Shown here: positions 1-64,000 of the stretch, piece by piece | Position numbering within the stretch: position 1 is the first letter of the stretch | Layout: each line of letters begins with the position of its first letter | Virus record (IMG/VR): IMGVR_UViG_3300020177_000966 | DNA: 64,000 nucleotides | Direction: 5' to 3' (one strand) | DNA from: a virus | Taxonomy: Duplodnaviria > Caudoviricetes | Made by a program: the position numbers and the translations under genes | The notes under the pieces: model-generated | Told to the model about the DNA's origin: nothing | What the model saw: the letters and a program-made list of their open reading frames with translations, nothing else | Databases searched by the model: none

Positions 1-3000
1 CAGCGCCTGTTCCTTCAATAGTAACAGTGTTTAATCCGCCACTGCCGTCAACGTTTGTTACTAATACAGTAGCATCATTTGTAGGTGAAATACCTCCAAG
101 TGCTGTTCCTTCAATAGTAATTTTGTTACCAATTTGATAAGCTGATCCCGATGCATTAATTGCAATCGTATATGTTCCTGCTGTTCTAGTAATATTTAAT
201 GTGCCGCCTGCACCAGCATGTGCTTGATTAGTACCTGCAACACCGCTAAATGATGTTGGTAGTGCAGGAGCACTGCCTGCAATAGTTACGCCTGTAATAG
301 ATCCATCAGTTCCACTTACAGTAGCAACAGTTATAGTAGCATCGTTAGCTGGAGTTGTTCCACCTAATTCTGTTCCGGCTACTGTAAATGTTTGATCTAA
401 ATGATAGTCTATACCAGCTGTATCAATAGTTGCGCTATAATTTATACCGTCATTTGTAATGTCGAATACTGCGCCTGATCCTGTTACATTTGATAATGTT
501 TTAGATGTAAATGTGCCGCCATTAAATGCTGTCGGGATTGAAGATTCATCAGCACCTTCTAATCTTACATCAAGAATTCCGCCAACACCATCTACTGCAA
601 CAACTCTTAAATACAAATCATTAGCAGGAGTTGCGCCGCCTAAATCGGACCCTAAACATACTAATGTATCAGCTGTATTATATCCTGTTCCTGCTTGTGA
701 AAACTGTATACCATATGATGTACCATCAACGTTAATAGTAAATTCAACATTAGAACCTGATCCCCCAGTAAACGATAAACCAACTCCACCGAACTGATAA
801 CTTCTAATTTGACTAGGAGGCGTACCTTGACTCCAAGCTACGTTATCTGCTTCTACAGTAGTAATAGAGCCACCGCCGCCAACAGATGTAATTTTACCTA
901 CAAAGTCGTTGCCGCCTGATGCTTGATTACCGTCTTGTCCAGATCCGCCTAAGAGCTGACTACCTACAATACGGATCCTATCATTAATAGCAAATCCTGA
1001 TGTATCGTTTGGTGAATTAATATCTACTGTTGTAAAGCCGCCTGATTCGTATGAAATATCAAAATTTGTTGTACCAAAATCGCCGGCAGCATTGTTATAT
1101 GTAGATGTTACTGCTAAGTAAGAAATGCTTCCGCTTAGTGCTGTTCCGCTAATACTTGCACCAGTAATACCACCCGTACCGTTAACAGTAGTAATTACAA
1201 TAGTAGCATCATTTGCTGGTGTTTGTCCACCTAAGTTGTCACCTGTAACTAATACAACGTCACCTGCAACATATCCGCTACCTGCTTGTGCAATACTAGC
1301 TATGCTATAGTCAACTCCGGTTCTAGTAATATTAAACTGTCCGTTGTTACCTACTGGAGAAGCAATTGATCCTGAAACACCTGTGTATGTTTCTGTGTTT
1401 CTAGTAATTGCTGTGGTAAAACTTCCACTCATACTAATTGTATTACCTACAATATTGTTAACAAAGATAGCATCATTACTTCCGTTATTTGCCGCTAGTC
1501 CTGGAACAATTCCCACAGTAGTAGCAACTTGAATATCTGTATTACCTGGGGCAACATCAGCCGTTAATTGTAAAGGTAGTGCTAACCCGTTAGGTGTACT
1601 TGAAATAGCTGTAACCTGTGTACCTACAGGAAATGCCGGGTCATTAATTGGAGCGCCAACTTCTGGTACGTCGCCTGTAAATGCAAGTCTATTTTCGCCT
1701 GGTTGAGCAGTTAAACTTAGTGACATAGTACCTGCTGTACCATTACTAAACACATCAAATGCAGGCTGTCCAATACTAGCACCAGTATAAAACGCACCTT
1801 GTCTTAATTGAGTATATGTTGTAGAAAGAATTTCACCGTCAGTTGTACCAACTTTTGCTTTTGCATAAAAAGTAAATGTGGTATTTGTTGGAACTTCAAT
1901 AATAATAAACGAGCCTTCAGCTCTTGCCGCGCCAGCAACACCGTCTTCTAGTGCTTTAATTGTAATTGGTGTGCCAGGTATAAAACCGTGTGCACCAATT
2001 GTTGTAACTGTAATTTTACTTGATCCAATTCCTTCTGTTCCTGCAGAAGCGTCTGTTTGTACCTTTTGTACTTGTGTATCTGTGCCTGGAAGTTCATATA
2101 CACTTGGATACCCTCTCATCATGCCAATAGCTGACCACTTTGTAGGCTGTAAGCCGTATTCAAAGTCAGCGTCAAGCATTGATAACGGAGGAGCAATACG
2201 CATACGTTCAATGGCATCTGTACCAAAGTCATATGGTCTTGTTCGTTGTTCTGGACTATCAATAAAGATTTGAAGTTCGTCACTTTCGCTCATAGACGAT
2301 GTATTAAACGTAAGATCTAAAATAGTTACCGAGTCGGTAGTCTGTAAATACTTTGGAAAATCGCCGTCTGCATTATAATTTGCATCAGTTGAATCAAACT
2401 TTTCAGTATATCCGCTACTATCTCTAGGAGTAACATCATTTTTACGTGTAACTATGCCGCCTTTGGTTACATCTGTAAAGTTATAAATGACTTCTGTTTT
2501 CGTTGTGTTCGTTACAATTAACAAATCACTTGAATCATAATTGCCTTGGAATCTAATATGTCCTAAACCTTTACGTTGGAATGTTGGTAATGCACTTAAT
2601 CCTGATGTTAATACATTAACAACAAGTCCAATTAATGTTTGAATAACTGTGCCAGCTGCCGGTTCGGCAGTCTTTGATAAATCAATTACTTGTGCAACAT
2701 TGCCTTGATACGGTGTTGATTGTGGAGAATTACTAAACACATGATTGATAATTAAATCACGTGTAAATTCTTTTGCTTTAACTTCTGCTACTCTATCTCC
2801 GTCAACCTGTGCAACTTCTTTTTCAAAATATGTATTTGCAATTCTATATGTTTCAGAATTTCCAGTATATCTTAAATCAAATGCGTAAGCATCAACGTTA
2901 AATCCTGTGTCTCTTTCACATTTTTCTTTATTATATGTGTAACCAACAAATCCTGTAGCACCCTGTCCTACTTGTGCTTGGATCCATGCCGCAACTTCGG

Positions 3001-3112
3001 CCTTAATAAATTCTTTATTCTGTGTTAAAAGTGACCATGCATTTGGATAGGTGTTGTCGTCTAGACCCAATCCTGGATAAAACTTGTAATTATAAATCTT
3101 TTTCTTTGCCAT
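1..3112 (-). CDS. Large virion fibre/appendage protein, >1036 aa; 3' end lies beyond the window's left edge
   Basis: ATG at 3112 (MAKKKIYNYKFIPGLGLDDNTYPNAW...). The frame appears open to the window edge, so it is absent from the ORF track. Contains Gly/Thr-rich beta-type repeats (G.xLGG.TPAND) in 1-1330. Confidence 0.8.
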   Translation of the reverse strand, partial: MAKKKIYNYKFYPGLGLDDNTYPNAWSLLTQNKEFIKAEVAAWIQAQVGQGATGFVGYTYNKEKCERDTGFNVDAYAFDLRYTGNSETYRIANTYFEKEVAQVDGDRVAEVKAKEFTRDLIINHVFSNSPQSTPYQGNVAQVIDLSKTAEPAAGTVIQTLIGLVVNVLTSGLSALPTFQRKGLGHIRFQGNYDSSDLLIVTNTTKTEVIYNFTDVTKGGIVTRKNDVTPRDSSGYTEKFDSTDANYNADGDFPKYLQTTDSVTILDLTFNTSSMSESDELQIFIDSPEQRTRPYDFGTDAIERMRIAPPLSMLDADFEYGLQPTKWSAIGMMRGYPSVYELPGTDTQVQKVQTDASAGTEGIGSSKITVTTIGAHGFIPGTPITIKALEDGVAGAARAEGSFIIIEVPTNTTFTFYAKAKVGTTDGEILSTTYTQLRQGAFYTGASIGQPAFDVFSNGTAGTMSLSLTAQPGENRLAFTGDVPEVGAPINDPAFPVGTQVTAISSTPNGLALPLQLTADVAPGNTDIQVATTVGIVPGLAANNGSNDAIFVNNIVGNTISMSGSFTTAITRNTETYTGVSGSIASPVGNNGQFNITRTGVDYSIASIAQAGSGYVAGDVVLVTGDNLGGQTPANDATIVITTVNGTGGITGASISGTALSGSISYLAVTSTYNNAAGDFGTTNFDISYESGGFTTVDINSPNDTSGFAINDRIRIVGSQLLGGSGQDGNQASGGNDFVGKITSVGGGGSITTVEADNVAWSQGTPPSQIRSYQFGGVGLSFTGGSGSNVEFTINVDGTSYGIQFSQAGTGYNTADTLVCLGSDLGGATPANDLYLRVVAVDGVGGILDVRLEGADESSIPTAFNGGTFTSKTLSNVTGSGAVFDITNDGINYSATIDTAGIDYHLDQTFTVAGTELGGTTPANDATITVATVSGTDGSITGVTIAGSAPALPTSFSGVAGTNQAHAGAGGTLNITRTAGTYTIAINASGSAYQIGNKITIEGTALGGISPTNDATVLVTNVDGSGGLNTVTIEGTGA

Positions 3113-3115
3113 TCT

Positions 3116-3676
3116 TTATGCTCCAAATGCTACCGCAAGAGCTGTTGCTGTTGCGTCTACATATCCTTTACTTGTTGCGTGTCCTGATTGTGTAGGTTGT
3201 CTACTTAAAACAACATTATCTACAATATCCAAATCTCCATTTAACTTTGCGCCATTAAAGTTAATATTACTTGCTGAACTATCAGGTGCTGTTGTCATAT
3301 CAATAGTATATGCTTTTACCTGTACAGGTTCAATATAACCAATATCAACATGATCAATTGATCCTGGTAGTAATCCTACGCTGTTAATTTTTACTACACC
3401 GTTAACTACATTAATTGCTTGCTGACCTAAATACGAAACTCTAAGAGTTCCTCCTGTTACGGCTAAGGACTCAAACACATTTGTAATTACAGGGCCGTCG
3501 TCATCTCCACCACCAGGTACTTCTTCTGGCGGCACATATGCCACAAATGGTGTCCCGTTCAACAAAATACTTTGAACGTTAATGACCGGTGCTGTTATTT
3601 TTCCAGTGCTATCGACACTAAAGTTTGGACTTTCAAATCCATTCTGTGCTTGAAATTTATCGTTTATTACTGCCAT
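3116..3676 (-). CDS. Virion structural protein (186 aa)
   Basis: Within the structural gene run. C-terminal HATSKGYVD fibre motif and terminal hydrophobic ALAVAFGA. Confidence 0.65.
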   Translation of the reverse strand: MAVINDKFQAQNGFESPNFSVDSTGKITAPVINVQSILLNGTPFVAYVPPEEVPGGGDDDGPVITNVFESLAVTGGTLRVSYLGQQAINVVNGVVKINSVGLLPGSIDHVDIGYIEPVQVKAYTIDMTTAPDSSASNINFNGAKLNGDLDIVDNVVLSRQPTQSGHATSKGYVDATATALAVAFGA

Positions 3677-3684
3677 AACTTACC

Positions 3685-5172
3685 TTAAATTGCGCTCAAT
3701 TGCTTAATTGTAATTGTTCCTCTCATAGCTGAATGTACTGTACATTGGTATGCATAGTTTCCGCTAATATTAGCCGGAATCTTCCAATATAATGTTCCGC
3801 TTGTTTTTCCTTGTGCATCTGATCCTATTGATTCTGTACCATCAGTTGCAACATGTACTAATCCTGTGTCATATGCACTGCCGCCACTTGTTTCAATTTG
3901 GAATGGATGACTTGCTAATGAAGAATTATTTAGATCAAATGCAATAGTACATCCTGACAATGCGTAAATAACTGGATCTTCTGTTGCTCCATATTGATCA
4001 AATTTATATCCGTTACTACTATCTGCTGTAACTGTTAAAGTTGTAATAGCACCGTATGCCATTCTATCAATTGTTTGGGGAACATCAATCCAATTTGTTC
4101 CGTTGTATGCCATAACCGAACCGTTAGCCGGTGTTGTAATTACAACATCAGTTAAGCTATCTAGACTATTAGTTCCGGAATAATCAATTGTAACTGTATC
4201 TCCAGATACAGTTGTTGTAATATTTGTTCCGCCTGCAATAGTAAGTGTATCTGTAGTGTTATCTGCTTCAGCAAGACCTGTGTCAGCTTGTACATTACTA
4301 AATGCATTTTGGTTTGCTTCACCTGAATTTGGCGAGCCAACATAATTAATTGTTAAAGTATCTCCTACAATTGCAGTTGCAATATTTGTTCCGCCTGCAA
4401 TAGTAAGTGTATCTGTAGCACTATTTGCTGTAGTATTTCCAACATCGGACGCAACAGTTTCAAATAAATTTTGTACACTACCTGAACTAACTGTTGTAAA
4501 TGTAAATCCGCCTGCACCATCAGTAGTTAATACTTGTTCGGCACTACCGTCTTCGATACCTAAATCAGTTAGTGCTGAAGGAATAGTAGGTTTATTGTTT
4601 AAGTTATTATAATTTGTAAAGTATGCACTGTCAAACCCGTCCAATGTATCAGCATCTAGACCAGCGCCACCTGATGAAACGTCAGTACCTGGTGCCCATT
4701 TGCCGCCATCCCATTTCAAAACATTTCCAGTTTGTGGTGGTTGCGAGACTGTGTCTACATCAGTTAAGCTATTAATGTTACCAATGTATGCAACTGAAGC
4801 TAAAGGACTAGTGTAATTTGTAATTGCTCCGCCACTTGTATCCATTAATAATTTATGCCAAGCTCCTGCGTGTGCAACATGTACAGTACCAGTTTGGTGA
4901 TTGTGCATCAATGCACCGTGATAAGTTGAAGGACTAACTTGGTTTAGTTGGTTAGTTGTAGCAACATGAAATGCAATTTTATTAATTTTTGTGTCGTCGT
5001 TAGGAACATCAAGCTCTAAGTTTGAGTTTACAATATCTTTTAAGTTTGTGCCGTCGCCTAGTGCGCCGTACACTTCGTCAATGTTTGCATTAACTTTAGT
5101 TGCGCCAGATCTTAAACTGTCGCCAGTACCGTCGTTTGCCGCTGTACCTATATTAATTGTTGATTTTGCCAT
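3685..5172 (-). CDS. Tail-fibre-like protein with C-terminal cupredoxin (plastocyanin-like) domain (495 aa)
   Basis: N-terminal INIGTAANDGTGDSLR fibre-attachment motif, SLTDV-type repeats, and C-terminal HPFQI...YQCTVHSAM type-1 Cu ligand pattern. Confidence 0.75.
   Translation of the reverse strand: MAKSTINIGTAANDGTGDSLRSGATKVNANIDEVYGALGDGTNLKDIVNSNLELDVPNDDTKINKIAFHVATTNQLNQVSPSTYHGALMHNHQTGTVHVAHAGAWHKLLMDTSGGAITNYTSPLASVAYIGNINSLTDVDTVSQPPQTGNVLKWDGGKWAPGTDVSSGGAGLDADTLDGFDSAYFTNYNNLNNKPTIPSALTDLGIEDGSAEQVLTTDGAGGFTFTTVSSGSVQNLFETVASDVGNTTANSATDTLTIAGGTNIATAIVGDTLTINYVGSPNSGEANQNAFSNVQADTGLAEADNTTDTLTIAGGTNITTTVSGDTVTIDYSGTNSLDSLTDVVITTPANGSVMAYNGTNWIDVPQTIDRMAYGAITTLTVTADSSNGYKFDQYGATEDPVIYALSGCTIAFDLNNSSLASHPFQIETSGGSAYDTGLVHVATDGTESIGSDAQGKTSGTLYWKIPANISGNYAYQCTVHSAMRGTITIKQLSAI
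4219..4418. repeat. Intragenic 38-bp exact direct repeat (4219-4256 and 4381-4418)
   Basis: AATATTTGTTCCGCCTGCAATAGTAAGTGTATCTGTAG occurs twice, 162 bp (54 codons) apart, encoding TDTLTIAGGTNI. Confidence 0.9.
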
Positions 5173-5175
5173 TCC

Positions 5176-5688
5176 TTACACCTTATCAAATGTTATATTT
5201 GTATTATCAAAATACGTTGTTGTTGCATCAAAAGTATTTATTCCAGATGCTTCCTCTGAGGATACATCTGCGACAATAGCAGGAGGAGTAAGTTGATGTA
5301 TTGTCCTTGCATAAGTTGCATGGTAAATTAATTTCGCTCCTGTCCATGTTCTTGATGTTGGAGACACCATGACTTTACAAATACTTTCGTCTACAGTTAC
5401 ATTTATACTTACTAATTCTTGGTTAATGCTAGAACGCCCAAAGATAGATGCAACTGCTCTATCGGGTCTAGCAACAACAGAAAGTTGCATAATTTCTTTT
5501 TCATTTGAATCAAATTCTACAGTGATTTGGTAAATGGCGCTACTAAAGTCGCCAACGTGCCATTTGTCCATTACACTGTTGTTATGAACTCCAATCCAAT
5601 TTCCTTTGTAACTAAAACTACTCTGCTGGGGTAGTAAAATAGTGTTGTTTAGCCCTTTTGAGAATAGACCGTTTAATGTTTTATTCAT
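5176..5688 (-). CDS. Hypothetical virion-associated protein (170 aa)
   Basis: GGAG RBS, late-promoter motif at 5707-5713, C-terminal FDxxxxxFD motif. Confidence 0.6.
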   Translation of the reverse strand: MNKTLNGLFSKGLNNTILLPQQSSFSYKGNWIGVHNNSVMDKWHVGDFSSAIYQITVEFDSNEKEIMQLSVVARPDRAVASIFGRSSINQELVSINVTVDESICKVMVSPTSRTWTGAKLIYHATYARTIHQLTPPAIVADVSSEEASGINTFDATTTYFDNTNITFDKV

Positions 5689-5706
5689 TTCACATGCTCC
5701 ATATTG

Positions 5707-5713
5707 TATTTAT
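5707..5713 (-). promoter_or_regulatory. T4-type late promoter (ATAAATA)
   Basis: GATAAATA lies about 20 nt upstream of the start at 5688. Confidence 0.6.
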
Positions 5714-5743
5714 CGTTTTGAAAATATATGTAGCACTATAATT

Positions 5744-6307
5744 TTATCGTAGATCAACTAAGCTATGAGCAAATTGATAAAGATTATCAAACACTTCTGT
5801 TTGTTTTTTAAGGTCTTTATTAGCAAAAGAATCTAATTTTTCAATGGTTTCTTTTCCGTGTCCAGTACGCAACAATACTGGGCGAGCTTTAGCTTTAACT
5901 GCGGCTTTAAGATCTGTAATTTTGTCACCAACGTATACACCGTTTTTCCAATCTACTCCAACTTCGGCAGCGGCACGTTTAAACATTCCTATATTGGGTT
6001 TTGCATAAATGTCATCTTTTAAATTAGTAGTTGAATAATATAATCCATTAATATTTTTACAACCAACTTCGCCTAATAACTGTAACATATAGTTATGCAC
6101 TACATCAACATCAACTGCATCACAAATACCTTTCATAATGCCGGCTTGATTTGTTAAAATAACAACATCATATCCTTTGTCTCGAATCATTTTTATTGCT
6201 TCTAAACTTCCTGGAATAGGTTTAAATTGTTCAGGTTTAGTTACATATGTACCAATATCTTCGTTGATAGTTCCGTCTCGGTCTAATCCAATTACCGGTG
6301 TACTCAT
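5744..6307 (-). CDS. gmhB: HAD-IIIA phosphatase, D,D-heptose-1,7-bisphosphate phosphatase-like (187 aa)
   Basis: Motifs DRDGTINED, TNQAGI, KPNIGM and GDKITDL. The Zn-binding CxH...CxC loop is replaced by YYSTTNLKDDIYAKP. Confidence 0.8.
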   Translation of the reverse strand: MSTPVIGLDRDGTINEDIGTYVTKPEQFKPIPGSLEAIKMIRDKGYDVVILTNQAGIMKGICDAVDVDVVHNYMLQLLGEVGCKNINGLYYSTTNLKDDIYAKPNIGMFKRAAAEVGVDWKNGVYVGDKITDLKAAVKAKARPVLLRTGHGKETIEKLDSFANKDLKKQTEVFDNLYQFAHSLVDLR

Positions 6308-6310
6308 TTA

Positions 6311-7171
6311 TTAAGGTCTCCATCTATCATCTGACCAACCTATCTTATCAGAATTAAACCATTTTAAATCTTCTAAGTAGATAAGATCTTTATCTATATA
6401 CTGTTGTTTCCAAAAATCTACAAATTCTTTTGTCTCGGAAGTAAGTGATTCAACATGTGTGTCAACAAACTCTGCGGCTTCGTGTGTTAAAGGATGAAGT
6501 TCTGGCAGTAGCATATGTTGCGAGTCTGCTGTTCTATCAGGAACACTCTTAGGTCTGGTATCTGCAAATGCTTGATCAGTTCCAAAGTTTAATGCATTTA
6601 GTATTGGTGGGCAAGATGTTTGTATGTCGTCTTTATATGATTCTAGTACTGCCCTAACATCCTCTAACTCTAATTTAGAATTAGTTTTATTAAACTCAGG
6701 CGATAGTTCTTCCCAACCTTCTACTGGTTCTCTAAATGCTGTTGATACTACTTTACACCCAATACTAGACAATGCTTTATGTGTTGAACTTATAGTAGCA
6801 CAGTCTCGCATAACACAATGAATCATATCAGCCCATTGCCATTTAGTTTTGTAATAAAAATTATTAAGCACCATGCCTTCGTTATCTAAAGTTAACCCGC
6901 TAAAGTTACCTGGTGTCCACCAACCATGACCCATATGATATCTATCTTCACGAAACATACTGCTCCACTGTAATAATATAATATCATCTTTATTAAATTT
7001 ATGAACAGTGTTTGCTTCCCACAATCTCATATTAATATATTGATTGCCCGCTCCACTTCTAGCCCAGTTACTTCCTTGATAACCTTTAGATTTATATTGA
7101 TGAATTAGAATATCTGCCCAGGTTGGATAAAAGTATTGGGTTAGACTACACCCGAACGCAAATATTCTCAT
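6311..7171 (-). CDS. Hypothetical protein, SGNH-hydrolase-like N-terminus (286 aa)
   Basis: FGCSLT block-I-like motif, WADIL, N.ARSGAGNQYI. Start overlaps the halogenase stop (ATGA). Confidence 0.55.
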   Translation of the reverse strand: MRIFAFGCSLTQYFYPTWADILIHQYKSKGYQGSNWARSGAGNQYINMRLWEANTVHKFNKDDIILLQWSSMFREDRYHMGHGWWTPGNFSGLTLDNEGMVLNNFYYKTKWQWADMIHCVMRDCATISSTHKALSSIGCKVVSTAFREPVEGWEELSPEFNKTNSKLELEDVRAVLESYKDDIQTSCPPILNALNFGTDQAFADTRPKSVPDRTADSQHMLLPELHPLTHEAAEFVDTHVESLTSETKEFVDFWKQQYIDKDLIYLEDLKWFNSDKIGWSDDRWRP

Positions 7172-8646
7172 ACTAATCTCCGCAATAAGTCTAACATTAT
7201 CTTATGCGGAATAGATTTAATTTGATCAAATTGAATTTTTTGCTGGCATTGACGATTAACAAATTCTTGTGCGTCAGGTGGTAATGTATTGTATTGTTTT
7301 AAAATACTATTAGTATCAAATAACCCTAATCCATGCATTACAATTGCAAAATTATATTCATTAAACAGAATTTTTTTTGTATGAGAAGTTAAATCATCTT
7401 CAATGGGCATTCTGTATTTCCACATTTTTAAATTTTCTTCAAGGGTAGAAGGTAAAGGAGTTTCTGCAACAGCTCTCCAAAAAGGAGTATCACGTCTTGG
7501 TGTAATATAATGTAGTGCAATAAAGTCTCTAATATTTTCCATTATTGCGTTTACTTCTACATTATATCTATTAATTGTTTGATTATTGTAATTGACGATA
7601 CGCTGTGCTAATAACATACTTTGATTAATACTAGTTCCAATACTACTGGCTTCTAAAGGTTCTACAAAGTTTGCACTAAGGCCTATTGCACATACATTGC
7701 CAATCCAAGGTTTATCAATTGCTCCTGCTTCAAACTTAATATGTTTTGCTACATCGATACCATGTCCTAAATATTTTTCAACTTCTTCTTGTGCTTCTTC
7801 GGCTGTAATAAAATCACTATCAAAAATATAACCGTTGCCTTTACGGTCCCAAACCGGTATGCGAAACATCCAGCCTGCATTCATTGCTTTTGCCAAAGTC
7901 CAAATAGGTATTTCGTCGCCGCGCGGATCAATAGCATTAGTATATTCTGTTGGAAAAACTATTGCTTCTTTCATTTTTAGATATTTGCTGTAACTTTGCC
8001 ACTTACCGCCCACAGGCTCTATAAGCAATCTTCTAAATCCTGTACAATCAATGTAAAAGTCATAGTCGTATGTCTGTTTTTCGCCTTCAATTGTGTCAAT
8101 CTGATTGTTTTCGATAACATTTACTTTTATAATTTCATCATCAATGATTTGGCATCCTTTGTTTAATGCAAAATTAGTGAGATAGTTATTAAGTTTACTA
8201 GTATTAAAATGGTATTGACTAACTCCGGTATCGTTAGGACGTTCTTCAATAAATTTACTGAATGGAGTATGATTACGCCAAAGGTAATCACCTGTTAAGT
8301 CGCGAGGATCAACATTTTCACCAATAAGTTTAGCATATGCCATTGGCATTCCTAAATGTTTAGGTACAAAAGGTTCGTGTACATTTTGAAGGTAAGGTTT
8401 TTCTCCCCAATCTTCAAACATGATACCTGTTTTAAATGTTCCGTCAACTTCTTTAAGCATTTCTCCTGCTGATATGCCAACATGTTCCATAAATGCAGTC
8501 CAGTGTTCGGTAGAACCTTCGCCAACACCGATTGTTCCTATCTTTGTTGAACGTATTACATCAACAACGTAAGAAGGAAAACTAGTTTTTAATGTTAAGG
8601 CAGCTACAAATCCTGCTGTGCCGCCACCTACTACTGCTATTTTCAT
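7168..8646 (-). CDS. Flavin-dependent halogenase, PrnA/tryptophan-halogenase family (492 aa)
   Basis: VVGGGTAG FAD motif, IGVGEGS, TFKTGIMF with the catalytic Lys position, WMFRIP (WxWxIP variant), FVEPLEASSI. Confidence 0.88.
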   Translation of the reverse strand: MKIAVVGGGTAGFVAALTLKTSFPSYVVDVIRSTKIGTIGVGEGSTEHWTAFMEHVGISAGEMLKEVDGTFKTGIMFEDWGEKPYLQNVHEPFVPKHLGMPMAYAKLIGENVDPRDLTGDYLWRNHTPFSKFIEERPNDTGVSQYHFNTSKLNNYLTNFALNKGCQIIDDEIIKVNVIENNQIDTIEGEKQTYDYDFYIDCTGFRRLLIEPVGGKWQSYSKYLKMKEAIVFPTEYTNAIDPRGDEIPIWTLAKAMNAGWMFRIPVWDRKGNGYIFDSDFITAEEAQEEVEKYLGHGIDVAKHIKFEAGAIDKPWIGNVCAIGLSANFVEPLEASSIGTSINQSMLLAQRIVNYNNQTINRYNVEVNAIMENIRDFIALHYITPRRDTPFWRAVAETPLPSTLEENLKMWKYRMPIEDDLTSHTKKILFNEYNFAIVMHGLGLFDTNSILKQYNTLPPDAQEFVNRQCQQKIQFDQIKSIPHKIMLDLLRRLV

Positions 8647-8653
8647 TTTTATC

Positions 8654-9229
8654 CTATTGGTCGAATGTGTACCAACCTGTTATAATATACTTAACACCTT
8701 TGTAGATAGGATTACCTCGATGTGGATGCGTAAACGATGTAGGAAAAATACAAAGTTTTCCAGGCTCAGGTTTACATTTAACTCCTTGGTATAAGAATTC
8801 AGTTTCACCGCCTTCTTCTACAGCATTTAAGTAAACGGTATATGCAAGCACTCTCGAACCTGTACTAATATCAGCATTTTCACAATGCCACATATGATAA
8901 CCTTGATGAGGTTTAGTTTTTTGAACACTCATCCCTTTAGGACTATGTTGCATAACATGACCTAAACTTTCATATTTTTTTCTATACTTTTCTTCATATA
9001 TTTTATTTAATTGTGTATAAAAGAACAAGCATAAATCTTCATCAGCATGATACATCGAATTATGATTAGCCCAATCCATGTATATGCGTTCATCTTGATT
9101 CTTTATACTACTTTGTAAAGTAGTTATTTGCTTTGAAGACATTTCTTCGAATCGTTTAATTACTTGTCTACACCAGTCAATTGGAAAAGCGTTTGGATAT
9201 TCTTCGATTCCATCAAAATTACCTTCCAT
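8654..9229 (-). CDS. 2OG-Fe(II) oxygenase, prolyl-hydroxylase-like (191 aa)
   Basis: GYHMWHCE (HxE), RVLAYTVYLN, GGETEF, FTHPHRG, KYIITGW. Confidence 0.85.
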   Translation of the reverse strand: MEGNFDGIEEYPNAFPIDWCRQVIKRFEEMSSKQITTLQSSIKNQDERIYMDWANHNSMYHADEDLCLFFYTQLNKIYEEKYRKKYESLGHVMQHSPKGMSVQKTKPHQGYHMWHCENADISTGSRVLAYTVYLNAVEEGGETEFLYQGVKCKPEPGKLCIFPTSFTHPHRGNPIYKGVKYIITGWYTFDQ

Positions 9230-9237
9230 AGTCTCTC

Positions 9238-9939
9238 CTAAATAAAAAATTGTTGATTTAATCTATATAAATCATTAGTAAACATCTGCGGTTTTACATA
9301 CGCACTATGCAAAACTGCCTGATTGTACAATACCATTCTATTAAATTTCATTTGTGCAATGCCTAACAGCTTCCAGTCGCCAATACTATCTGAAATATAA
9401 CGAGTTACTGGAATTTTTCCTTGTACATCTAATGTGTGTGTTACACTAGGGTCGTCATAATATGTTTTCCCCCCAAAAGAATAAAAACTTGTTCCGCCAT
9501 TACACTCATTTGCTGTGTTTAAATAGATTGTAGATGCAAGATTCATTCCACTAGTATTATCCATATGAGGACAAACAGGAGGTAAATTGTTAGTTTGCAT
9601 AACATTTACCATAAATGTTGCATTCATAAAACTATGCTCCATATATTGTGGAGGATAAGCAGTCATTACTTCTGGAAAATACTGTCTTGCTAATTGATCA
9701 TATATCCATGACATACTAGATAATTCATAAAACGCATTAATACGATGTGCTGGATTATTGCCACGTATACGTCTATTTGTAGATGCAGGTATATCTAAAG
9801 CAAGCTGTCTAACATCATATGGATTTTCATAGAAGTCGTCTACTATTAATACTTTTACGTCACCGTAATGAACTAGCTGTGCATCATAATTTGGATTGAT
9901 AGCAAAAATTTTTTCTTCGTCGATAATTTTTTTATCCAT
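9238..9939 (-). CDS. DUF6445-like putative Fe/2OG oxygenase (233 aa)
   Basis: DDFYENPYDVRQLAL, PHMD (HxD), YLN...GGTSFY, FNRMVLY...LHS. Confidence 0.7.
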   Translation of the reverse strand: MDKKIIDEEKIFAINPNYDAQLVHYGDVKVLIVDDFYENPYDVRQLALDIPASTNRRIRGNNPAHRINAFYELSSMSWIYDQLARQYFPEVMTAYPPQYMEHSFMNATFMVNVMQTNNLPPVCPHMDNTSGMNLASTIYLNTANECNGGTSFYSFGGKTYYDDPSVTHTLDVQGKIPVTRYISDSIGDWKLLGIAQMKFNRMVLYNQAVLHSAYVKPQMFTNDLYRLNQQFFI

Positions 9940-10543
9940 GATCGTCTCCGATTAATTTTTCTTTTATAATAAAGTTTGCACTAATTGTAGCACGAACTTT
10001 GTTAGATTTGTTTTCCGAAACGTAATGTTCTAAGTTACTAGGAAAATAGATAATTTCTCCCTCTTTTAAGGGAGGAGTTACCCTATTATTAAATTTAAAA
10101 GGTTCTGAACTTAGCCTAGGAAGTCCAGCTTGGTGAAAATAATCGTATTGATTCTTATAAAATACAAAATTTCCGCTATCTGGCGGAGTGTACATCATGT
10201 ATGCACAACTAATAACACTTTCTCCAGCATGATTATGAATTTCCTGATATTGATTTGAAGAATATCTATTCAACCAGCACTCTACTCTGTATTCTTTTGG
10301 TAGATCTAGATTAAAGATTTCAATATAATCATTTAATCCAATAACTGCTGATTGTATAAACTTTTGCCATGGTAATTTATCTGCTTCTCTATTACCAAAA
10401 GTAGTATCTACATTACTATACCAAGTTGGAATTTTAAAAAAGTGAGAATCATCTTCGAGTACGTCTTTAAAATCTTCTCGAATAGCATCATGGTTAGAAA
10501 GAGATGTTTTATAAACTGGTATAGAAAATAAATTAACATGCAT
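9932..10543 (-). CDS. Putative 2OG-Fe(II) oxygenase, TIGR02466-like (203 aa)
   Basis: NLFSIPVY, CWLNRY, QEIHNH (HxH), YFPSNLEHYV, RATISANF. Confidence 0.8.
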   Translation of the reverse strand: MHVNLFSIPVYKTSLSNHDAIREDFKDVLEDDSHFFKIPTWYSNVDTTFGNREADKLPWQKFIQSAVIGLNDYIEIFNLDLPKEYRVECWLNRYSSNQYQEIHNHAGESVISCAYMMYTPPDSGNFVFYKNQYDYFHQAGLPRLSSEPFKFNNRVTPPLKEGEIIYFPSNLEHYVSENKSNKVRATISANFIIKEKLIGDDHG

Positions 10544-12372
10544 CAGTTTTTCATTTCAATTAATTTACCATATTCAGGCAAATAACAATATTCCATTTCG
10601 CTACTATAAAGTGTGCGTACTGCATCGTCTAATGTTTCAACTAAAGGCTCGCCTCCTAAGTTAAAGCTAGTATTAAAGATAATTGGCACACCTGTTTGTT
10701 CGTAAAATTCTTTAATTATTTCATAATAATGTTTATTTTGTTCTTGAGTCACTGTTTGAATACGACAAGTTCCGTCAACGTGAATAATACTTGGAATTTT
10801 TTCAGCAACACCGGGTTGGCAATTCATTGCATACATCATATGAGGCGACTGTTCCAAACCGCGCATATCAAACCATTCATGTGCATGTTCAGCAAGAATA
10901 GTTCCTGCAAATGGGCGGAAATATTCGCGACGCTTAATGCGATTTACATGATCTTTTCCATTTAGGTCTGTTGGATCATATAGAATACTTCTGTTACCGA
11001 GTGCTCTTGGACCATTTTCTGATCGTCCTTGGAACATTGTAACAATTTTTCTGTCTCTAATTAACTCAACTACTTTTTTATTGTCAGCGTCAACAACTAC
11101 AGCACCGTATTTGTTTGCAACTTCTTCAATTTCTTTATCTGAATGACAATAAGGAAATCCTTCATAAATTGTTTCTGTATACGGACGTACTTTTTTATCT
11201 TTAGTAGTTTGATGATAAACTAATAATGCGGCACCAATTGCTGTTCCAGCATCACTACTAACAGGCTCTACATATAAATTAATACCTTCTTTATTTAATT
11301 TGTCAAGATACCAATAATTAGCAACACAATTAAGTGCATAGCCACCACTTAGTACAACATTTTTGTTACCGCTCATTTCAACTGCCTTAAAAATAAGATT
11401 TAAAACTTCTTGCTGTGAACCTTCTTGTACAGCATATGCCATATCTCTACGGTTTTCTAATGTTGTAAGATCAACTCTACTGTTAACTACGTCTTGAGAA
11501 GTTTCAAGATATTCATATTTTCCTTCATTTACTACAGCCGCATTAGGATATGTAGGAATAATTACACTTCTATCACTAGTACGCCATTTGCCGCCATTTC
11601 CATCTGTATAAATTGGAGGAATCTTATCATTAGGTTTGCCATAAGGAGCAAGACCCATTGTTTTGCCAGCTTCAATTGGCTGAAATCCACAATACTGTGT
11701 TACTGCTTCGTAGGCCTTTGTAATACCTGCACTATCATCTAGCACAAGTTCATGGAATCCTTCTTCCCCTTCTCTTTCTGAAGGAATATATTGAACCCTA
11801 GTTCCAGGATAAGGACCGTTTCCGCCCTGATGTTTATATAATGTTTTAATAGCATCAGGATAAGAACAATTAAAAATACTTTCACATTCCCAAGTCATAA
11901 ACTCATCATTAAATGTTCCCGTAGAAATATTCATAGGAATAAAGGTGCCGGCACCGTCAACTACTACTGCAACTGCTGATTCAAAACCACTTCTATAAAA
12001 TGCACATGCCGCATGTAGTTTATGATGTACATAACTCATATCAATTACTTGTCTATGATTATGATGTCCGTCAGGAGTATATGCATTATCTGATCTATCA
12101 ATAAGTCCTAACTTTCTTGCAAGACCAGTATACATGTCTCCACCGCTAAAGTCAATTCTACTTGATTCTTCTAACGGTTGTGTATGAGCAACGACTAGAT
12201 AATCTAATTTATCAGTGTAATCTAAAAACTTAGTCATTGCGGCTAGTGGGCCGCCATCGTATTTTTTACGTGTTAATCTTTCTTCTTCGATAGCAAAAAC
12301 AATTTCACCGTCTTTTAATAAAACTGCGCCACCGTTGTGACCTCTTGTAATTGCTCCAATCCACTGTGTCAT
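10543..12372 (-). CDS. O-carbamoyltransferase, NodU/CmcH/TobZ family (609 aa)
   Basis: EEERLTRKK, HHKLHAACAF, VVDGAG, SGGYALNCVAN, DAGTAIGAA, GPRALGNRSIL, KRREYFRPFA, HVDGTCRIQTV, NTSFNLGGEP. Confidence 0.92.
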   Translation of the reverse strand: MTQWIGAITRGHNGGAVLLKDGEIVFAIEEERLTRKKYDGGPLAAMTKFLDYTDKLDYLVVAHTQPLEESSRIDFSGGDMYTGLARKLGLIDRSDNAYTPDGHHNHRQVIDMSYVHHKLHAACAFYRSGFESAVAVVVDGAGTFIPMNISTGTFNDEFMTWECESIFNCSYPDAIKTLYKHQGGNGPYPGTRVQYIPSEREGEEGFHELVLDDSAGITKAYEAVTQYCGFQPIEAGKTMGLAPYGKPNDKIPPIYTDGNGGKWRTSDRSVIIPTYPNAAVVNEGKYEYLETSQDVVNSRVDLTTLENRRDMAYAVQEGSQQEVLNLIFKAVEMSGNKNVVLSGGYALNCVANYWYLDKLNKEGINLYVEPVSSDAGTAIGAALLVYHQTTKDKKVRPYTETIYEGFPYCHSDKEIEEVANKYGAVVVDADNKKVVELIRDRKIVTMFQGRSENGPRALGNRSILYDPTDLNGKDHVNRIKRREYFRPFAGTILAEHAHEWFDMRGLEQSPHMMYAMNCQPGVAEKIPSIIHVDGTCRIQTVTQEQNKHYYEIIKEFYEQTGVPIIFNTSFNLGGEPLVETLDDAVRTLYSSEMEYCYLPEYGKLIEMKN

Positions 12373-13103
12373 ACTTTATTTTCCTTTATAAGTTTTAAAA
12401 CTTTACTTCTATATCTTGCATTTTCAAATGCTTCATAACATTCTGCTAACGGTGTTGGCAAAAATCTCTTTGCTTTAAGATTTTTAAATCCTAAACACTG
12501 CATTACAGGCCCGGTTTTAGATTCAAATAATTTAGCACTATCAAATCTAACTAATCTAACTTTCTCTGTTGTGTTAAATTTAAAGTAACACAACGTATCT
12601 CCTTGTTTTATGTCAAGTTCTCTAACATTTTTTTTAAATTTAAATGCAGGACGTACTGGTCTAATCCAACTTGCTATATTATATGTACCTGCTATACCCA
12701 TTGTGTCTCTTGAAAACTGACTTTCGCTATAATATGGAGGAAGCTGTGTCATTGTTAACGGTTTTTCACTAAAAAATAGAAAACAAGGATGATCTAATTG
12801 ATAAACACCTTCAGGATTTGGCTGTCCAATATAATTCATTAAAAAGTTAGGTTCAACATCATACTTAGAAACTAACTCTTGTCTTTCATAATCTAATTTA
12901 ATATGAAAATCAATAGGACTTTTTGCAGTAAAAGTATTTTTAGTTTCGTCAACAATTGCAGGACATAAACTTGCGCCTAAACCAAAAAATTCTCTAGCAT
13001 TTAAGTCTTTATATACTGTATTAGGTTCGTAGTACTTTAATTCAGATACAAATTCTTGGTTATCTGGTACATTTATAACTGGTGACCAATATACTGTATG
13101 CAT
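12369..13103 (-). CDS. Hypothetical protein of the tailoring operon (244 aa)
   Basis: Coupled to both neighbours by overlapping start/stop codons. CPA...NTF..SP pattern; no confident family. Confidence 0.6.
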   Translation of the reverse strand: MHTVYWSPVINVPDNQEFVSELKYYEPNTVYKDLNAREFFGLGASLCPAIVDETKNTFTAKSPIDFHIKLDYERQELVSKYDVEPNFLMNYIGQPNPEGVYQLDHPCFLFFSEKPLTMTQLPPYYSESQFSRDTMGIAGTYNIASWIRPVRPAFKFKKNVRELDIKQGDTLCYFKFNTTEKVRLVRFDSAKLFESKTGPVMQCLGFKNLKAKRFLPTPLAECYEAFENARYRSKVLKLIKENKV

Positions 13104-13693
13104 TAATCAAACTCTACTTCGTAAATAAAGTCACAAACAAACGCTTTACGTTCTTGTAAGGTAGGATATACTCCGTGAAATACCTTGCCGTCCATAATAA
13201 TAACATCTCCAGCAATACACTTTACAAGATCGCTTACTAATTCTCCAGTTACTGGATTTTGCGTAATACATTTTAGTTTACCTGCTAAAGGTTTATCGTC
13301 ATGTAAATCTATAGTGTTCAAAAACATTACACTAGTTAATTTTCTTAATGGTAAATGTGTGTGCATTCCGCTATACGTACCTTCAGGATAACGTATCCAC
13401 CAACATTTTTCAAATTCAATACTTTTAAATCTATATGGAGCAAGTGTTTGCTTTATAAAATTAATATATTCTTGTTGCGAATCGACTTGGTATGCATATT
13501 TCATTTCTGGATTGTAACGTAGTATTGCGCCGCCGTGGTCTGTATGTTCTTGCAAACCTAAGTTGTCATCAAATAAAGGTAAAAACTTTTCATAGTTTGC
13601 AAACTTAGATTTTTTAATCCAATAGTCTGCAATTTGTCCTTGTGAACTTAAAAACCAAAAGTCTTTATTGCCTTGATATAACTCTTCTAACAT
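13103..13693 (-). CDS. Putative Fe/2OG-type oxygenase (196 aa), paralogue of 13687-14313
   Basis: YSGMHTH (HxH), LTSVMFLN, GDVIIMDGKVFHGVYPT, RKAFVCDF. Confidence 0.7.
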   Translation of the reverse strand: MLEELYQGNKDFWFLSSQGQIADYWIKKSKFANYEKFLPLFDDNLGLQEHTDHGGAILRYNPEMKYAYQVDSQQEYINFIKQTLAPYRFKSIEFEKCWWIRYPEGTYSGMHTHLPLRKLTSVMFLNTIDLHDDKPLAGKLKCITQNPVTGELVSDLVKCIAGDVIIMDGKVFHGVYPTLQERKAFVCDFIYEVEFD

Positions 13694-14313
13694 ATTGATG
13701 TCTCATAGTCAAAATCGCATACGAATACTTTGCGTTGATTTAACGTAGGATAAGTCCCGTGATATACTCTGCCATCCATAATAACACAATCACCTGCTTT
13801 TGGTACGTGTTGTAAGTAATTAGTTGAATATTCTAAAGGTTGTAGTGTAGTTAAAGATCCTGCTAACGGGTATTCTTGGCTAGTTTGAGTATTTGTTAAA
13901 AACAAAACTGCTGTTAATTGCTTGCCTGGAGTGTGACAATGTAATCCACTGTATGCTCCGGGTGCATAATCTACTCCCCACGCCTTTTTAAATTTGTTAA
14001 CTTTAATAGGTAATTCTGCACAACAAATTTTAATAAATCTATGAAAGTCCAATGTTGGATCTAAATCAATTGGATACGCCATATCTGTTTTATAGTGTAA
14101 ATATCCGTTACCATAATCTTTATGACTGTTGTCGTATACACCTTCTTCAAATAACGGTAAAAACTTTTTCCAAGTAGGATAATGATTACCTGTAATTACC
14201 CATGTTTCTAAAGTCTGTGCGGCAGCGATTTGCGGACGAAAGCTACTATCAAACAAATCATTAAGAAACGCTTCTGGGGAAGATTTATCTAATCTGCTTG
14301 GACTATCTGACAT
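13687..14313 (-). CDS. Putative Fe/2OG-type oxygenase (208 aa), paralogue of 13103-13693
   Basis: YSGLHCH (HxH), LTAVLFLT, GDCVIMDGRVYHGTYPT, RKVFVCDF. Confidence 0.7.
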   Translation of the reverse strand: MSDSPSRLDKSSPEAFLNDLFDSSFRPQIAAAQTLETWVITGNHYPTWKKFLPLFEEGVYDNSHKDYGNGYLHYKTDMAYPIDLDPTLDFHRFIKICCAELPIKVNKFKKAWGVDYAPGAYSGLHCHTPGKQLTAVLFLTNTQTSQEYPLAGSLTTLQPLEYSTNYLQHVPKAGDCVIMDGRVYHGTYPTLNQRKVFVCDFDYETSIC

Positions 14314-15353
14314 TACTGGCCAGTCCTTCCTAAAATTTGAGCTGGTTGTTTATTAGAGTGTACTACTCCATGAGTTGGACACACATCTCCTTGTTCTTGT
14401 GGAATATAATCTCCTGAATAACTTCTCGGTTTACCTAATCGTTTGCGTACACTAGTAATAATTGCTTTAAAGTTATCGTCGTCTAGTTCCATAACTTCAT
14501 CATTAAATCGTTCAATTTCCTCTTCCATTGTAAGTCTAATAGGACTAAACTTACGTTTTCCTTCACCTAGATCAATAATATCAAAATCTGGCGAATTTGG
14601 ATATGAAATATTAATAGGATATGTACTTCCAATAACACTGGTGCATGTTGTACCTAATGCCTTTGCCATATGTTGTCCCAAACTATCACAACCAATAAAA
14701 TGATCAGCAATTTGAATAATACTTGACCAAACTCTTACATCTGGAATTTGTGGAACAGCAATAGGTACAGTTGGATTCTCTTCAATTTTAATAGGAAATT
14801 CACTCATTATAATTACAGCATAATCTTCACGTAATTCTTTAACAATTCTAACTACGTCATTTAAGTGAAAACTTCTTGATGTTCCGTCAACAATAAAGTC
14901 TCCCATATTTTCTGCTGTGCGGCCAAAGGGCTGAAACACTACTACTTTGTCTTTTCCTGTAACAGCCTTTACTTCTTCAACTACTTTATATCCTTGAACT
15001 AGTTCGTGTTTATTCATATAAATTTTTGGATCGCCTACTTCTCGCAATCCTTTATTATTAATTGCAATATCAAATGCTTGTGCTAAACTACATTTTTGAT
15101 TATAATATTCCCATACTCTGTATGGTTCAGGTGTAATACAATCTCTATCTTTGATATAGTCTCTAAATAAATTTTTATGCCAATGGTCATACGCTAGTTC
15201 GTGTAGATGTGGATGTCCTTTATAAAAGTCCATTCCTCCTTCACAAACAATAATAAAGTCTTGATCTTCTTCGTATAGTTTTTCAAATGCAGGAATTGAA
15301 CAAACAACTCTACCTGCACCACCGTTCATAAAATATGCTTTTTTTCGTGACAA
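14313..15353 (-). CDS. GT-B glycosyltransferase, GT9/ADP-heptosyltransferase-like (346 aa; GTG start)
   Basis: GGAGRVVCSIPAF (cf. GGLGDxxxxxP) and IIQIADHFIGCDSLGQHMAKALG (cf. ADLFIGxDSGxxHLAAALG). AGGAG RBS. Confidence 0.72.
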   Translation of the reverse strand: MSRKKAYFMNGGAGRVVCSIPAFEKLYEEDQDFIIVCEGGMDFYKGHPHLHELAYDHWHKNLFRDYIKDRDCITPEPYRVWEYYNQKCSLAQAFDIAINNKGLREVGDPKIYMNKHELVQGYKVVEEVKAVTGKDKVVVFQPFGRTAENMGDFIVDGTSRSFHLNDVVRIVKELREDYAVIIMSEFPIKIEENPTVPIAVPQIPDVRVWSSIIQIADHFIGCDSLGQHMAKALGTTCTSVIGSTYPINISYPNSPDFDIIDLGEGKRKFSPIRLTMEEEIERFNDEVMELDDDNFKAIITSVRKRLGKPRSYSGDYIPQEQGDVCPTHGVVHSNKQPAQILGRTGQ

Positions 15354-15377
15354 AGTATTACTCCTATTGTATAGAAA

Positions 15378-15383
15378 TATTTA
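15378..15383 (-). promoter_or_regulatory. Late promoter (GTAAATA) heading the tailoring-enzyme operon
   Basis: TAAATA lies about 25 nt upstream of the GTG start, just downstream of a terminator. Confidence 0.55.
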
Positions 15384-15418
15384 CTTTACAAACAAATTAT
15401 GAATGGCGGATGTGGCAT

Positions 15419-15447
15419 AAAAAAACCCCTGCATTGCAAGGGTTTTT
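15419..15447. terminator. Intrinsic terminator, bidirectional type
   Basis: AAAAAAACCC CTGCATTGCA AGGGTTTTT hairpin flanked by A and T tracts, downstream of gene 15469-16257. Confidence 0.75.
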
Positions 15448-15468
15448 ATTTTTAAATTTTATTAATTA

Positions 15469-16257
15469 TTATTTTTTGCCAGCTACTTTTTGTGCCGCTA
15501 CTTTAACATCAATAGCATATGCGCCATCTCTGTATGGATCATTAGGATCAGATGCTTCTTCCGGATCTCTCATATCCTTAGGCATATTAGGAAACATCAT
15601 AACTGCTTGCCAAGGTTCAAATCCTCTACCTTGAAGTAATGCAGGAAGATCACGCAATTTTTGTCTAAAATCTAACCATGCAGTTTGAATTGATTCTGGT
15701 GCGTCTGTTTGACCTACTTTAGCATCTGTTTCATGTAACATTTGATCACGTAAGTCTCTAACTTGTTGCCATGTTAGGTCCATCTTAGAACCTGTTGCGG
15801 CCCAATCTCTTACACCAAGATTAAATGTTTCTGTTTCAAAGTTATATGTAATGTCAGCATCGTTATACACATCACGTGGCTCTAACTCTAATGTATGTTC
15901 TACATCAGGAAATCCATCTGGTGCGTCCCATAATACTTCCCACTCTCTTGCACGTCTAAACTCAATTAAGTCTTCACGTCCACAATCATTACCAATTTCA
16001 CACAATAGTGGATTTTCTTTGCAATCAACTGTTACTCTTGTAATGTCTTGGGCCGCTGGTCTTTCTAAGTCTCTTTTTAACCATAAGCACCATCCTGATT
16101 CTTTACCGTAATCCTCTGATGATGTATCATTATTAACTTCGAAAGTTAAGAATTCAGGACCGACATATGTAAACGTTCCGGTCTTACCTTGTGTAAAACT
16201 ATTCTTTCTCCATTCGTCCCACACTGGGTATGTAAATTCTTTTCTAATTGTTCTCAT
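15469..16257 (-). CDS. Tail-fibre assembly chaperone-like protein (262 aa)
   Basis: C-terminal WQQVRDLRDQMLHETD...W..FRQKLRDLP motif typical of phage tail assembly chaperones. Confidence 0.7.
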   Translation of the reverse strand: MRTIRKEFTYPVWDEWRKNSFTQGKTGTFTYVGPEFLTFEVNNDTSSEDYGKESGWCLWLKRDLERPAAQDITRVTVDCKENPLLCEIGNDCGREDLIEFRRAREWEVLWDAPDGFPDVEHTLELEPRDVYNDADITYNFETETFNLGVRDWAATGSKMDLTWQQVRDLRDQMLHETDAKVGQTDAPESIQTAWLDFRQKLRDLPALLQGRGFEPWQAVMMFPNMPKDMRDPEEASDPNDPYRDGAYAIDVKVAAQKVAGKK

Positions 16258-16276
16258 TTTATATAACTCCTAAAAG

Positions 16277-16283
16277 TATTTAT
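16277..16283 (-). promoter_or_regulatory. Late promoter (ATAAATA)
   Basis: GATAAATA followed by an AGGAG RBS before the start at 16257. Confidence 0.6.
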
Positions 16284-16290
16284 CATTGTT

Positions 16291-17127
16291 TTACATAAAT
16301 GTTATTCTAACAACACCTGATCCGCCTTGGCCTGATCCACCTGCACAACATTTTGCCCAGTTATTACAGTACGAGCTTACACCAGCTTGTCCGCCGCCTG
16401 CTGGCCAGTCAATGTGACAACCACATGAGCACCATGCTTCATTAGTTACACCTACTTGCATTTTACCAAATAAAGGTGCTGATCCTGAGAATGAATAAGT
16501 GTACACACAGTGACAGTAACCATGTCCTGGTTCTGTTCCTGATGTACCCATCATTCCAAAGTCTGCTCCAAATATACCACAAACGTTACAGTTAGAACAT
16601 GTATGTGAGTGTCTTGGTCCCCAAGCATCTCCATTACACATCCATCCTCCGCAACCACCTGTTGTACAAAAATTACTTAAATTGTGTCCGTTAACATATG
16701 ACTTACATCCCATACCTGCTGTACAAGTATGTGATTTACCACAAGGCCAACTACCGCCCGCACATACTGTGTACTGACATCCTGGACTTGTACTTACTGT
16801 TTTAGAAGCGTAATTGCCTCCGGCGCCGCCGATTGTAAACATACAATAGTTACAGCATGTGCTACCTGGGCCGCCACCGCCGCCTGACCAAATTTCAAAT
16901 GTTACAGTTGATGCTCCGTCTGGAACGCACCAATAACAACATTTGCCGTTTGCTTGCTCACAACATCCACTTTGTCTAGCACAACTATGGCATGCCATTC
17001 CGCGCTCATTGTATATCCACTGCACTCCCATGTTATTGCCGTTTCCGTGAGCAATATCTGAGTTTTGCACTGCACTATTAACAATACTGTCTGTATTAAC
17101 TTTTTTATAACTTGCGTATGTAGCCAT
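16291..17127 (-). CDS. Cys/Gly-rich virion-type protein, paralogue 1 (278 aa, 29 Cys)
   Basis: VTFEIWSGGGGG...GGAGGNY...GGSGVVRIT glycine-rich fibre-tip scaffold with Cys-rich insertions. Confidence 0.8.
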   Translation of the reverse strand: MATYASYKKVNTDSIVNSAVQNSDIAHGNGNNMGVQWIYNERGMACHSCARQSGCCEQANGKCCYWCVPDGASTVTFEIWSGGGGGPGSTCCNYCMFTIGGAGGNYASKTVSTSPGCQYTVCAGGSWPCGKSHTCTAGMGCKSYVNGHNLSNFCTTGGCGGWMCNGDAWGPRHSHTCSNCNVCGIFGADFGMMGTSGTEPGHGYCHCVYTYSFSGSAPLFGKMQVGVTNEAWCSCGCHIDWPAGGGQAGVSSYCNNWAKCCAGGSGQGGSGVVRITFM

Positions 17128-17139
17128 TAATTTCTTTCC

Positions 17140-17976
17140 TTATGCATATGTTACTCTTACTAAGCCCGATCCGCCCATATTTCCACCGGCACAACATTTT
17201 GCCCAGTTACCGCAATAACTAGATTGAGCTGTTTGGCCACCGCCTGCTGGCCAGTTAGTATAACATGCACAATTACACCATGCTTCTGCGTTTGATCCTG
17301 CAAACATTTTTCCTACAAATGGAGCAACACCTGTTTGTCCCCAGTCGCCTGATTTACACTGACATCCGCCATGTCCGCCTGACACTCCTGTTGATCCCAT
17401 AATTCCAAAATCTGCTCCAAATATACCACAAACGTTACAGTTAGCACATGTTTGTGTATGACGTGGACCCCAAGCATCTCCATTACACATCCAGCCCGGA
17501 CAACCACCTGTTGTACAAAAGTTACTTAAATTATGTCCGTTAACATATGATTTACAACCCATGCCAGCCGTACAAGTATGTGACTTAGAACACGGCCATG
17601 TTCCTCCAGCACAAATTGTGTACTGACATCCAGGGCATGTACTAATTGATCTTACAGCATAGTTGCCGCCTGAGCCACCTGCTGAATGCATACAATAGTT
17701 ACAGCATGTGCTACCAGCACCTGCGCCACCACCTGACCAAATTTCAAATACTACTTTTGATGCGCCCGAAGGTACAGACCAATAGCAACATTTACCATTT
17801 GCTTGTTCGCAACAATCACCGGCATCAGCACAGTGTTGGCATGCCATGCCGCGTTCGTTAAATACCCAAAAAGTATGGTACTTATTTCCTGCTCCTGGAC
17901 CTAATTTTTCTGCGCCGACACTATTATCTTGGAAGTTGTCTGTTGTTAGTGTTTTATAACTTGCGTATGTAGCCAT
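17140..17976 (-). CDS. Cys/Gly-rich virion-type protein, paralogue 2 (278 aa)
   Basis: Same Cys/Trp spacing as its neighbours; shares SHTCTAGMGCKSYVNGHNLSNFCT. Confidence 0.8.
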   Translation of the reverse strand: MATYASYKTLTTDNFQDNSVGAEKLGPGAGNKYHTFWVFNERGMACQHCADAGDCCEQANGKCCYWSVPSGASKVVFEIWSGGGAGAGSTCCNYCMHSAGGSGGNYAVRSISTCPGCQYTICAGGTWPCSKSHTCTAGMGCKSYVNGHNLSNFCTTGGCPGWMCNGDAWGPRHTQTCANCNVCGIFGADFGIMGSTGVSGGHGGCQCKSGDWGQTGVAPFVGKMFAGSNAEAWCNCACYTNWPAGGGQTAQSSYCGNWAKCCAGGNMGGSGLVRVTYA

Positions 17977-17988
17977 TATTCTTTTTCC

Positions 17989-18828
17989 TTACACATAAGT
18001 AATCTTTACAATTCCTGATCCGCCTTGGCCTGATCCACCTGCACAACATTTTGCCCAGTTATCACAATAACTAGATGTTCCAGGAGTTCCGCCACCTGCA
18101 GGCCAATTAATATGACATCCGCAAGCACACCATGCTTCGTTAGTTGCTGTTGCTACGTGCATTCCAATACCTGCGGCAGCACCTGACCAACTTGTTTGTC
18201 CATGACATCTACAAGTAGTAGTACCTGCTTTAATACCAGCAGTACCGGTAAATCCAAAGTCTGATCCAAAAATTCCGCAAATGTTACAGTTACCACAACT
18301 TGTTACAGCATGTCGCTGACCCCAAGCATCGCCATTACACATCCAGCCGCCACAGCCGCCGTCTGTACAAAAATTACTTAAATTATGTCCGTTAACATAT
18401 GATTTACAACCCATACCTGCTGTACATGTGTGTGATTTGCCACAAGGCCAACTACCACCTGCACAGACACTATATTGGCATCCTGGATTAGTGTCAATTG
18501 TTTTAATTGCGTAGTTTCCGCCGAAGCCACCAATAGCAAACGAACAGTTATTACAACAAGTATGTCCTGGGCCTCCGCCGCCACCGGACCAAATTTCAAA
18601 GGTTACTTTATAAACATTATTTGGAACACACCAATAACAGCATTTTCCGTTTGCTTGCTCACAACATCCACTTTCTCTAGCACACTGGTGGCAACGCATG
18701 CCACGTTCGTTATAGATCCATTGAACTTTTCGACAAGCCCCTGCACCGGGAGCTAACTTGTCCCTTGTAATAACTCCAGCTGGAATTCCTTCTGATGTTA
18801 TCTTTTTGTAACTTGCATAACTTGCCAT
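17989..18828 (-). CDS. Cys/Gly-rich virion-type protein, paralogue 3 (279 aa)
   Basis: Same Cys/Trp spacing as its neighbours; shares SHTCTAGMGCKSYVNGHNLSNFCT. Confidence 0.8.
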   Translation of the reverse strand: MASYASYKKITSEGIPAGVITRDKLAPGAGACRKVQWIYNERGMRCHQCARESGCCEQANGKCCYWCVPNNVYKVTFEIWSGGGGGPGHTCCNNCSFAIGGFGGNYAIKTIDTNPGCQYSVCAGGSWPCGKSHTCTAGMGCKSYVNGHNLSNFCTDGGCGGWMCNGDAWGQRHAVTSCGNCNICGIFGSDFGFTGTAGIKAGTTTCRCHGQTSWSGAAAGIGMHVATATNEAWCACGCHINWPAGGGTPGTSSYCDNWAKCCAGGSGQGGSGIVKITYV

Positions 18829-18849
18829 TTATGTTGTTCCTCTTAAGTC

Positions 18850-19299
18850 TTATACAGTGTAAATACGCCAGCCGTATGTGTCGCCTGAAAATACCACTTC
18901 AAATGCCGCTCCTTCGGAGTTTACAGTCAAATCAGCCGCATCACCTTGAATTAATTTTCCGTTTCTACCAAGTGTTAGTGCATTGCTGTCAAATGTTTTT
19001 CTTAAATCAAAAAATCTAACAACATCGCCTACTGCCGGTGATCCTGGTAACGTAATCGTAAATGGTCCGCCGTTGGTATCACAGAACAATTGTTGTCCTG
19101 ATGCCGCGTTATACGCTGTTGTAACTGTAGTAGCGTTAAGAACACCTACTGGAAGCCATGCTGTACCGTTATACAATTCTAAGTTATTCAACTCAGTATT
19201 GAAACGGATTGAACCTGCTCCTGCATCTTGTGTTCTCTGTGCCGTAGTTCCGAAAGGAATTGTTAGACCTGGTGAACCTACTGAAATTCTTCTACCCAT
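18850..19299 (-). CDS. Small tail-fibre connector-like protein (149 aa)
   Basis: PFGTTAQR..GSIRFNT fibre repeat and DTNGGPFTITLPGSPAVGDVV...NALTLGRNG proximal-fibre-type domain. Confidence 0.7.
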   Translation of the reverse strand: MGRRISVGSPGLTIPFGTTAQRTQDAGAGSIRFNTELNNLELYNGTAWLPVGVLNATTVTTAYNAASGQQLFCDTNGGPFTITLPGSPAVGDVVRFFDLRKTFDSNALTLGRNGKLIQGDAADLTVNSEGAAFEVVFSGDTYGWRIYTV

Positions 19300-19314
19300 C
19301 TTCTTATACCTTCC

Positions 19315-19641
19315 TTACGCCGCTGGTACGGCTGTTTCAATTCCCATTACTACTGCATTGCAGTTAGCGCCGGATGATCTTGTAACAAGCAATTTGCCTG
19401 TGTCCAATACAATACCTGTTCTTTCAAGAACGCCGTTTGGTCCGATTGATGTATCATATTCTAGATACTCACCGCCACCTGGTGTTGCACTGGTTGCTAC
19501 TGCTAATCTTATTTGAACTGTGCTTGAACTTCTATTACAAAAAGAAACAGTCACAACGCTATAAGTATCGGCAGGAACAGTATACGTTGTTGTATCCGTA
19601 TTTGCTGTAAGATCACTAATTCCTAAAATTCCTGATGCCAT
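19315..19641 (-). CDS. Small beta-sandwich-type virion protein (108 aa), family member 1
   Basis: YTVPA...CN...IVL.G pattern shared with 29878-30207 and 39848-40195. Late motif CTAAATA at 19664-19669. Confidence 0.7.
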   Translation of the reverse strand: MASGILGISDLTANTDTTTYTVPADTYSVVTVSFCNRSSSTVQIRLAVATSATPGGGEYLEYDTSIGPNGVLERTGIVLDTGKLLVTRSSGANCNAVVMGIETAVPAA

Positions 19642-19673
19642 TTTATATTACTCCTATCGTTAGTATTTAGCCA

Positions 19674-22600
19674 TTAAGTTTTACTTGTCAAGTAGTACGC
19701 TAATGCAACTGGGCTACCACTTATTCCACCATTGAAATTCATCCCGGTAGTTACAGTGATTGGACTATTATCAGTTGTACTTATTGTATTACCTGTAATA
19801 TTTATTTTACCTGCTGTAACCGCGTTAACGTTCAGAGAACTACTTCCTCCACCAATTTGTGCATTGATGTATGTAATAATTGCTCTTTGTGTTGGAACAA
19901 CATTATCTGAATTAGCACTAAATGTACCATCTGTACTAAATTCATTAATAACTGCTCCGCCCTGTCCTAAGCCTACTGCTCCTAGTGACAATTCTTGTAG
20001 ACCTGCTAAACTGAATGCACTGGTATTCAAACTTGCAGATCCTGTTGACTGTTCAACGTTAAACAAACGTCCAACTCGGAAGTTACCATCTTGGTCTGTA
20101 CTTGTGTAGAACACTCGTCCGCCGCCTTGTTCTGTAACTTCGTCTTTTGGATCATTTGCATAAACTGGTGTTCCTGGATAGTTAGTACTTGATATGTTAC
20201 CTGTACCAATATCTAAGAAATCATGTCCTGTTAGACGTACTTGAGAGTATCTTCTTCTAATTGTAATGTTAGTGCCATGCTCTGGAGCAAGTTCAACTCC
20301 TAAGTCTGGACTTACTTGTAGGTTTGCAGTATAGTTTCCTGGGTTACCTAAAAGTTCTCTAACAAATACAACTTTAAAGTATCTACTATCGCCTTCAATT
20401 TGTAAGTTTGCACCTTCAGTTGGAATCTCAGTTAAACCATACACATTCATAAAGTTAGCTGATTGGTAAATGTCTCCATAACCGTCGCCGTCAACTGTTG
20501 CGCCTGCTGTTTCAAAATCAATTCCTCGTTCAGTCCATGTAGGTTGTGCTAATACACCGTTACCTACTCTAATTTCATATGGTGCTTCAGAAGTTTCATT
20601 AGGATCAGTAATTGTCAACTTTAACGTTGGGTCTGATGAACTATATCCGCTTCCTGGATTTACAATATAGAACTGTGAGATTCTATTATCTGCAACTTGT
20701 GCTCTAACTTGTGCTCCAGTGCCGCCACCGCCAATTACTACTACTCTTGGTTCAATAGTGTATGCTGTTGTAGCATCTAATGTTGAAGCAATTGCATTTG
20801 TTGGATGCCAAGTATCCCATCCTGGTGTACCGTCTGAATCTTTAACAATGTTAGCAACTTTAGTACCTGAGTTATATGATGTAATAACACCGTATTGTCC
20901 AGAACCAACTCCAGCTGTAATAACAATTCTCATACCAATGTATTTGGTGTTATTTGCTGTTTCAGTGTTTGACAAAGTAATAGTAGTTAGGCCGCCTGCC
21001 TGCGCTGTGTTTGAGCTAGTTTCATAACCTCTACCGCCAAGTGAATCAACGTCATTTAACAATCCGTCGTTATTAACATCACTTACGTTATATGTTGATC
21101 CGTCGTCTGGGTTACGGCCTCTAACTTCAAAGATGCCGCCATTAACTACATTAGAACTAGCAACTACTGCACCGTATCCATTACCGCTAATTTGATAAGT
21201 TGCAGATGTATAATTATTACCTGCGTTTGTATACTCAAAATGGATAATCTTACTACCGTCAGTTAACGCTCGACCAATTTGTGCTTCAAGTTTTCTATTA
21301 TTAACTCCGCCAGTTGTTGGAATTTCAGTTACGTCAATAAACTCTGATACTGCGCCTTTGTCACCATACGAACAGTTGCCGTTTGTTCCACGAATCTTGC
21401 CGCCATTCTCTGCTAGATAACCAATATGATTATAATAACAGAATACTGATACAAGTTCTGCACGACCTAAGTTAGTAACCCATGCACCAATACCATCACT
21501 TAGTACTTGTGTATAATCGTTAGCAACAATAGAATCATTACCACCGTTGTGCAAATTACCGTCAACTTTAATACCAATACATGCTGTTCCAAAGTTAGTA
21601 ACACCTTGTACATATGGTGAACGTGTTGTAATCCATACACGATCATCATCTGGTCCCCAACCTGGATCAAGTGAAGTATAAGCGCCTGCACTTGGACGCT
21701 TAGATCCGTATGCATTTGCCGCACTCAATGTGCCATTTAGTCCACCTAGTGTTTGGTTTCTAATACCTGTACCATCTCTTAGTAAGTACATATTTTCTAA
21801 AGTAGAACCGTTTACACTATTGCCATAAAATAATCCTGCCATTAGTGTAGCATAGTTGCTACCTTCACTTACACCGTGAATTAAATCGTAAATAAATGCA
21901 TCAATATAATGCTTTACATCCTTTTCACAAGCTACAGTATCAAAAGAATATGCTGGATAGTTTACTTCAATATATTTTGTTACATCACGTGCAATAAAAT
22001 CTTTATTAAGCATTAATAATCTAGCTGCCGCAAATTTATCTTGATCGTCAACTCTTTCGTTTCTTCCTCTAAACGCAGGAGCAGATGAATCACCACTTGC
22101 ACCATTAATCTCATAATCAATTTTGTCATATAGCTCTTGTGCTAAATCTGACAATATAGTTCCTACTGCTGAAGTACTAAGCGGATTGCTATCATTTTGA
22201 GAAACTGCGTTACCTGTTTGAGGAGTAACAGTTGTACCTTCAACAATATCACTAAGTATACTCTTCATATGTAGCACACCTGCTAAACTATATGTTGCAT
22301 CGCCAGCGGCTGTTACTGAACCTGCTGGTTCAACTCTAGTTGAACGTAATTCGTCTCCAACAATTGCAGTTAATGCAGGTACTCTAATTGGAAGTACTTC
22401 TGCATATGTTCCTGTTTTAACAAAAATTACAGCATGTGATTTTACTTGTGTAGGTAATGTATATCCTCCACCAAGTGTAATTGAGTTAGTAACTATTCCA
22501 ATCGCCGATGTAATATTTGCTAATACTCCTGCTTCTGGTGTTTTTGTAGAATCTTTAATTTGAAGATACCTATCGCCTGCCGCAACTCCATCTAAGTCTT

Positions 22601-24527
22601 GGTAGTCTGCAGGAGGTGTTGCACTATTGATAACATCTTCAACTAAGTCAATAACAAAATTAAGAGCCGCAACGTTTTGTGTTTCTGATCCAGTATCAAA
22701 CCAATCAGTACCATCATTATCTTTCATTGCTTGCGCAACTCTGCGAATATTTACGTTGCCACCTTTTCTTAAATCAATAGTAACAGCATCAACAACAAAT
22801 CCTGCTAGTCTTTGAAACTTAGCTTCGTCAAAACTAAATCCAATAAAGAATGGAGCAGTTTGTGTAATAATTTGTCTCTTAGCCCATTTAGCAGTTTCGT
22901 ATGCAATGAAAGTTCTGTTTATTTCTAACAAGTAAACTGCGTTTGGATTTTTTGGTCCTTTTTCAACTTCTTCTGCCGCATAACGAATTGTTTTCCAAGG
23001 ACGATCTAATGTCCCACCATTTGTTGGATAAGGATTGTTTATTCCGTTAGTAGCAACATAGTATACATCAGGTGTAGTAGCAAAATCTTTCCATTCTGGT
23101 AAACCTTGTGTACTTACACTTAGCACTTGTCCTTCAGAACCAATTGGTAATCTAGCTGGGCCTGAACCACTGTAGTAAAGGATGTCACCTTCTGTTGTTA
23201 GCGCACTTTCTTCAGCGCCACTTGCAACGTTTTTCCAATATGTTCCTAGCGAATCTGCTGACGGTTTATTACCAGCGGCAGATGTATGTGCTAGAATACA
23301 AATATAACTAATTAATCCTTCGCGTACTGCGTCGCCCGCATCGTATAATGTAGCATCTGTCCAAGTATCTTTCCATTCAATACCTTGAGACAATCTTGCC
23401 CAGTATGTAGCGTTTGGTGGACGGAAGCCTTGGTGGTCTGCAATACATAGATATGTATATCCACCTAATCTTACAACATCGCCAATTCTGTAATCTTGGT
23501 TAGTAGAATCATCACTCCACTCGCCTTTAAGATTAAAGCCTGTTGTAACTAAATCCCATTTTGAACTGCTCGCCGGAACTTCTGCAAAAACGTTATCATT
23601 AGCAACATATTGGTTACCACCGTAGGTTACGAAGTCGCCTGGTTGATATCTTTCATATCCTGACCATGAGTTTTCAAATTCCATACCTGGAACAAATTTG
23701 TCCCAATTAGCAATGTCAGCTTGTAGTGTACCTAGCTGTGAATCTGGATTTGTAGTAACAGAAGTATGTGATCCTGTTGCAATGTAAAGTGTAGCACCCC
23801 AAAGAACAACATCATTAACTTTATAGCGTGTTGAGTTAGTCCACTCACCTTTATAATCAAAACCTTTATTTAGATAGTCCCATTTATTTTGATCGTCTTC
23901 TAGTCCTAAAGCCTCTGTAGAAGCAGATGTATGACCTGTATTTGCAATGTATAAAGTTCCGCCGTATTTAACAATGTCGTTAACTTTATAGCGTGTTGCT
24001 ACAGCCCAATTTTGCTTCCAGTCTTGGCCTTCTGAGAAAATATCCCATTTTAAAATGTCAGCTTCTAGTCCTAAAGCATTTGTGGCCGCGGCAGTGTGAC
24101 CAGTGTTACACAAATAAATGTTTCCACCATATTTTACCAAGTCGTTTGCTTTGTAAACTGTAGAAGCTGTCCAATTGTCTTTCCAGTCAATTGAGGTAGC
24201 AAACTGATCCCATTTTGATTGATCATCTTCAAGTACAGCTTGTGCTGTATGACCGGTATTACAAATGTAAATAATACCACCATATCTTACGATATCGTTA
24301 ATTTTGTAGAATGTAGTTGTTGTCCAGTCTGACTTCCAGTCAGTACCGTCACTAAACTTATTCCAGTGATCTTCGTCATTGTAGAAATTAGCACTTGCAG
24401 TATGACCTTGTACTGCTACATAGGTTCTACCACCATATCTAATAACATCGTCTTTTAGATATGTAGTGCCAGTTACCCATGCATCTTTCCATATAAATCT
24501 AATTCTACCGAGTTTAAATTCTGCCAT
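19674..24527 (-). CDS. Giant modular virion protein (1617 aa) with N-terminal CBM5/12-like Trp repeats and a beta-helix domain
   Basis: MAEFKLGRIRF start, repeated W..W....Y..ND.V.YGG..Y.C..GHT units, YVATNG...PWKTIRYA beta-helix entry motif. Paralogue of 24564-29492. Confidence 0.85.
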   Translation of the reverse strand: MAEFKLGRIRFIWKDAWVTGTTYLKDDVIRYGGRTYVAVQGHTASANFYNDEDHWNKFSDGTDWKSDWTTTTFYKINDIVRYGGIIYICNTGHTAQAVLEDDQSKWDQFATSIDWKDNWTASTVYKANDLVKYGGNIYLCNTGHTAAATNALGLEADILKWDIFSEGQDWKQNWAVATRYKVNDIVKYGGTLYIANTGHTSASTEALGLEDDQNKWDYLNKGFDYKGEWTNSTRYKVNDVVLWGATLYIATGSHTSVTTNPDSQLGTLQADIANWDKFVPGMEFENSWSGYERYQPGDFVTYGGNQYVANDNVFAEVPASSSKWDLVTTGFNLKGEWSDDSTNQDYRIGDVVRLGGYTYLCIADHQGFRPPNATYWARLSQGIEWKDTWTDATLYDAGDAVREGLISYICILAHTSAAGNKPSADSLGTYWKNVASGAEESALTTEGDILYYSGSGPARLPIGSEGQVLSVSTQGLPEWKDFATTPDVYYVATNGINNPYPTNGGTLDRPWKTIRYAAEEVEKGPKNPNAVYLLEINRTFIAYETAKWAKRQIITQTAPFFIGFSFDEAKFQRLAGFVVDAVTIDLRKGGNVNIRRVAQAMKDNDGTDWFDTGSETQNVAALNFVIDLVEDVINSATPPADYQDLDGVAAGDRYLQIKDSTKTPEAGVLANITSAIGIVTNSITLGGGYTLPTQVKSHAVIFVKTGTYAEVLPIRVPALTAIVGDELRSTRVEPAGSVTAAGDATYSLAGVLHMKSILSDIVEGTTVTPQTGNAVSQNDSNPLSTSAVGTILSDLAQELYDKIDYEINGASGDSSAPAFRGRNERVDDQDKFAAARLLMLNKDFIARDVTKYIEVNYPAYSFDTVACEKDVKHYIDAFIYDLIHGVSEGSNYATLMAGLFYGNSVNGSTLENMYLLRDGTGIRNQTLGGLNGTLSAANAYGSKRPSAGAYTSLDPGWGPDDDRVWITTRSPYVQGVTNFGTACIGIKVDGNLHNGGNDSIVANDYTQVLSDGIGAWVTNLGRAELVSVFCYYNHIGYLAENGGKIRGTNGNCSYGDKGAVSEFIDVTEIPTTGGVNNRKLEAQIGRALTDGSKIIHFEYTNAGNNYTSATYQISGNGYGAVVASSNVVNGGIFEVRGRNPDDGSTYNVSDVNNDGLLNDVDSLGGRGYETSSNTAQAGGLTTITLSNTETANNTKYIGMRIVITAGVGSGQYGVITSYNSGTKVANIVKDSDGTPGWDTWHPTNAIASTLDATTAYTIEPRVVVIGGGGTGAQVRAQVADNRISQFYIVNPGSGYSSSDPTLKLTITDPNETSEAPYEIRVGNGVLAQPTWTERGIDFETAGATVDGDGYGDIYQSANFMNVYGLTEIPTEGANLQIEGDSRYFKVVFVRELLGNPGNYTANLQVSPDLGVELAPEHGTNITIRRRYSQVRLTGHDFLDIGTGNISSTNYPGTPVYANDPKDEVTEQGGGRVFYTSTDQDGNFRVGRLFNVEQSTGSASLNTSAFSLAGLQELSLGAVGLGQGGAVINEFSTDGTFSANSDNVVPTQRAIITYINAQIGGGSSSLNVNAVTAGKINITGNTISTTDNSPITVTTGMNFNGGISGSPVALAYYLTSKT

Positions 24528-24554
24528 TGTTTGCTCCGTTCTTGGTATTATACA

Positions 24555-24561
24555 TATTTAT
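24555..24561 (-). promoter_or_regulatory. Late promoter (ATAAATA)
   Basis: GATAAATA upstream of a GGAG RBS and the start at 24527. Confidence 0.6.
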
Positions 24562-24563
24562 CA

Positions 24564-27500
24564 TTATCCGTTAAAGTCGTCTCGATCAATTCGAGCTCCT
24601 AGAAACATCGTTAAGGCTTGCAACCCGCCGCCTAATGGACCGTTAATAATCATTTGTGGCGCTACTGTTGCCATAGCTTCTGGATTATTTGATCCTGCTG
24701 TGTTGGACCATGTTCTATCTTCAAACTTTAACTGACCTGCTACAAGTGTGTTAGTAAACAAGTTAGATCCACCACCGTTAAATCTATTTTCGATATACGA
24801 TGTTAATGCTCGTTGTGTTGGAATAATATTATCCGAGTTCGCAACAAACGTATTATCTGTACTAAATTCTCTAATTACAGCCTGTGTTCCACCAACTCTA
24901 ATTCCGCCTAGTCTTAGTTCATCTAAACCTTCTAAGTCAAAGAAGTCAGCATTTAGTGTAACGCCGCCCTGTGCCTGTGAAACTCTAAACAATTCACCAA
25001 CTCTATAGTTACCATCTTGGTCACTACTAGTATAAAATACTCGTCCACCGTTTGACTCAACAACTTCGTTTGATTGTACTGTGTCATTTGCGGCTGTTTG
25101 TCCTTGCACGTAAAGCGAAGGATAATTAGTATCTGCAAAGTTACCTGTACCGATGTCTAAGAAATCGTGTCCTGTTAGACGTACTTGTGAATATCTTTCA
25201 CGAATGGTTGCTACAGTATTATGTACTGGTGCTGTTGATCTAGATAATACTGGACTAATTTGGAACGTAATTTGTTTGTTAGGAGCAACACCAGATTCTG
25301 ATGTTACTTTTACTAGTCTATAAACTATTGGATTACCTGCAAATCTTACGTTTGCTCCTGGTCCAGGAGTTACGCCTACACCACTAACAATCATTGTGTT
25401 ACCGATTTGTAATTCTTCACCAAAACCGTCACCTGTAATTGTAACAATAGCACTTTGATATCCTGTTCCTCTATTGTAGAATGCAGGTTGTGGAAGTACT
25501 CCGTCGTTAATATCAACAGTAAAATATGGTTCACTATATTCTTCAGGATCTTCAATTGTTACTGTTGGTGCAGTTACATAGCCTGAACCTGGATCGTAAA
25601 TTTTAATTAGGCTTAATTTTCCGTTTGCAACTTCTGCACGAGCAAATGCTGTTCTACCGCCTGTGTAAACGTTTCCTGTTCCTATTGTTTCACTAATAGC
25701 AACGAATGTAGGCAAACTATTTCTTACGCCGCCTGCGACACTTGTCATTGCACCGTTTGCAGTTCTAATAGTCCAATTTTGAGCATCTTCAGAACTAGCA
25801 GTTGTACCTGTATCGCTTAATGCTAAAAATACACCATTTGAGTATCCTACAGTCCAATCTTCTCTTCCTGAGTCGCCAACAATTTGTGCATCATTCCAAA
25901 CAGTTCCAGTATCACTATGAATAACTCTATCCGAATTGTCCATAGTTGCAACCCAACAATTGTTACCATATACTAAACCGCTATATAGTTCAATACCGTC
26001 TGTTGATACGGCTGCACCTGTTGTCCAGTTTGCACCGTTATCTGTTGATATTACAGTTGAACCATCTTGTGCTAGTGCAATCCATTTACCTGCTCCATAT
26101 GCTAAACCTACCCAAGTAGTATTACTTGCGCCAGTTACGTTGGTAGACCATCCTGCGCCAGGAACAGTAGTTGATCCTGCATCTTGTACAATAGAATTTA
26201 CATATGCATTACCGTCACCTGTAGCAATACAAATAATTGTATCATTATCTGGACCGCCGACTGCTACTTTTTTCCAAGTTGTTGCAGAAGGTAGTGTCGA
26301 ATGATCAAAGTTAATTCCATCATTTGAAAATACTAATTTATCTGATGCATCTGCTAAGCCTAATAGTAAAGGCCCTGATTTTGAAAAAGAAGTATAACTT
26401 AAATTATATGCTGGAATCGACCTTTGAGTCCAAACTGATGCATCTGATGAAACATACCAATCATCGCCACCTGTTGGAGCATAATACCATAAACCTAATT
26501 CTTCACTGTAACCGATATCGTGTCCGCCTGTTTGTATACTATTGTTAGTTTTATTAAATGTAGGAGAACTAATAGTTACTCTTGGTTCATATTCATATTT
26601 TGTAGTTGCAGTAAACGAGGTTACATTAATTTTTCCAGGAACAATATTATCCCATCCTGGAGTTCCAGTACTTTCTTTAAACACTGTTGCTACTTTTGTA
26701 TCTGGGTTGTAACCGTCAATATATCCATATTGACCTGCACCTGGACCGTCAGTTAATAAAATTCTCATTCCTACTAGCTGTGCCGCTGTTCTAACTTCTG
26801 ATGCCGCTAAAGTAATACTACTTAAATCTCCACCTTGAGAGTTATTAGTAAAAGTTTTAAATCCAGCGCCACCAACAGTTGTACTATCATCTGGAATAGC
26901 TAAATCAATTCTAGACACTGCACTAACTCTAATTTCGTCATATTTCATATTAAGGTCAGTACCGGTTGCCTGTGTTGTACTTGCTACTGCACCTGTATAT
27001 GATTGTCCAGTGTTTTTATAAGCTAGTGCTAAAATGTTTGATCCGTTTGTGAATACTTCATCGACACTTGCTTCACCGTTTTGGTTATTTACAGAAACAG
27101 TCTGTGGTGTTTCATTATTATCAAATCCTTCAGCAACACTACCAAATGTACCGTATGAATTGTTACCATTAGTTGCACGTAAAATTCCGCCATTTTCTGA
27201 CAAATATCCAATATGTGCATAATATGTAAACACACTAACTAGTTCTGAACGACCTAGATTAGTTGCCCAATATCCAATGCCATCACTTAGTACTTGCGTA
27301 AAGTCGTTAGCAACAATTGATTTGTTTCCGCCATTATGTAATGAACCATCAACTTTTAATCCGACACATCCTGTTCCAATAGCAGTAACACCTTGTATGT
27401 AGGTTGATTTATTTGTTACCCACACACTCGAATCATCTGGACCTGTGCCCGGATCTAGCGATACATATGCGCCAGCAGTCGGACGACTTGTTCCAAAATC

Positions 27501-29492
27501 GTTTGGACCAATTATAACTCCTTCTAATCCTTTTAATGTAAGAGTTCTAATTCCGCAACCGTTTCTAACATAAAACATGTTGTTTCTAATATTACTGTCA
27601 GGAATAGTTAATTGTTCTTGTGTTCCGTCTGCTAATTTCTCATCTAACACAACATCCTGAGGTGTGGCTGCTCTAATTGTTGTTGTTCTTAATTCTGAAC
27701 CAACTAGTGCAACTTTAGATGGAATACTAATAGGTAGAACTTCTGCAAATTCGCCAGCCATTACTTTTACTGTGGCGCCATCGCCTACTCTGTTTGTTTC
27801 GTCTTCAAGCAACCAATTCATTGCAAATCTAACAGTTCTAAAAGGAGCGTTGAGTGTTCCGCCTTGTTGACGATCATCAACTCCGTTACGAGAAACATAA
27901 TATAATTTTTCTTGTAAATCTAAACTATCCCATGCAGGCAATCCATTTGTAGATCTTAATGCTTGACCAGTTGTTCCAATTGCTAATCTCTGTGTATCAA
28001 TTGCTGTTGAATCTTGGTCTTCAAATGTTTTTAAGTCGCCTCTTCTAGCTAACTTATTAGTTTGTGTTCCAAGAATCATTATTTTCCAATAATTTTGATC
28101 TGGTTGATTAATATCTAAATCGGGTCTAGAAGCTGACTCAGTTGATCGATGGTATCCTAACGCAATGTATGATGTACCTTGCCATGTAACAATATCGCCT
28201 TGAAAATATTCTGTATCATCTTCCCAAGTGTCTCTAAACTGTCTGCCTTCGTAAATCTTTTCCCAATGTGTAGGATATAAATCAGGTTGTAAATTTGTAT
28301 TGTCTTGGATAGCAATGTAAAGACTTCCCGACAATCTTACAACATCACCTGTTTTATAATCAACTAATGCACTATCGTCAACGGCACCTGGATTGTTCCA
28401 ATCGTATCTAAATTTATAACCTTCAAAAGTTAAGTTCCAGTCTAACGGACTTAAACTCGGTATTGAATCTGTATTAAATGATACTGCTTTATAAATGTAA
28501 CCACCATATAGTACAGTATCACCAGGTTGATAGTAAACGTTTTGTGCCCATACCTTTTCGTATTCTGAACCAGGTAAAAATGTAGCCCAATACGAAGAAC
28601 CATAATCAATATTAAATGCGTTTGATCCTTCACCTGATGTATGTCCAACTAGACATCTCATCAAATTTCCGCCTCGTCTTACAATATCATTCTTTTTATA
28701 TCTATAATCTTGTTGCCACAATCCTGTAATAGTTTCAACATCGTCATCATCTGTAACTGTTGCTGTAACATATTCAATTCCGTCGATTGCAATTTCCCAT
28801 TTTGATTGATCTTCTTCAAGACCAAATACAGCATTATCTGCTGAAGTATGTCCAACGATACACTTGTAAACAATACCACCGTACTTAACAATATCGTTAA
28901 CACGATAGCGTGTACCAATTGACCAATTTGCTCTCCAGGTATCACTATCTGCTAGGATTGCCCAATCTAATTGATTTGCTTCCAATCCCAATGTTGATGT
29001 TGCCGCAGAAACGTGCTGATTAACTGCCTTATAAACTTTACCATTATAACGTACAAGATCGTTTGTTCTATAAAGTGTATTTGGCGTCCAGTTATATTTC
29101 CAATCAGCTGATGAAACAGCAACTAATTTCCATTTACCAATATCAGCAACTAGACCGTCTGTACCCGAAATAAACGTAGCGGCAGATGTATGTTCTTCTG
29201 TACATTCGTAAATACTAGCACCGTATTTTACAATATTACCAATAGCATAGATTGTGCTAACAGCCCAATCTCCAGTCCAAACTTTACCTTCGGACTGTTT
29301 TTTCCATTTTGGTTTTGCTGGTGTAAGGTCTGTACCTGCTAAGTCGTTATAAAACGTTGCAGATGTATGAGTTCTCAATGCAACATATGTTGCACCTTTA
29401 TATGAAATCATATCGTCAGCAATGTAATCAACCCCTCCGGTCCATTCACCCTTCCAGTTAAATCTAATTCTACTAAGTTTAAATTCTGCCAT
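24564..29492 (-). CDS. Giant modular virion protein (1642 aa) with CBM5/12-like repeats, beta-helix and Asp-box/BNR-like propeller insert
   Basis: MAEFKLSRIRF start and the same repeats as 19674-24527, plus S.D.G..W motifs (STDNGANW, SDTGTVW, SNDGINF). Late motif at 29510-29516. Confidence 0.85.
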   Translation of the reverse strand: MAEFKLSRIRFNWKGEWTGGVDYIADDMISYKGATYVALRTHTSATFYNDLAGTDLTPAKPKWKKQSEGKVWTGDWAVSTIYAIGNIVKYGASIYECTEEHTSAATFISGTDGLVADIGKWKLVAVSSADWKYNWTPNTLYRTNDLVRYNGKVYKAVNQHVSAATSTLGLEANQLDWAILADSDTWRANWSIGTRYRVNDIVKYGGIVYKCIVGHTSADNAVFGLEEDQSKWEIAIDGIEYVTATVTDDDDVETITGLWQQDYRYKKNDIVRRGGNLMRCLVGHTSGEGSNAFNIDYGSSYWATFLPGSEYEKVWAQNVYYQPGDTVLYGGYIYKAVSFNTDSIPSLSPLDWNLTFEGYKFRYDWNNPGAVDDSALVDYKTGDVVRLSGSLYIAIQDNTNLQPDLYPTHWEKIYEGRQFRDTWEDDTEYFQGDIVTWQGTSYIALGYHRSTESASRPDLDINQPDQNYWKIMILGTQTNKLARRGDLKTFEDQDSTAIDTQRLAIGTTGQALRSTNGLPAWDSLDLQEKLYYVSRNGVDDRQQGGTLNAPFRTVRFAMNWLLEDETNRVGDGATVKVMAGEFAEVLPISIPSKVALVGSELRTTTIRAATPQDVVLDEKLADGTQEQLTIPDSNIRNNMFYVRNGCGIRTLTLKGLEGVIIGPNDFGTSRPTAGAYVSLDPGTGPDDSSVWVTNKSTYIQGVTAIGTGCVGLKVDGSLHNGGNKSIVANDFTQVLSDGIGYWATNLGRSELVSVFTYYAHIGYLSENGGILRATNGNNSYGTFGSVAEGFDNNETPQTVSVNNQNGEASVDEVFTNGSNILALAYKNTGQSYTGAVASTTQATGTDLNMKYDEIRVSAVSRIDLAIPDDSTTVGGAGFKTFTNNSQGGDLSSITLAASEVRTAAQLVGMRILLTDGPGAGQYGYIDGYNPDTKVATVFKESTGTPGWDNIVPGKINVTSFTATTKYEYEPRVTISSPTFNKTNNSIQTGGHDIGYSEELGLWYYAPTGGDDWYVSSDASVWTQRSIPAYNLSYTSFSKSGPLLLGLADASDKLVFSNDGINFDHSTLPSATTWKKVAVGGPDNDTIICIATGDGNAYVNSIVQDAGSTTVPGAGWSTNVTGASNTTWVGLAYGAGKWIALAQDGSTVISTDNGANWTTGAAVSTDGIELYSGLVYGNNCWVATMDNSDRVIHSDTGTVWNDAQIVGDSGREDWTVGYSNGVFLALSDTGTTASSEDAQNWTIRTANGAMTSVAGGVRNSLPTFVAISETIGTGNVYTGGRTAFARAEVANGKLSLIKIYDPGSGYVTAPTVTIEDPEEYSEPYFTVDINDGVLPQPAFYNRGTGYQSAIVTITGDGFGEELQIGNTMIVSGVGVTPGPGANVRFAGNPIVYRLVKVTSESGVAPNKQITFQISPVLSRSTAPVHNTVATIRERYSQVRLTGHDFLDIGTGNFADTNYPSLYVQGQTAANDTVQSNEVVESNGGRVFYTSSDQDGNYRVGELFRVSQAQGGVTLNADFFDLEGLDELRLGGIRVGGTQAVIREFSTDNTFVANSDNIIPTQRALTSYIENRFNGGGSNLFTNTLVAGQLKFEDRTWSNTAGSNNPEAMATVAPQMIINGPLGGGLQALTMFLGARIDRDDFNG

Positions 29493-29515
29493 TTTCTCTA
29501 CCTTTTACGTATTTA

Positions 29516-29878
29516 TTATACTCCAGTTGGGTATTCATAACCTTCGTTAATTCTAGCTACAAGATTACCACTTTCGTCAATGTAGTAATTAATGTTTCTA
29601 TTATCCCATCTAAATTGCTCATAATTTAGATTAGCATAAAGTCTTTCATGGTTAACATTTCTTCCTTCAAAGAAATCTTCGCCTTGTACAAAGTCTTCAT
29701 AATTATGAGTCGGATCACCTTCTGCGTTTATTTGAACACTATCGTTGCTTTTAAGTTGATCAATTTTTACAACATATAATTCACCGTCATCTGTTCTGCG
29801 AAGACCATAAAAATATCTTGCATCTGTTTGATTTACCATTTCGCCAATGCTTTGGCCCATAAAGTTTCCGTCACTCAT
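29516..29878 (-). CDS. Hypothetical virion-associated protein (120 aa)
   Basis: Coupled (TAATG) to the upstream gene; YFYGLRRTDDGELY motif. Confidence 0.65.
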   Translation of the reverse strand: MSDGNFMGQSIGEMVNQTDARYFYGLRRTDDGELYVVKIDQLKSNDSVQINAEGDPTHNYEDFVQGEDFFEGRNVNHERLYANLNYEQFRWDNRNINYYIDESGNLVARINEGYEYPTGV

Positions 29879-30207
29879 TATACAATCTCCACTATACTTA
29901 AAATTACATCAATTGATGCTGTTGAATCTGATGTTACATATAATACATTATTAGCATCAAGAATAATTTTTTCACCTTTTCCAATTGGTTTTAAACTAGA
30001 TCCTGGAGGAATAGGCATGTTTTTAACCATTACTCCAATTGAACTTGCTTCGTCTCCAATTTCAATTGTACAGTTTACCATACTCTCTGTAAGATTAGCT
30101 AGGTTCATACCAATTACTGTTGTACTTGTAGCGGGCGGAACTGTATATACTGCGACTCGCTGTGTACCTATATCTTTTCCAATTACGTTTTTAAAATTAG
30201 TTGCCAT
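29878..30207 (-). CDS. Small beta-sandwich-type virion protein (109 aa), family member 2
   Basis: VYTVPPATSTTVIGMNLAN...KIILDANNVLYV pattern. Confidence 0.7.
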   Translation of the reverse strand: MATNFKNVIGKDIGTQRVAVYTVPPATSTTVIGMNLANLTESMVNCTIEIGDEASSIGVMVKNMPIPPGSSLKPIGKGEKIILDANNVLYVTSDSTASIDVILSIVEIV

Positions 30208-30217
30208 TATTCTTTTC

Positions 30218-33200
30218 CTATATTGTCAATGCAAGTTTAATTGCAATCTCCTCTGCATCATTAAATGTAACAGCACCTGTTGCACCTGCTACTGACACCC
30301 AGTTATTCGAAATATCATAAATTTCAACTCTGTCTTCAACACTGTTGTACCTCATCATACCTGTTTCTGGTGTTGGGTGTCTATTAGCGTTATTACCAAC
30401 TGGAATAACAAATCCGCCTGTGCCTTCAACTTTAAAATATCCCGAACCGTTTTGTTTAAGTGTAGTAACAGCACCATCTATAGTATTAGTTATCTGATTT
30501 CCGTTGAAACTAAAGTTCTCTATGGTTACTAATCCAGTTCCGTTTGCTCTTAAATTTAGATCAGCATTTGTAGTAATTGTTTCTAAAATATTTCCAGAAA
30601 TTGCAATATCATCTACTTCTAATCGTTGTACATCAAAGCGTTCAGTAGTTACATCTGCTACTATACTTCCGTTAGCATAAAAACGTATAGTATCGTCGTT
30701 TGCGCCCGGTGTTAATTCAGCAGTAATATATGTCTGTCTATCATCTGAGTAAACGCCGCCTAAGTTAATCCAGCCTCCGTCGTATGCTTCAAATACATTT
30801 GCGTCAGTATTATAACGAATCATACCTGTTACAGGAGATAATGGACGTTCTGCTGTAGTACCTTTTGGTAGTACCAGTGCTCCAGTGCTAGTAATTTTTA
30901 CTGATTCACTACTTGGATCTAAAATAATATCACCACTTAAATTTGATATAGCATTACCGTTTAATTGAAGTTGGTCAATTATAACACTACCCGCTCCATT
31001 AGGAATAATATTAATATTACCATTACTACCAGTAGAACTAATTGTATCGTTGTCAATTGTAATATCGTCAATAATTGCTTTTCCAACGTGTGCTTCTGAC
31101 CATGCAAGACCGTTATTACCTAATTTATAAGTAACATCGGCTGCCGGAATAATATCACTGTCAATTTGTGCATTAATATTAATTACATCAGTATTTTCGT
31201 CGCCAAGTGTAATATTTCCACCAATAGTAATATTTCCTGCAACATCTAAGTTACCAGTAATATTAACATTATCAATTAAATTAATTTCACCAGTTGTAGT
31301 ATTAATATTAACATCACCACTAGTACTGTAAATAGTGTTTCCTGTAATTCTTATATTACCAGTTTCAATTTTTGTACCATCAATAATAGTTGTGTTAACG
31401 CCGTCAGTGAAAGTAATACCTTGGTTGTTGTTAAATAAGAATTCTGCATTAGTAAATGATACTTCGCCAGTTTGTTGATTAATTCTAAATAAGTCACCAA
31501 CTCTAAAATCACCTTTGTGATCAACTGTACTAAAGTAAATTTTTGCATCATTAAGTGCAACTACTTCGTTATCCTGTATAACTTCTGTTGGATCATTAGT
31601 AACTTCTTTACCTGATCCTATATATGCTAAATTTTGACCAATGGCATATACTATACTACCTGGACCATCACCATATATTCCATAGTTGCCGTAAATACAT
31701 GCACTAGAAATAGATCTTAGTTCGCCACCAAAATCGCTTTGATCAATTAATGTTAATGCTGTTGCTGTGCCACCGCCACTAAATTCAATAGTTTGAATGA
31801 AAGTGTCGTCGTCTGTAATAATTTGTGATCCGTTATTACTATCAAAGTTTAACTTTAATACTGTATATTGATCAACTACAGTTGCCGCCGTTGGCGCTGG
31901 AAAGTTTGCATTTTCTCCTATGCCTTTTCTTATACGGAAGTCGTCTATACGTCCAGCATGTCCAGTTAATCCATCATATGCGTTACCAATTATTAATGGT
32001 TTTGTTGTTCCTAAATTTGTACTAACAGTTGCAGAACCTTGTAATAGTCCGTCAACAAATAATCTTAAAGTTGTACCAACTCGTGTTACCATAATATGAT
32101 AAAACGTAGTGTTGATTAATGTAATAGCCGGTGCAATTAAAGTAGTGTTGCCAATGTCAACTTTAGGTGCTCTGTCAACTGTATAAAAGTGTAATGCATC
32201 ATCAGTTGCTGATCCTGCTCTAAAATCAAAAATTGATTCAGTACCAAGATCGTCGCTAATATAAATCCATCCTTCTACACTAAAATCTCCAGTGCCAAAA
32301 CCAAAGTCAGACTGTGTAGTAATTGTAAATCTATCATCTGTACCATCAAATAAACCAATGCCTGTTCCGTATTTTACAGGAGCAGATGTTACTGCTTGTG
32401 CGTTTCCAACTGCTGTAACTGTTTTCTTAGCTCTACTTAATGGTAGAATATAGCCGCTTGGCTTACCATCAATTATTACAGTATCAGTGTCTACACTTTC
32501 AATTGTTGATGATGCAAGTGTTGTACCGTTTGCATCTTTAAGTGTAATAGTTTGACCAGGTGCTACTGCTGATCCGCTAAATCCGGAATATTTAATTTTT
32601 GTTTTGCCGTCGCCTTTTAGACCTGCTACGCCGTCAACAATTTCAATTCCTTTATCTGCAAAGTATGTGAATGAACTTAACCATTCGACTCTACCGCCGT
32701 TAGTAATTTTTAAACCACCAACACCGGGTGTAATAAATGTTACACTATGGAATAATATCGACGCTTCTTTAGAATCTGCATTAGCAATACTGCCGTCGAC
32801 TAATGCGCCTCGGCCTGCATCACCACTTGCAAATCCTCTTGGATCATCATTAGATGTTGTAGTTCCTTTTGTGATTACACTAACGTTTTTTACGTATGGT
32901 GATCTTTCATATGTTCTAAAATTATTTGCAAAACGGAAAGCGTATCCTGTATTTGCACCACTATTGTAATAAAAATCTTTAACAGTTATGTCTTCAACTG
33001 TTGTGTCACCGTTTAATAAAAAAGCATCATTACTTTGTGTTCCACTTGTTGGAGTAATTTCTACTGAACGTATACTATGTCCTTTTACTGTAACTCCTAA
33101 CGGTACTGTTAATGGAAATGCTTCTTGATATTGTCCTGGATAAATGTAAACAGTATCACCTAAACTAGCAAGTTCTAATGCCTTTGTAATAGTTAGTACA

Positions 33201-33934
33201 GGATCTTGTGGGTGTGTGCCTGTTTGATTATCACCGCCGTTAGTAGCAACATAAATGATATTTCCTGGAATACTAATTAGGTCAATGTTACCAAAATCCA
33301 AATCATTTGTTGTTAATGTATTTGTTGTAACGTTACCAAAAAATCCAGTTGCCCAACGCTTACTCGCTGATCCAATATTATAAGTATCGTCAATATCAGG
33401 TAAAATGTTACTTGCAATGTCTGCGTTAATATAAATGTTATCAGTGTCGTCGTCGCCGATAACAATGTTGCCGTCGGCACTAATATTGCCTGTAGCATGT
33501 AAATTACCAGTAATTACAGTATTACCTACAATGTTTACGGTTCCGGTACCGTTTGCACGAATAAACAAATCACTGTTAGTATTTGTGTTTTCTAAAAAGT
33601 TATTATTAATTTCTAAGTCGCCGACTACTACTCTATTGCCTACAATAGTATTATCAGCTGTTGCGATTGCAAATTCTTGTGCAGAAGTTGAAATAGTAGC
33701 AGTGTCACCATTAATTGTAACATTACCAATATTAAAAACGTTATTTGTAATTTCTAGATCTGTTACACGGGCAATGCCTGCAACGTCTAATGCGTATTGA
33801 GGATTTGTAGTTTTTACACCGATCCGACGGTTTGTTACATCTAAGTATAAAAGGTCTGTCTCGAAGGCTAAATTCGCTCCATTGCGGAGTAAGTTATCCT
33901 TTAAGAGAGGACCCGATATGCGACCAATTGCCAT
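30218..33934 (-). CDS. Large virion protein (1238 aa) with beta-helix and LamG/concanavalin-A-like lectin domain
   Basis: MAIGRISGPLLKDNLLR start, IYVATNG..D...HP..P..TI..AL, DFGFGTGDFSVEGWIY...YHIMVTR...LRLFVDG...GRIDDFRI. Paralogue of 34072-39309. Confidence 0.85.
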   Translation of the reverse strand: MAIGRISGPLLKDNLLRNGANLAFETDLLYLDVTNRRIGVKTTNPQYALDVAGIARVTDLEITNNVFNIGNVTINGDTATISTSAQEFAIATADNTIVGNRVVVGDLEINNNFLENTNTNSDLFIRANGTGTVNIVGNTVITGNLHATGNISADGNIVIGDDDTDNIYINADIASNILPDIDDTYNIGSASKRWATGFFGNVTTNTLTTNDLDFGNIDLISIPGNIIYVATNGGDNQTGTHPQDPVLTITKALELASLGDTVYIYPGQYQEAFPLTVPLGVTVKGHSIRSVEITPTSGTQSNDAFLLNGDTTVEDITVKDFYYNSGANTGYAFRFANNFRTYERSPYVKNVSVITKGTTTSNDDPRGFASGDAGRGALVDGSIANADSKEASILFHSVTFITPGVGGLKITNGGRVEWLSSFTYFADKGIEIVDGVAGLKGDGKTKIKYSGFSGSAVAPGQTITLKDANGTTLASSTIESVDTDTVIIDGKPSGYILPLSRAKKTVTAVGNAQAVTSAPVKYGTGIGLFDGTDDRFTITTQSDFGFGTGDFSVEGWIYISDDLGTESIFDFRAGSATDDALHFYTVDRAPKVDIGNTTLIAPAITLINTTFYHIMVTRVGTTLRLFVDGLLQGSATVSTNLGTTKPLIIGNAYDGLTGHAGRIDDFRIRKGIGENANFPAPTAATVVDQYTVLKLNFDSNNGSQIITDDDTFIQTIEFSGGGTATALTLIDQSDFGGELRSISSACIYGNYGIYGDGPGSIVYAIGQNLAYIGSGKEVTNDPTEVIQDNEVVALNDAKIYFSTVDHKGDFRVGDLFRINQQTGEVSFTNAEFLFNNNQGITFTDGVNTTIIDGTKIETGNIRITGNTIYSTSGDVNINTTTGEINLIDNVNITGNLDVAGNITIGGNITLGDENTDVININAQIDSDIIPAADVTYKLGNNGLAWSEAHVGKAIIDDITIDNDTISSTGSNGNINIIPNGAGSVIIDQLQLNGNAISNLSGDIILDPSSESVKITSTGALVLPKGTTAERPLSPVTGMIRYNTDANVFEAYDGGWINLGGVYSDDRQTYITAELTPGANDDTIRFYANGSIVADVTTERFDVQRLEVDDIAISGNILETITTNADLNLRANGTGLVTIENFSFNGNQITNTIDGAVTTLKQNGSGYFKVEGTGGFVIPVGNNANRHPTPETGMMRYNSVEDRVEIYDISNNWVSVAGATGAVTFNDAEEIAIKLALTI

Positions 33935-33950
33935 CTTCTCTCCTTAATAC

Positions 33951-34043
33951 GGGGATCCTGTCCCTCTAGCCTAAATTTTCAGCTTTCGCTCTTTGCCGGC
34001 TAACCACAGTTTGTCAGCAACGGCCTGGTCTGCCCTTCGTTGC
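33951..34043 (-). promoter_or_regulatory. Candidate structured 5' leader RNA of gene 30218-33934
   Basis: Three helices lie between the late promoter (34052-34058) and the RBS: GCAACG/CGUUGC, UAGCC/GGCUA enclosing AGC-GAAA-GCU, and GGGA/UCCC. Confidence 0.55.
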
Positions 34044-34051
34044 ATTAATAT

Positions 34052-34058
34052 TATTTAT
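34052..34058 (-). promoter_or_regulatory. Late promoter (ATAAATA)
   Basis: GATAAATA lies just downstream of the stop of gene 34072-39309. Confidence 0.6.
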
Positions 34059-34071
34059 CTGATTTGGGAAA

Positions 34072-37000
34072 TTAGTCTAGGATAAGGTTGAATATATAAG
34101 CTAAATTTTCAACATCAGATGCTTCAATACTTTCAACTTCACCTGCCGCATTAATCCAGTCAGAACCGTTCCAAGTTTCTACGTATTCTAGATCTAAGTT
34201 GTATCTTGTATGTCCAACTTCAGGTATTCCAGGACGTTCTGCTGTAGTACCTTGCGGGATAACCATACCGCTTACATTATCAATTTTTAGAAAAGCTCTG
34301 TTATTAGTATTTGTTAAATTAAAGATAAAATTGGCAGCACTAGCATTAACTAACTCACTATCTCTAAAGTGAACTTCTTGTATTTTAGTGAAACCAGTAC
34401 CGTTTGATCTTAATATACTATTTCCACCTTCTACATCATTACTAACAACATTTCCGTCTATACTAAATTTATGATCACTACTAAATCCAGATGATTCAAG
34501 TAGTGTACCATTTAACGTGTGATTTGTTTGTCCGTTAGTAACAAAGTTAAATTGGTTATTACTTAGGTCTAAATATGTGTTTCTATCAGTATCATAAATA
34601 CCGTCTAAAGAAACTGCACCTAAAATTTCAGTACCTTCAAATGTATTATAAGTGGTATTATATCTAATTCCGCCTTGTACTGACGGTCTTTCAGCCGGTG
34701 ATCCTTTTGGTAAAGACAAATCACTAATAGCATTTATTCTTAAAGAATCTGTTGGAGAAAATTCTACATCTCGTTTTGTTCCGCCTAATACATTTGTAAC
34801 TTCAGTCCAGTAATCAATTGACGGACTATTTGTTATAGGAAAACCATAAGTGTTATTAATAATAATATTTCTACCAGCTACGTCTTGCAATTGCAATAAT
34901 ACATCATTATACGGATCCCATAAACTAGTAATTGTTCCAGAACGCCATTCTAAACTTCCTGCTACTGATGCTGTTAACAAATACAAATATTCATATACTA
35001 AGTTTGTGTATGATAATCCTGTTGGATCAGTGTACCATGCAAAGGGAGGATAATTATATCCAACTTGTCCGCCAGCTTGAAAGCCTCCTCGAGCCGCGTC
35101 CATTGCGTTAGTAACTGTAGACGGTCGTGTAATACTTAACGGAATATGTAAACTAGATATTTTCGGAATTAATAAGTCTTTTAGAATTTTTTCAGATGCA
35201 ATATCTCGTTGGTTTCCGACGCCGTCTCCTAAGAAGTTATTCATTTCATCTTCAAAAACACTAAATGTTCTGTTAACTTTAAATGCTCCTAATTGTGTAC
35301 TTAAACTAGACTCTTCGGCAGCATTTGCATAAACTACTATAGCAAACAATCCATCTGAAAACTCTGCATAAAGATCATTATTATCTACAACTCCGTCAAA
35401 GTTATTATCAAGATAACTTGCTAAAATATTAGCGGCATGCTTTACTGCATCTAAAGATGCTGTTGCTGTACCAAGAACTGGTATACCAAATATAGTTGTC
35501 CATTTTGGTAGCAACGATCTTAATGAATCAAATCCATTAAAGATGCTAGGAAATCCTGGATCAGTAGATGAATTTACTACGAACTCTCCTTCAGGATCAA
35601 ATTTACCTATAATTTTATTATCTTCAAATTTTAAATTATCAATGAAGACAGCGCCTGTGCCAGTTGCTAAAATATTTAAATCAGCATTAGTTTCATTAGT
35701 ACTAATTTCAGATGTTGTAATGTTAATACTGTCTGTTGCCAACAAGTCAGTATACAATTCTTTCCAACGTTTTGTTTCATTTCCTAATGTTAATCCGTCT
35801 GAATCTCCTGGAAGAAAATCTTGAGTAATGGCCATATTAAAGTCAACAGTATCATTAGGACTATCACCAATATTATTGATTGCACCGTCAACTGTTAAGT
35901 TTCCTGAAACATTCATAGAAGGTGCTGTTACGTTACCTTGTAAATTTATTACTCCAACGCTGTCAATATTTAAATTTGATCTAGTAGCTTCAATTGTATT
36001 TCCTGCAATAACAATGTTATCTAAATTAATTTGACTTGGTTGAATTGTAATTATATCGTTACCGTTTCTTAAGATTGCTGTTACATTTGTAGCAAAAATG
36101 CTTTCAATATCAAAACTAGTTCTTTCATTTTCTAAATCAACAAGGAAATTATCACCAACTCTAAAATTGCCTCGTTGGTCTTGGCTTGAATAATACACCT
36201 TTGCATTGTTTAGTTCAATAACTTCATTTTCTTGTAGAGTAAATGTATTATCGTTAGTAACATCTTTACCTGCGCCAATGTATGCAAAATTATAGTTAAT
36301 TAGATATGCTAAACAATTTTCGCCATCGGCTTCGATACCTTTGTTTCCGTATACAGATGCACTTGAAATACTTCTAAGTTCTGCTCCATATTCAATAGTA
36401 CTATCCGGTAGTAATCTTCCGGTACCTTGTGTTAGATAAAGTCCTCTATTAGCAAAATATGTAAAACTATTAAGCCATTCTATTCTTACACCGTTTGTTG
36501 CTGTTAGTGCATCAACACCTGGAGTAATAAATGTACAACTATGAAAAAGTATACTAGCAGATCTACTATTTTGTAAGACAACACTTCCGTCAACTAATGC
36601 ACCTTTACCTGCATCGCCGCTTGCAAATCCTCTTGGATCGCTCGGACTTGTTGTTGTACCTTTTGTAATAACTGTTACATTTCTGATATAAGGACTTCTT
36701 CCGGGAGTTTGTTCAAATATAGTTGTTGAGAAATTATTAGCAAAACGGAAAGCATATCCAGTGTCGTTACTACTGTTATAATAAAAATCTTTAATTGTAA
36801 TATTTTCAATCGTAGTATCACTATTAACTAAAAATGCATCGTTACTTTGTGTAGCCGACGTAGGTGATATTTCTACACTTCTTAAAGATGCTCCTTGGAT
36901 AGTAACTCCTTTAGGAACAGTTAAGGGAAATGCTTCTTGGTATTGACCTGGATAAACATAAATTAAATCGCCTGTTGTTGCAGTACTAAGTGCCTTTGCA

Positions 37001-39309
37001 ATTGTTGCAAACGGACCGCCCGGGTTTGTTCCTTCGTTATTATCATTACCGTTGTTGGTTGAAACAAAAATAATACCAACATTTTTTGTTAATTCAATTC
37101 CTTGATAAACAATACCGTTAGCTTGAACCCTGTCAGCAGTTAGTTCTTCAACTGCAATTTTAAATCTCTTACCTACATTACCTATAGTAAACGTATCTGT
37201 TTGATCTGGAATAATATCAGATTTAAAATCTGCAAAAAACGATGCAGTATCAGTACTATCGTCGCCTATGATTAATGAACTTTCATTACCGCTGATTGTT
37301 GCTTGGTGTATATAAACTCGACCAGCTTCAGTTGATCCGTCTACAGTTTCAAGAGGTGCTCCAATAATTGTATGAGCATCGTCATTAATTCCTACATTAA
37401 ATGCAAATTTATGATCAGTTCCGGGATTAGGATTAGTAACCTTCGAAACCATTAGTCCGGTATTTGTATTAAACACATATGCAATACCACTACTGTTAAA
37501 ACTAGCAGTATCTTCTCCAGGAGTTCCAACAATTGCCCATGTTCCTGAAATATCTACACTTGATCCAAACTGATCATCTTGACTGGTTCCAAAATCATTA
37601 GGGTTTGTTAATGTTAATAGCAATGCTCCCGTAGTTACGTTAAAAATATATGCCTTACCTGCATTACTATTGCTAGGCTCATCTTCACCAGGTGCACCAA
37701 CAATAATTTTATTTCCACTTAAAGATATTGCTTCACCAAATCTATCATCGGTACTTGTGCTAAATGTATTTGGATTTTGTAAAGTTCTAGATAGTGCTCC
37801 TGTAGATGCATTAAAAATGTAAACAACGCCAACTTCTGTATCAGTAGCAGTATCTTCTCCTAATGCACTTGCCGCAACATTATTTCCATCAATAGATACA
37901 ACAGTACCAAAATAGTCATTTGTTTTTGTTCCGTATACGTTAGGATTATTAATTGTTTCTTCTAATACACCAGTACTATTATTAAATACATAAATTATTC
38001 CCGAGTTATTACCTGTTGCTTCATCTTCAAATCTTGCACCTACAGCACAAAAAGTCCCACTAATAGATACTGATTGTCCAAAATAGTCATCTTGCGATGT
38101 TCCGTAGTTATTTGGATTTGATAACGTATGTAATAACGATCCAGTAGTTACATCAAATATGTATGCCCTACCTTCATTATTTCCGTATGTACTTGCACCA
38201 ACGATTGCATAGTTGCCGCTAATATGCACGGAATCACCAAATTGTGTATTTGATGCTCCTGCATCAGGATTTGATAAAGTATGTAATAATTGTCCAGTAG
38301 TGATATTATAGATATACGCTTTACCTTCACTACTAAACGATGCTGAATCTTCATCTGGTGCACCGATAATACCAAAGTTACCGGCAACTGCTACTGTTTG
38401 ACCAAAATGATCATTAGCATCAGTTCCGTAGGCATTTGGATTATTTACAGTATACCATAAAGAATATCCTTCGAATATTTGTTCTGCACCGTATGTAATA
38501 TCACCAGTAGCGTGTAAATTACCTGTTACTGTAACAGTTCCGCCTGATTGGATTTGTAATTCTCTTGGAGCACTTCGCGGATAATATTTTTTTACATATG
38601 CTTTAAATGCTTCAGGATTTGGGTGATCTGCTAGTGTTCTTGATGCTGGAAATGCAGTTCCGTTAATGAACTGTGTATTCATTGTAAGAATTTTTAAAGC
38701 ATCATCTACTTGAATATCTCCATCACCATCAAAGTCAAATGCAACTAATTCTTCAGCAGTCCAGGTACCTGCCTGTGCTCTTGCTATTGCGTCGTCATAA
38801 AGTCTATCGCCATCGTTAGGAGGAGAATCTGCACTAATCTTTGGTCCAGGGTACCAATAATTACCATAATTACCGTTATAATTCCAGGCAACTGTTTGGC
38901 CATCATAGACTTCTGATCTTAAACCAACACTATCATTAGTTCCTAATGCTATAAGACCGTCGCCCTTAACAGCAAAATTATAACTACCAATACCGTTAGT
39001 AACAATATAACCTTCGGGATGTGTTGATTTAATATTAATGTTTCCGCTTGATGTACTAATACCGGTAGTAGCAAGAGTAAGGTCGCCAATTTTTAAACTA
39101 TTATCAAAAATAATATCAGGCTCACTAGTACCTGATGATGTACGTAATGTACCGTTAATAGTTAAGTTTCTAGGAGTTGTAGTTGTATTAATACCAAGAG
39201 TATTATCTCTTTTTACAACTAAAAGGTCATTGTCAAACTTAAGATCCGAAAGTTCTCGTAATAAGTTATCTTGTAGTAATTGACCGCCTATGCGAGCGAC
39301 TTGTGCCAT
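34072..39309 (-). CDS. Giant virion protein (1745 aa) with EF-hand-like loop, 7 FG-GAP repeats, beta-helix and a peptidase-like insert
   Basis: MAQVARIGGQLLQDNLLR start, DFDGDGDIQVDD, seven FG.(S/T)V.ISG..AIVGA..ED units. Late motif at 39337-39343. Confidence 0.85.
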   Translation of the reverse strand: MAQVARIGGQLLQDNLLRELSDLKFDNDLLVVKRDNTLGINTTTTPRNLTINGTLRTSSGTSEPDIIFDNSLKIGDLTLATTGISTSSGNINIKSTHPEGYIVTNGIGSYNFAVKGDGLIALGTNDSVGLRSEVYDGQTVAWNYNGNYGNYWYPGPKISADSPPNDGDRLYDDAIARAQAGTWTAEELVAFDFDGDGDIQVDDALKILTMNTQFINGTAFPASRTLADHPNPEAFKAYVKKYYPRSAPRELQIQSGGTVTVTGNLHATGDITYGAEQIFEGYSLWYTVNNPNAYGTDANDHFGQTVAVAGNFGIIGAPDEDSASFSSEGKAYIYNITTGQLLHTLSNPDAGASNTQFGDSVHISGNYAIVGASTYGNNEGRAYIFDVTTGSLLHTLSNPNNYGTSQDDYFGQSVSISGTFCAVGARFEDEATGNNSGIIYVFNNSTGVLEETINNPNVYGTKTNDYFGTVVSIDGNNVAASALGEDTATDTEVGVVYIFNASTGALSRTLQNPNTFSTSTDDRFGEAISLSGNKIIVGAPGEDEPSNSNAGKAYIFNVTTGALLLTLTNPNDFGTSQDDQFGSSVDISGTWAIVGTPGEDTASFNSSGIAYVFNTNTGLMVSKVTNPNPGTDHKFAFNVGINDDAHTIIGAPLETVDGSTEAGRVYIHQATISGNESSLIIGDDSTDTASFFADFKSDIIPDQTDTFTIGNVGKRFKIAVEELTADRVQANGIVYQGIELTKNVGIIFVSTNNGNDNNEGTNPGGPFATIAKALSTATTGDLIYVYPGQYQEAFPLTVPKGVTIQGASLRSVEISPTSATQSNDAFLVNSDTTIENITIKDFYYNSSNDTGYAFRFANNFSTTIFEQTPGRSPYIRNVTVITKGTTTSPSDPRGFASGDAGKGALVDGSVVLQNSRSASILFHSCTFITPGVDALTATNGVRIEWLNSFTYFANRGLYLTQGTGRLLPDSTIEYGAELRSISSASVYGNKGIEADGENCLAYLINYNFAYIGAGKDVTNDNTFTLQENEVIELNNAKVYYSSQDQRGNFRVGDNFLVDLENERTSFDIESIFATNVTAILRNGNDIITIQPSQINLDNIVIAGNTIEATRSNLNIDSVGVINLQGNVTAPSMNVSGNLTVDGAINNIGDSPNDTVDFNMAITQDFLPGDSDGLTLGNETKRWKELYTDLLATDSINITTSEISTNETNADLNILATGTGAVFIDNLKFEDNKIIGKFDPEGEFVVNSSTDPGFPSIFNGFDSLRSLLPKWTTIFGIPVLGTATASLDAVKHAANILASYLDNNFDGVVDNNDLYAEFSDGLFAIVVYANAAEESSLSTQLGAFKVNRTFSVFEDEMNNFLGDGVGNQRDIASEKILKDLLIPKISSLHIPLSITRPSTVTNAMDAARGGFQAGGQVGYNYPPFAWYTDPTGLSYTNLVYEYLYLLTASVAGSLEWRSGTITSLWDPYNDVLLQLQDVAGRNIIINNTYGFPITNSPSIDYWTEVTNVLGGTKRDVEFSPTDSLRINAISDLSLPKGSPAERPSVQGGIRYNTTYNTFEGTEILGAVSLDGIYDTDRNTYLDLSNNQFNFVTNGQTNHTLNGTLLESSGFSSDHKFSIDGNVVSNDVEGGNSILRSNGTGFTKIQEVHFRDSELVNASAANFIFNLTNTNNRAFLKIDNVSGMVIPQGTTAERPGIPEVGHTRYNLDLEYVETWNGSDWINAAGEVESIEASDVENLAYIFNLILD

Positions 39310-39344
39310 TAGGTTCCCTCTCTAACTTCTTACTTGTATTTATT

Positions 39345-39848
39345 TTACTTGTCGAAGTTATGTAGTACTTGGACAACCTTACCAGTAGGGACAGCTGAAC
39401 CAAATGATAGATATGTTCCTGGAGTTTTTCCTGCTGGATTTTGCACAAGAGAATAGTTAGTGTTTGCTAACTGAAAAACGTTTTCAATAGTTACTAAAAT
39501 GTTATTTTCAGATACCGGTATAGGATAGTAACTATCGTTTGAATCTAGTGGTCCAAATAATGTTTCAACTCCGTCACCGTTTCCTAAATTTTGTTGATGA
39601 ATAACAGTAGGTTCTCTAAATCTAATAGGTTTCCATGCCGCATTTTGTCTTACTTCAAAGTCTCCGGTATCAGTATTATATCTAACCATACCTTCTGTTG
39701 GAATAAACGGTCTGTCGTTTTGCGTTCCTTTAGGAACAATCACAGCTGAATTAGTATTCATTGTGATTAAACCAAGAGAGTCTACGTTTACTCCTTTTGT
39801 GTCGGCATTAATTCCTCTAGATGTTGTTTGTGCTTTAATAAATCGCAT
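39345..39848 (-). CDS. Virion structural protein (167 aa)
   Basis: PKGTQNDRP..EGMVRYNT fibre repeat and GNGDGVETLFGPL...ILVTIENVFQ domain. Confidence 0.7.
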   Translation of the reverse strand: MRFIKAQTTSRGINADTKGVNVDSLGLITMNTNSAVIVPKGTQNDRPFIPTEGMVRYNTDTGDFEVRQNAAWKPIRFREPTVIHQQNLGNGDGVETLFGPLDSNDSYYPIPVSENNILVTIENVFQLANTNYSLVQNPAGKTPGTYLSFGSAVPTGKVVQVLHNFDK

Positions 39849-40195
39849 TATACTTCCAAATAACTAACTGTAGCAAGTAAATATTCTTTACCTGCTTGTC
39901 CCATAGCTACAATACTGTCTCCTTCTTCCAATACAATCTTTTCTGTATCAAAAGAAAATGTATCAGCACCTGCTACTTTTAAATCATTTAATATTTGATT
40001 AGAGTTTGGATCTGCATATCCTTTTGTTTGGCCGCTTGGAATAAAATGTAGATCAAAAGTTGCATCATTGCCGCCGCCTGTATCTGCAGGTTGTGAATTG
40101 CAAACCATAATAGTAGTAATAGCATATCTTTTACCTGCTGGAACTGTTAACAACGTTGTATCTGAAGAAGTAATTTTTTTATTTGTAATTGCCAT
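39848..40195 (-). CDS. Small beta-sandwich-type virion protein (115 aa), family member 3
   Basis: LLTVPAGKRYAITTIMVCN...EKIVLEEGDSIV pattern. Confidence 0.7.
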   Translation of the reverse strand: MAITNKKITSSDTTLLTVPAGKRYAITTIMVCNSQPADTGGGNDATFDLHFIPSGQTKGYADPNSNQILNDLKVAGADTFSFDTEKIVLEEGDSIVAMGQAGKEYLLATVSYLEV

Positions 40196-40206
40196 TTGTT
40201 TTTCCT

Positions 40207-41172
40207 TTAAAATAACATACTATATAACAATGATTTATTAGTACTTATCAATTCATCTTCATAGTTGTTTTTGTTTTTATACCATACTCCTGAATTACCA
40301 AAGCCGGGATTCTTTGCATAAATTCCAATGTCATTAGCACTACTAGCAATTACAGTTGCATCGCTCTGTATAGGCATTCTTAAAACACTGTCAATTTTTA
40401 CAAAAGGTGATCCGTTACTACTAAGTGTCAAATCGTCGCCGCTTGCTGTAGTAGAAATTGTTGCATCATTAAAAATAAGTTGTTCAATCTCTGTGCTGTC
40501 TTGTCTAAATAATGCTACTTCGTATCCGTCAATTGTAACTTTAAATCCGCTAACACCTGGATCTAAACTTTGATCAAAAAGATTAAGCGCAGAGTCACCT
40601 CTTTGAATACTCTGAATTGTAATTGTTTGAATACCTGTTGTAATAGCATCGTCTACATATTTTTTATTAGGTACATCGTCATCATCGGTAACTTGTGCTT
40701 CATAATTGTTTGTTCCGCTAACACTAAGAACTCCTGTACCTGAATTAATTAAGTATAAATCGCCGCCACCGGTTGAAATGCTATTAGTTCTAATACCAAT
40801 CAGTGCGTTGTTTTCGTCTTTAAAAGTAAAAGTTCCGCCTTTAACAGTTTGTGAAATTGGATCATTATGTGTTGTATTTTCATCAAATACAAAAAATACA
40901 TCTGGATAACTTGAACTAGTACCTCTTTCAATTCGTATACCAGACTGATCAAGTGTAATACCTGTAGAACCTTCTTCTCCAGCATTAAGTATAATAATAT
41001 TATCTTTAAGACTTAAATCTTCAGAATTAACAGTTACAGTATTACCGTCAACAACTAGGTCTCCTGTTATTCTAACTTCTCCTAATTCTGCGCCAGTATC
41101 AAGAGTAATTCGATTACCCTGTGGTACTCGTACTGTGTAATTTCCGCTGTTTACATTTAAAGTCTTTGACAT
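40207..41172 (-). CDS. Fibre-like virion protein (321 aa)
   Basis: GDLVVDGNTVTVNS..L...DNIIILNAGE, GIRIERG, DVPNKKYVD fibre motifs. Confidence 0.7.
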   Translation of the reverse strand: MSKTLNVNSGNYTVRVPQGNRITLDTGAELGEVRITGDLVVDGNTVTVNSEDLSLKDNIIILNAGEEGSTGITLDQSGIRIERGTSSSYPDVFFVFDENTTHNDPISQTVKGGTFTFKDENNALIGIRTNSISTGGGDLYLINSGTGVLSVSGTNNYEAQVTDDDDVPNKKYVDDAITTGIQTITIQSIQRGDSALNLFDQSLDPGVSGFKVTIDGYEVALFRQDSTEIEQLIFNDATISTTASGDDLTLSSNGSPFVKIDSVLRMPIQSDATVIASSANDIGIYAKNPGFGNSGVWYKNKNNYEDELISTNKSLLYSMLF

Positions 41173-41190
41173 CTAAAATTCCTTGTATGT

Positions 41191-41214
41191 GTGTGGGGAA
41201 TTTCTCCCCCACAC
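41191..41214. other. Intergenic 8-bp GC-rich hairpin
   Basis: GTGTGGGG-N8-CCCCACAC with no U-tract on either strand. Confidence 0.5.
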
Positions 41215-41220
41215 TAATCC

Positions 41221-41595
41221 TTAGATGGCAACTAGTGCCATGTATGACACTGTTGAATCATCTTCAACAGTCCACTTGTAACGATTATTGTTTTCATCTC
41301 TACAAGTTCTGTTGTAAATTTTAGTAACCCATACACTTGAACCATCTGCTGTAATGATGCCGTTAATTGACATTTCATTGTCGGCTAATGAACCGCTTGC
41401 TTTAGCAACTAGTGTACATACACCTTCGTTACCTGATCCAAGTTTTGAATCATCAACTTTAAATTTATTTTGTGATCTTTGTGAAATGATCATACCTTGT
41501 TCTGTAGCTGAGTTTGCTCCAACTTTACAGTTAATTGTTAAGTTAGTACCGTCTGCTAATACACCAAAGTTTCTTTTATTTAATGGACGTCCCAT
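41221..41595 (-). CDS. Hypothetical protein downstream of the major capsid gene (124 aa; possible head decoration protein)
   Basis: MGRPLNKRNFG start, AAGGAG RBS, own late promoter at 41685-41691. Confidence 0.65.
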   Translation of the reverse strand: MGRPLNKRNFGVLADGTNLTINCKVGANSATEQGMIISQRSQNKFKVDDSKLGSGNEGVCTLVAKASGSLADNEMSINGIITADGSSVWVTKIYNRTCRDENNNRYKWTVEDDSTVSYMALVAI

Positions 41596-41610
41596 TTGTT
41601 TCTCCTTATA

Positions 41611-41680
41611 AAACGTTCTAGGTCTACGCAGTGGGTCAATTCTGCATAAGTCTATCTATTTGATAGCACGATTTACGACA
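41611..41680 (-). promoter_or_regulatory. Candidate structured 5' leader RNA of gene 41221-41595
   Basis: Hairpins CUAUC/GAUAG and UAUGCAG/CUGCGUA lie between the late promoter and the RBS. Confidence 0.45.
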
Positions 41681-41710
41681 CAAGTATTTATCAAAGTTTA
41701 CTCAAGTCAT

Positions 41711-41736
41711 AAAAAAAGGCCCCGAAGGGCCTTTTT
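41711..41736. terminator. Intrinsic terminator after the major capsid gene
   Basis: On the minus strand: AAAAAAGGCC-CUUCG-GGCCUUUUUUU. Confidence 0.9.
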
Positions 41737-41757
41737 TCGTTTTAGTAAGTTTTAAAC

Positions 41758-42921
41758 TTAGCTGAAGCTTACATTGGCAATACTGATTCTACCTAAGTAG
41801 TCAGCGGCATTACCAAGTGAAGAAGCAACGTTTGATAGCTCAACATATCCGTAACGTGTCATAAATGATACGACAGGCTCGAATGATGCTGGGTCTAACA
41901 CAACACCACTTGACATTAGAGGAATGTAAGGAGCGTAGAACGCTGGTGCGTCTGATTCGCTTGATCCTTTGTATCCAACTAGTACGTCAGTTGCGTCTGA
42001 TGCGTATGCATCAACGTAGACTTTCATCGCGCCGTTCAATGTACCAACCATCTTAGTGTTAGTTGGTGCTTCGAATGTACCTTCAGTTGTTCTTGCGAAC
42101 GCAGAAGTTGTTGCGGACTGTAGGATAGTCAATGCATATGGTGAAACCACTGCATAGTTACCTGCGCCACGACGTGTACGAGCGGCAATCTTGTTTGCAA
42201 CACGGTTGATCATAACAGCTAGTGCCGCATGCTCATCGCCAACGAAAGTGGCAGTACCACTTACAGATGACTGATCGTATTGTACGTCTGATTCAGCAGT
42301 TCCAGCTAGTGAACGTAAAGAAGCAAGTACTTCTTGATCGATTTCAGCTGTAATCTCCTGTGCAAGAGCTGCCATGATCTCAGCTTCGATGTCAATGCCT
42401 TGTTGGGCTTGTGCATCTTGAGCAGATTCAAAAGTCCAGCGAGCTGATAGCTTTCTGGTTTTTGCTTCTACTGTTTGCTTTAAGATCTGGATAGACATTC
42501 TCTTACCAGCGGCACCTTCAAGTGTTGCTGTTGCATCAGCTTTGTCGGTAGAACCGCCGCCACTGTAGCCAACACCAATTTTGAATGGTGATAGAGCTTC
42601 TTCACCAGCAGTTACATCATCAAATGAATCTGCGTAGCGTACTCTTAGTGTGTGGATTTGACCCACTGGACCTGTCATGGGCTGTACACCAACTAATTCG
42701 TTGGCGATAACAGTTGGCATAACTCGTCTAATTACCGGAAGGATAACTCTGTTTAGTGTAGCAACATTACCTGCAGAAGTTGCACCTGCTGTCGCATTCT
42801 CTGCCAAATACCTTTTAGTATTTTCTAGAGTAACACCCATTACAGCTTTCTTGTTGCCTTCAAGGCCTTCAAGAAGTGCATTTTTGGTATCCTGCCAGCG
42901 ACTCTCAAATAGTTCTGACAT
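41758..42921 (-). CDS. gp23: Major capsid protein, T4 gp23-like (387 aa)
   Basis: LPVIRRVMPTVIANELVGVQPMTGPVGQIHTLR, VEAKTRKLSARWTFE, EITAEIDQE, FYAPYIPL, FMTRYG. Confidence 0.95.
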   Translation of the reverse strand: MSELFESRWQDTKNALLEGLEGNKKAVMGVTLENTKRYLAENATAGATSAGNVATLNRVILPVIRRVMPTVIANELVGVQPMTGPVGQIHTLRVRYADSFDDVTAGEEALSPFKIGVGYSGGGSTDKADATATLEGAAGKRMSIQILKQTVEAKTRKLSARWTFESAQDAQAQQGIDIEAEIMAALAQEITAEIDQEVLASLRSLAGTAESDVQYDQSSVSGTATFVGDEHAALAVMINRVANKIAARTRRGAGNYAVVSPYALTILQSATTSAFARTTEGTFEAPTNTKMVGTLNGAMKVYVDAYASDATDVLVGYKGSSESDAPAFYAPYIPLMSSGVVLDPASFEPVVSFMTRYGYVELSNVASSLGNAADYLGRISIANVSFS

Positions 42922-42931
42922 TATTTTCTCC

Positions 42932-44032
42932 TTATTTCAATCCTGCAAGTCTTTTGAGTTCAACAACGTTATTTGCTGAATCTACGCTTGCATTAGTGTC
43001 ATTATTTGTCTTATTGCCTGTAATATGTGTGCCTTCTGTAAGTGTTGCCTTGGTTTCCTTCACTGGTGTGTTCCCTGCGATAACGCTTGGCATGTACTTA
43101 TCGAAAGACTTGTGCAGTTTTTCGGTTTGTACAGATTCCAGTAAGTCTGACATGATTTCTCTTTGACCTTTGTTTAAAGGACCGAGTAATTCATTCATAA
43201 TTTCTTTACGCTGTGCAGTATTTTTAGCAACTTTAATTTCAGCGTCTTTGCTTTCTACTAGTTTTGCTTTTTCTGCTGCCTGCGCTTTAGCTTCGGCTAA
43301 TTGCTTATCTTTTAACTCAACTACTTTTAATAGTTTTGCAGTCTCAGACTTTTCATTTAAGTAACTTGATTGATATTCGCTAGCGAATGATTCAAACAAC
43401 TTACGACCAAAGTCATTTCTGCGAGCCGCATCAATGTCTTCTTTTAATTGACTAATTTCTGACTTTAGACCTTTGTCAACGGTTTCTGCGACAACATGTG
43501 TTGCGTCTTGGATAAACTTGGATTTAACCTTGGCTAGATGATCTTTAGCTTCACGTACTAAACGTACCTTTGTTTCAGCTAAATCTTTTTTATCTTCATA
43601 AAATTCTGCAATTTCTTTAGAAAGTGCATCAACAATAAAGTTCTCCAATGTATGGAACTTGTCAGCCATTAATTTCTGATCTTCGTGTAATTCGCCAATT
43701 TCTTTACCTAACTGCTGTACAACAAATTTTTGCATTAGGTTTGCGTTTTCACGCATTGCTACGGCATATTTTGCTCTTGCTTCAGCTAATTTTTGGCGAT
43801 CATCTTGGAACTCAGTAATTTCTTCGCTTAGTTTATCGGCAAGCATTGCGTCAATAGCTTCTACCATTGTTTGCTTGTCGTGCTCATACTTTTGAGCAAA
43901 CTCTTCGCGAAGTTCAGCTGTAGCTTGCATCTTATTCTCGCGAATTTTTGCATTCCATGCTTCTTCGATCTCTAGTTTGATGTCTTCTGAAACTACATTG
44001 TTTTCAAAGAGTGCTTTCAGTGCATCTAACAT
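42932..44032 (-). CDS. gp22: Prohead core scaffold protein, gp22-like (366 aa)
   Basis: Long coiled-coil, E/K-rich; lies between the protease and the capsid gene. Confidence 0.8.
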   Translation of the reverse strand: MLDALKALFENNVVSEDIKLEIEEAWNAKIRENKMQATAELREEFAQKYEHDKQTMVEAIDAMLADKLSEEITEFQDDRQKLAEARAKYAVAMRENANLMQKFVVQQLGKEIGELHEDQKLMADKFHTLENFIVDALSKEIAEFYEDKKDLAETKVRLVREAKDHLAKVKSKFIQDATHVVAETVDKGLKSEISQLKEDIDAARRNDFGRKLFESFASEYQSSYLNEKSETAKLLKVVELKDKQLAEAKAQAAEKAKLVESKDAEIKVAKNTAQRKEIMNELLGPLNKGQREIMSDLLESVQTEKLHKSFDKYMPSVIAGNTPVKETKATLTEGTHITGNKTNNDTNASVDSANNVVELKRLAGLK

Positions 44033-44046
44033 TTGTTTCTCCTAGT

Positions 44047-44694
44047 CTATTTGAGTCCGCTGATAATGTTTATCAACGACTCCTTTAAATACTTCTGTGC
44101 CTTTTCATCGCCATTAAGTTCGCGAGCCAAATTGTATGCCTTATACCCACCACGAGTATTCATTAGGTGCTCGTAAATAGGCGTTGGATAAGCCCCAGGA
44201 GCACTTGGTTGGGCAACGGCATCGACAGTGATTATTTCAAATTCGCTGACTTCCCCGCTACCATCATCTTTTACATTACCCGATCCCCTTGATGAAACAC
44301 CTAGTTTTACACCATTTTGAATCATGGTTTGAACTAGTTGTCCCATCGGGGTTGGAATAATTTTTAGTTTTCCATAACCGTTTGGACCATCCATCCACAT
44401 TTCTGTGATCATATGGCTTACACGATCTAAGTTAATATTGAGTCCTTCAGGATGATCAACTTCGCCTAATACACTATACCCGCCTTGAATTTGATCGTTG
44501 AGCGTGTTGACAGCCCTACTGATCTCACTTACAGGATATACACGCTGGTTTGCGTTACGAACACCACCTTGAATGCAGATACCTTTTAAGTACAAGTCCT
44601 TACCACCTGCACTATTTTCAGTAGTCTCAACGACCATTTTAGCTTGGTCGAATGATAGTGTTTCGGTTAAGTTATGCATCCCCATAATCCTCAA
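44047..44694 (-). CDS. gp21: Prohead protease, gp21-like (215 aa)
   Basis: LKGICIQGGVRNANQRVY, GEVDHP, INLDRVSH, LGVSSRGSG, D.VAQPSAPGAY. Confidence 0.93.
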   Translation of the reverse strand: MRIMGMHNLTETLSFDQAKMVVETTENSAGGKDLYLKGICIQGGVRNANQRVYPVSEISRAVNTLNDQIQGGYSVLGEVDHPEGLNINLDRVSHMITEMWMDGPNGYGKLKIIPTPMGQLVQTMIQNGVKLGVSSRGSGNVKDDGSGEVSEFEIITVDAVAQPSAPGAYPTPIYEHLMNTRGGYKAYNLARELNGDEKAQKYLKESLINIISGLK

Positions 44695-45606
44695 TTAAGA
44701 ACCAATAGTACTTTTACTATTTGTTCCAGTTTCGCCTGCGCCTTTTTTCTCTGCGCCGTGGCCTTTGGCATTTGACATTGCAGGTGCTTTTTTGTTACCA
44801 GATACATTAACTTGATTAAAGTCTTCTACATTTGGAGTACTTACGCTTCCACCTTTTTCTTCAGCTGAACCTTTAGCAATATTTGCAGTAGTTCCGCCCA
44901 TGTCGTTTTTGCCAGCAACTGGAGATTTTGCTTTGTTGTCTTCACCTTTTGGTGCGGCAACTTTTTCAACATACTCTCTCATTTGCTCTGCTTGTGATTT
45001 TTTACCTTCATAAGCTGGCATGCCAAGTGTTGAAGGGTCATATGACTCTTCTTCTGCTTCTTCATCACCTTCGTCGTCCATGTCCATTTCGTCGCCATCT
45101 TCGTCGCCTTCATCGTCCATGTCGCCTTCTTCTCCAGACATCATTTTTTCAAATTCTGCCTTTAGGTCATCAAGTGCATCTTCTAGGTCAACTACACGGT
45201 CTTCTAGCTCTTCTTCGCCTTCTTCACCTTCGTCGCCCATATCCATTACACCGTCTTCGTCGTCGCCATCGGCTTCAATGTCTTTTAACATGTCTGGGCC
45301 TGGCTCGCCGCCCATTGGGTCAGCTTCTGGTGTAAATTCGTCAAAGTTTTCATCGACTTCTTCGTCGTCTGATTCTTCTAAATCTTCGTCGTCTGTAGCT
45401 TCATCTACTTCTTCATCTGTAGCTTCATCTACTTCTTCATCTGTAGCTTCATCTACTTCTAGATCTTCTAGATCAGATTCGATCATTTTTTCGTAGATGC
45501 TACGTGATTTTTCAATCACAAATTCATGAAACAACTGATCAGCTCCATCGCGATCGTTGTTAACTAATTTTTCGAGCATTTGCTCTAGCTTTGTTGTGTC
45601 TGCCAT
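44695..45606 (-). CDS. Highly acidic prohead core protein (303 aa)
   Basis: Very D/E-rich, AGGAG RBS, late motif GTAAATA at 45650-45655; position equivalent to T4 core genes 67/68. Confidence 0.7.
   Translation of the reverse strand: MADTTKLEQMLEKLVNNDRDGADQLFHEFVIEKSRSIYEKMIESDLEDLEVDEATDEEVDEATDEEVDEATDDEDLEESDDEEVDENFDEFTPEADPMGGEPGPDMLKDIEADGDDEDGVMDMGDEGEEGEEELEDRVVDLEDALDDLKAEFEKMMSGEEGDMDDEGDEDGDEMDMDDEGDEEAEEESYDPSTLGMPAYEGKKSQAEQMREYVEKVAAPKGEDNKAKSPVAGKNDMGGTTANIAKGSAEEKGGSVSTPNVEDFNQVNVSGNKKAPAMSNAKGHGAEKKGAGETGTNSKSTIGS
45392..45460. repeat. 24-bp tandem repeat, about 2.9 copies (peptide VDEATDEE)
   Basis: TCTGTAGCTTCATCTACTTCTTCA at 45392 and 45416, plus a partial copy at 45440. 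Confidence 0.9.
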
Positions 45607-45716
45607 TGTTTTCTCCTATAATAAGTTTATTGGTAAGGCTGTCTACTATTATTTACACATACCTTAAAAAAGCGGTGGTAAATGGTGTCAAAACGACTCG
45701 TTTTGAAAAAAAGTGT

Positions 45717-46322
45717 TTAAAAATCGTAATATCTTTTAAATTCGCTTAAATTTATGTGTGACAAATTCTTACATTTTTTTAATTGTTTAGGTACAAAGTC
45801 GTCATTGTCTTCTCTAACTCTAATATATTGTGTACCTTGATGTGCGTCACATGTCGATGATGTTTGTCTCTCCCAATTGCCAAAATACGTAGCAGGATCA
45901 CCTTCACGTTTATAATTCTGTGTTCCTGCGTATAAATTATTTACCTTTGTACGCTGTCCATACTTATCAGGTGCTCCGTGAAAATCAAACCCTAATATGT
46001 ATATTGTATCATGTCCGTGTGTACTTGCAAGCCATAATGCTGTTGGACCACTACTCCATCCTTTACTAGGTTGAAAGAAATTAAATCCTTGCATTCCGTG
46101 AAATTGTTTATTAGGATTGGTCCAAACTTCGTGACTCATTTGCCATTTTTGTTGATTAATCTCTAAGATCATTTTAACATCAACTGCAACTAGATAGTCA
46201 GGTTCGTGCTTTCTAAAGACTGCATTACATGCGTACACTTTACCGTATTGTTTTAATGAATTTATATCAATGTCTCTACGACTTTCGCCGTTGCCAAGTA
46301 CGAATGCTACCGTCATTAACAA
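45717..46322 (-). CDS. Maf/DUF115-like putative glycosyltransferase-fold protein (about 199-201 aa; ATG at 46316 is the likely start)
   Basis: AFVLGNGESR...VYACNA.FR...PDYLVAVD, WSSGPTAL.LA, IYILGFDF. Confidence 0.55.
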   Translation of the reverse strand: MLMTVAFVLGNGESRRDIDINSLKQYGKVYACNAVFRKHEPDYLVAVDVKMILEINQQKWQMSHEVWTNPNKQFHGMQGFNFFQPSKGWSSGPTALWLASTHGHDTIYILGFDFHGAPDKYGQRTKVNNLYAGTQNYKREGDPATYFGNWERQTSSTCDAHQGTQYIRVREDNDDFVPKQLKKCKNLSHINLSEFKRYYDF

Positions 46323-46328
46323 AAAGTC

Positions 46329-46568
46329 CTATATTTCAGGTTGTGCTTGTATTCCGTACATTTGACGTACGAAACCTAATTCTTTTTCTGTTTCTTCTAC
46401 ATGAAGTTCGGATGCTTTACGGGCTTTGTTAATTTGTCTTAGCGTAAGTCGAGTTTTACGTGTGTCGTCGCGCTTTACAATGCTATCGTCATCCGTAGCA
46501 TCATAACCTTTATCTTCAACAGGTTCAATAGTTTCTTTGTCAAAATAAAATAATTCACGTAATATCAT
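46329..46568 (-). CDS. Small hypothetical protein downstream of portal (79 aa)
   Basis: MILRELF start, RKTRLTLRQINKARK; late motif ATAAATA at 46574-46580. Confidence 0.65.
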   Translation of the reverse strand: MILRELFYFDKETIEPVEDKGYDATDDDSIVKRDDTRKTRLTLRQINKARKASELHVEETEKELGFVRQMYGIQAQPEI

Positions 46569-46576
46569 AATAGTAT

Positions 46577-48292
46577 TTATGCCTCTGGCGTAGGTTCTGG
46601 TGCTGGTGTAGTAGCACTTTCAGGACCTTCGTCGGTACCTGTTACTGTAGGTTCTTCTGCATCGTCTGCTGTATCAACTGCGCTTCCTAAATCACCTTCA
46701 ATACCTGCTCCACTAATTCCTGCTCCTCGCATTTCTGCACTTGCATCTGTTGGACTAACTACTAATTCGTCGTTTTCTTCTTTCCATAAACGTTCGTTTT
46801 CTGCAACTTCTGCATCGCTCATTCCTAAGAAACGCTTTAATGCATATCTATTACTAATAAACGGAATAGCTTGTATTTGTGCAAACGTACCAATCCTTTG
46901 ATTATCAAGTTCTGATTGTCTATAACTTGCAAAGTTTTGTGGTGGTTGAAACACAAGGTCAAACATCGCAACATCAATGTTAATTCCTTTTTCTACTAGA
47001 TAACGTTTAAATTCTAAATTAAAAACTTCTGTAACTAAATTTTGTAAACGCTCGCAATATTTGTTAAAACGCAATTCTTGAATATATGCTGTTCCAACTC
47101 TACCATCGTTAAATTGGCCTTGTCCTTCATCTTGTGCCGCACTTGGCAAATATGAACTTGGAATACGTAAACCTCTAATAAGTTTATTAGTAAAGTATTT
47201 TAAGTCGTCAATCTCACCAAGGTTTGTACCGCCTGGTAGTGTATCAACTTTAGATCCTCTACCTTCAGCAGTTTGTGGGAAGAAGTAATCTTCGTTGGTT
47301 GACAGAGGATTATAAGCTGAGTCTATGACATTAGTTCCGCCTCCTGTCTTCGATGGGATCCTTCTTTGATGGATTTCCGTTTTTACACGCTCCACAAATT
47401 GCATAGCAAGGTGTGAAGGCATGTTACCCACATCAACATAAAATACTCTTCTTTCTGGAGCTCTTTGTACGCGATAGATAATAATCGCATCTTCAAGCAA
47501 TTCTTTTTGTTTATAAACTTTAAAAATAGTTTCTAATAGACTGTTACCAAATGGAGCGTTATTATCTAAGCCTTCACTTAGACTTAAATGTACCATATGT
47601 TCAGCATCAACAGCAAATTCTTTTTGTTTATCGTGACCAAATCTTGAACTTGAACTCTGTGTTGATGTGTTACCAACCATTCCTCTAACACCGCCAGTTA
47701 AATAGCCGTCACCGCCTCCAGTTACGTTGCCGTTAGTTGTATAAGGTGTAGTTGCTACTTTATCAACAAAATTTAAGTTAATGTCTTTTACAATATATTG
47801 CTCAGGAGTTTTTCCTGTGCTTTCGTTAACAATGATACTTGAAACTTTTGCAGGATCAACGTGATGCCATTTTTTAGTTTCTGGATCTCTAATAAAAAAT
47901 GCATCACCAAATTTAAACACATTTCTAATAATACGAAACATTCTCGTATTAAAACTATTAAGTCTAGTCCATTGTTGCAAGTAGTTTTCGAGTACTTTAA
48001 TTTCGCTATTAGTAGCTTTTTGTTTAAAGTCTAAACTAAAACTGGTTTTATTTTGTGGATTTTGCTGTGTACAAAATTCAGCAAGAATATCTAGTGCCGC
48101 ATTAACTTCACTATCCATATCCATAACATTATATTGTCCATAACGTTCTGCTCTATTTGGAGCTCCGCTATAGACATCAGGAAGGAAACTACTATAATTT
48201 GATTTTGCCGGTCCAGGCTGTCCACTACTTGCTGACGAGAATGGGCTTACATTACCAGTTTCTACCGGTGTAAAATATCTTTTCCAACTCAT
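46577..48292 (-). CDS. gp20: Portal protein, T4 gp20-like (571 aa)
   Basis: LEDAIIIYRVQRAPERRVFYVDVGNMP, EDYFFP..AEGRGSKVDTLPGG.NLGEIDDLKYF..KL.RGLRIPSS. Confidence 0.95.
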   Translation of the reverse strand: MSWKRYFTPVETGNVSPFSSASSGQPGPAKSNYSSFLPDVYSGAPNRAERYGQYNVMDMDSEVNAALDILAEFCTQQNPQNKTSFSLDFKQKATNSEIKVLENYLQQWTRLNSFNTRMFRIIRNVFKFGDAFFIRDPETKKWHHVDPAKVSSIIVNESTGKTPEQYIVKDINLNFVDKVATTPYTTNGNVTGGGDGYLTGGVRGMVGNTSTQSSSSRFGHDKQKEFAVDAEHMVHLSLSEGLDNNAPFGNSLLETIFKVYKQKELLEDAIIIYRVQRAPERRVFYVDVGNMPSHLAMQFVERVKTEIHQRRIPSKTGGGTNVIDSAYNPLSTNEDYFFPQTAEGRGSKVDTLPGGTNLGEIDDLKYFTNKLIRGLRIPSSYLPSAAQDEGQGQFNDGRVGTAYIQELRFNKYCERLQNLVTEVFNLEFKRYLVEKGINIDVAMFDLVFQPPQNFASYRQSELDNQRIGTFAQIQAIPFISNRYALKRFLGMSDAEVAENERLWKEENDELVVSPTDASAEMRGAGISGAGIEGDLGSAVDTADDAEEPTVTGTDEGPESATTPAPEPTPEA

Positions 48293-48304
48293 TTATTTGT
48301 TTCC

Positions 48305-57508: not shown

Positions 57509-58339
57509 TTACTTTGATGCATCATTTTTTGATCTTTCTAAGTTTCTCTCCCATTCGCCTTGTGATTGTCTAGTATACGATGGACTCATATCATTCATTT
57601 CAAGAATATCGTCTCGAATGTTTTGATTGCGCTTTTCAATGTTGATAACACGTACAAATGAGTTAGTTACTGCGGCTGTATAGTAGGCAAATGGATTGTT
57701 TGATTTTGACTCATCAAACTGTAAGCCAATCTGTGCTAATTGCAAGATAGCTTGTCCACGCATTTCGTCGTTATAGGTATATCCGCGCACATTACCACGA
57801 GTAGCATAACGATCACATAATTTCATCCACATTAATGCTAGTTTATTTGTTGCTTTACCGCTATCTTTATCAAAGTAACCATTTTCCATTCCGCCAACCC
57901 AGTGACTTTTTCCTACACAAACTAGTTCGTCATTTTCGTTAAATTTGTAATGTTGGAACGGAGGAAAGTTAAGTTTAACTTTAGTGTCTGCTACAGTTTT
58001 AGGATTCTTTTTACGACCTGGTTCTTCTGGAACATGATCAAATGTCATAATTCGAAACACTAAATCTTCTTTCTTTATCTTTTTATAATCGATTTCAAAT
58101 TCAGCTAGTTTTCTTTTTTGTCCAGCTTCTTTAGCTTTTTCAAAATTTTCTTGTTGTAGTCTTTTTGCTTGTGCTCTTTTAGCTTCGGCAATAGTACGAA
58201 TATTAATCTTATCTACACTAGGTAAAATAACATCATATTGAGAGTATTCGGGTGCAGTAAAACTACAGAATGTACTCTTTGATTTGTGTATTTCTTTTAA
58301 AATATCTTTATTGTTGAGGTAATTTACTCTTTTATTCAT
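57509..58339 (-). CDS. gp55: Late-transcription sigma factor, T4 gp55-like (276 aa)
   Basis: NYLNNKD, YTYNDEM, FDESKSNNPFAYYT..V.NSF.R.I..EK. Confidence 0.88.
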   Translation of the reverse strand: MNKRVNYLNNKDILKEIHKSKSTFCSFTAPEYSQYDVILPSVDKINIRTIAEAKRAQAKRLQQENFEKAKEAGQKRKLAEFEIDYKKIKKEDLVFRIMTFDHVPEEPGRKKNPKTVADTKVKLNFPPFQHYKFNENDELVCVGKSHWVGGMENGYFDKDSGKATNKLALMWMKLCDRYATRGNVRGYTYNDEMRGQAILQLAQIGLQFDESKSNNPFAYYTAAVTNSFVRVINIEKRNQNIRDDILEMNDMSPSYTRQSQGEWERNLERSKNDASK

Positions 58340-58392
58340 GAACTCTCCTGATTGTTAGTCATATTATAAACTATGTACATAACTTTGTCAAC

Positions 58393-58398
58393 TAAATA
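58393..58398 (+). promoter_or_regulatory. Late promoter (CTAAATA) of the baseplate operon
   Basis: Followed by an AGGAG RBS and the start at 58421. Confidence 0.6.
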
Positions 58399-58420
58399 AT
58401 GCATATAGGAGACAATTAAT

Positions 58421-59338
58421 ATGGCAACATTTTTCAAAGACGGCATCATATCTAAAGACGGTAAAAACATGGGTGTCAATGTACCTCCAACAGGAACAAA
58501 TGCTCCAGGACAAAATCCATTTACTGGTAGTATTCCTACATCAATCAATGGATTCGTAGGCCAAGTCCGTGATATTGGACAACAATTATTCAGCGGCAGC
58601 CTAGGAAGTTCTTTAAATTTCATGAGTGCTTTACGTTCTAAAAATATTCCAACTTCTACCCTTGGTAATGCTGCCGGCAATTTAGGCGGCCAAGCATCGT
58701 TTACTACAGGTGGAAATGTTGAAGAAAAAGACTGGAGAGTTTCGTTATCGTTACCAAATACTCCAAGTGCTTTTTCTAAGTCTCCAATGTTTCAATTATT
58801 AAGATCTACTAAAAATAGTATGGTCTTTCCGTTTACGCCAACAATACTTTTGCAACATAGTGCAAACTATAGTAATGTTGAACCTGTACATACTAATTAT
58901 CCCGCTTATGCATATAGAAATTCAAGTGTGAACGAGATTGTTGTAACCGGACAATTTTATGTACAAAATGAATTAGAAGCACAGTACTGGATGGCGTGTT
59001 TGCATTATTTAAGATCAGTAACAAAAATGGATTACGGTACATTTGCAGAAACCGGCGGCCCACCTCCAATTGTAAAACTAAACGGATACGGAGACTATGT
59101 CTTTAATAATGTTCCAGTAGTTATTACAACATTTTCTGTTGATATGCCTCCTGAAGTAGATTACATTGCAACAGGATTAAAAGGCCAATCATTAAGCGCC
59201 GCCCAAGAAATAAGCTGGGCGCCAGCAGAATCACAGTTTAGTGTGTCATGCCAACCAATTTACAGCAGACAAAAACAAACACAATTTAATTATAATATGT
59301 TCGTTGGCGGCCACGATATCGGAAGAGGATATATTTAA
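58421..59338 (+). CDS. Tail-tube initiator / baseplate-tube cap, gp48/gp54-like (305 aa)
   Basis: FPFTPTI, ANYS, GGPPPIVKLNGYG..FNNVPVVIT tube-fold motifs. Confidence 0.75.
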   Translation: MATFFKDGIISKDGKNMGVNVPPTGTNAPGQNPFTGSIPTSINGFVGQVRDIGQQLFSGSLGSSLNFMSALRSKNIPTSTLGNAAGNLGGQASFTTGGNVEEKDWRVSLSLPNTPSAFSKSPMFQLLRSTKNSMVFPFTPTILLQHSANYSNVEPVHTNYPAYAYRNSSVNEIVVTGQFYVQNELEAQYWMACLHYLRSVTKMDYGTFAETGGPPPIVKLNGYGDYVFNNVPVVITTFSVDMPPEVDYIATGLKGQSLSAAQEISWAPAESQFSVSCQPIYSRQKQTQFNYNMFVGGHDIGRGYI

Positions 59339-59628
59339 TGGCAAACCATCCATATCAAGATACTCCAATTGGTCCTGACGGAACACTTGGAATTTGGAAT
59401 ATCAGACCTGTTCCTGCATACACAGACGATGTATTGTATACAGTTGAACCTCAATATAACAACCGCCCAGATTTATTAGCACATGATCTATACGGAGATT
59501 ATTCGTTATGGTGGATTTTTACACAACGTAATCTAAATGTCCTCGAAGATCCAATTTATGATTTAAAAGCCGGTGTACAAATATATCTACCATCACCGCA
59601 ACACGTTAAAGAAACATTAGGAGCATAA
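59338..59628 (+). CDS. Baseplate wedge protein, gp53/LysM-like (96 aa)
   Basis: RPDLLAHDLYGDYSLWWIF..RN..ED.IYDLKAG..IYLP. Confidence 0.8.
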   Translation: MANHPYQDTPIGPDGTLGIWNIRPVPAYTDDVLYTVEPQYNNRPDLLAHDLYGDYSLWWIFTQRNLNVLEDPIYDLKAGVQIYLPSPQHVKETLGA

Positions 59629-59631
59629 ACA

Positions 59632-62600
59632 ATGCCATATACTTTTCCGTCAGGACAGCCAATAAAAACAGGACCAAACGGAGAGTTACTAGGTGGAGTA
59701 TATACACCACCAGGACAAGAATCACTTGCTCCACAAGTAGAAGGCGATCCAGAACAAGCTAAAGAAATTGCTAACATGTTAGGTATGCCTGGCTTAGCTA
59801 ATCTAATTGATCAATATCAAAGTGTAGGACAAACTAGTTCTAACGTAACTGCACTTCCTGAAGGAATTTCACAACCTCGGCAAATTGCTGCCTCTATAGG
59901 AGATGCAGTTAATATGCATGCACTAGATGATTTAGGCGACGGATTACCAACTGATCCTTCAGCAGTAATAGGAACAGTAAAAAATATTGCAAAGAGTAAA
60001 GCACTCGGTGCCATATTTGGTAGCGGACTTTACAGTTCGCATAGTTTACCTATGACAAATGAATTAGAGCAGTTTGCATCTATGAATTGTATTTTTGGTT
60101 TAGGTTGCATCAGTCCACAAGAATTAAATTTTCCTGACAAAACATATAGACGATCTGGAATCGTAAACAATGGACAGGTAGTATTAAAGTCTGGAAAAAC
60201 ACCTTTAGGAAAACCACAAACATATGCTGAAAAATATCATAAAGTAAACGGCGCCTATTATATTGACGAAGTTAATATCGACACTACAGTCGCTCCAAAT
60301 CCAAGAAGTAGATCGACTAATTTTTATGGGTTATCATTCCAAGTATATGAACCATACAGTATGGGACAGTTTTTACAAACATTGCAATTAGCCGCAAAAA
60401 ATGCAGGATACGCTAATTATCTAGAAGCTCCTTATTTGCTAACACTTGATTTTGTAGGATGGGACAACGATGGAAATCAAGTTAGTCCCAGTAAACCGAT
60501 AAGAAGAATGTTCCCTTTAAAACTTGTAACTTGTAATTTTACTGTTAACGGCGAAGGCAGCAAATATGACATTACATGTTCAGTTTTTAACGATGATGCA
60601 TTTTTAGATGCCAATCAAAGTATTCCTGTTAATATGACAGTATCAGGATCAACCTTGCAAGAAATATGTCAAACAGGATTAAACAGTATTGCTACCCATT
60701 GGAATACACATCTTCTTAATAGAAGAAATGAAACTAGAGAAAAAACTGAAGTTGACGAATATATTATTGCCTTTCCAGGCGACGGCAGTAGCGCAAGACT
60801 AGACTCTTTAATTTCAAGCGGAAGACTAATTGCTGGTGCCGCAACCACCGGCGAATTAGAGAGGATAGAATTTGACGATGATGCAATTAATGAAGCAATT
60901 GCAACTATTGACTCAGAAGCATCTGCCGCAGGTTACCAGCAAGATAATTCAGATTTTGGTGCTAGGATCATTGAACAACAACGAGCGTTTGTTGACGATA
61001 GATTAGGATTTTCAGTAAGACGAGGCAGATTAAGTGAAAGTATTAAAGCAACAGTTGCTGGTCGTGATGTCTCACCTAATAGAATTGGATTTGCACCTAT
61101 TTTGACAACAGGTCCACTAGGTTCGGGAAGAGCACCGTTTGGTATTGCAAACTTTGCATGGGACCCAGAGTCCGGATTATTAAAACGAGGCAGTGTAACT
61201 ATTGATCCTAAACTTAGAACTATTACATTTAGAGCAGGTACAAAATTACAAAAAATACTAGAGGAACTTGTCCTTTTAAGCGAATTTGGAAAATCAGTGT
61301 CACGGCAACTTAATCGTCCTGACGGAATGATTGATTGGTTTAAAATAGAAGCTCAAGTATATCTAGTTAATGATTCTGCTGCCGAACGAGTAATGGGAAG
61401 AATGCCTAGAATTTATTTGTATAGAGTTGTTCCATATCAGGTTCACCGAAGTGCATTTCAAATGCCAAATGATGTACCTCCTGGATACGATAAACTTTAT
61501 GCTCAAGCACCTAAAGTATATAATTATATGTTTACAGGTCAAAATACTGACGTACTAAATTTTGATATCAAATTTGATAATGCATTTTATGAGTCAATTT
61601 CACTTGATAGAGGTAATAGAAGTGGATCAAATCAACCAAGCGAACAATCTAATACATCTACACCACCAAATCTTGCATTGCAAGGAAATTCAAGAACACC
61701 ACAAGGTGATGGTACTACAGTAGTTGAAGAACCTCAAAACATGAACACTACTACTGGCGGCGCAACAGTTGAAGACCCGCAATTAAGATTAGCACGATCA
61801 TTTAACGAAGCAATAGTAAACAGTGGCGGCGATTTGATATCTATTGAATTAGAGGTTTTAGGAGATCCTTTCTATATTGCAGATAGCGGAACCGGTAACT
61901 ATAATTCGACAGCATCACCAAATTTTAATGTTAACAGTGATGGAACCATGAATTACCAAAACGGTGAAGTAGATATCATAATTAACTTTAGAACACCAAT
62001 TGATTTAGATCCTGACAATGGCGGATATTTAATGGACGGTGCATCAATTGGATTACAAGATTATAGTGGATTATATAAAATTATTGAAGTAACAAATAGA
62101 TTTAGCGGTAATGTGTTTACACAAACTATTCAAGCAGTTCGAAGAAGAAATCAACAAAATTCAAAATCTGGAGCACAAGTAACTGATCCAATGTTAGAAG
62201 AAGAAAAGCGTCATGAATTAAGAATTGCAGAGGCAGAACTCAACGGAACTCCGGAAGAAGTTGCATTTGCTAGAGCAGACGTTAACGGCGACGGAGTACT
62301 CCAATATTGGGAAGTTCCTAACTTAGACGAAGCTACTAGGATTACTACTGCTAGAAATGAAAATAGACGACCTGCTAATAATCCAACAGCAGGTACTACA
62401 CCGTCAGGATCTAATAATCCAACAGCAGGTAGCACAGCAGGTACTACACCTACAACAACGACCACAACCGGCGACGGTACTACTAGCACTACAGATCAAC
62501 CAGCATCGCCTCCTCCTCCAGTTACAGTACAACCTGGAGTCTTTAGTCCACTTGATGTTTATTTTGATTATTCTTCTAATTCTAGAACTTCAAATTCGCC

Positions 62601-62718
62601 TGCCAATAGTCAAGGAGTAGATGCTTCGCCAACACAGAGTAGCGAAACAACAGTTCCAGAACGTAATATAAATGTAAATGATGTTGATCAATCAGGAAGA
62701 ATTAGAGGCGGTTTATAA
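59632..62718 (+). CDS. Baseplate hub protein, gp27/contractile-system hub-like (1028 aa)
   Basis: Lies between the gp53-like and gp5-like genes. IELEVLGDPFYI...INFRTP.D...YSGLYKIIEVTNRFSGNVFTQTI; P/T/S-rich C-terminal tail. Confidence 0.7.
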   Translation: MPYTFPSGQPIKTGPNGELLGGVYTPPGQESLAPQVEGDPEQAKEIANMLGMPGLANLIDQYQSVGQTSSNVTALPEGISQPRQIAASIGDAVNMHALDDLGDGLPTDPSAVIGTVKNIAKSKALGAIFGSGLYSSHSLPMTNELEQFASMNCIFGLGCISPQELNFPDKTYRRSGIVNNGQVVLKSGKTPLGKPQTYAEKYHKVNGAYYIDEVNIDTTVAPNPRSRSTNFYGLSFQVYEPYSMGQFLQTLQLAAKNAGYANYLEAPYLLTLDFVGWDNDGNQVSPSKPIRRMFPLKLVTCNFTVNGEGSKYDITCSVFNDDAFLDANQSIPVNMTVSGSTLQEICQTGLNSIATHWNTHLLNRRNETREKTEVDEYIIAFPGDGSSARLDSLISSGRLIAGAATTGELERIEFDDDAINEAIATIDSEASAAGYQQDNSDFGARIIEQQRAFVDDRLGFSVRRGRLSESIKATVAGRDVSPNRIGFAPILTTGPLGSGRAPFGIANFAWDPESGLLKRGSVTIDPKLRTITFRAGTKLQKILEELVLLSEFGKSVSRQLNRPDGMIDWFKIEAQVYLVNDSAAERVMGRMPRIYLYRVVPYQVHRSAFQMPNDVPPGYDKLYAQAPKVYNYMFTGQNTDVLNFDIKFDNAFYESISLDRGNRSGSNQPSEQSNTSTPPNLALQGNSRTPQGDGTTVVEEPQNMNTTTGGATVEDPQLRLARSFNEAIVNSGGDLISIELEVLGDPFYIADSGTGNYNSTASPNFNVNSDGTMNYQNGEVDIIINFRTPIDLDPDNGGYLMDGASIGLQDYSGLYKIIEVTNRFSGNVFTQTIQAVRRRNQQNSKSGAQVTDPMLEEEKRHELRIAEAELNGTPEEVAFARADVNGDGVLQYWEVPNLDEATRITTARNENRRPANNPTAGTTPSGSNNPTAGSTAGTTPTTTTTTGDGTTSTTDQPASPPPPVTVQPGVFSPLDVYFDYSSNSRTSNSPANSQGVDASPTQSSETTVPERNINVNDVDQSGRIRGGL

Positions 62719-64000
62719 TGACTAATAAACATAGACGAACGAGCGGCGCACCACCTAGAGCAATGCCGCCAGGCCCATTTTTAGCCAAAGTAATTAGTCA
62801 TCTTGATCCTAAAAGAAGTGGAGCATTACAAGTACAACTACTTACAAATACAACTTCGGGGCAAGATGCCGATAACGAATCAGGGCAACTTTATACCGTA
62901 GATTATTGTATGCCGTTTTATGGAGTAAATGATGTTACTAGTAACAGGCGCAATGACACTTATTACAGTACTCAACAAAGTTACGGATTCTGGGCAGTTC
63001 CACCTGATCCAGGTACTAAAGTCTTAGTTATCTTTGCAGAAGGACAATCTAATCAAGGATATTGGATTGGATGTGTACAAGACCCATATATGAATTATAT
63101 GGTTCCAAGTGGAACTCCTACAACTAAGTCAGACAAAGTTGTTCAAGCTAATTTAACAGACGAATTTAAAAACAGACCGTTACCGACAGGTGAGTATAAT
63201 AAAGCAATTCACGGCAATCAAGGAAATGATCCTGAACAATTTTTAAAACCACACAATCCAATGATGTTAGAAGTGTTGTCAAGGCAAGGTCTTGTTGATG
63301 ATATAGCTAGAGGATTAACGTCCTCTACAGCACGTCGAGAAGTTCCTAGTATGGTATTTGGAATTAACACCCCAGGACCTTTAGACAAAAGAGATGGCGC
63401 ACCTAAAGGCCGATACGGACCATCAGGGGAACAGATTGAGTATTTCCGCAGTAGATTAGGCGGAAGTAGTATTGTAATGGATGATGGTGATCCTACAGTT
63501 TTACGTGCTGGATTTGCAAAATCAGTTGGAGCAACGTATTATGATATTAATGCTGTTCCAGAAAATGTTTCTCAAGCAAACCAAACTTTACCGTACAATG
63601 AACATATTAGATTAAGAACTAGAACCGGTCATCAGATATTATTACATAATACAGAAGATCTAATTTATATTGCTAATGCTCAAGGCAGTGCATGGATAGA
63701 ACTAACTGCAAACGGAAAAATTGATGTTTATGCAGATGATAGTATTAGCTTACGTACTGCCAATGATGTAAACATACATGCAGATAGAGATATCAACATG
63801 AAAGCAATGCGAGATGTAAACATTACTGCTGGTAGAGACTGGAAAACAACCGCAGGCAATCATTTTGATCTTAAAGCAGGAACAAATGGAAAAATAGATA
63901 TTGGTGCAAACTTTGACCTCTATGTTGGTGCAACATCTAAAATATTTGTTGGTGCAGACGGACACATTAATGTGGCAGGGGCACACAGCATTACAAGTCA
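62718..64000 (+). CDS. gp5: Baseplate central spike, gp5/VgrG-like; truncated by the window end
   Basis: TAATG overlap with the upstream gene. MTNKHRR...GPFLAKVISHLDP, FWAVPPDPGTKVLVIF..G...GYWIG OB-fold, IRLRTRTGHQILLH, beta-helix repeats. Frame open to 64000. Confidence 0.8.
   Translation, partial: MTNKHRRTSGAPPRAMPPGPFLAKVISHLDPKRSGALQVQLLTNTTSGQDADNESGQLYTVDYCMPFYGVNDVTSNRRNDTYYSTQQSYGFWAVPPDPGTKVLVIFAEGQSNQGYWIGCVQDPYMNYMVPSGTPTTKSDKVVQANLTDEFKNRPLPTGEYNKAIHGNQGNDPEQFLKPHNPMMLEVLSRQGLVDDIARGLTSSTARREVPSMVFGINTPGPLDKRDGAPKGRYGPSGEQIEYFRSRLGGSSIVMDDGDPTVLRAGFAKSVGATYYDINAVPENVSQANQTLPYNEHIRLRTRTGHQILLHNTEDLIYIANAQGSAWIELTANGKIDVYADDSISLRTANDVNIHADRDINMKAMRDVNITAGRDWKTTAGNHFDLKAGTNGKIDIGANFDLYVGATSKIFVGADGHINVAGAHSITS

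Follow-up and report, generated by a model that had tools for sequence, protein, structure and literature searches.

Mycobacteriophages with glycosylated capsids and tails, and chloroviruses with capsid glycans, encode late glycosyltransferases whose genes lie beside structural genes and which modify the virus's own proteins. In bacteria, the autotransporter heptosyltransferases TibC and AAH use ADP-heptose to glycosylate adhesins while these are still in the cytoplasm and not yet assembled. Two putative glycosyltransferases have also been interpreted as serving capsid glycosylation (PMC11256854), and the fibre of cyanophage Pam3 has been described as having a glycine-rich tip and a separate chaperone (PMC9608196). 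Cyanophage genomes contain "LPS gene clusters", which share their gene families (T4-GC 302-308) and their phages, P-SSM2 and S-SSM7, with the locus family described here (PMC3037559), and tandem dioxygenase/halogenase clusters such as the Syn9 array, which is built from the same gene families (PMC2938197). These earlier papers proposed host-surface or metabolite roles, and a constant pairing of a glycosyltransferase and a carbamoyltransferase with Cys/Gly-rich fibre-tip genes was not noted in them.

We analysed a window of 64,000 nt from IMG/VR record IMGVR_UViG_3300020177_000966 (Caudoviricetes); all features given with coordinates below are on its minus strand. The best explanation of the stretch examined is that it forms a single, conserved module for the fibre tip in a T4-like cyanomyovirus, in which a long fibre gene would be followed by genes for three Cys-/Gly-rich tip proteins of the Pam3 gp24 or T-even gp38 kind, a chaperone and an enzyme operon. 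The evidence suggests, short of proof, that this phage coats the tips of its own fibres with sugar. As in the mycobacteriophage and chlorovirus systems, the glycosyltransferase gene adjoins structural genes, but those systems use other glycosyltransferase families and host nucleotide sugars, whereas this phage is predicted to carry a sugar-nucleotide pathway together with carbamoyl, acyl, oxygenase and halogenase tailoring. The neighbours also differ, being fibre-tip genes here and capsid genes there.

Fibre-tip proteins and their chaperone

The module is headed by a long tail-fibre protein of 1617 aa (19674-24527), similar to the 1477-aa fibre of S-SSM7 (33-51% identity, in segments), with an ATAAATA 33 nt upstream of the gene start. 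Two small fibre-associated proteins follow, p108 (19315-19641) and tail149 (18850-19299), whose genes always precede the adhesin genes in relatives. Numerous PHROG families for tail proteins and tail-fibre N-termini match tail149, which shares 50% identity with the C-terminus of the fibre in S-SSM7.

Three paralogous Cys-/Gly-rich, adhesin-like fibre-tip proteins of 278-279 aa come next (16291-17127, 17140-17976 and 17989-18828), mutually 62-70% identical. The original prediction had called them Cys/Trp/His-rich. Cysteine is indeed abundant (10.4-10.8%) and tryptophan moderately raised (3.2-3.6%), but histidine is not enriched (2.5-3.2%); glycine makes up 18%. In a set of 33 homologues, 20 cysteine positions do not vary, and the glycine-rich domain PF21722 is found on many homologues. 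The AlphaFold model of the adhesin is poor (pLDDT 59.5), and the best PDB matches of this low-confidence model are the Pam3 fibre structures 7YFW/7YPX (E ~6e-6), followed by the Bxb1 tail tip and the TNF-like plus Gly-rich domains of ALK/LTK. As modelled, the paralogues appear to resemble the Pam3 gp24 fibre, with its TNF-like domain and its tip domain rich in glycine.

The tip genes are followed by that of a tail-fibre assembly chaperone-like (Tfa-like) protein of 262 aa (15469-16257), which matches Pfam Phage_tail_APC above its cut-off (E 2.2e-6) as well as PHROG tail-fibre assembly families, and whose gene has an ATAAATA 25 nt upstream. The chaperone and the three paralogues (16291-18828) adjoin the enzyme operon, as had been predicted. 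In Pam3 gp24-gp25 and T-even gp38, small proteins at the fibre tip contain a glycine-rich-motif domain and a separate chaperone comes after them, an arrangement that the window appears to share. The family in the window differs from these in having about 30 Cys per protein, 20 of them invariant, in its three tandem paralogues, and in its unusual conservation (57-85% identity across aligned metagenomic homologues).

Structure and promoter of the enzyme operon

The enzyme operon (5744-15353) consists of 11 tightly spaced ORFs, the gaps ranging from -8 to +8 nt (3, -4, 7, 8, -8, -1, -4, -1, -7 and -1 nt in coordinate order), in agreement with the original prediction of 11 genes coupled by overlapping or near-adjacent start and stop codons. 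That the genes form their own unit, between a terminator plus GTAAATA upstream and a new late promoter downstream, was likewise borne out. The 115-nt intergenic gap upstream contains an intrinsic terminator-like hairpin with a U-run (15419-15447) and a late-promoter-type GTAAATA (15378-15384), and the 55-nt gap downstream contains a late-promoter-type ATAAATA (5707-5713), which belongs to the next structural unit and lies 24 nt before the gene at 5176-5688. The hairpin has a 12-bp stem followed by seven U and a folding energy of -15.2 kcal/mol (z = -3.2 relative to shuffles). In about half of 36 distinct relatives a non-homologous hairpin and T-run were seen by eye at the same place.

The GTAAATA is situated 30 nt upstream of the TTG start of the glycosyltransferase gene, which is preceded by an AGGAG ribosome-binding site, and the promoter site in the window reads AGTAAATA. 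At a constant distance from the glycosyltransferase start, 32 of the 36 distinct relatives have ATAAATAT.T between variable flanks; the aligned site is GTAAATA in two of the remainder and ATAAGTA in the other two. The late motif of cyanomyoviruses has been published as NATAAATA (PMC2984593), and the occurrence of such a motif about 25-35 nt before the start, conserved in relatives, points at the sequence level to a T4-type late promoter. This conservation speaks for the predicted late promoter. Against it, the glycosyltransferase operon of P-SSM2 is preceded by a sigma-70 consensus promoter. In S-SSM7, a search ahead of the glycosyltransferase operon found no late motif. The start codon is TTG or GTG in 35 of the 36 relatives, which fits an enzyme required in small amounts.

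A GT9-like glycosyltransferase

The first gene of the operon encodes a protein of 346 aa with a heptosyltransferase-like fold (14313-15353). Its AlphaFold model is confident (pLDDT 89.6, pTM 0.88), and the best 30 Foldseek matches in the PDB are all GT9 enzymes (3TOV, WaaF, WaaC and TibC; E 3e-10 to 1e-6), so that the GT9-like transferase of the original prediction is upheld by fold. As modelled, its GT-B two-Rossmann fold is closest to GT9 structures. The Pfam profile PF01075 scores the protein below the 22-bit gathering cut-off (11 bits, E 0.26); among family members, 24 of 58 match at E <= 0.01, with a best value of 2.4e-8. The C-terminal D(S/T)G..H motif is present, with D223 and H228 invariant and S224 nearly so in the family, and it aligns with the nucleotide-sugar motif of WaaF/WaaC (E 0.06-0.1). 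R15, also nearly invariant, seems by eye to occupy the position of the catalytic Asp of WaaC (Asp13), which would count against the proposed heptosylation.

The fold search does not separate the LPS-type GT9 enzymes WaaC and WaaF from the protein-type TibC, to which the likeness is TM ~0.5. The window enzyme resembles WaaC/WaaF in fold and in its C-terminal D(S/T)...H motif; it differs in being phage-borne, behind a late-type promoter and among fibre genes, in phages of hosts without a heptose/Kdo core. With TibC and AAH it shares the GT9-type GT-B fold. The presence of TibC, a protein O-heptosyltransferase, among the best fold matches was counted in favour of a protein acceptor, but sequence identity to this group is only ~10%, and the presumed acceptor is a Gly/Cys-rich fibre tip rather than a beta-helical autotransporter. 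GT9-like proteins of this type number ~4000 cluster representatives in metagenomes. Outside cyanophages, solo homologues occur in tail/neck modules without adjoining sugar-pathway genes, for example in a Vibrio N4-like phage, in Aeromonas phage HJ05 and between gp15 and gp16 on a T4-like contig.

Carbamoyltransferase, halogenase and other tailoring enzymes

The predicted carbamoyltransferase is confirmed by curated profiles for both domains. This NodU/CmcH-type O-carbamoyltransferase of 609 aa (10543-12372) matches Carbam_trans_C (6e-59, 199 bits, cut-off 27) and Carbam_trans_N (1e-28, 101 bits, cut-off 24), matches NCBIfam NodU below that model's cut-off (1.7e-39), and is 66-67% identical to its orthologues in S-SSM7 and Sf-FS3. 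A heptosyltransferase paired with a NodU-family carbamoyltransferase recalls the inner core of Pseudomonas aeruginosa, which contains 7-O-carbamoyl-heptose.

A flavin-dependent halogenase of 492 aa (7168-8646) had been predicted as PrnA-type, and its family is supported by Pfam Trp_halogenase PF04820 (2.8e-91) and by the catalytic Lys and Glu. Its closest solved relatives are PyrH-type Trp 5-halogenases (1e-59). Alignment with these matches up GGGTAG, the Lys of TFKTG and the Glu of EPLE, while WMFRIP takes the place of WxWxIP. The closest homologues, in S-H38 and P-SSM2, are located among non-structural genes.

Five Fe/2OG oxygenases had been predicted, of which three score above Pfam cut-offs. 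These are a prolyl-hydroxylase-like protein of 191 aa (8654-9229; 2OG-FeII_Oxy_3, 3.4e-13), an oxygenase-like DUF6445 protein of 233 aa (9238-9939; 5e-16) with an H-M-D ... H pattern, whose Sf-FS3 homologues are annotated as P4H-type dioxygenases, and a 2OG/Fe(II) oxygenase of 203 aa (9932-10543; 2OG-FeII_Oxy_5, 2.5e-15). The other two, of 196 aa (13103-13693) and 208 aa (13687-14313), are weakly supported by matches to phrog_81 (2.5e-8 and 9.9e-12) and by sub-threshold Pfam scores. They resemble each other in the H-x-H region, which stands where H-x-D/E is expected; the pattern in the larger protein is H-C-H ... H.

The SGNH-like protein of 286 aa (6311-7171) keeps its assignment through sequence motifs (an N-terminal FGCSLT, GAGN, and D-S-Q-H at 216-219) and Atlas leads of low share to DUF6071 and Lipase_GDSL, but Pfam, NCBIfam and PHROG profile searches gave no match. 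A GmhB-like phosphatase of 187 aa (5744-6307), also foreseen, is a HAD-IIIA phosphatase by a domain model above cut-off; the GmhB model NF006506 matches at 3.9e-39 with 134 bits, below its 178-bit cut-off, and the DxDxT motif reads GLDRDGT. The remaining protein, of 244 aa (12369-13103), has no assigned family. Its sole match is phrog_17480 (unknown function), an Atlas lead to DUF6065 is carried by 23% of one cluster, and just a subset of relatives carries the gene.

The operon had also been labelled RiPP-like. This label is not supported. The proposed substrates are conserved proteins of 278 aa with a fibre-like fold rather than leader-core peptides, and Pfam scans of the operon and neighbouring proteins revealed no RRE or PqqD-type recognition domain.

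Conservation of the module in relatives

The synteny comparison proposed with the original prediction was carried out on 74 loci found via the adhesin and 77 via a 45%-identical glycosyltransferase (~150 metagenomic loci, the two sets sharing some contigs); the close loci among them come from related phages and are not independent samples. In every locus with enough flank, in both overlapping sets, the adhesins adjoin the GT9-like gene and the carbamoyltransferase, and the chaperone gene accompanies them. All of these also travel together in S-SSM7, Sf-FS3, S-CAM1/3 and P-SSM2, so that the linkage is seen in five cultured cyanophage lineages, and it persists where the enzyme unit is inverted (L093, L154, L157, L161 and L162). 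The proposed tie between the enzyme set and the fibre genes thus holds for the GT9-like gene and the carbamoyltransferase, but relatives can do without the oxygenases, the halogenase and the SGNH gene, and minimal cassettes consist of the glycosyltransferase and carbamoyltransferase only. Receptor-binding genes adjoin receptor-modifying genes in lysogenic-conversion cassettes too, so the acceptor is not identifiable from linkage alone.

ADP-heptose pathway genes

Further genes of the ADP-heptose pathway lie ~10 kb away in the same genome, just beyond the window, in a convergent cluster that holds an HldE-like gene (a fusion of PfkB and cytidylyltransferase), an epimerase, a cupin, a NUDIX gene and two further halogenases. 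With the HldD-like epimerase and the GmhB-like gene, three parts of the GmhA, HldE, GmhB, HldD route are present; no GmhA (heptose isomerase) or SIS gene was found in the 167-kb record, whose completeness CheckV estimates at 46%, and the full set of four steps is thus not seen there. In this genome, as in S-SSM7, genes for halogenases are found repeatedly next to heptose genes. Cyanobacterial LPS is described as lacking heptose and Kdo (PMC4515613), so that the host would not offer the classical GT9 acceptor.

Alternative explanations

The enzymes might instead build or alter a host surface glycan, masking receptors against superinfection or keeping progeny from sticking to debris, and their adjacency to receptor-binding genes would then reflect the swapping of both together as a host-range cassette. 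We regard this as rather unlikely but still as a live rival; it is the published "LPS cluster" reading for P-SSM2 and S-SSM7 (PMC1079782; PMC3037559) and for S-SCSM2R (PMC12801897). LPS heptosyltransferases are the best-characterised members of GT9 and also the top named fold matches, and the sigma-70 promoter of the P-SSM2 operon points the same way. However, the late-type promoter conserved in the clade of the window would leave little time for envelope export before lysis, and the heptose/Kdo inner core that is the usual GT9 substrate is missing from cyanobacterial LPS. Pfam and NCBIfam profile searches of the operon found no flippase, polymerase, lipid-carrier or membrane-protein gene, and the solo GT9-like genes in tail/neck modules belong to phages of heptose-making hosts, both of which argue against an envelope role.

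A halogenated, hydroxylated and heptosylated compound derived from an amino acid, built during infection by the halogenases, oxygenases, glycosyltransferase and carbamoyltransferase, seems improbable, though it too is a live rival. NodU/TobZ-type carbamoyltransferases and 2OG oxygenases do tailor glycosylated antibiotics. Free tryptophan is the substrate of the best solved halogenase relatives, and the recurrence of halogenase beside heptose genes is in keeping with such a product, which Iyer et al. proposed for the cyanophage tandem dioxygenase/halogenase clusters (PMC2938197). Against it, a scaffold-forming enzyme (NRPS, PKS, ATP-grasp) and an exporter are missing, the operon has the position and promoter of virion genes, and the constant partners of the glycosyltransferase and carbamoyltransferase are fibre-tip proteins, while minimal cassettes lack halogenases and oxygenases. 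Decoration of modified bases in the phage genome by the glycosyltransferase and carbamoyltransferase would have a parallel in T-even phages, whose DNA is glycosylated by GT-B enzymes, and varied phage tailoring enzymes act on hypermodified bases. It is nevertheless very improbable here, as neither a dNMP hydroxymethylase nor a thymidylate-synthase family gene is present in the 167-kb record, the enzymes matched by fold belong to GT9 and not to the DNA glucosyltransferases, and the late-promoter-driven operon lies among fibre genes, not replication genes.

Proposed glycosylation of fibre tips and its implications

On the best reading, which is tentative, quite possible and still short of probable, the genes form a system expressed late that would produce a carbamoyl-heptose glycan and attach it to fibre-tip proteins of the virion. 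Behind its late-type promoter, the operon has a constant core of the GT9-fold glycosyltransferase and the NodU-type O-carbamoyltransferase. The HldE-like, HldD-like and GmhB-like proteins may enable the phage to make a nucleotide-activated heptose that is not used in host LPS. ADP-heptose would be made late in infection, and the GT9-like enzyme would put heptose onto tail proteins, those of the fibre tip or others, during their folding on the chaperone. The sugar could then be decorated by the carbamoyltransferase and, where present, by the SGNH-like enzyme; the 2OG oxygenases may supply hydroxyl groups as acceptor sites or further tailor the glycan, and the halogenase would be a lineage-specific extra.

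More broadly, and more doubtfully, T4-like cyanophages may possess a self-contained fibre-tip protein glycosylation system in which a viral GT9 enzyme heptosylates Cys-rich adhesins from phage-made ADP-heptose, carbamoylation follows, and some lineages add hydroxylation and halogenation of the protein or glycan, with the GT9-like family phrog_8954 also glycosylating the tail proteins of unrelated phages (Vibrio, Aeromonas and other T4-like ones). If true, neither protein heptosylation by a virus nor a halogenated virion component would have a precedent. The GT9-like and partner genes are abundant in the ocean and for twenty years have been classed as "LPS genes" or stuffer DNA. If fibre tips are decorated, roles for phage-borne heptose, carbamoyl and halogenase genes would become testable on phages already in culture, and virion glycans could shape the host range of cyanophages, their stability or their escape from host defences.

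Linkage of two tailoring enzymes to the fibre-tip genes

Linkage between the fibre-tip genes and two of the tailoring enzymes is evident across related phages. In a first sample of 74 IMG/VR loci, obtained through the adhesin family, the gene order was p108 and tail149 (small fibre-associated proteins, 19315-19641 and 18850-19299 in the window), three Cys/Gly-rich adhesins (16291-18828), a fibre chaperone (15469-16257), the GT9-like glycosyltransferase (14313-15353) and the carbamoyltransferase wherever the contig was long enough. A second sample of 77 loci, obtained through a GT9-like protein 45% identical to that of the window and sharing some contigs with the first, showed the same linkage, with glycosyltransferase identities to the window of 44-89%. 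The co-occurrence and synteny anticipated in the original prediction therefore hold for these two enzymes in both samples. In five of the 77 loci (L093, L154, L157, L161 and L162), the adhesin and chaperone genes are on one strand and a unit of glycosyltransferase, SGNH-like and carbamoyltransferase genes is on the other, which indicates that the neighbourhood survived rearrangement. Two chaperone-like genes are interleaved with the adhesins in these same loci. In four other loci of the second sample, only the glycosyltransferase and carbamoyltransferase separate the adhesins from the structural gene that comes next. In P-SSM2 and S-CAM3, the adhesin-family profile also recovered Cys-rich proteins (10% Cys) whose genes lie immediately upstream of the glycosyltransferase, and all 16 phage records with an adhesin match also have the glycosyltransferase. 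Additional locus searches with two distant glycosyltransferase homologues gave few or no loci.

The entire enzyme set had been expected to travel with the fibre genes, which is the case for the glycosyltransferase and carbamoyltransferase only. In S-H38 and P-SSM2, the closest homologues of the halogenase have non-structural neighbours, denV and nrd among them. Taken with the locus linkage, this separates a constant core of adhesins, chaperone, GT9-like gene and carbamoyltransferase, joined in cultured relatives by heptose genes, from the oxygenases, halogenase, SGNH-like gene and a 244-aa gene, which are therefore optional.

The window was placed among marine cyanomyoviruses by tblastn, and megablast gave no match for the region among phage records. 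From 1 to ~50 kb every gene is on the minus strand and T4-like structural proteins are encoded, including one of 495 aa (3685-5172) whose N-terminus is of the T4 gp9/gp10 type. The parent record is 167,518 bases with a CheckV completeness of 46%, and contigs 347 and 375 kb long also carry adhesin homologues; together these may reflect an unusually large genome for the lineage, or chimeric 347- and 375-kb contigs.

Operon structure and timing of expression

Eleven minus-strand ORFs, from 14313-15353 down to 5744-6307, form the coupled unit originally described, with gaps of -8 to +8 nt inside it, 115 nt upstream and 55 nt downstream. The terminator at 15419-15447 was missed by a generic terminator scan and confirmed by folding, as a hairpin of 12 bp with seven U after it (-15.2 kcal/mol, z = -3.2 against shuffles). 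The late-type GTAAATA is located 30 nt before the TTG start of the glycosyltransferase, together with an AGGAG ribosome-binding site, and the downstream late promoter is an ATAAATA inside the 55-nt gap, 24 nt before the next gene. The window has 11 copies of ATAAATA on its minus strand and three on its plus strand. Several structural genes have the motif 23-33 nt before them, a placement that agrees with the late motif published for cyanomyoviruses, NATAAATA (PMC2984593).

Among 36 distinct chaperone-to-glycosyltransferase intergenic regions, ATAAATAT.T is conserved at 90% or more and at a fixed distance to the glycosyltransferase start, between variable flanks. The late-motif site reads ATAAATA in 32, GTAAATA in two (the window among these) and ATAAGTA in two. 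A hairpin and T-run could be seen by eye at the terminator position in about half, in unrelated sequences. In 35 of the 36 distinct relatives the glycosyltransferase begins with TTG or GTG, which suggests that its translation may be kept deliberately low. Late expression is thus well supported by sequence conservation for the clade of the window, and in more distant phages the promoter picture is mixed. S-CAM3 and Sf-FS3 have CTAAATA before the operon, and no obvious motif was seen upstream of the S-SSM7 glycosyltransferase. In P-SSM2 (L005:13835-14000), a hairpin precedes a near-perfect sigma-70 promoter (TTGACT-17-TATAAT) with which a partial late motif overlaps; the timing of expression may therefore vary among lineages. 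A literature search for P-SSM2 time-course expression classes gave orthologue tables only. In salt-marsh-labelled metatranscriptome runs from at least eight studies, 37-91% of sampled words from the operon (5744-15500) were present, as matches from contigs in which DNA carry-over is possible.

The glycosyltransferase and other operon enzymes

The 346-aa glycosyltransferase had no significant profile match by itself, and phmmer against PDB sequences returned nothing meaningful. When its family was gathered from 1.8 billion representatives and aligned, 24 of 58 members matched Pfam GT9, and the best PDB matches of the family profile were WaaF and WaaC, over the D(S/T)..H motif. The top 30 PDB matches to its AlphaFold model (pLDDT 89.6) were GT9 structures only, including the protein heptosyltransferase TibC. 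Homologues 25-30% identical, outside cyanophages, are found in tail or neck modules: in the Vibrio N4-like phage SBP1 between two tail-fibre genes, in Aeromonas phage HJ05 between a tail-fibre-like gene and the sheath gene, and on another T4-like contig between gp15 and gp16. Sugar-pathway genes are absent from those stretches.

The halogenase is of the Trp-type flavin family (curated profile, 2.8e-91); in the alignment with PyrH, GGGTAG is retained along with the TFKTG Lys and the EPLE Glu, and WxWxIP reads WMFRIP. Both domains of the NodU/CmcH carbamoyltransferase were matched by curated profiles. Three of the five predicted oxygenases were matched likewise (2OG-FeII_Oxy_3, 2OG-FeII_Oxy_5 and DUF6445), and the 196-aa and 208-aa proteins matched only a PHROG 2OG-oxygenase family. 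The putative GmhB-like phosphatase is a HAD-IIIA protein whose closest model is GmhB, with a score below that model's cut-off. The SGNH-like assignment of the 286-aa protein is based only on FGCSLT, GAGN and DSQH motifs and an Atlas lead, and PHROG and Atlas matches assigned no function to the 244-aa protein.

Adhesins and fibre neighbours

The three paralogues share 62-70% identity. They are rich in Cys (10.4-10.8%), as first noted, and contain 18% Gly, without the proposed enrichment in His. Twenty cysteines are invariant across 33 aligned family members, and many homologues carry the PF21722 glycine-rich domain. Confidence in the AlphaFold model is low (pLDDT 59.5); the model's best PDB match is the cyanophage Pam3 fibre gp24, followed by the Bxb1 tail tip and the TNF-like as well as glycine-rich domains in ALK/LTK. 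In Pam3, the small fibre gp24 binds its receptor through a glycine-rich tip; a separate chaperone assembles it, and it is similar to gp38, the phage S16 adhesin (PMC9608196). Because of the likeness to Pam3 gp24, the PF21722 homologues and the adjoining gene, which carries the expected Phage_tail_APC chaperone domain, the paralogues are probably fibre-tip proteins and not RiPP precursors. The RiPP-like label was dropped, as the defining features are lacking. The neighbouring tail149 shares 50% identity with the C-terminal 150 residues of a 1477-aa S-SSM7 fibre; this tip module is a gene of its own in the window and fused in S-SSM7.

Sugar pathway and possible acceptors

Downstream of gp15, and convergent with the last fibre gene, a second enzyme cluster is located 2.8-8.7 kb past the low end of the window (L007:6754-12661, same genome). 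It encodes a NUDIX protein, two further Trp-type halogenases, an HldE-like fusion of kinase and adenylyltransferase, an NAD-dependent epimerase and a cupin. With these, the genome has three halogenases, and ADP-heptose genes adjoin two of them. GmhA was not found in the incomplete parent record. In S-SSM7, Sf-FS3, S-CAM3 and P-SSM2, kinase, nucleotidyltransferase, isomerase and epimerase genes lie within the glycosyltransferase and carbamoyltransferase cassette. Vibrio and Aeromonas produce ADP-heptose for LPS. Cyanobacterial LPS lacks heptose and Kdo (PMC4515613). Together, these points are consistent with a donor that in cyanobacteria must come from the phage itself, and with an acceptor other than the classical LPS core.

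Host-envelope remodelling has been proposed previously (PMC1079782, PMC3037559, PMC12801897), and the heptose-free cyanobacterial LPS weighs against it. A halogenated glycoside metabolite (PMC2938197) would make use of the halogenases beside the heptose genes; the operon halogenase is optional and the core is tied to fibre genes. The same tie makes DNA modification by these enzymes unlikely. S-glycosylation or S-carbamoylation of the invariant adhesin cysteines was also considered, and a predicted complex of the GT9-like protein with an adhesin scored 0.00, which speaks neither for nor against binding. The gene families, and "LPS" or dioxygenase/halogenase clusters, have already been published; in the searchable literature we found neither the constant pairing of GT9-like and carbamoyltransferase genes with Cys/Gly-rich fibre-tip proteins nor the wider tie of the GT9-like family to tail modules.

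The best-supported reading is that a heptose-glycan system, expressed late, is tied to the fibre tips; we hold it tentatively, since the acceptor is suggested by position, timing and the absent LPS acceptor only. A heptosyltransferase paired with a NodU-family carbamoyltransferase recalls the P. aeruginosa core, which contains carbamoyl-heptose. Such a system would have precedents in adhesin heptosylation of the TibC/AAH type and in virion glycosylation encoded by viruses.
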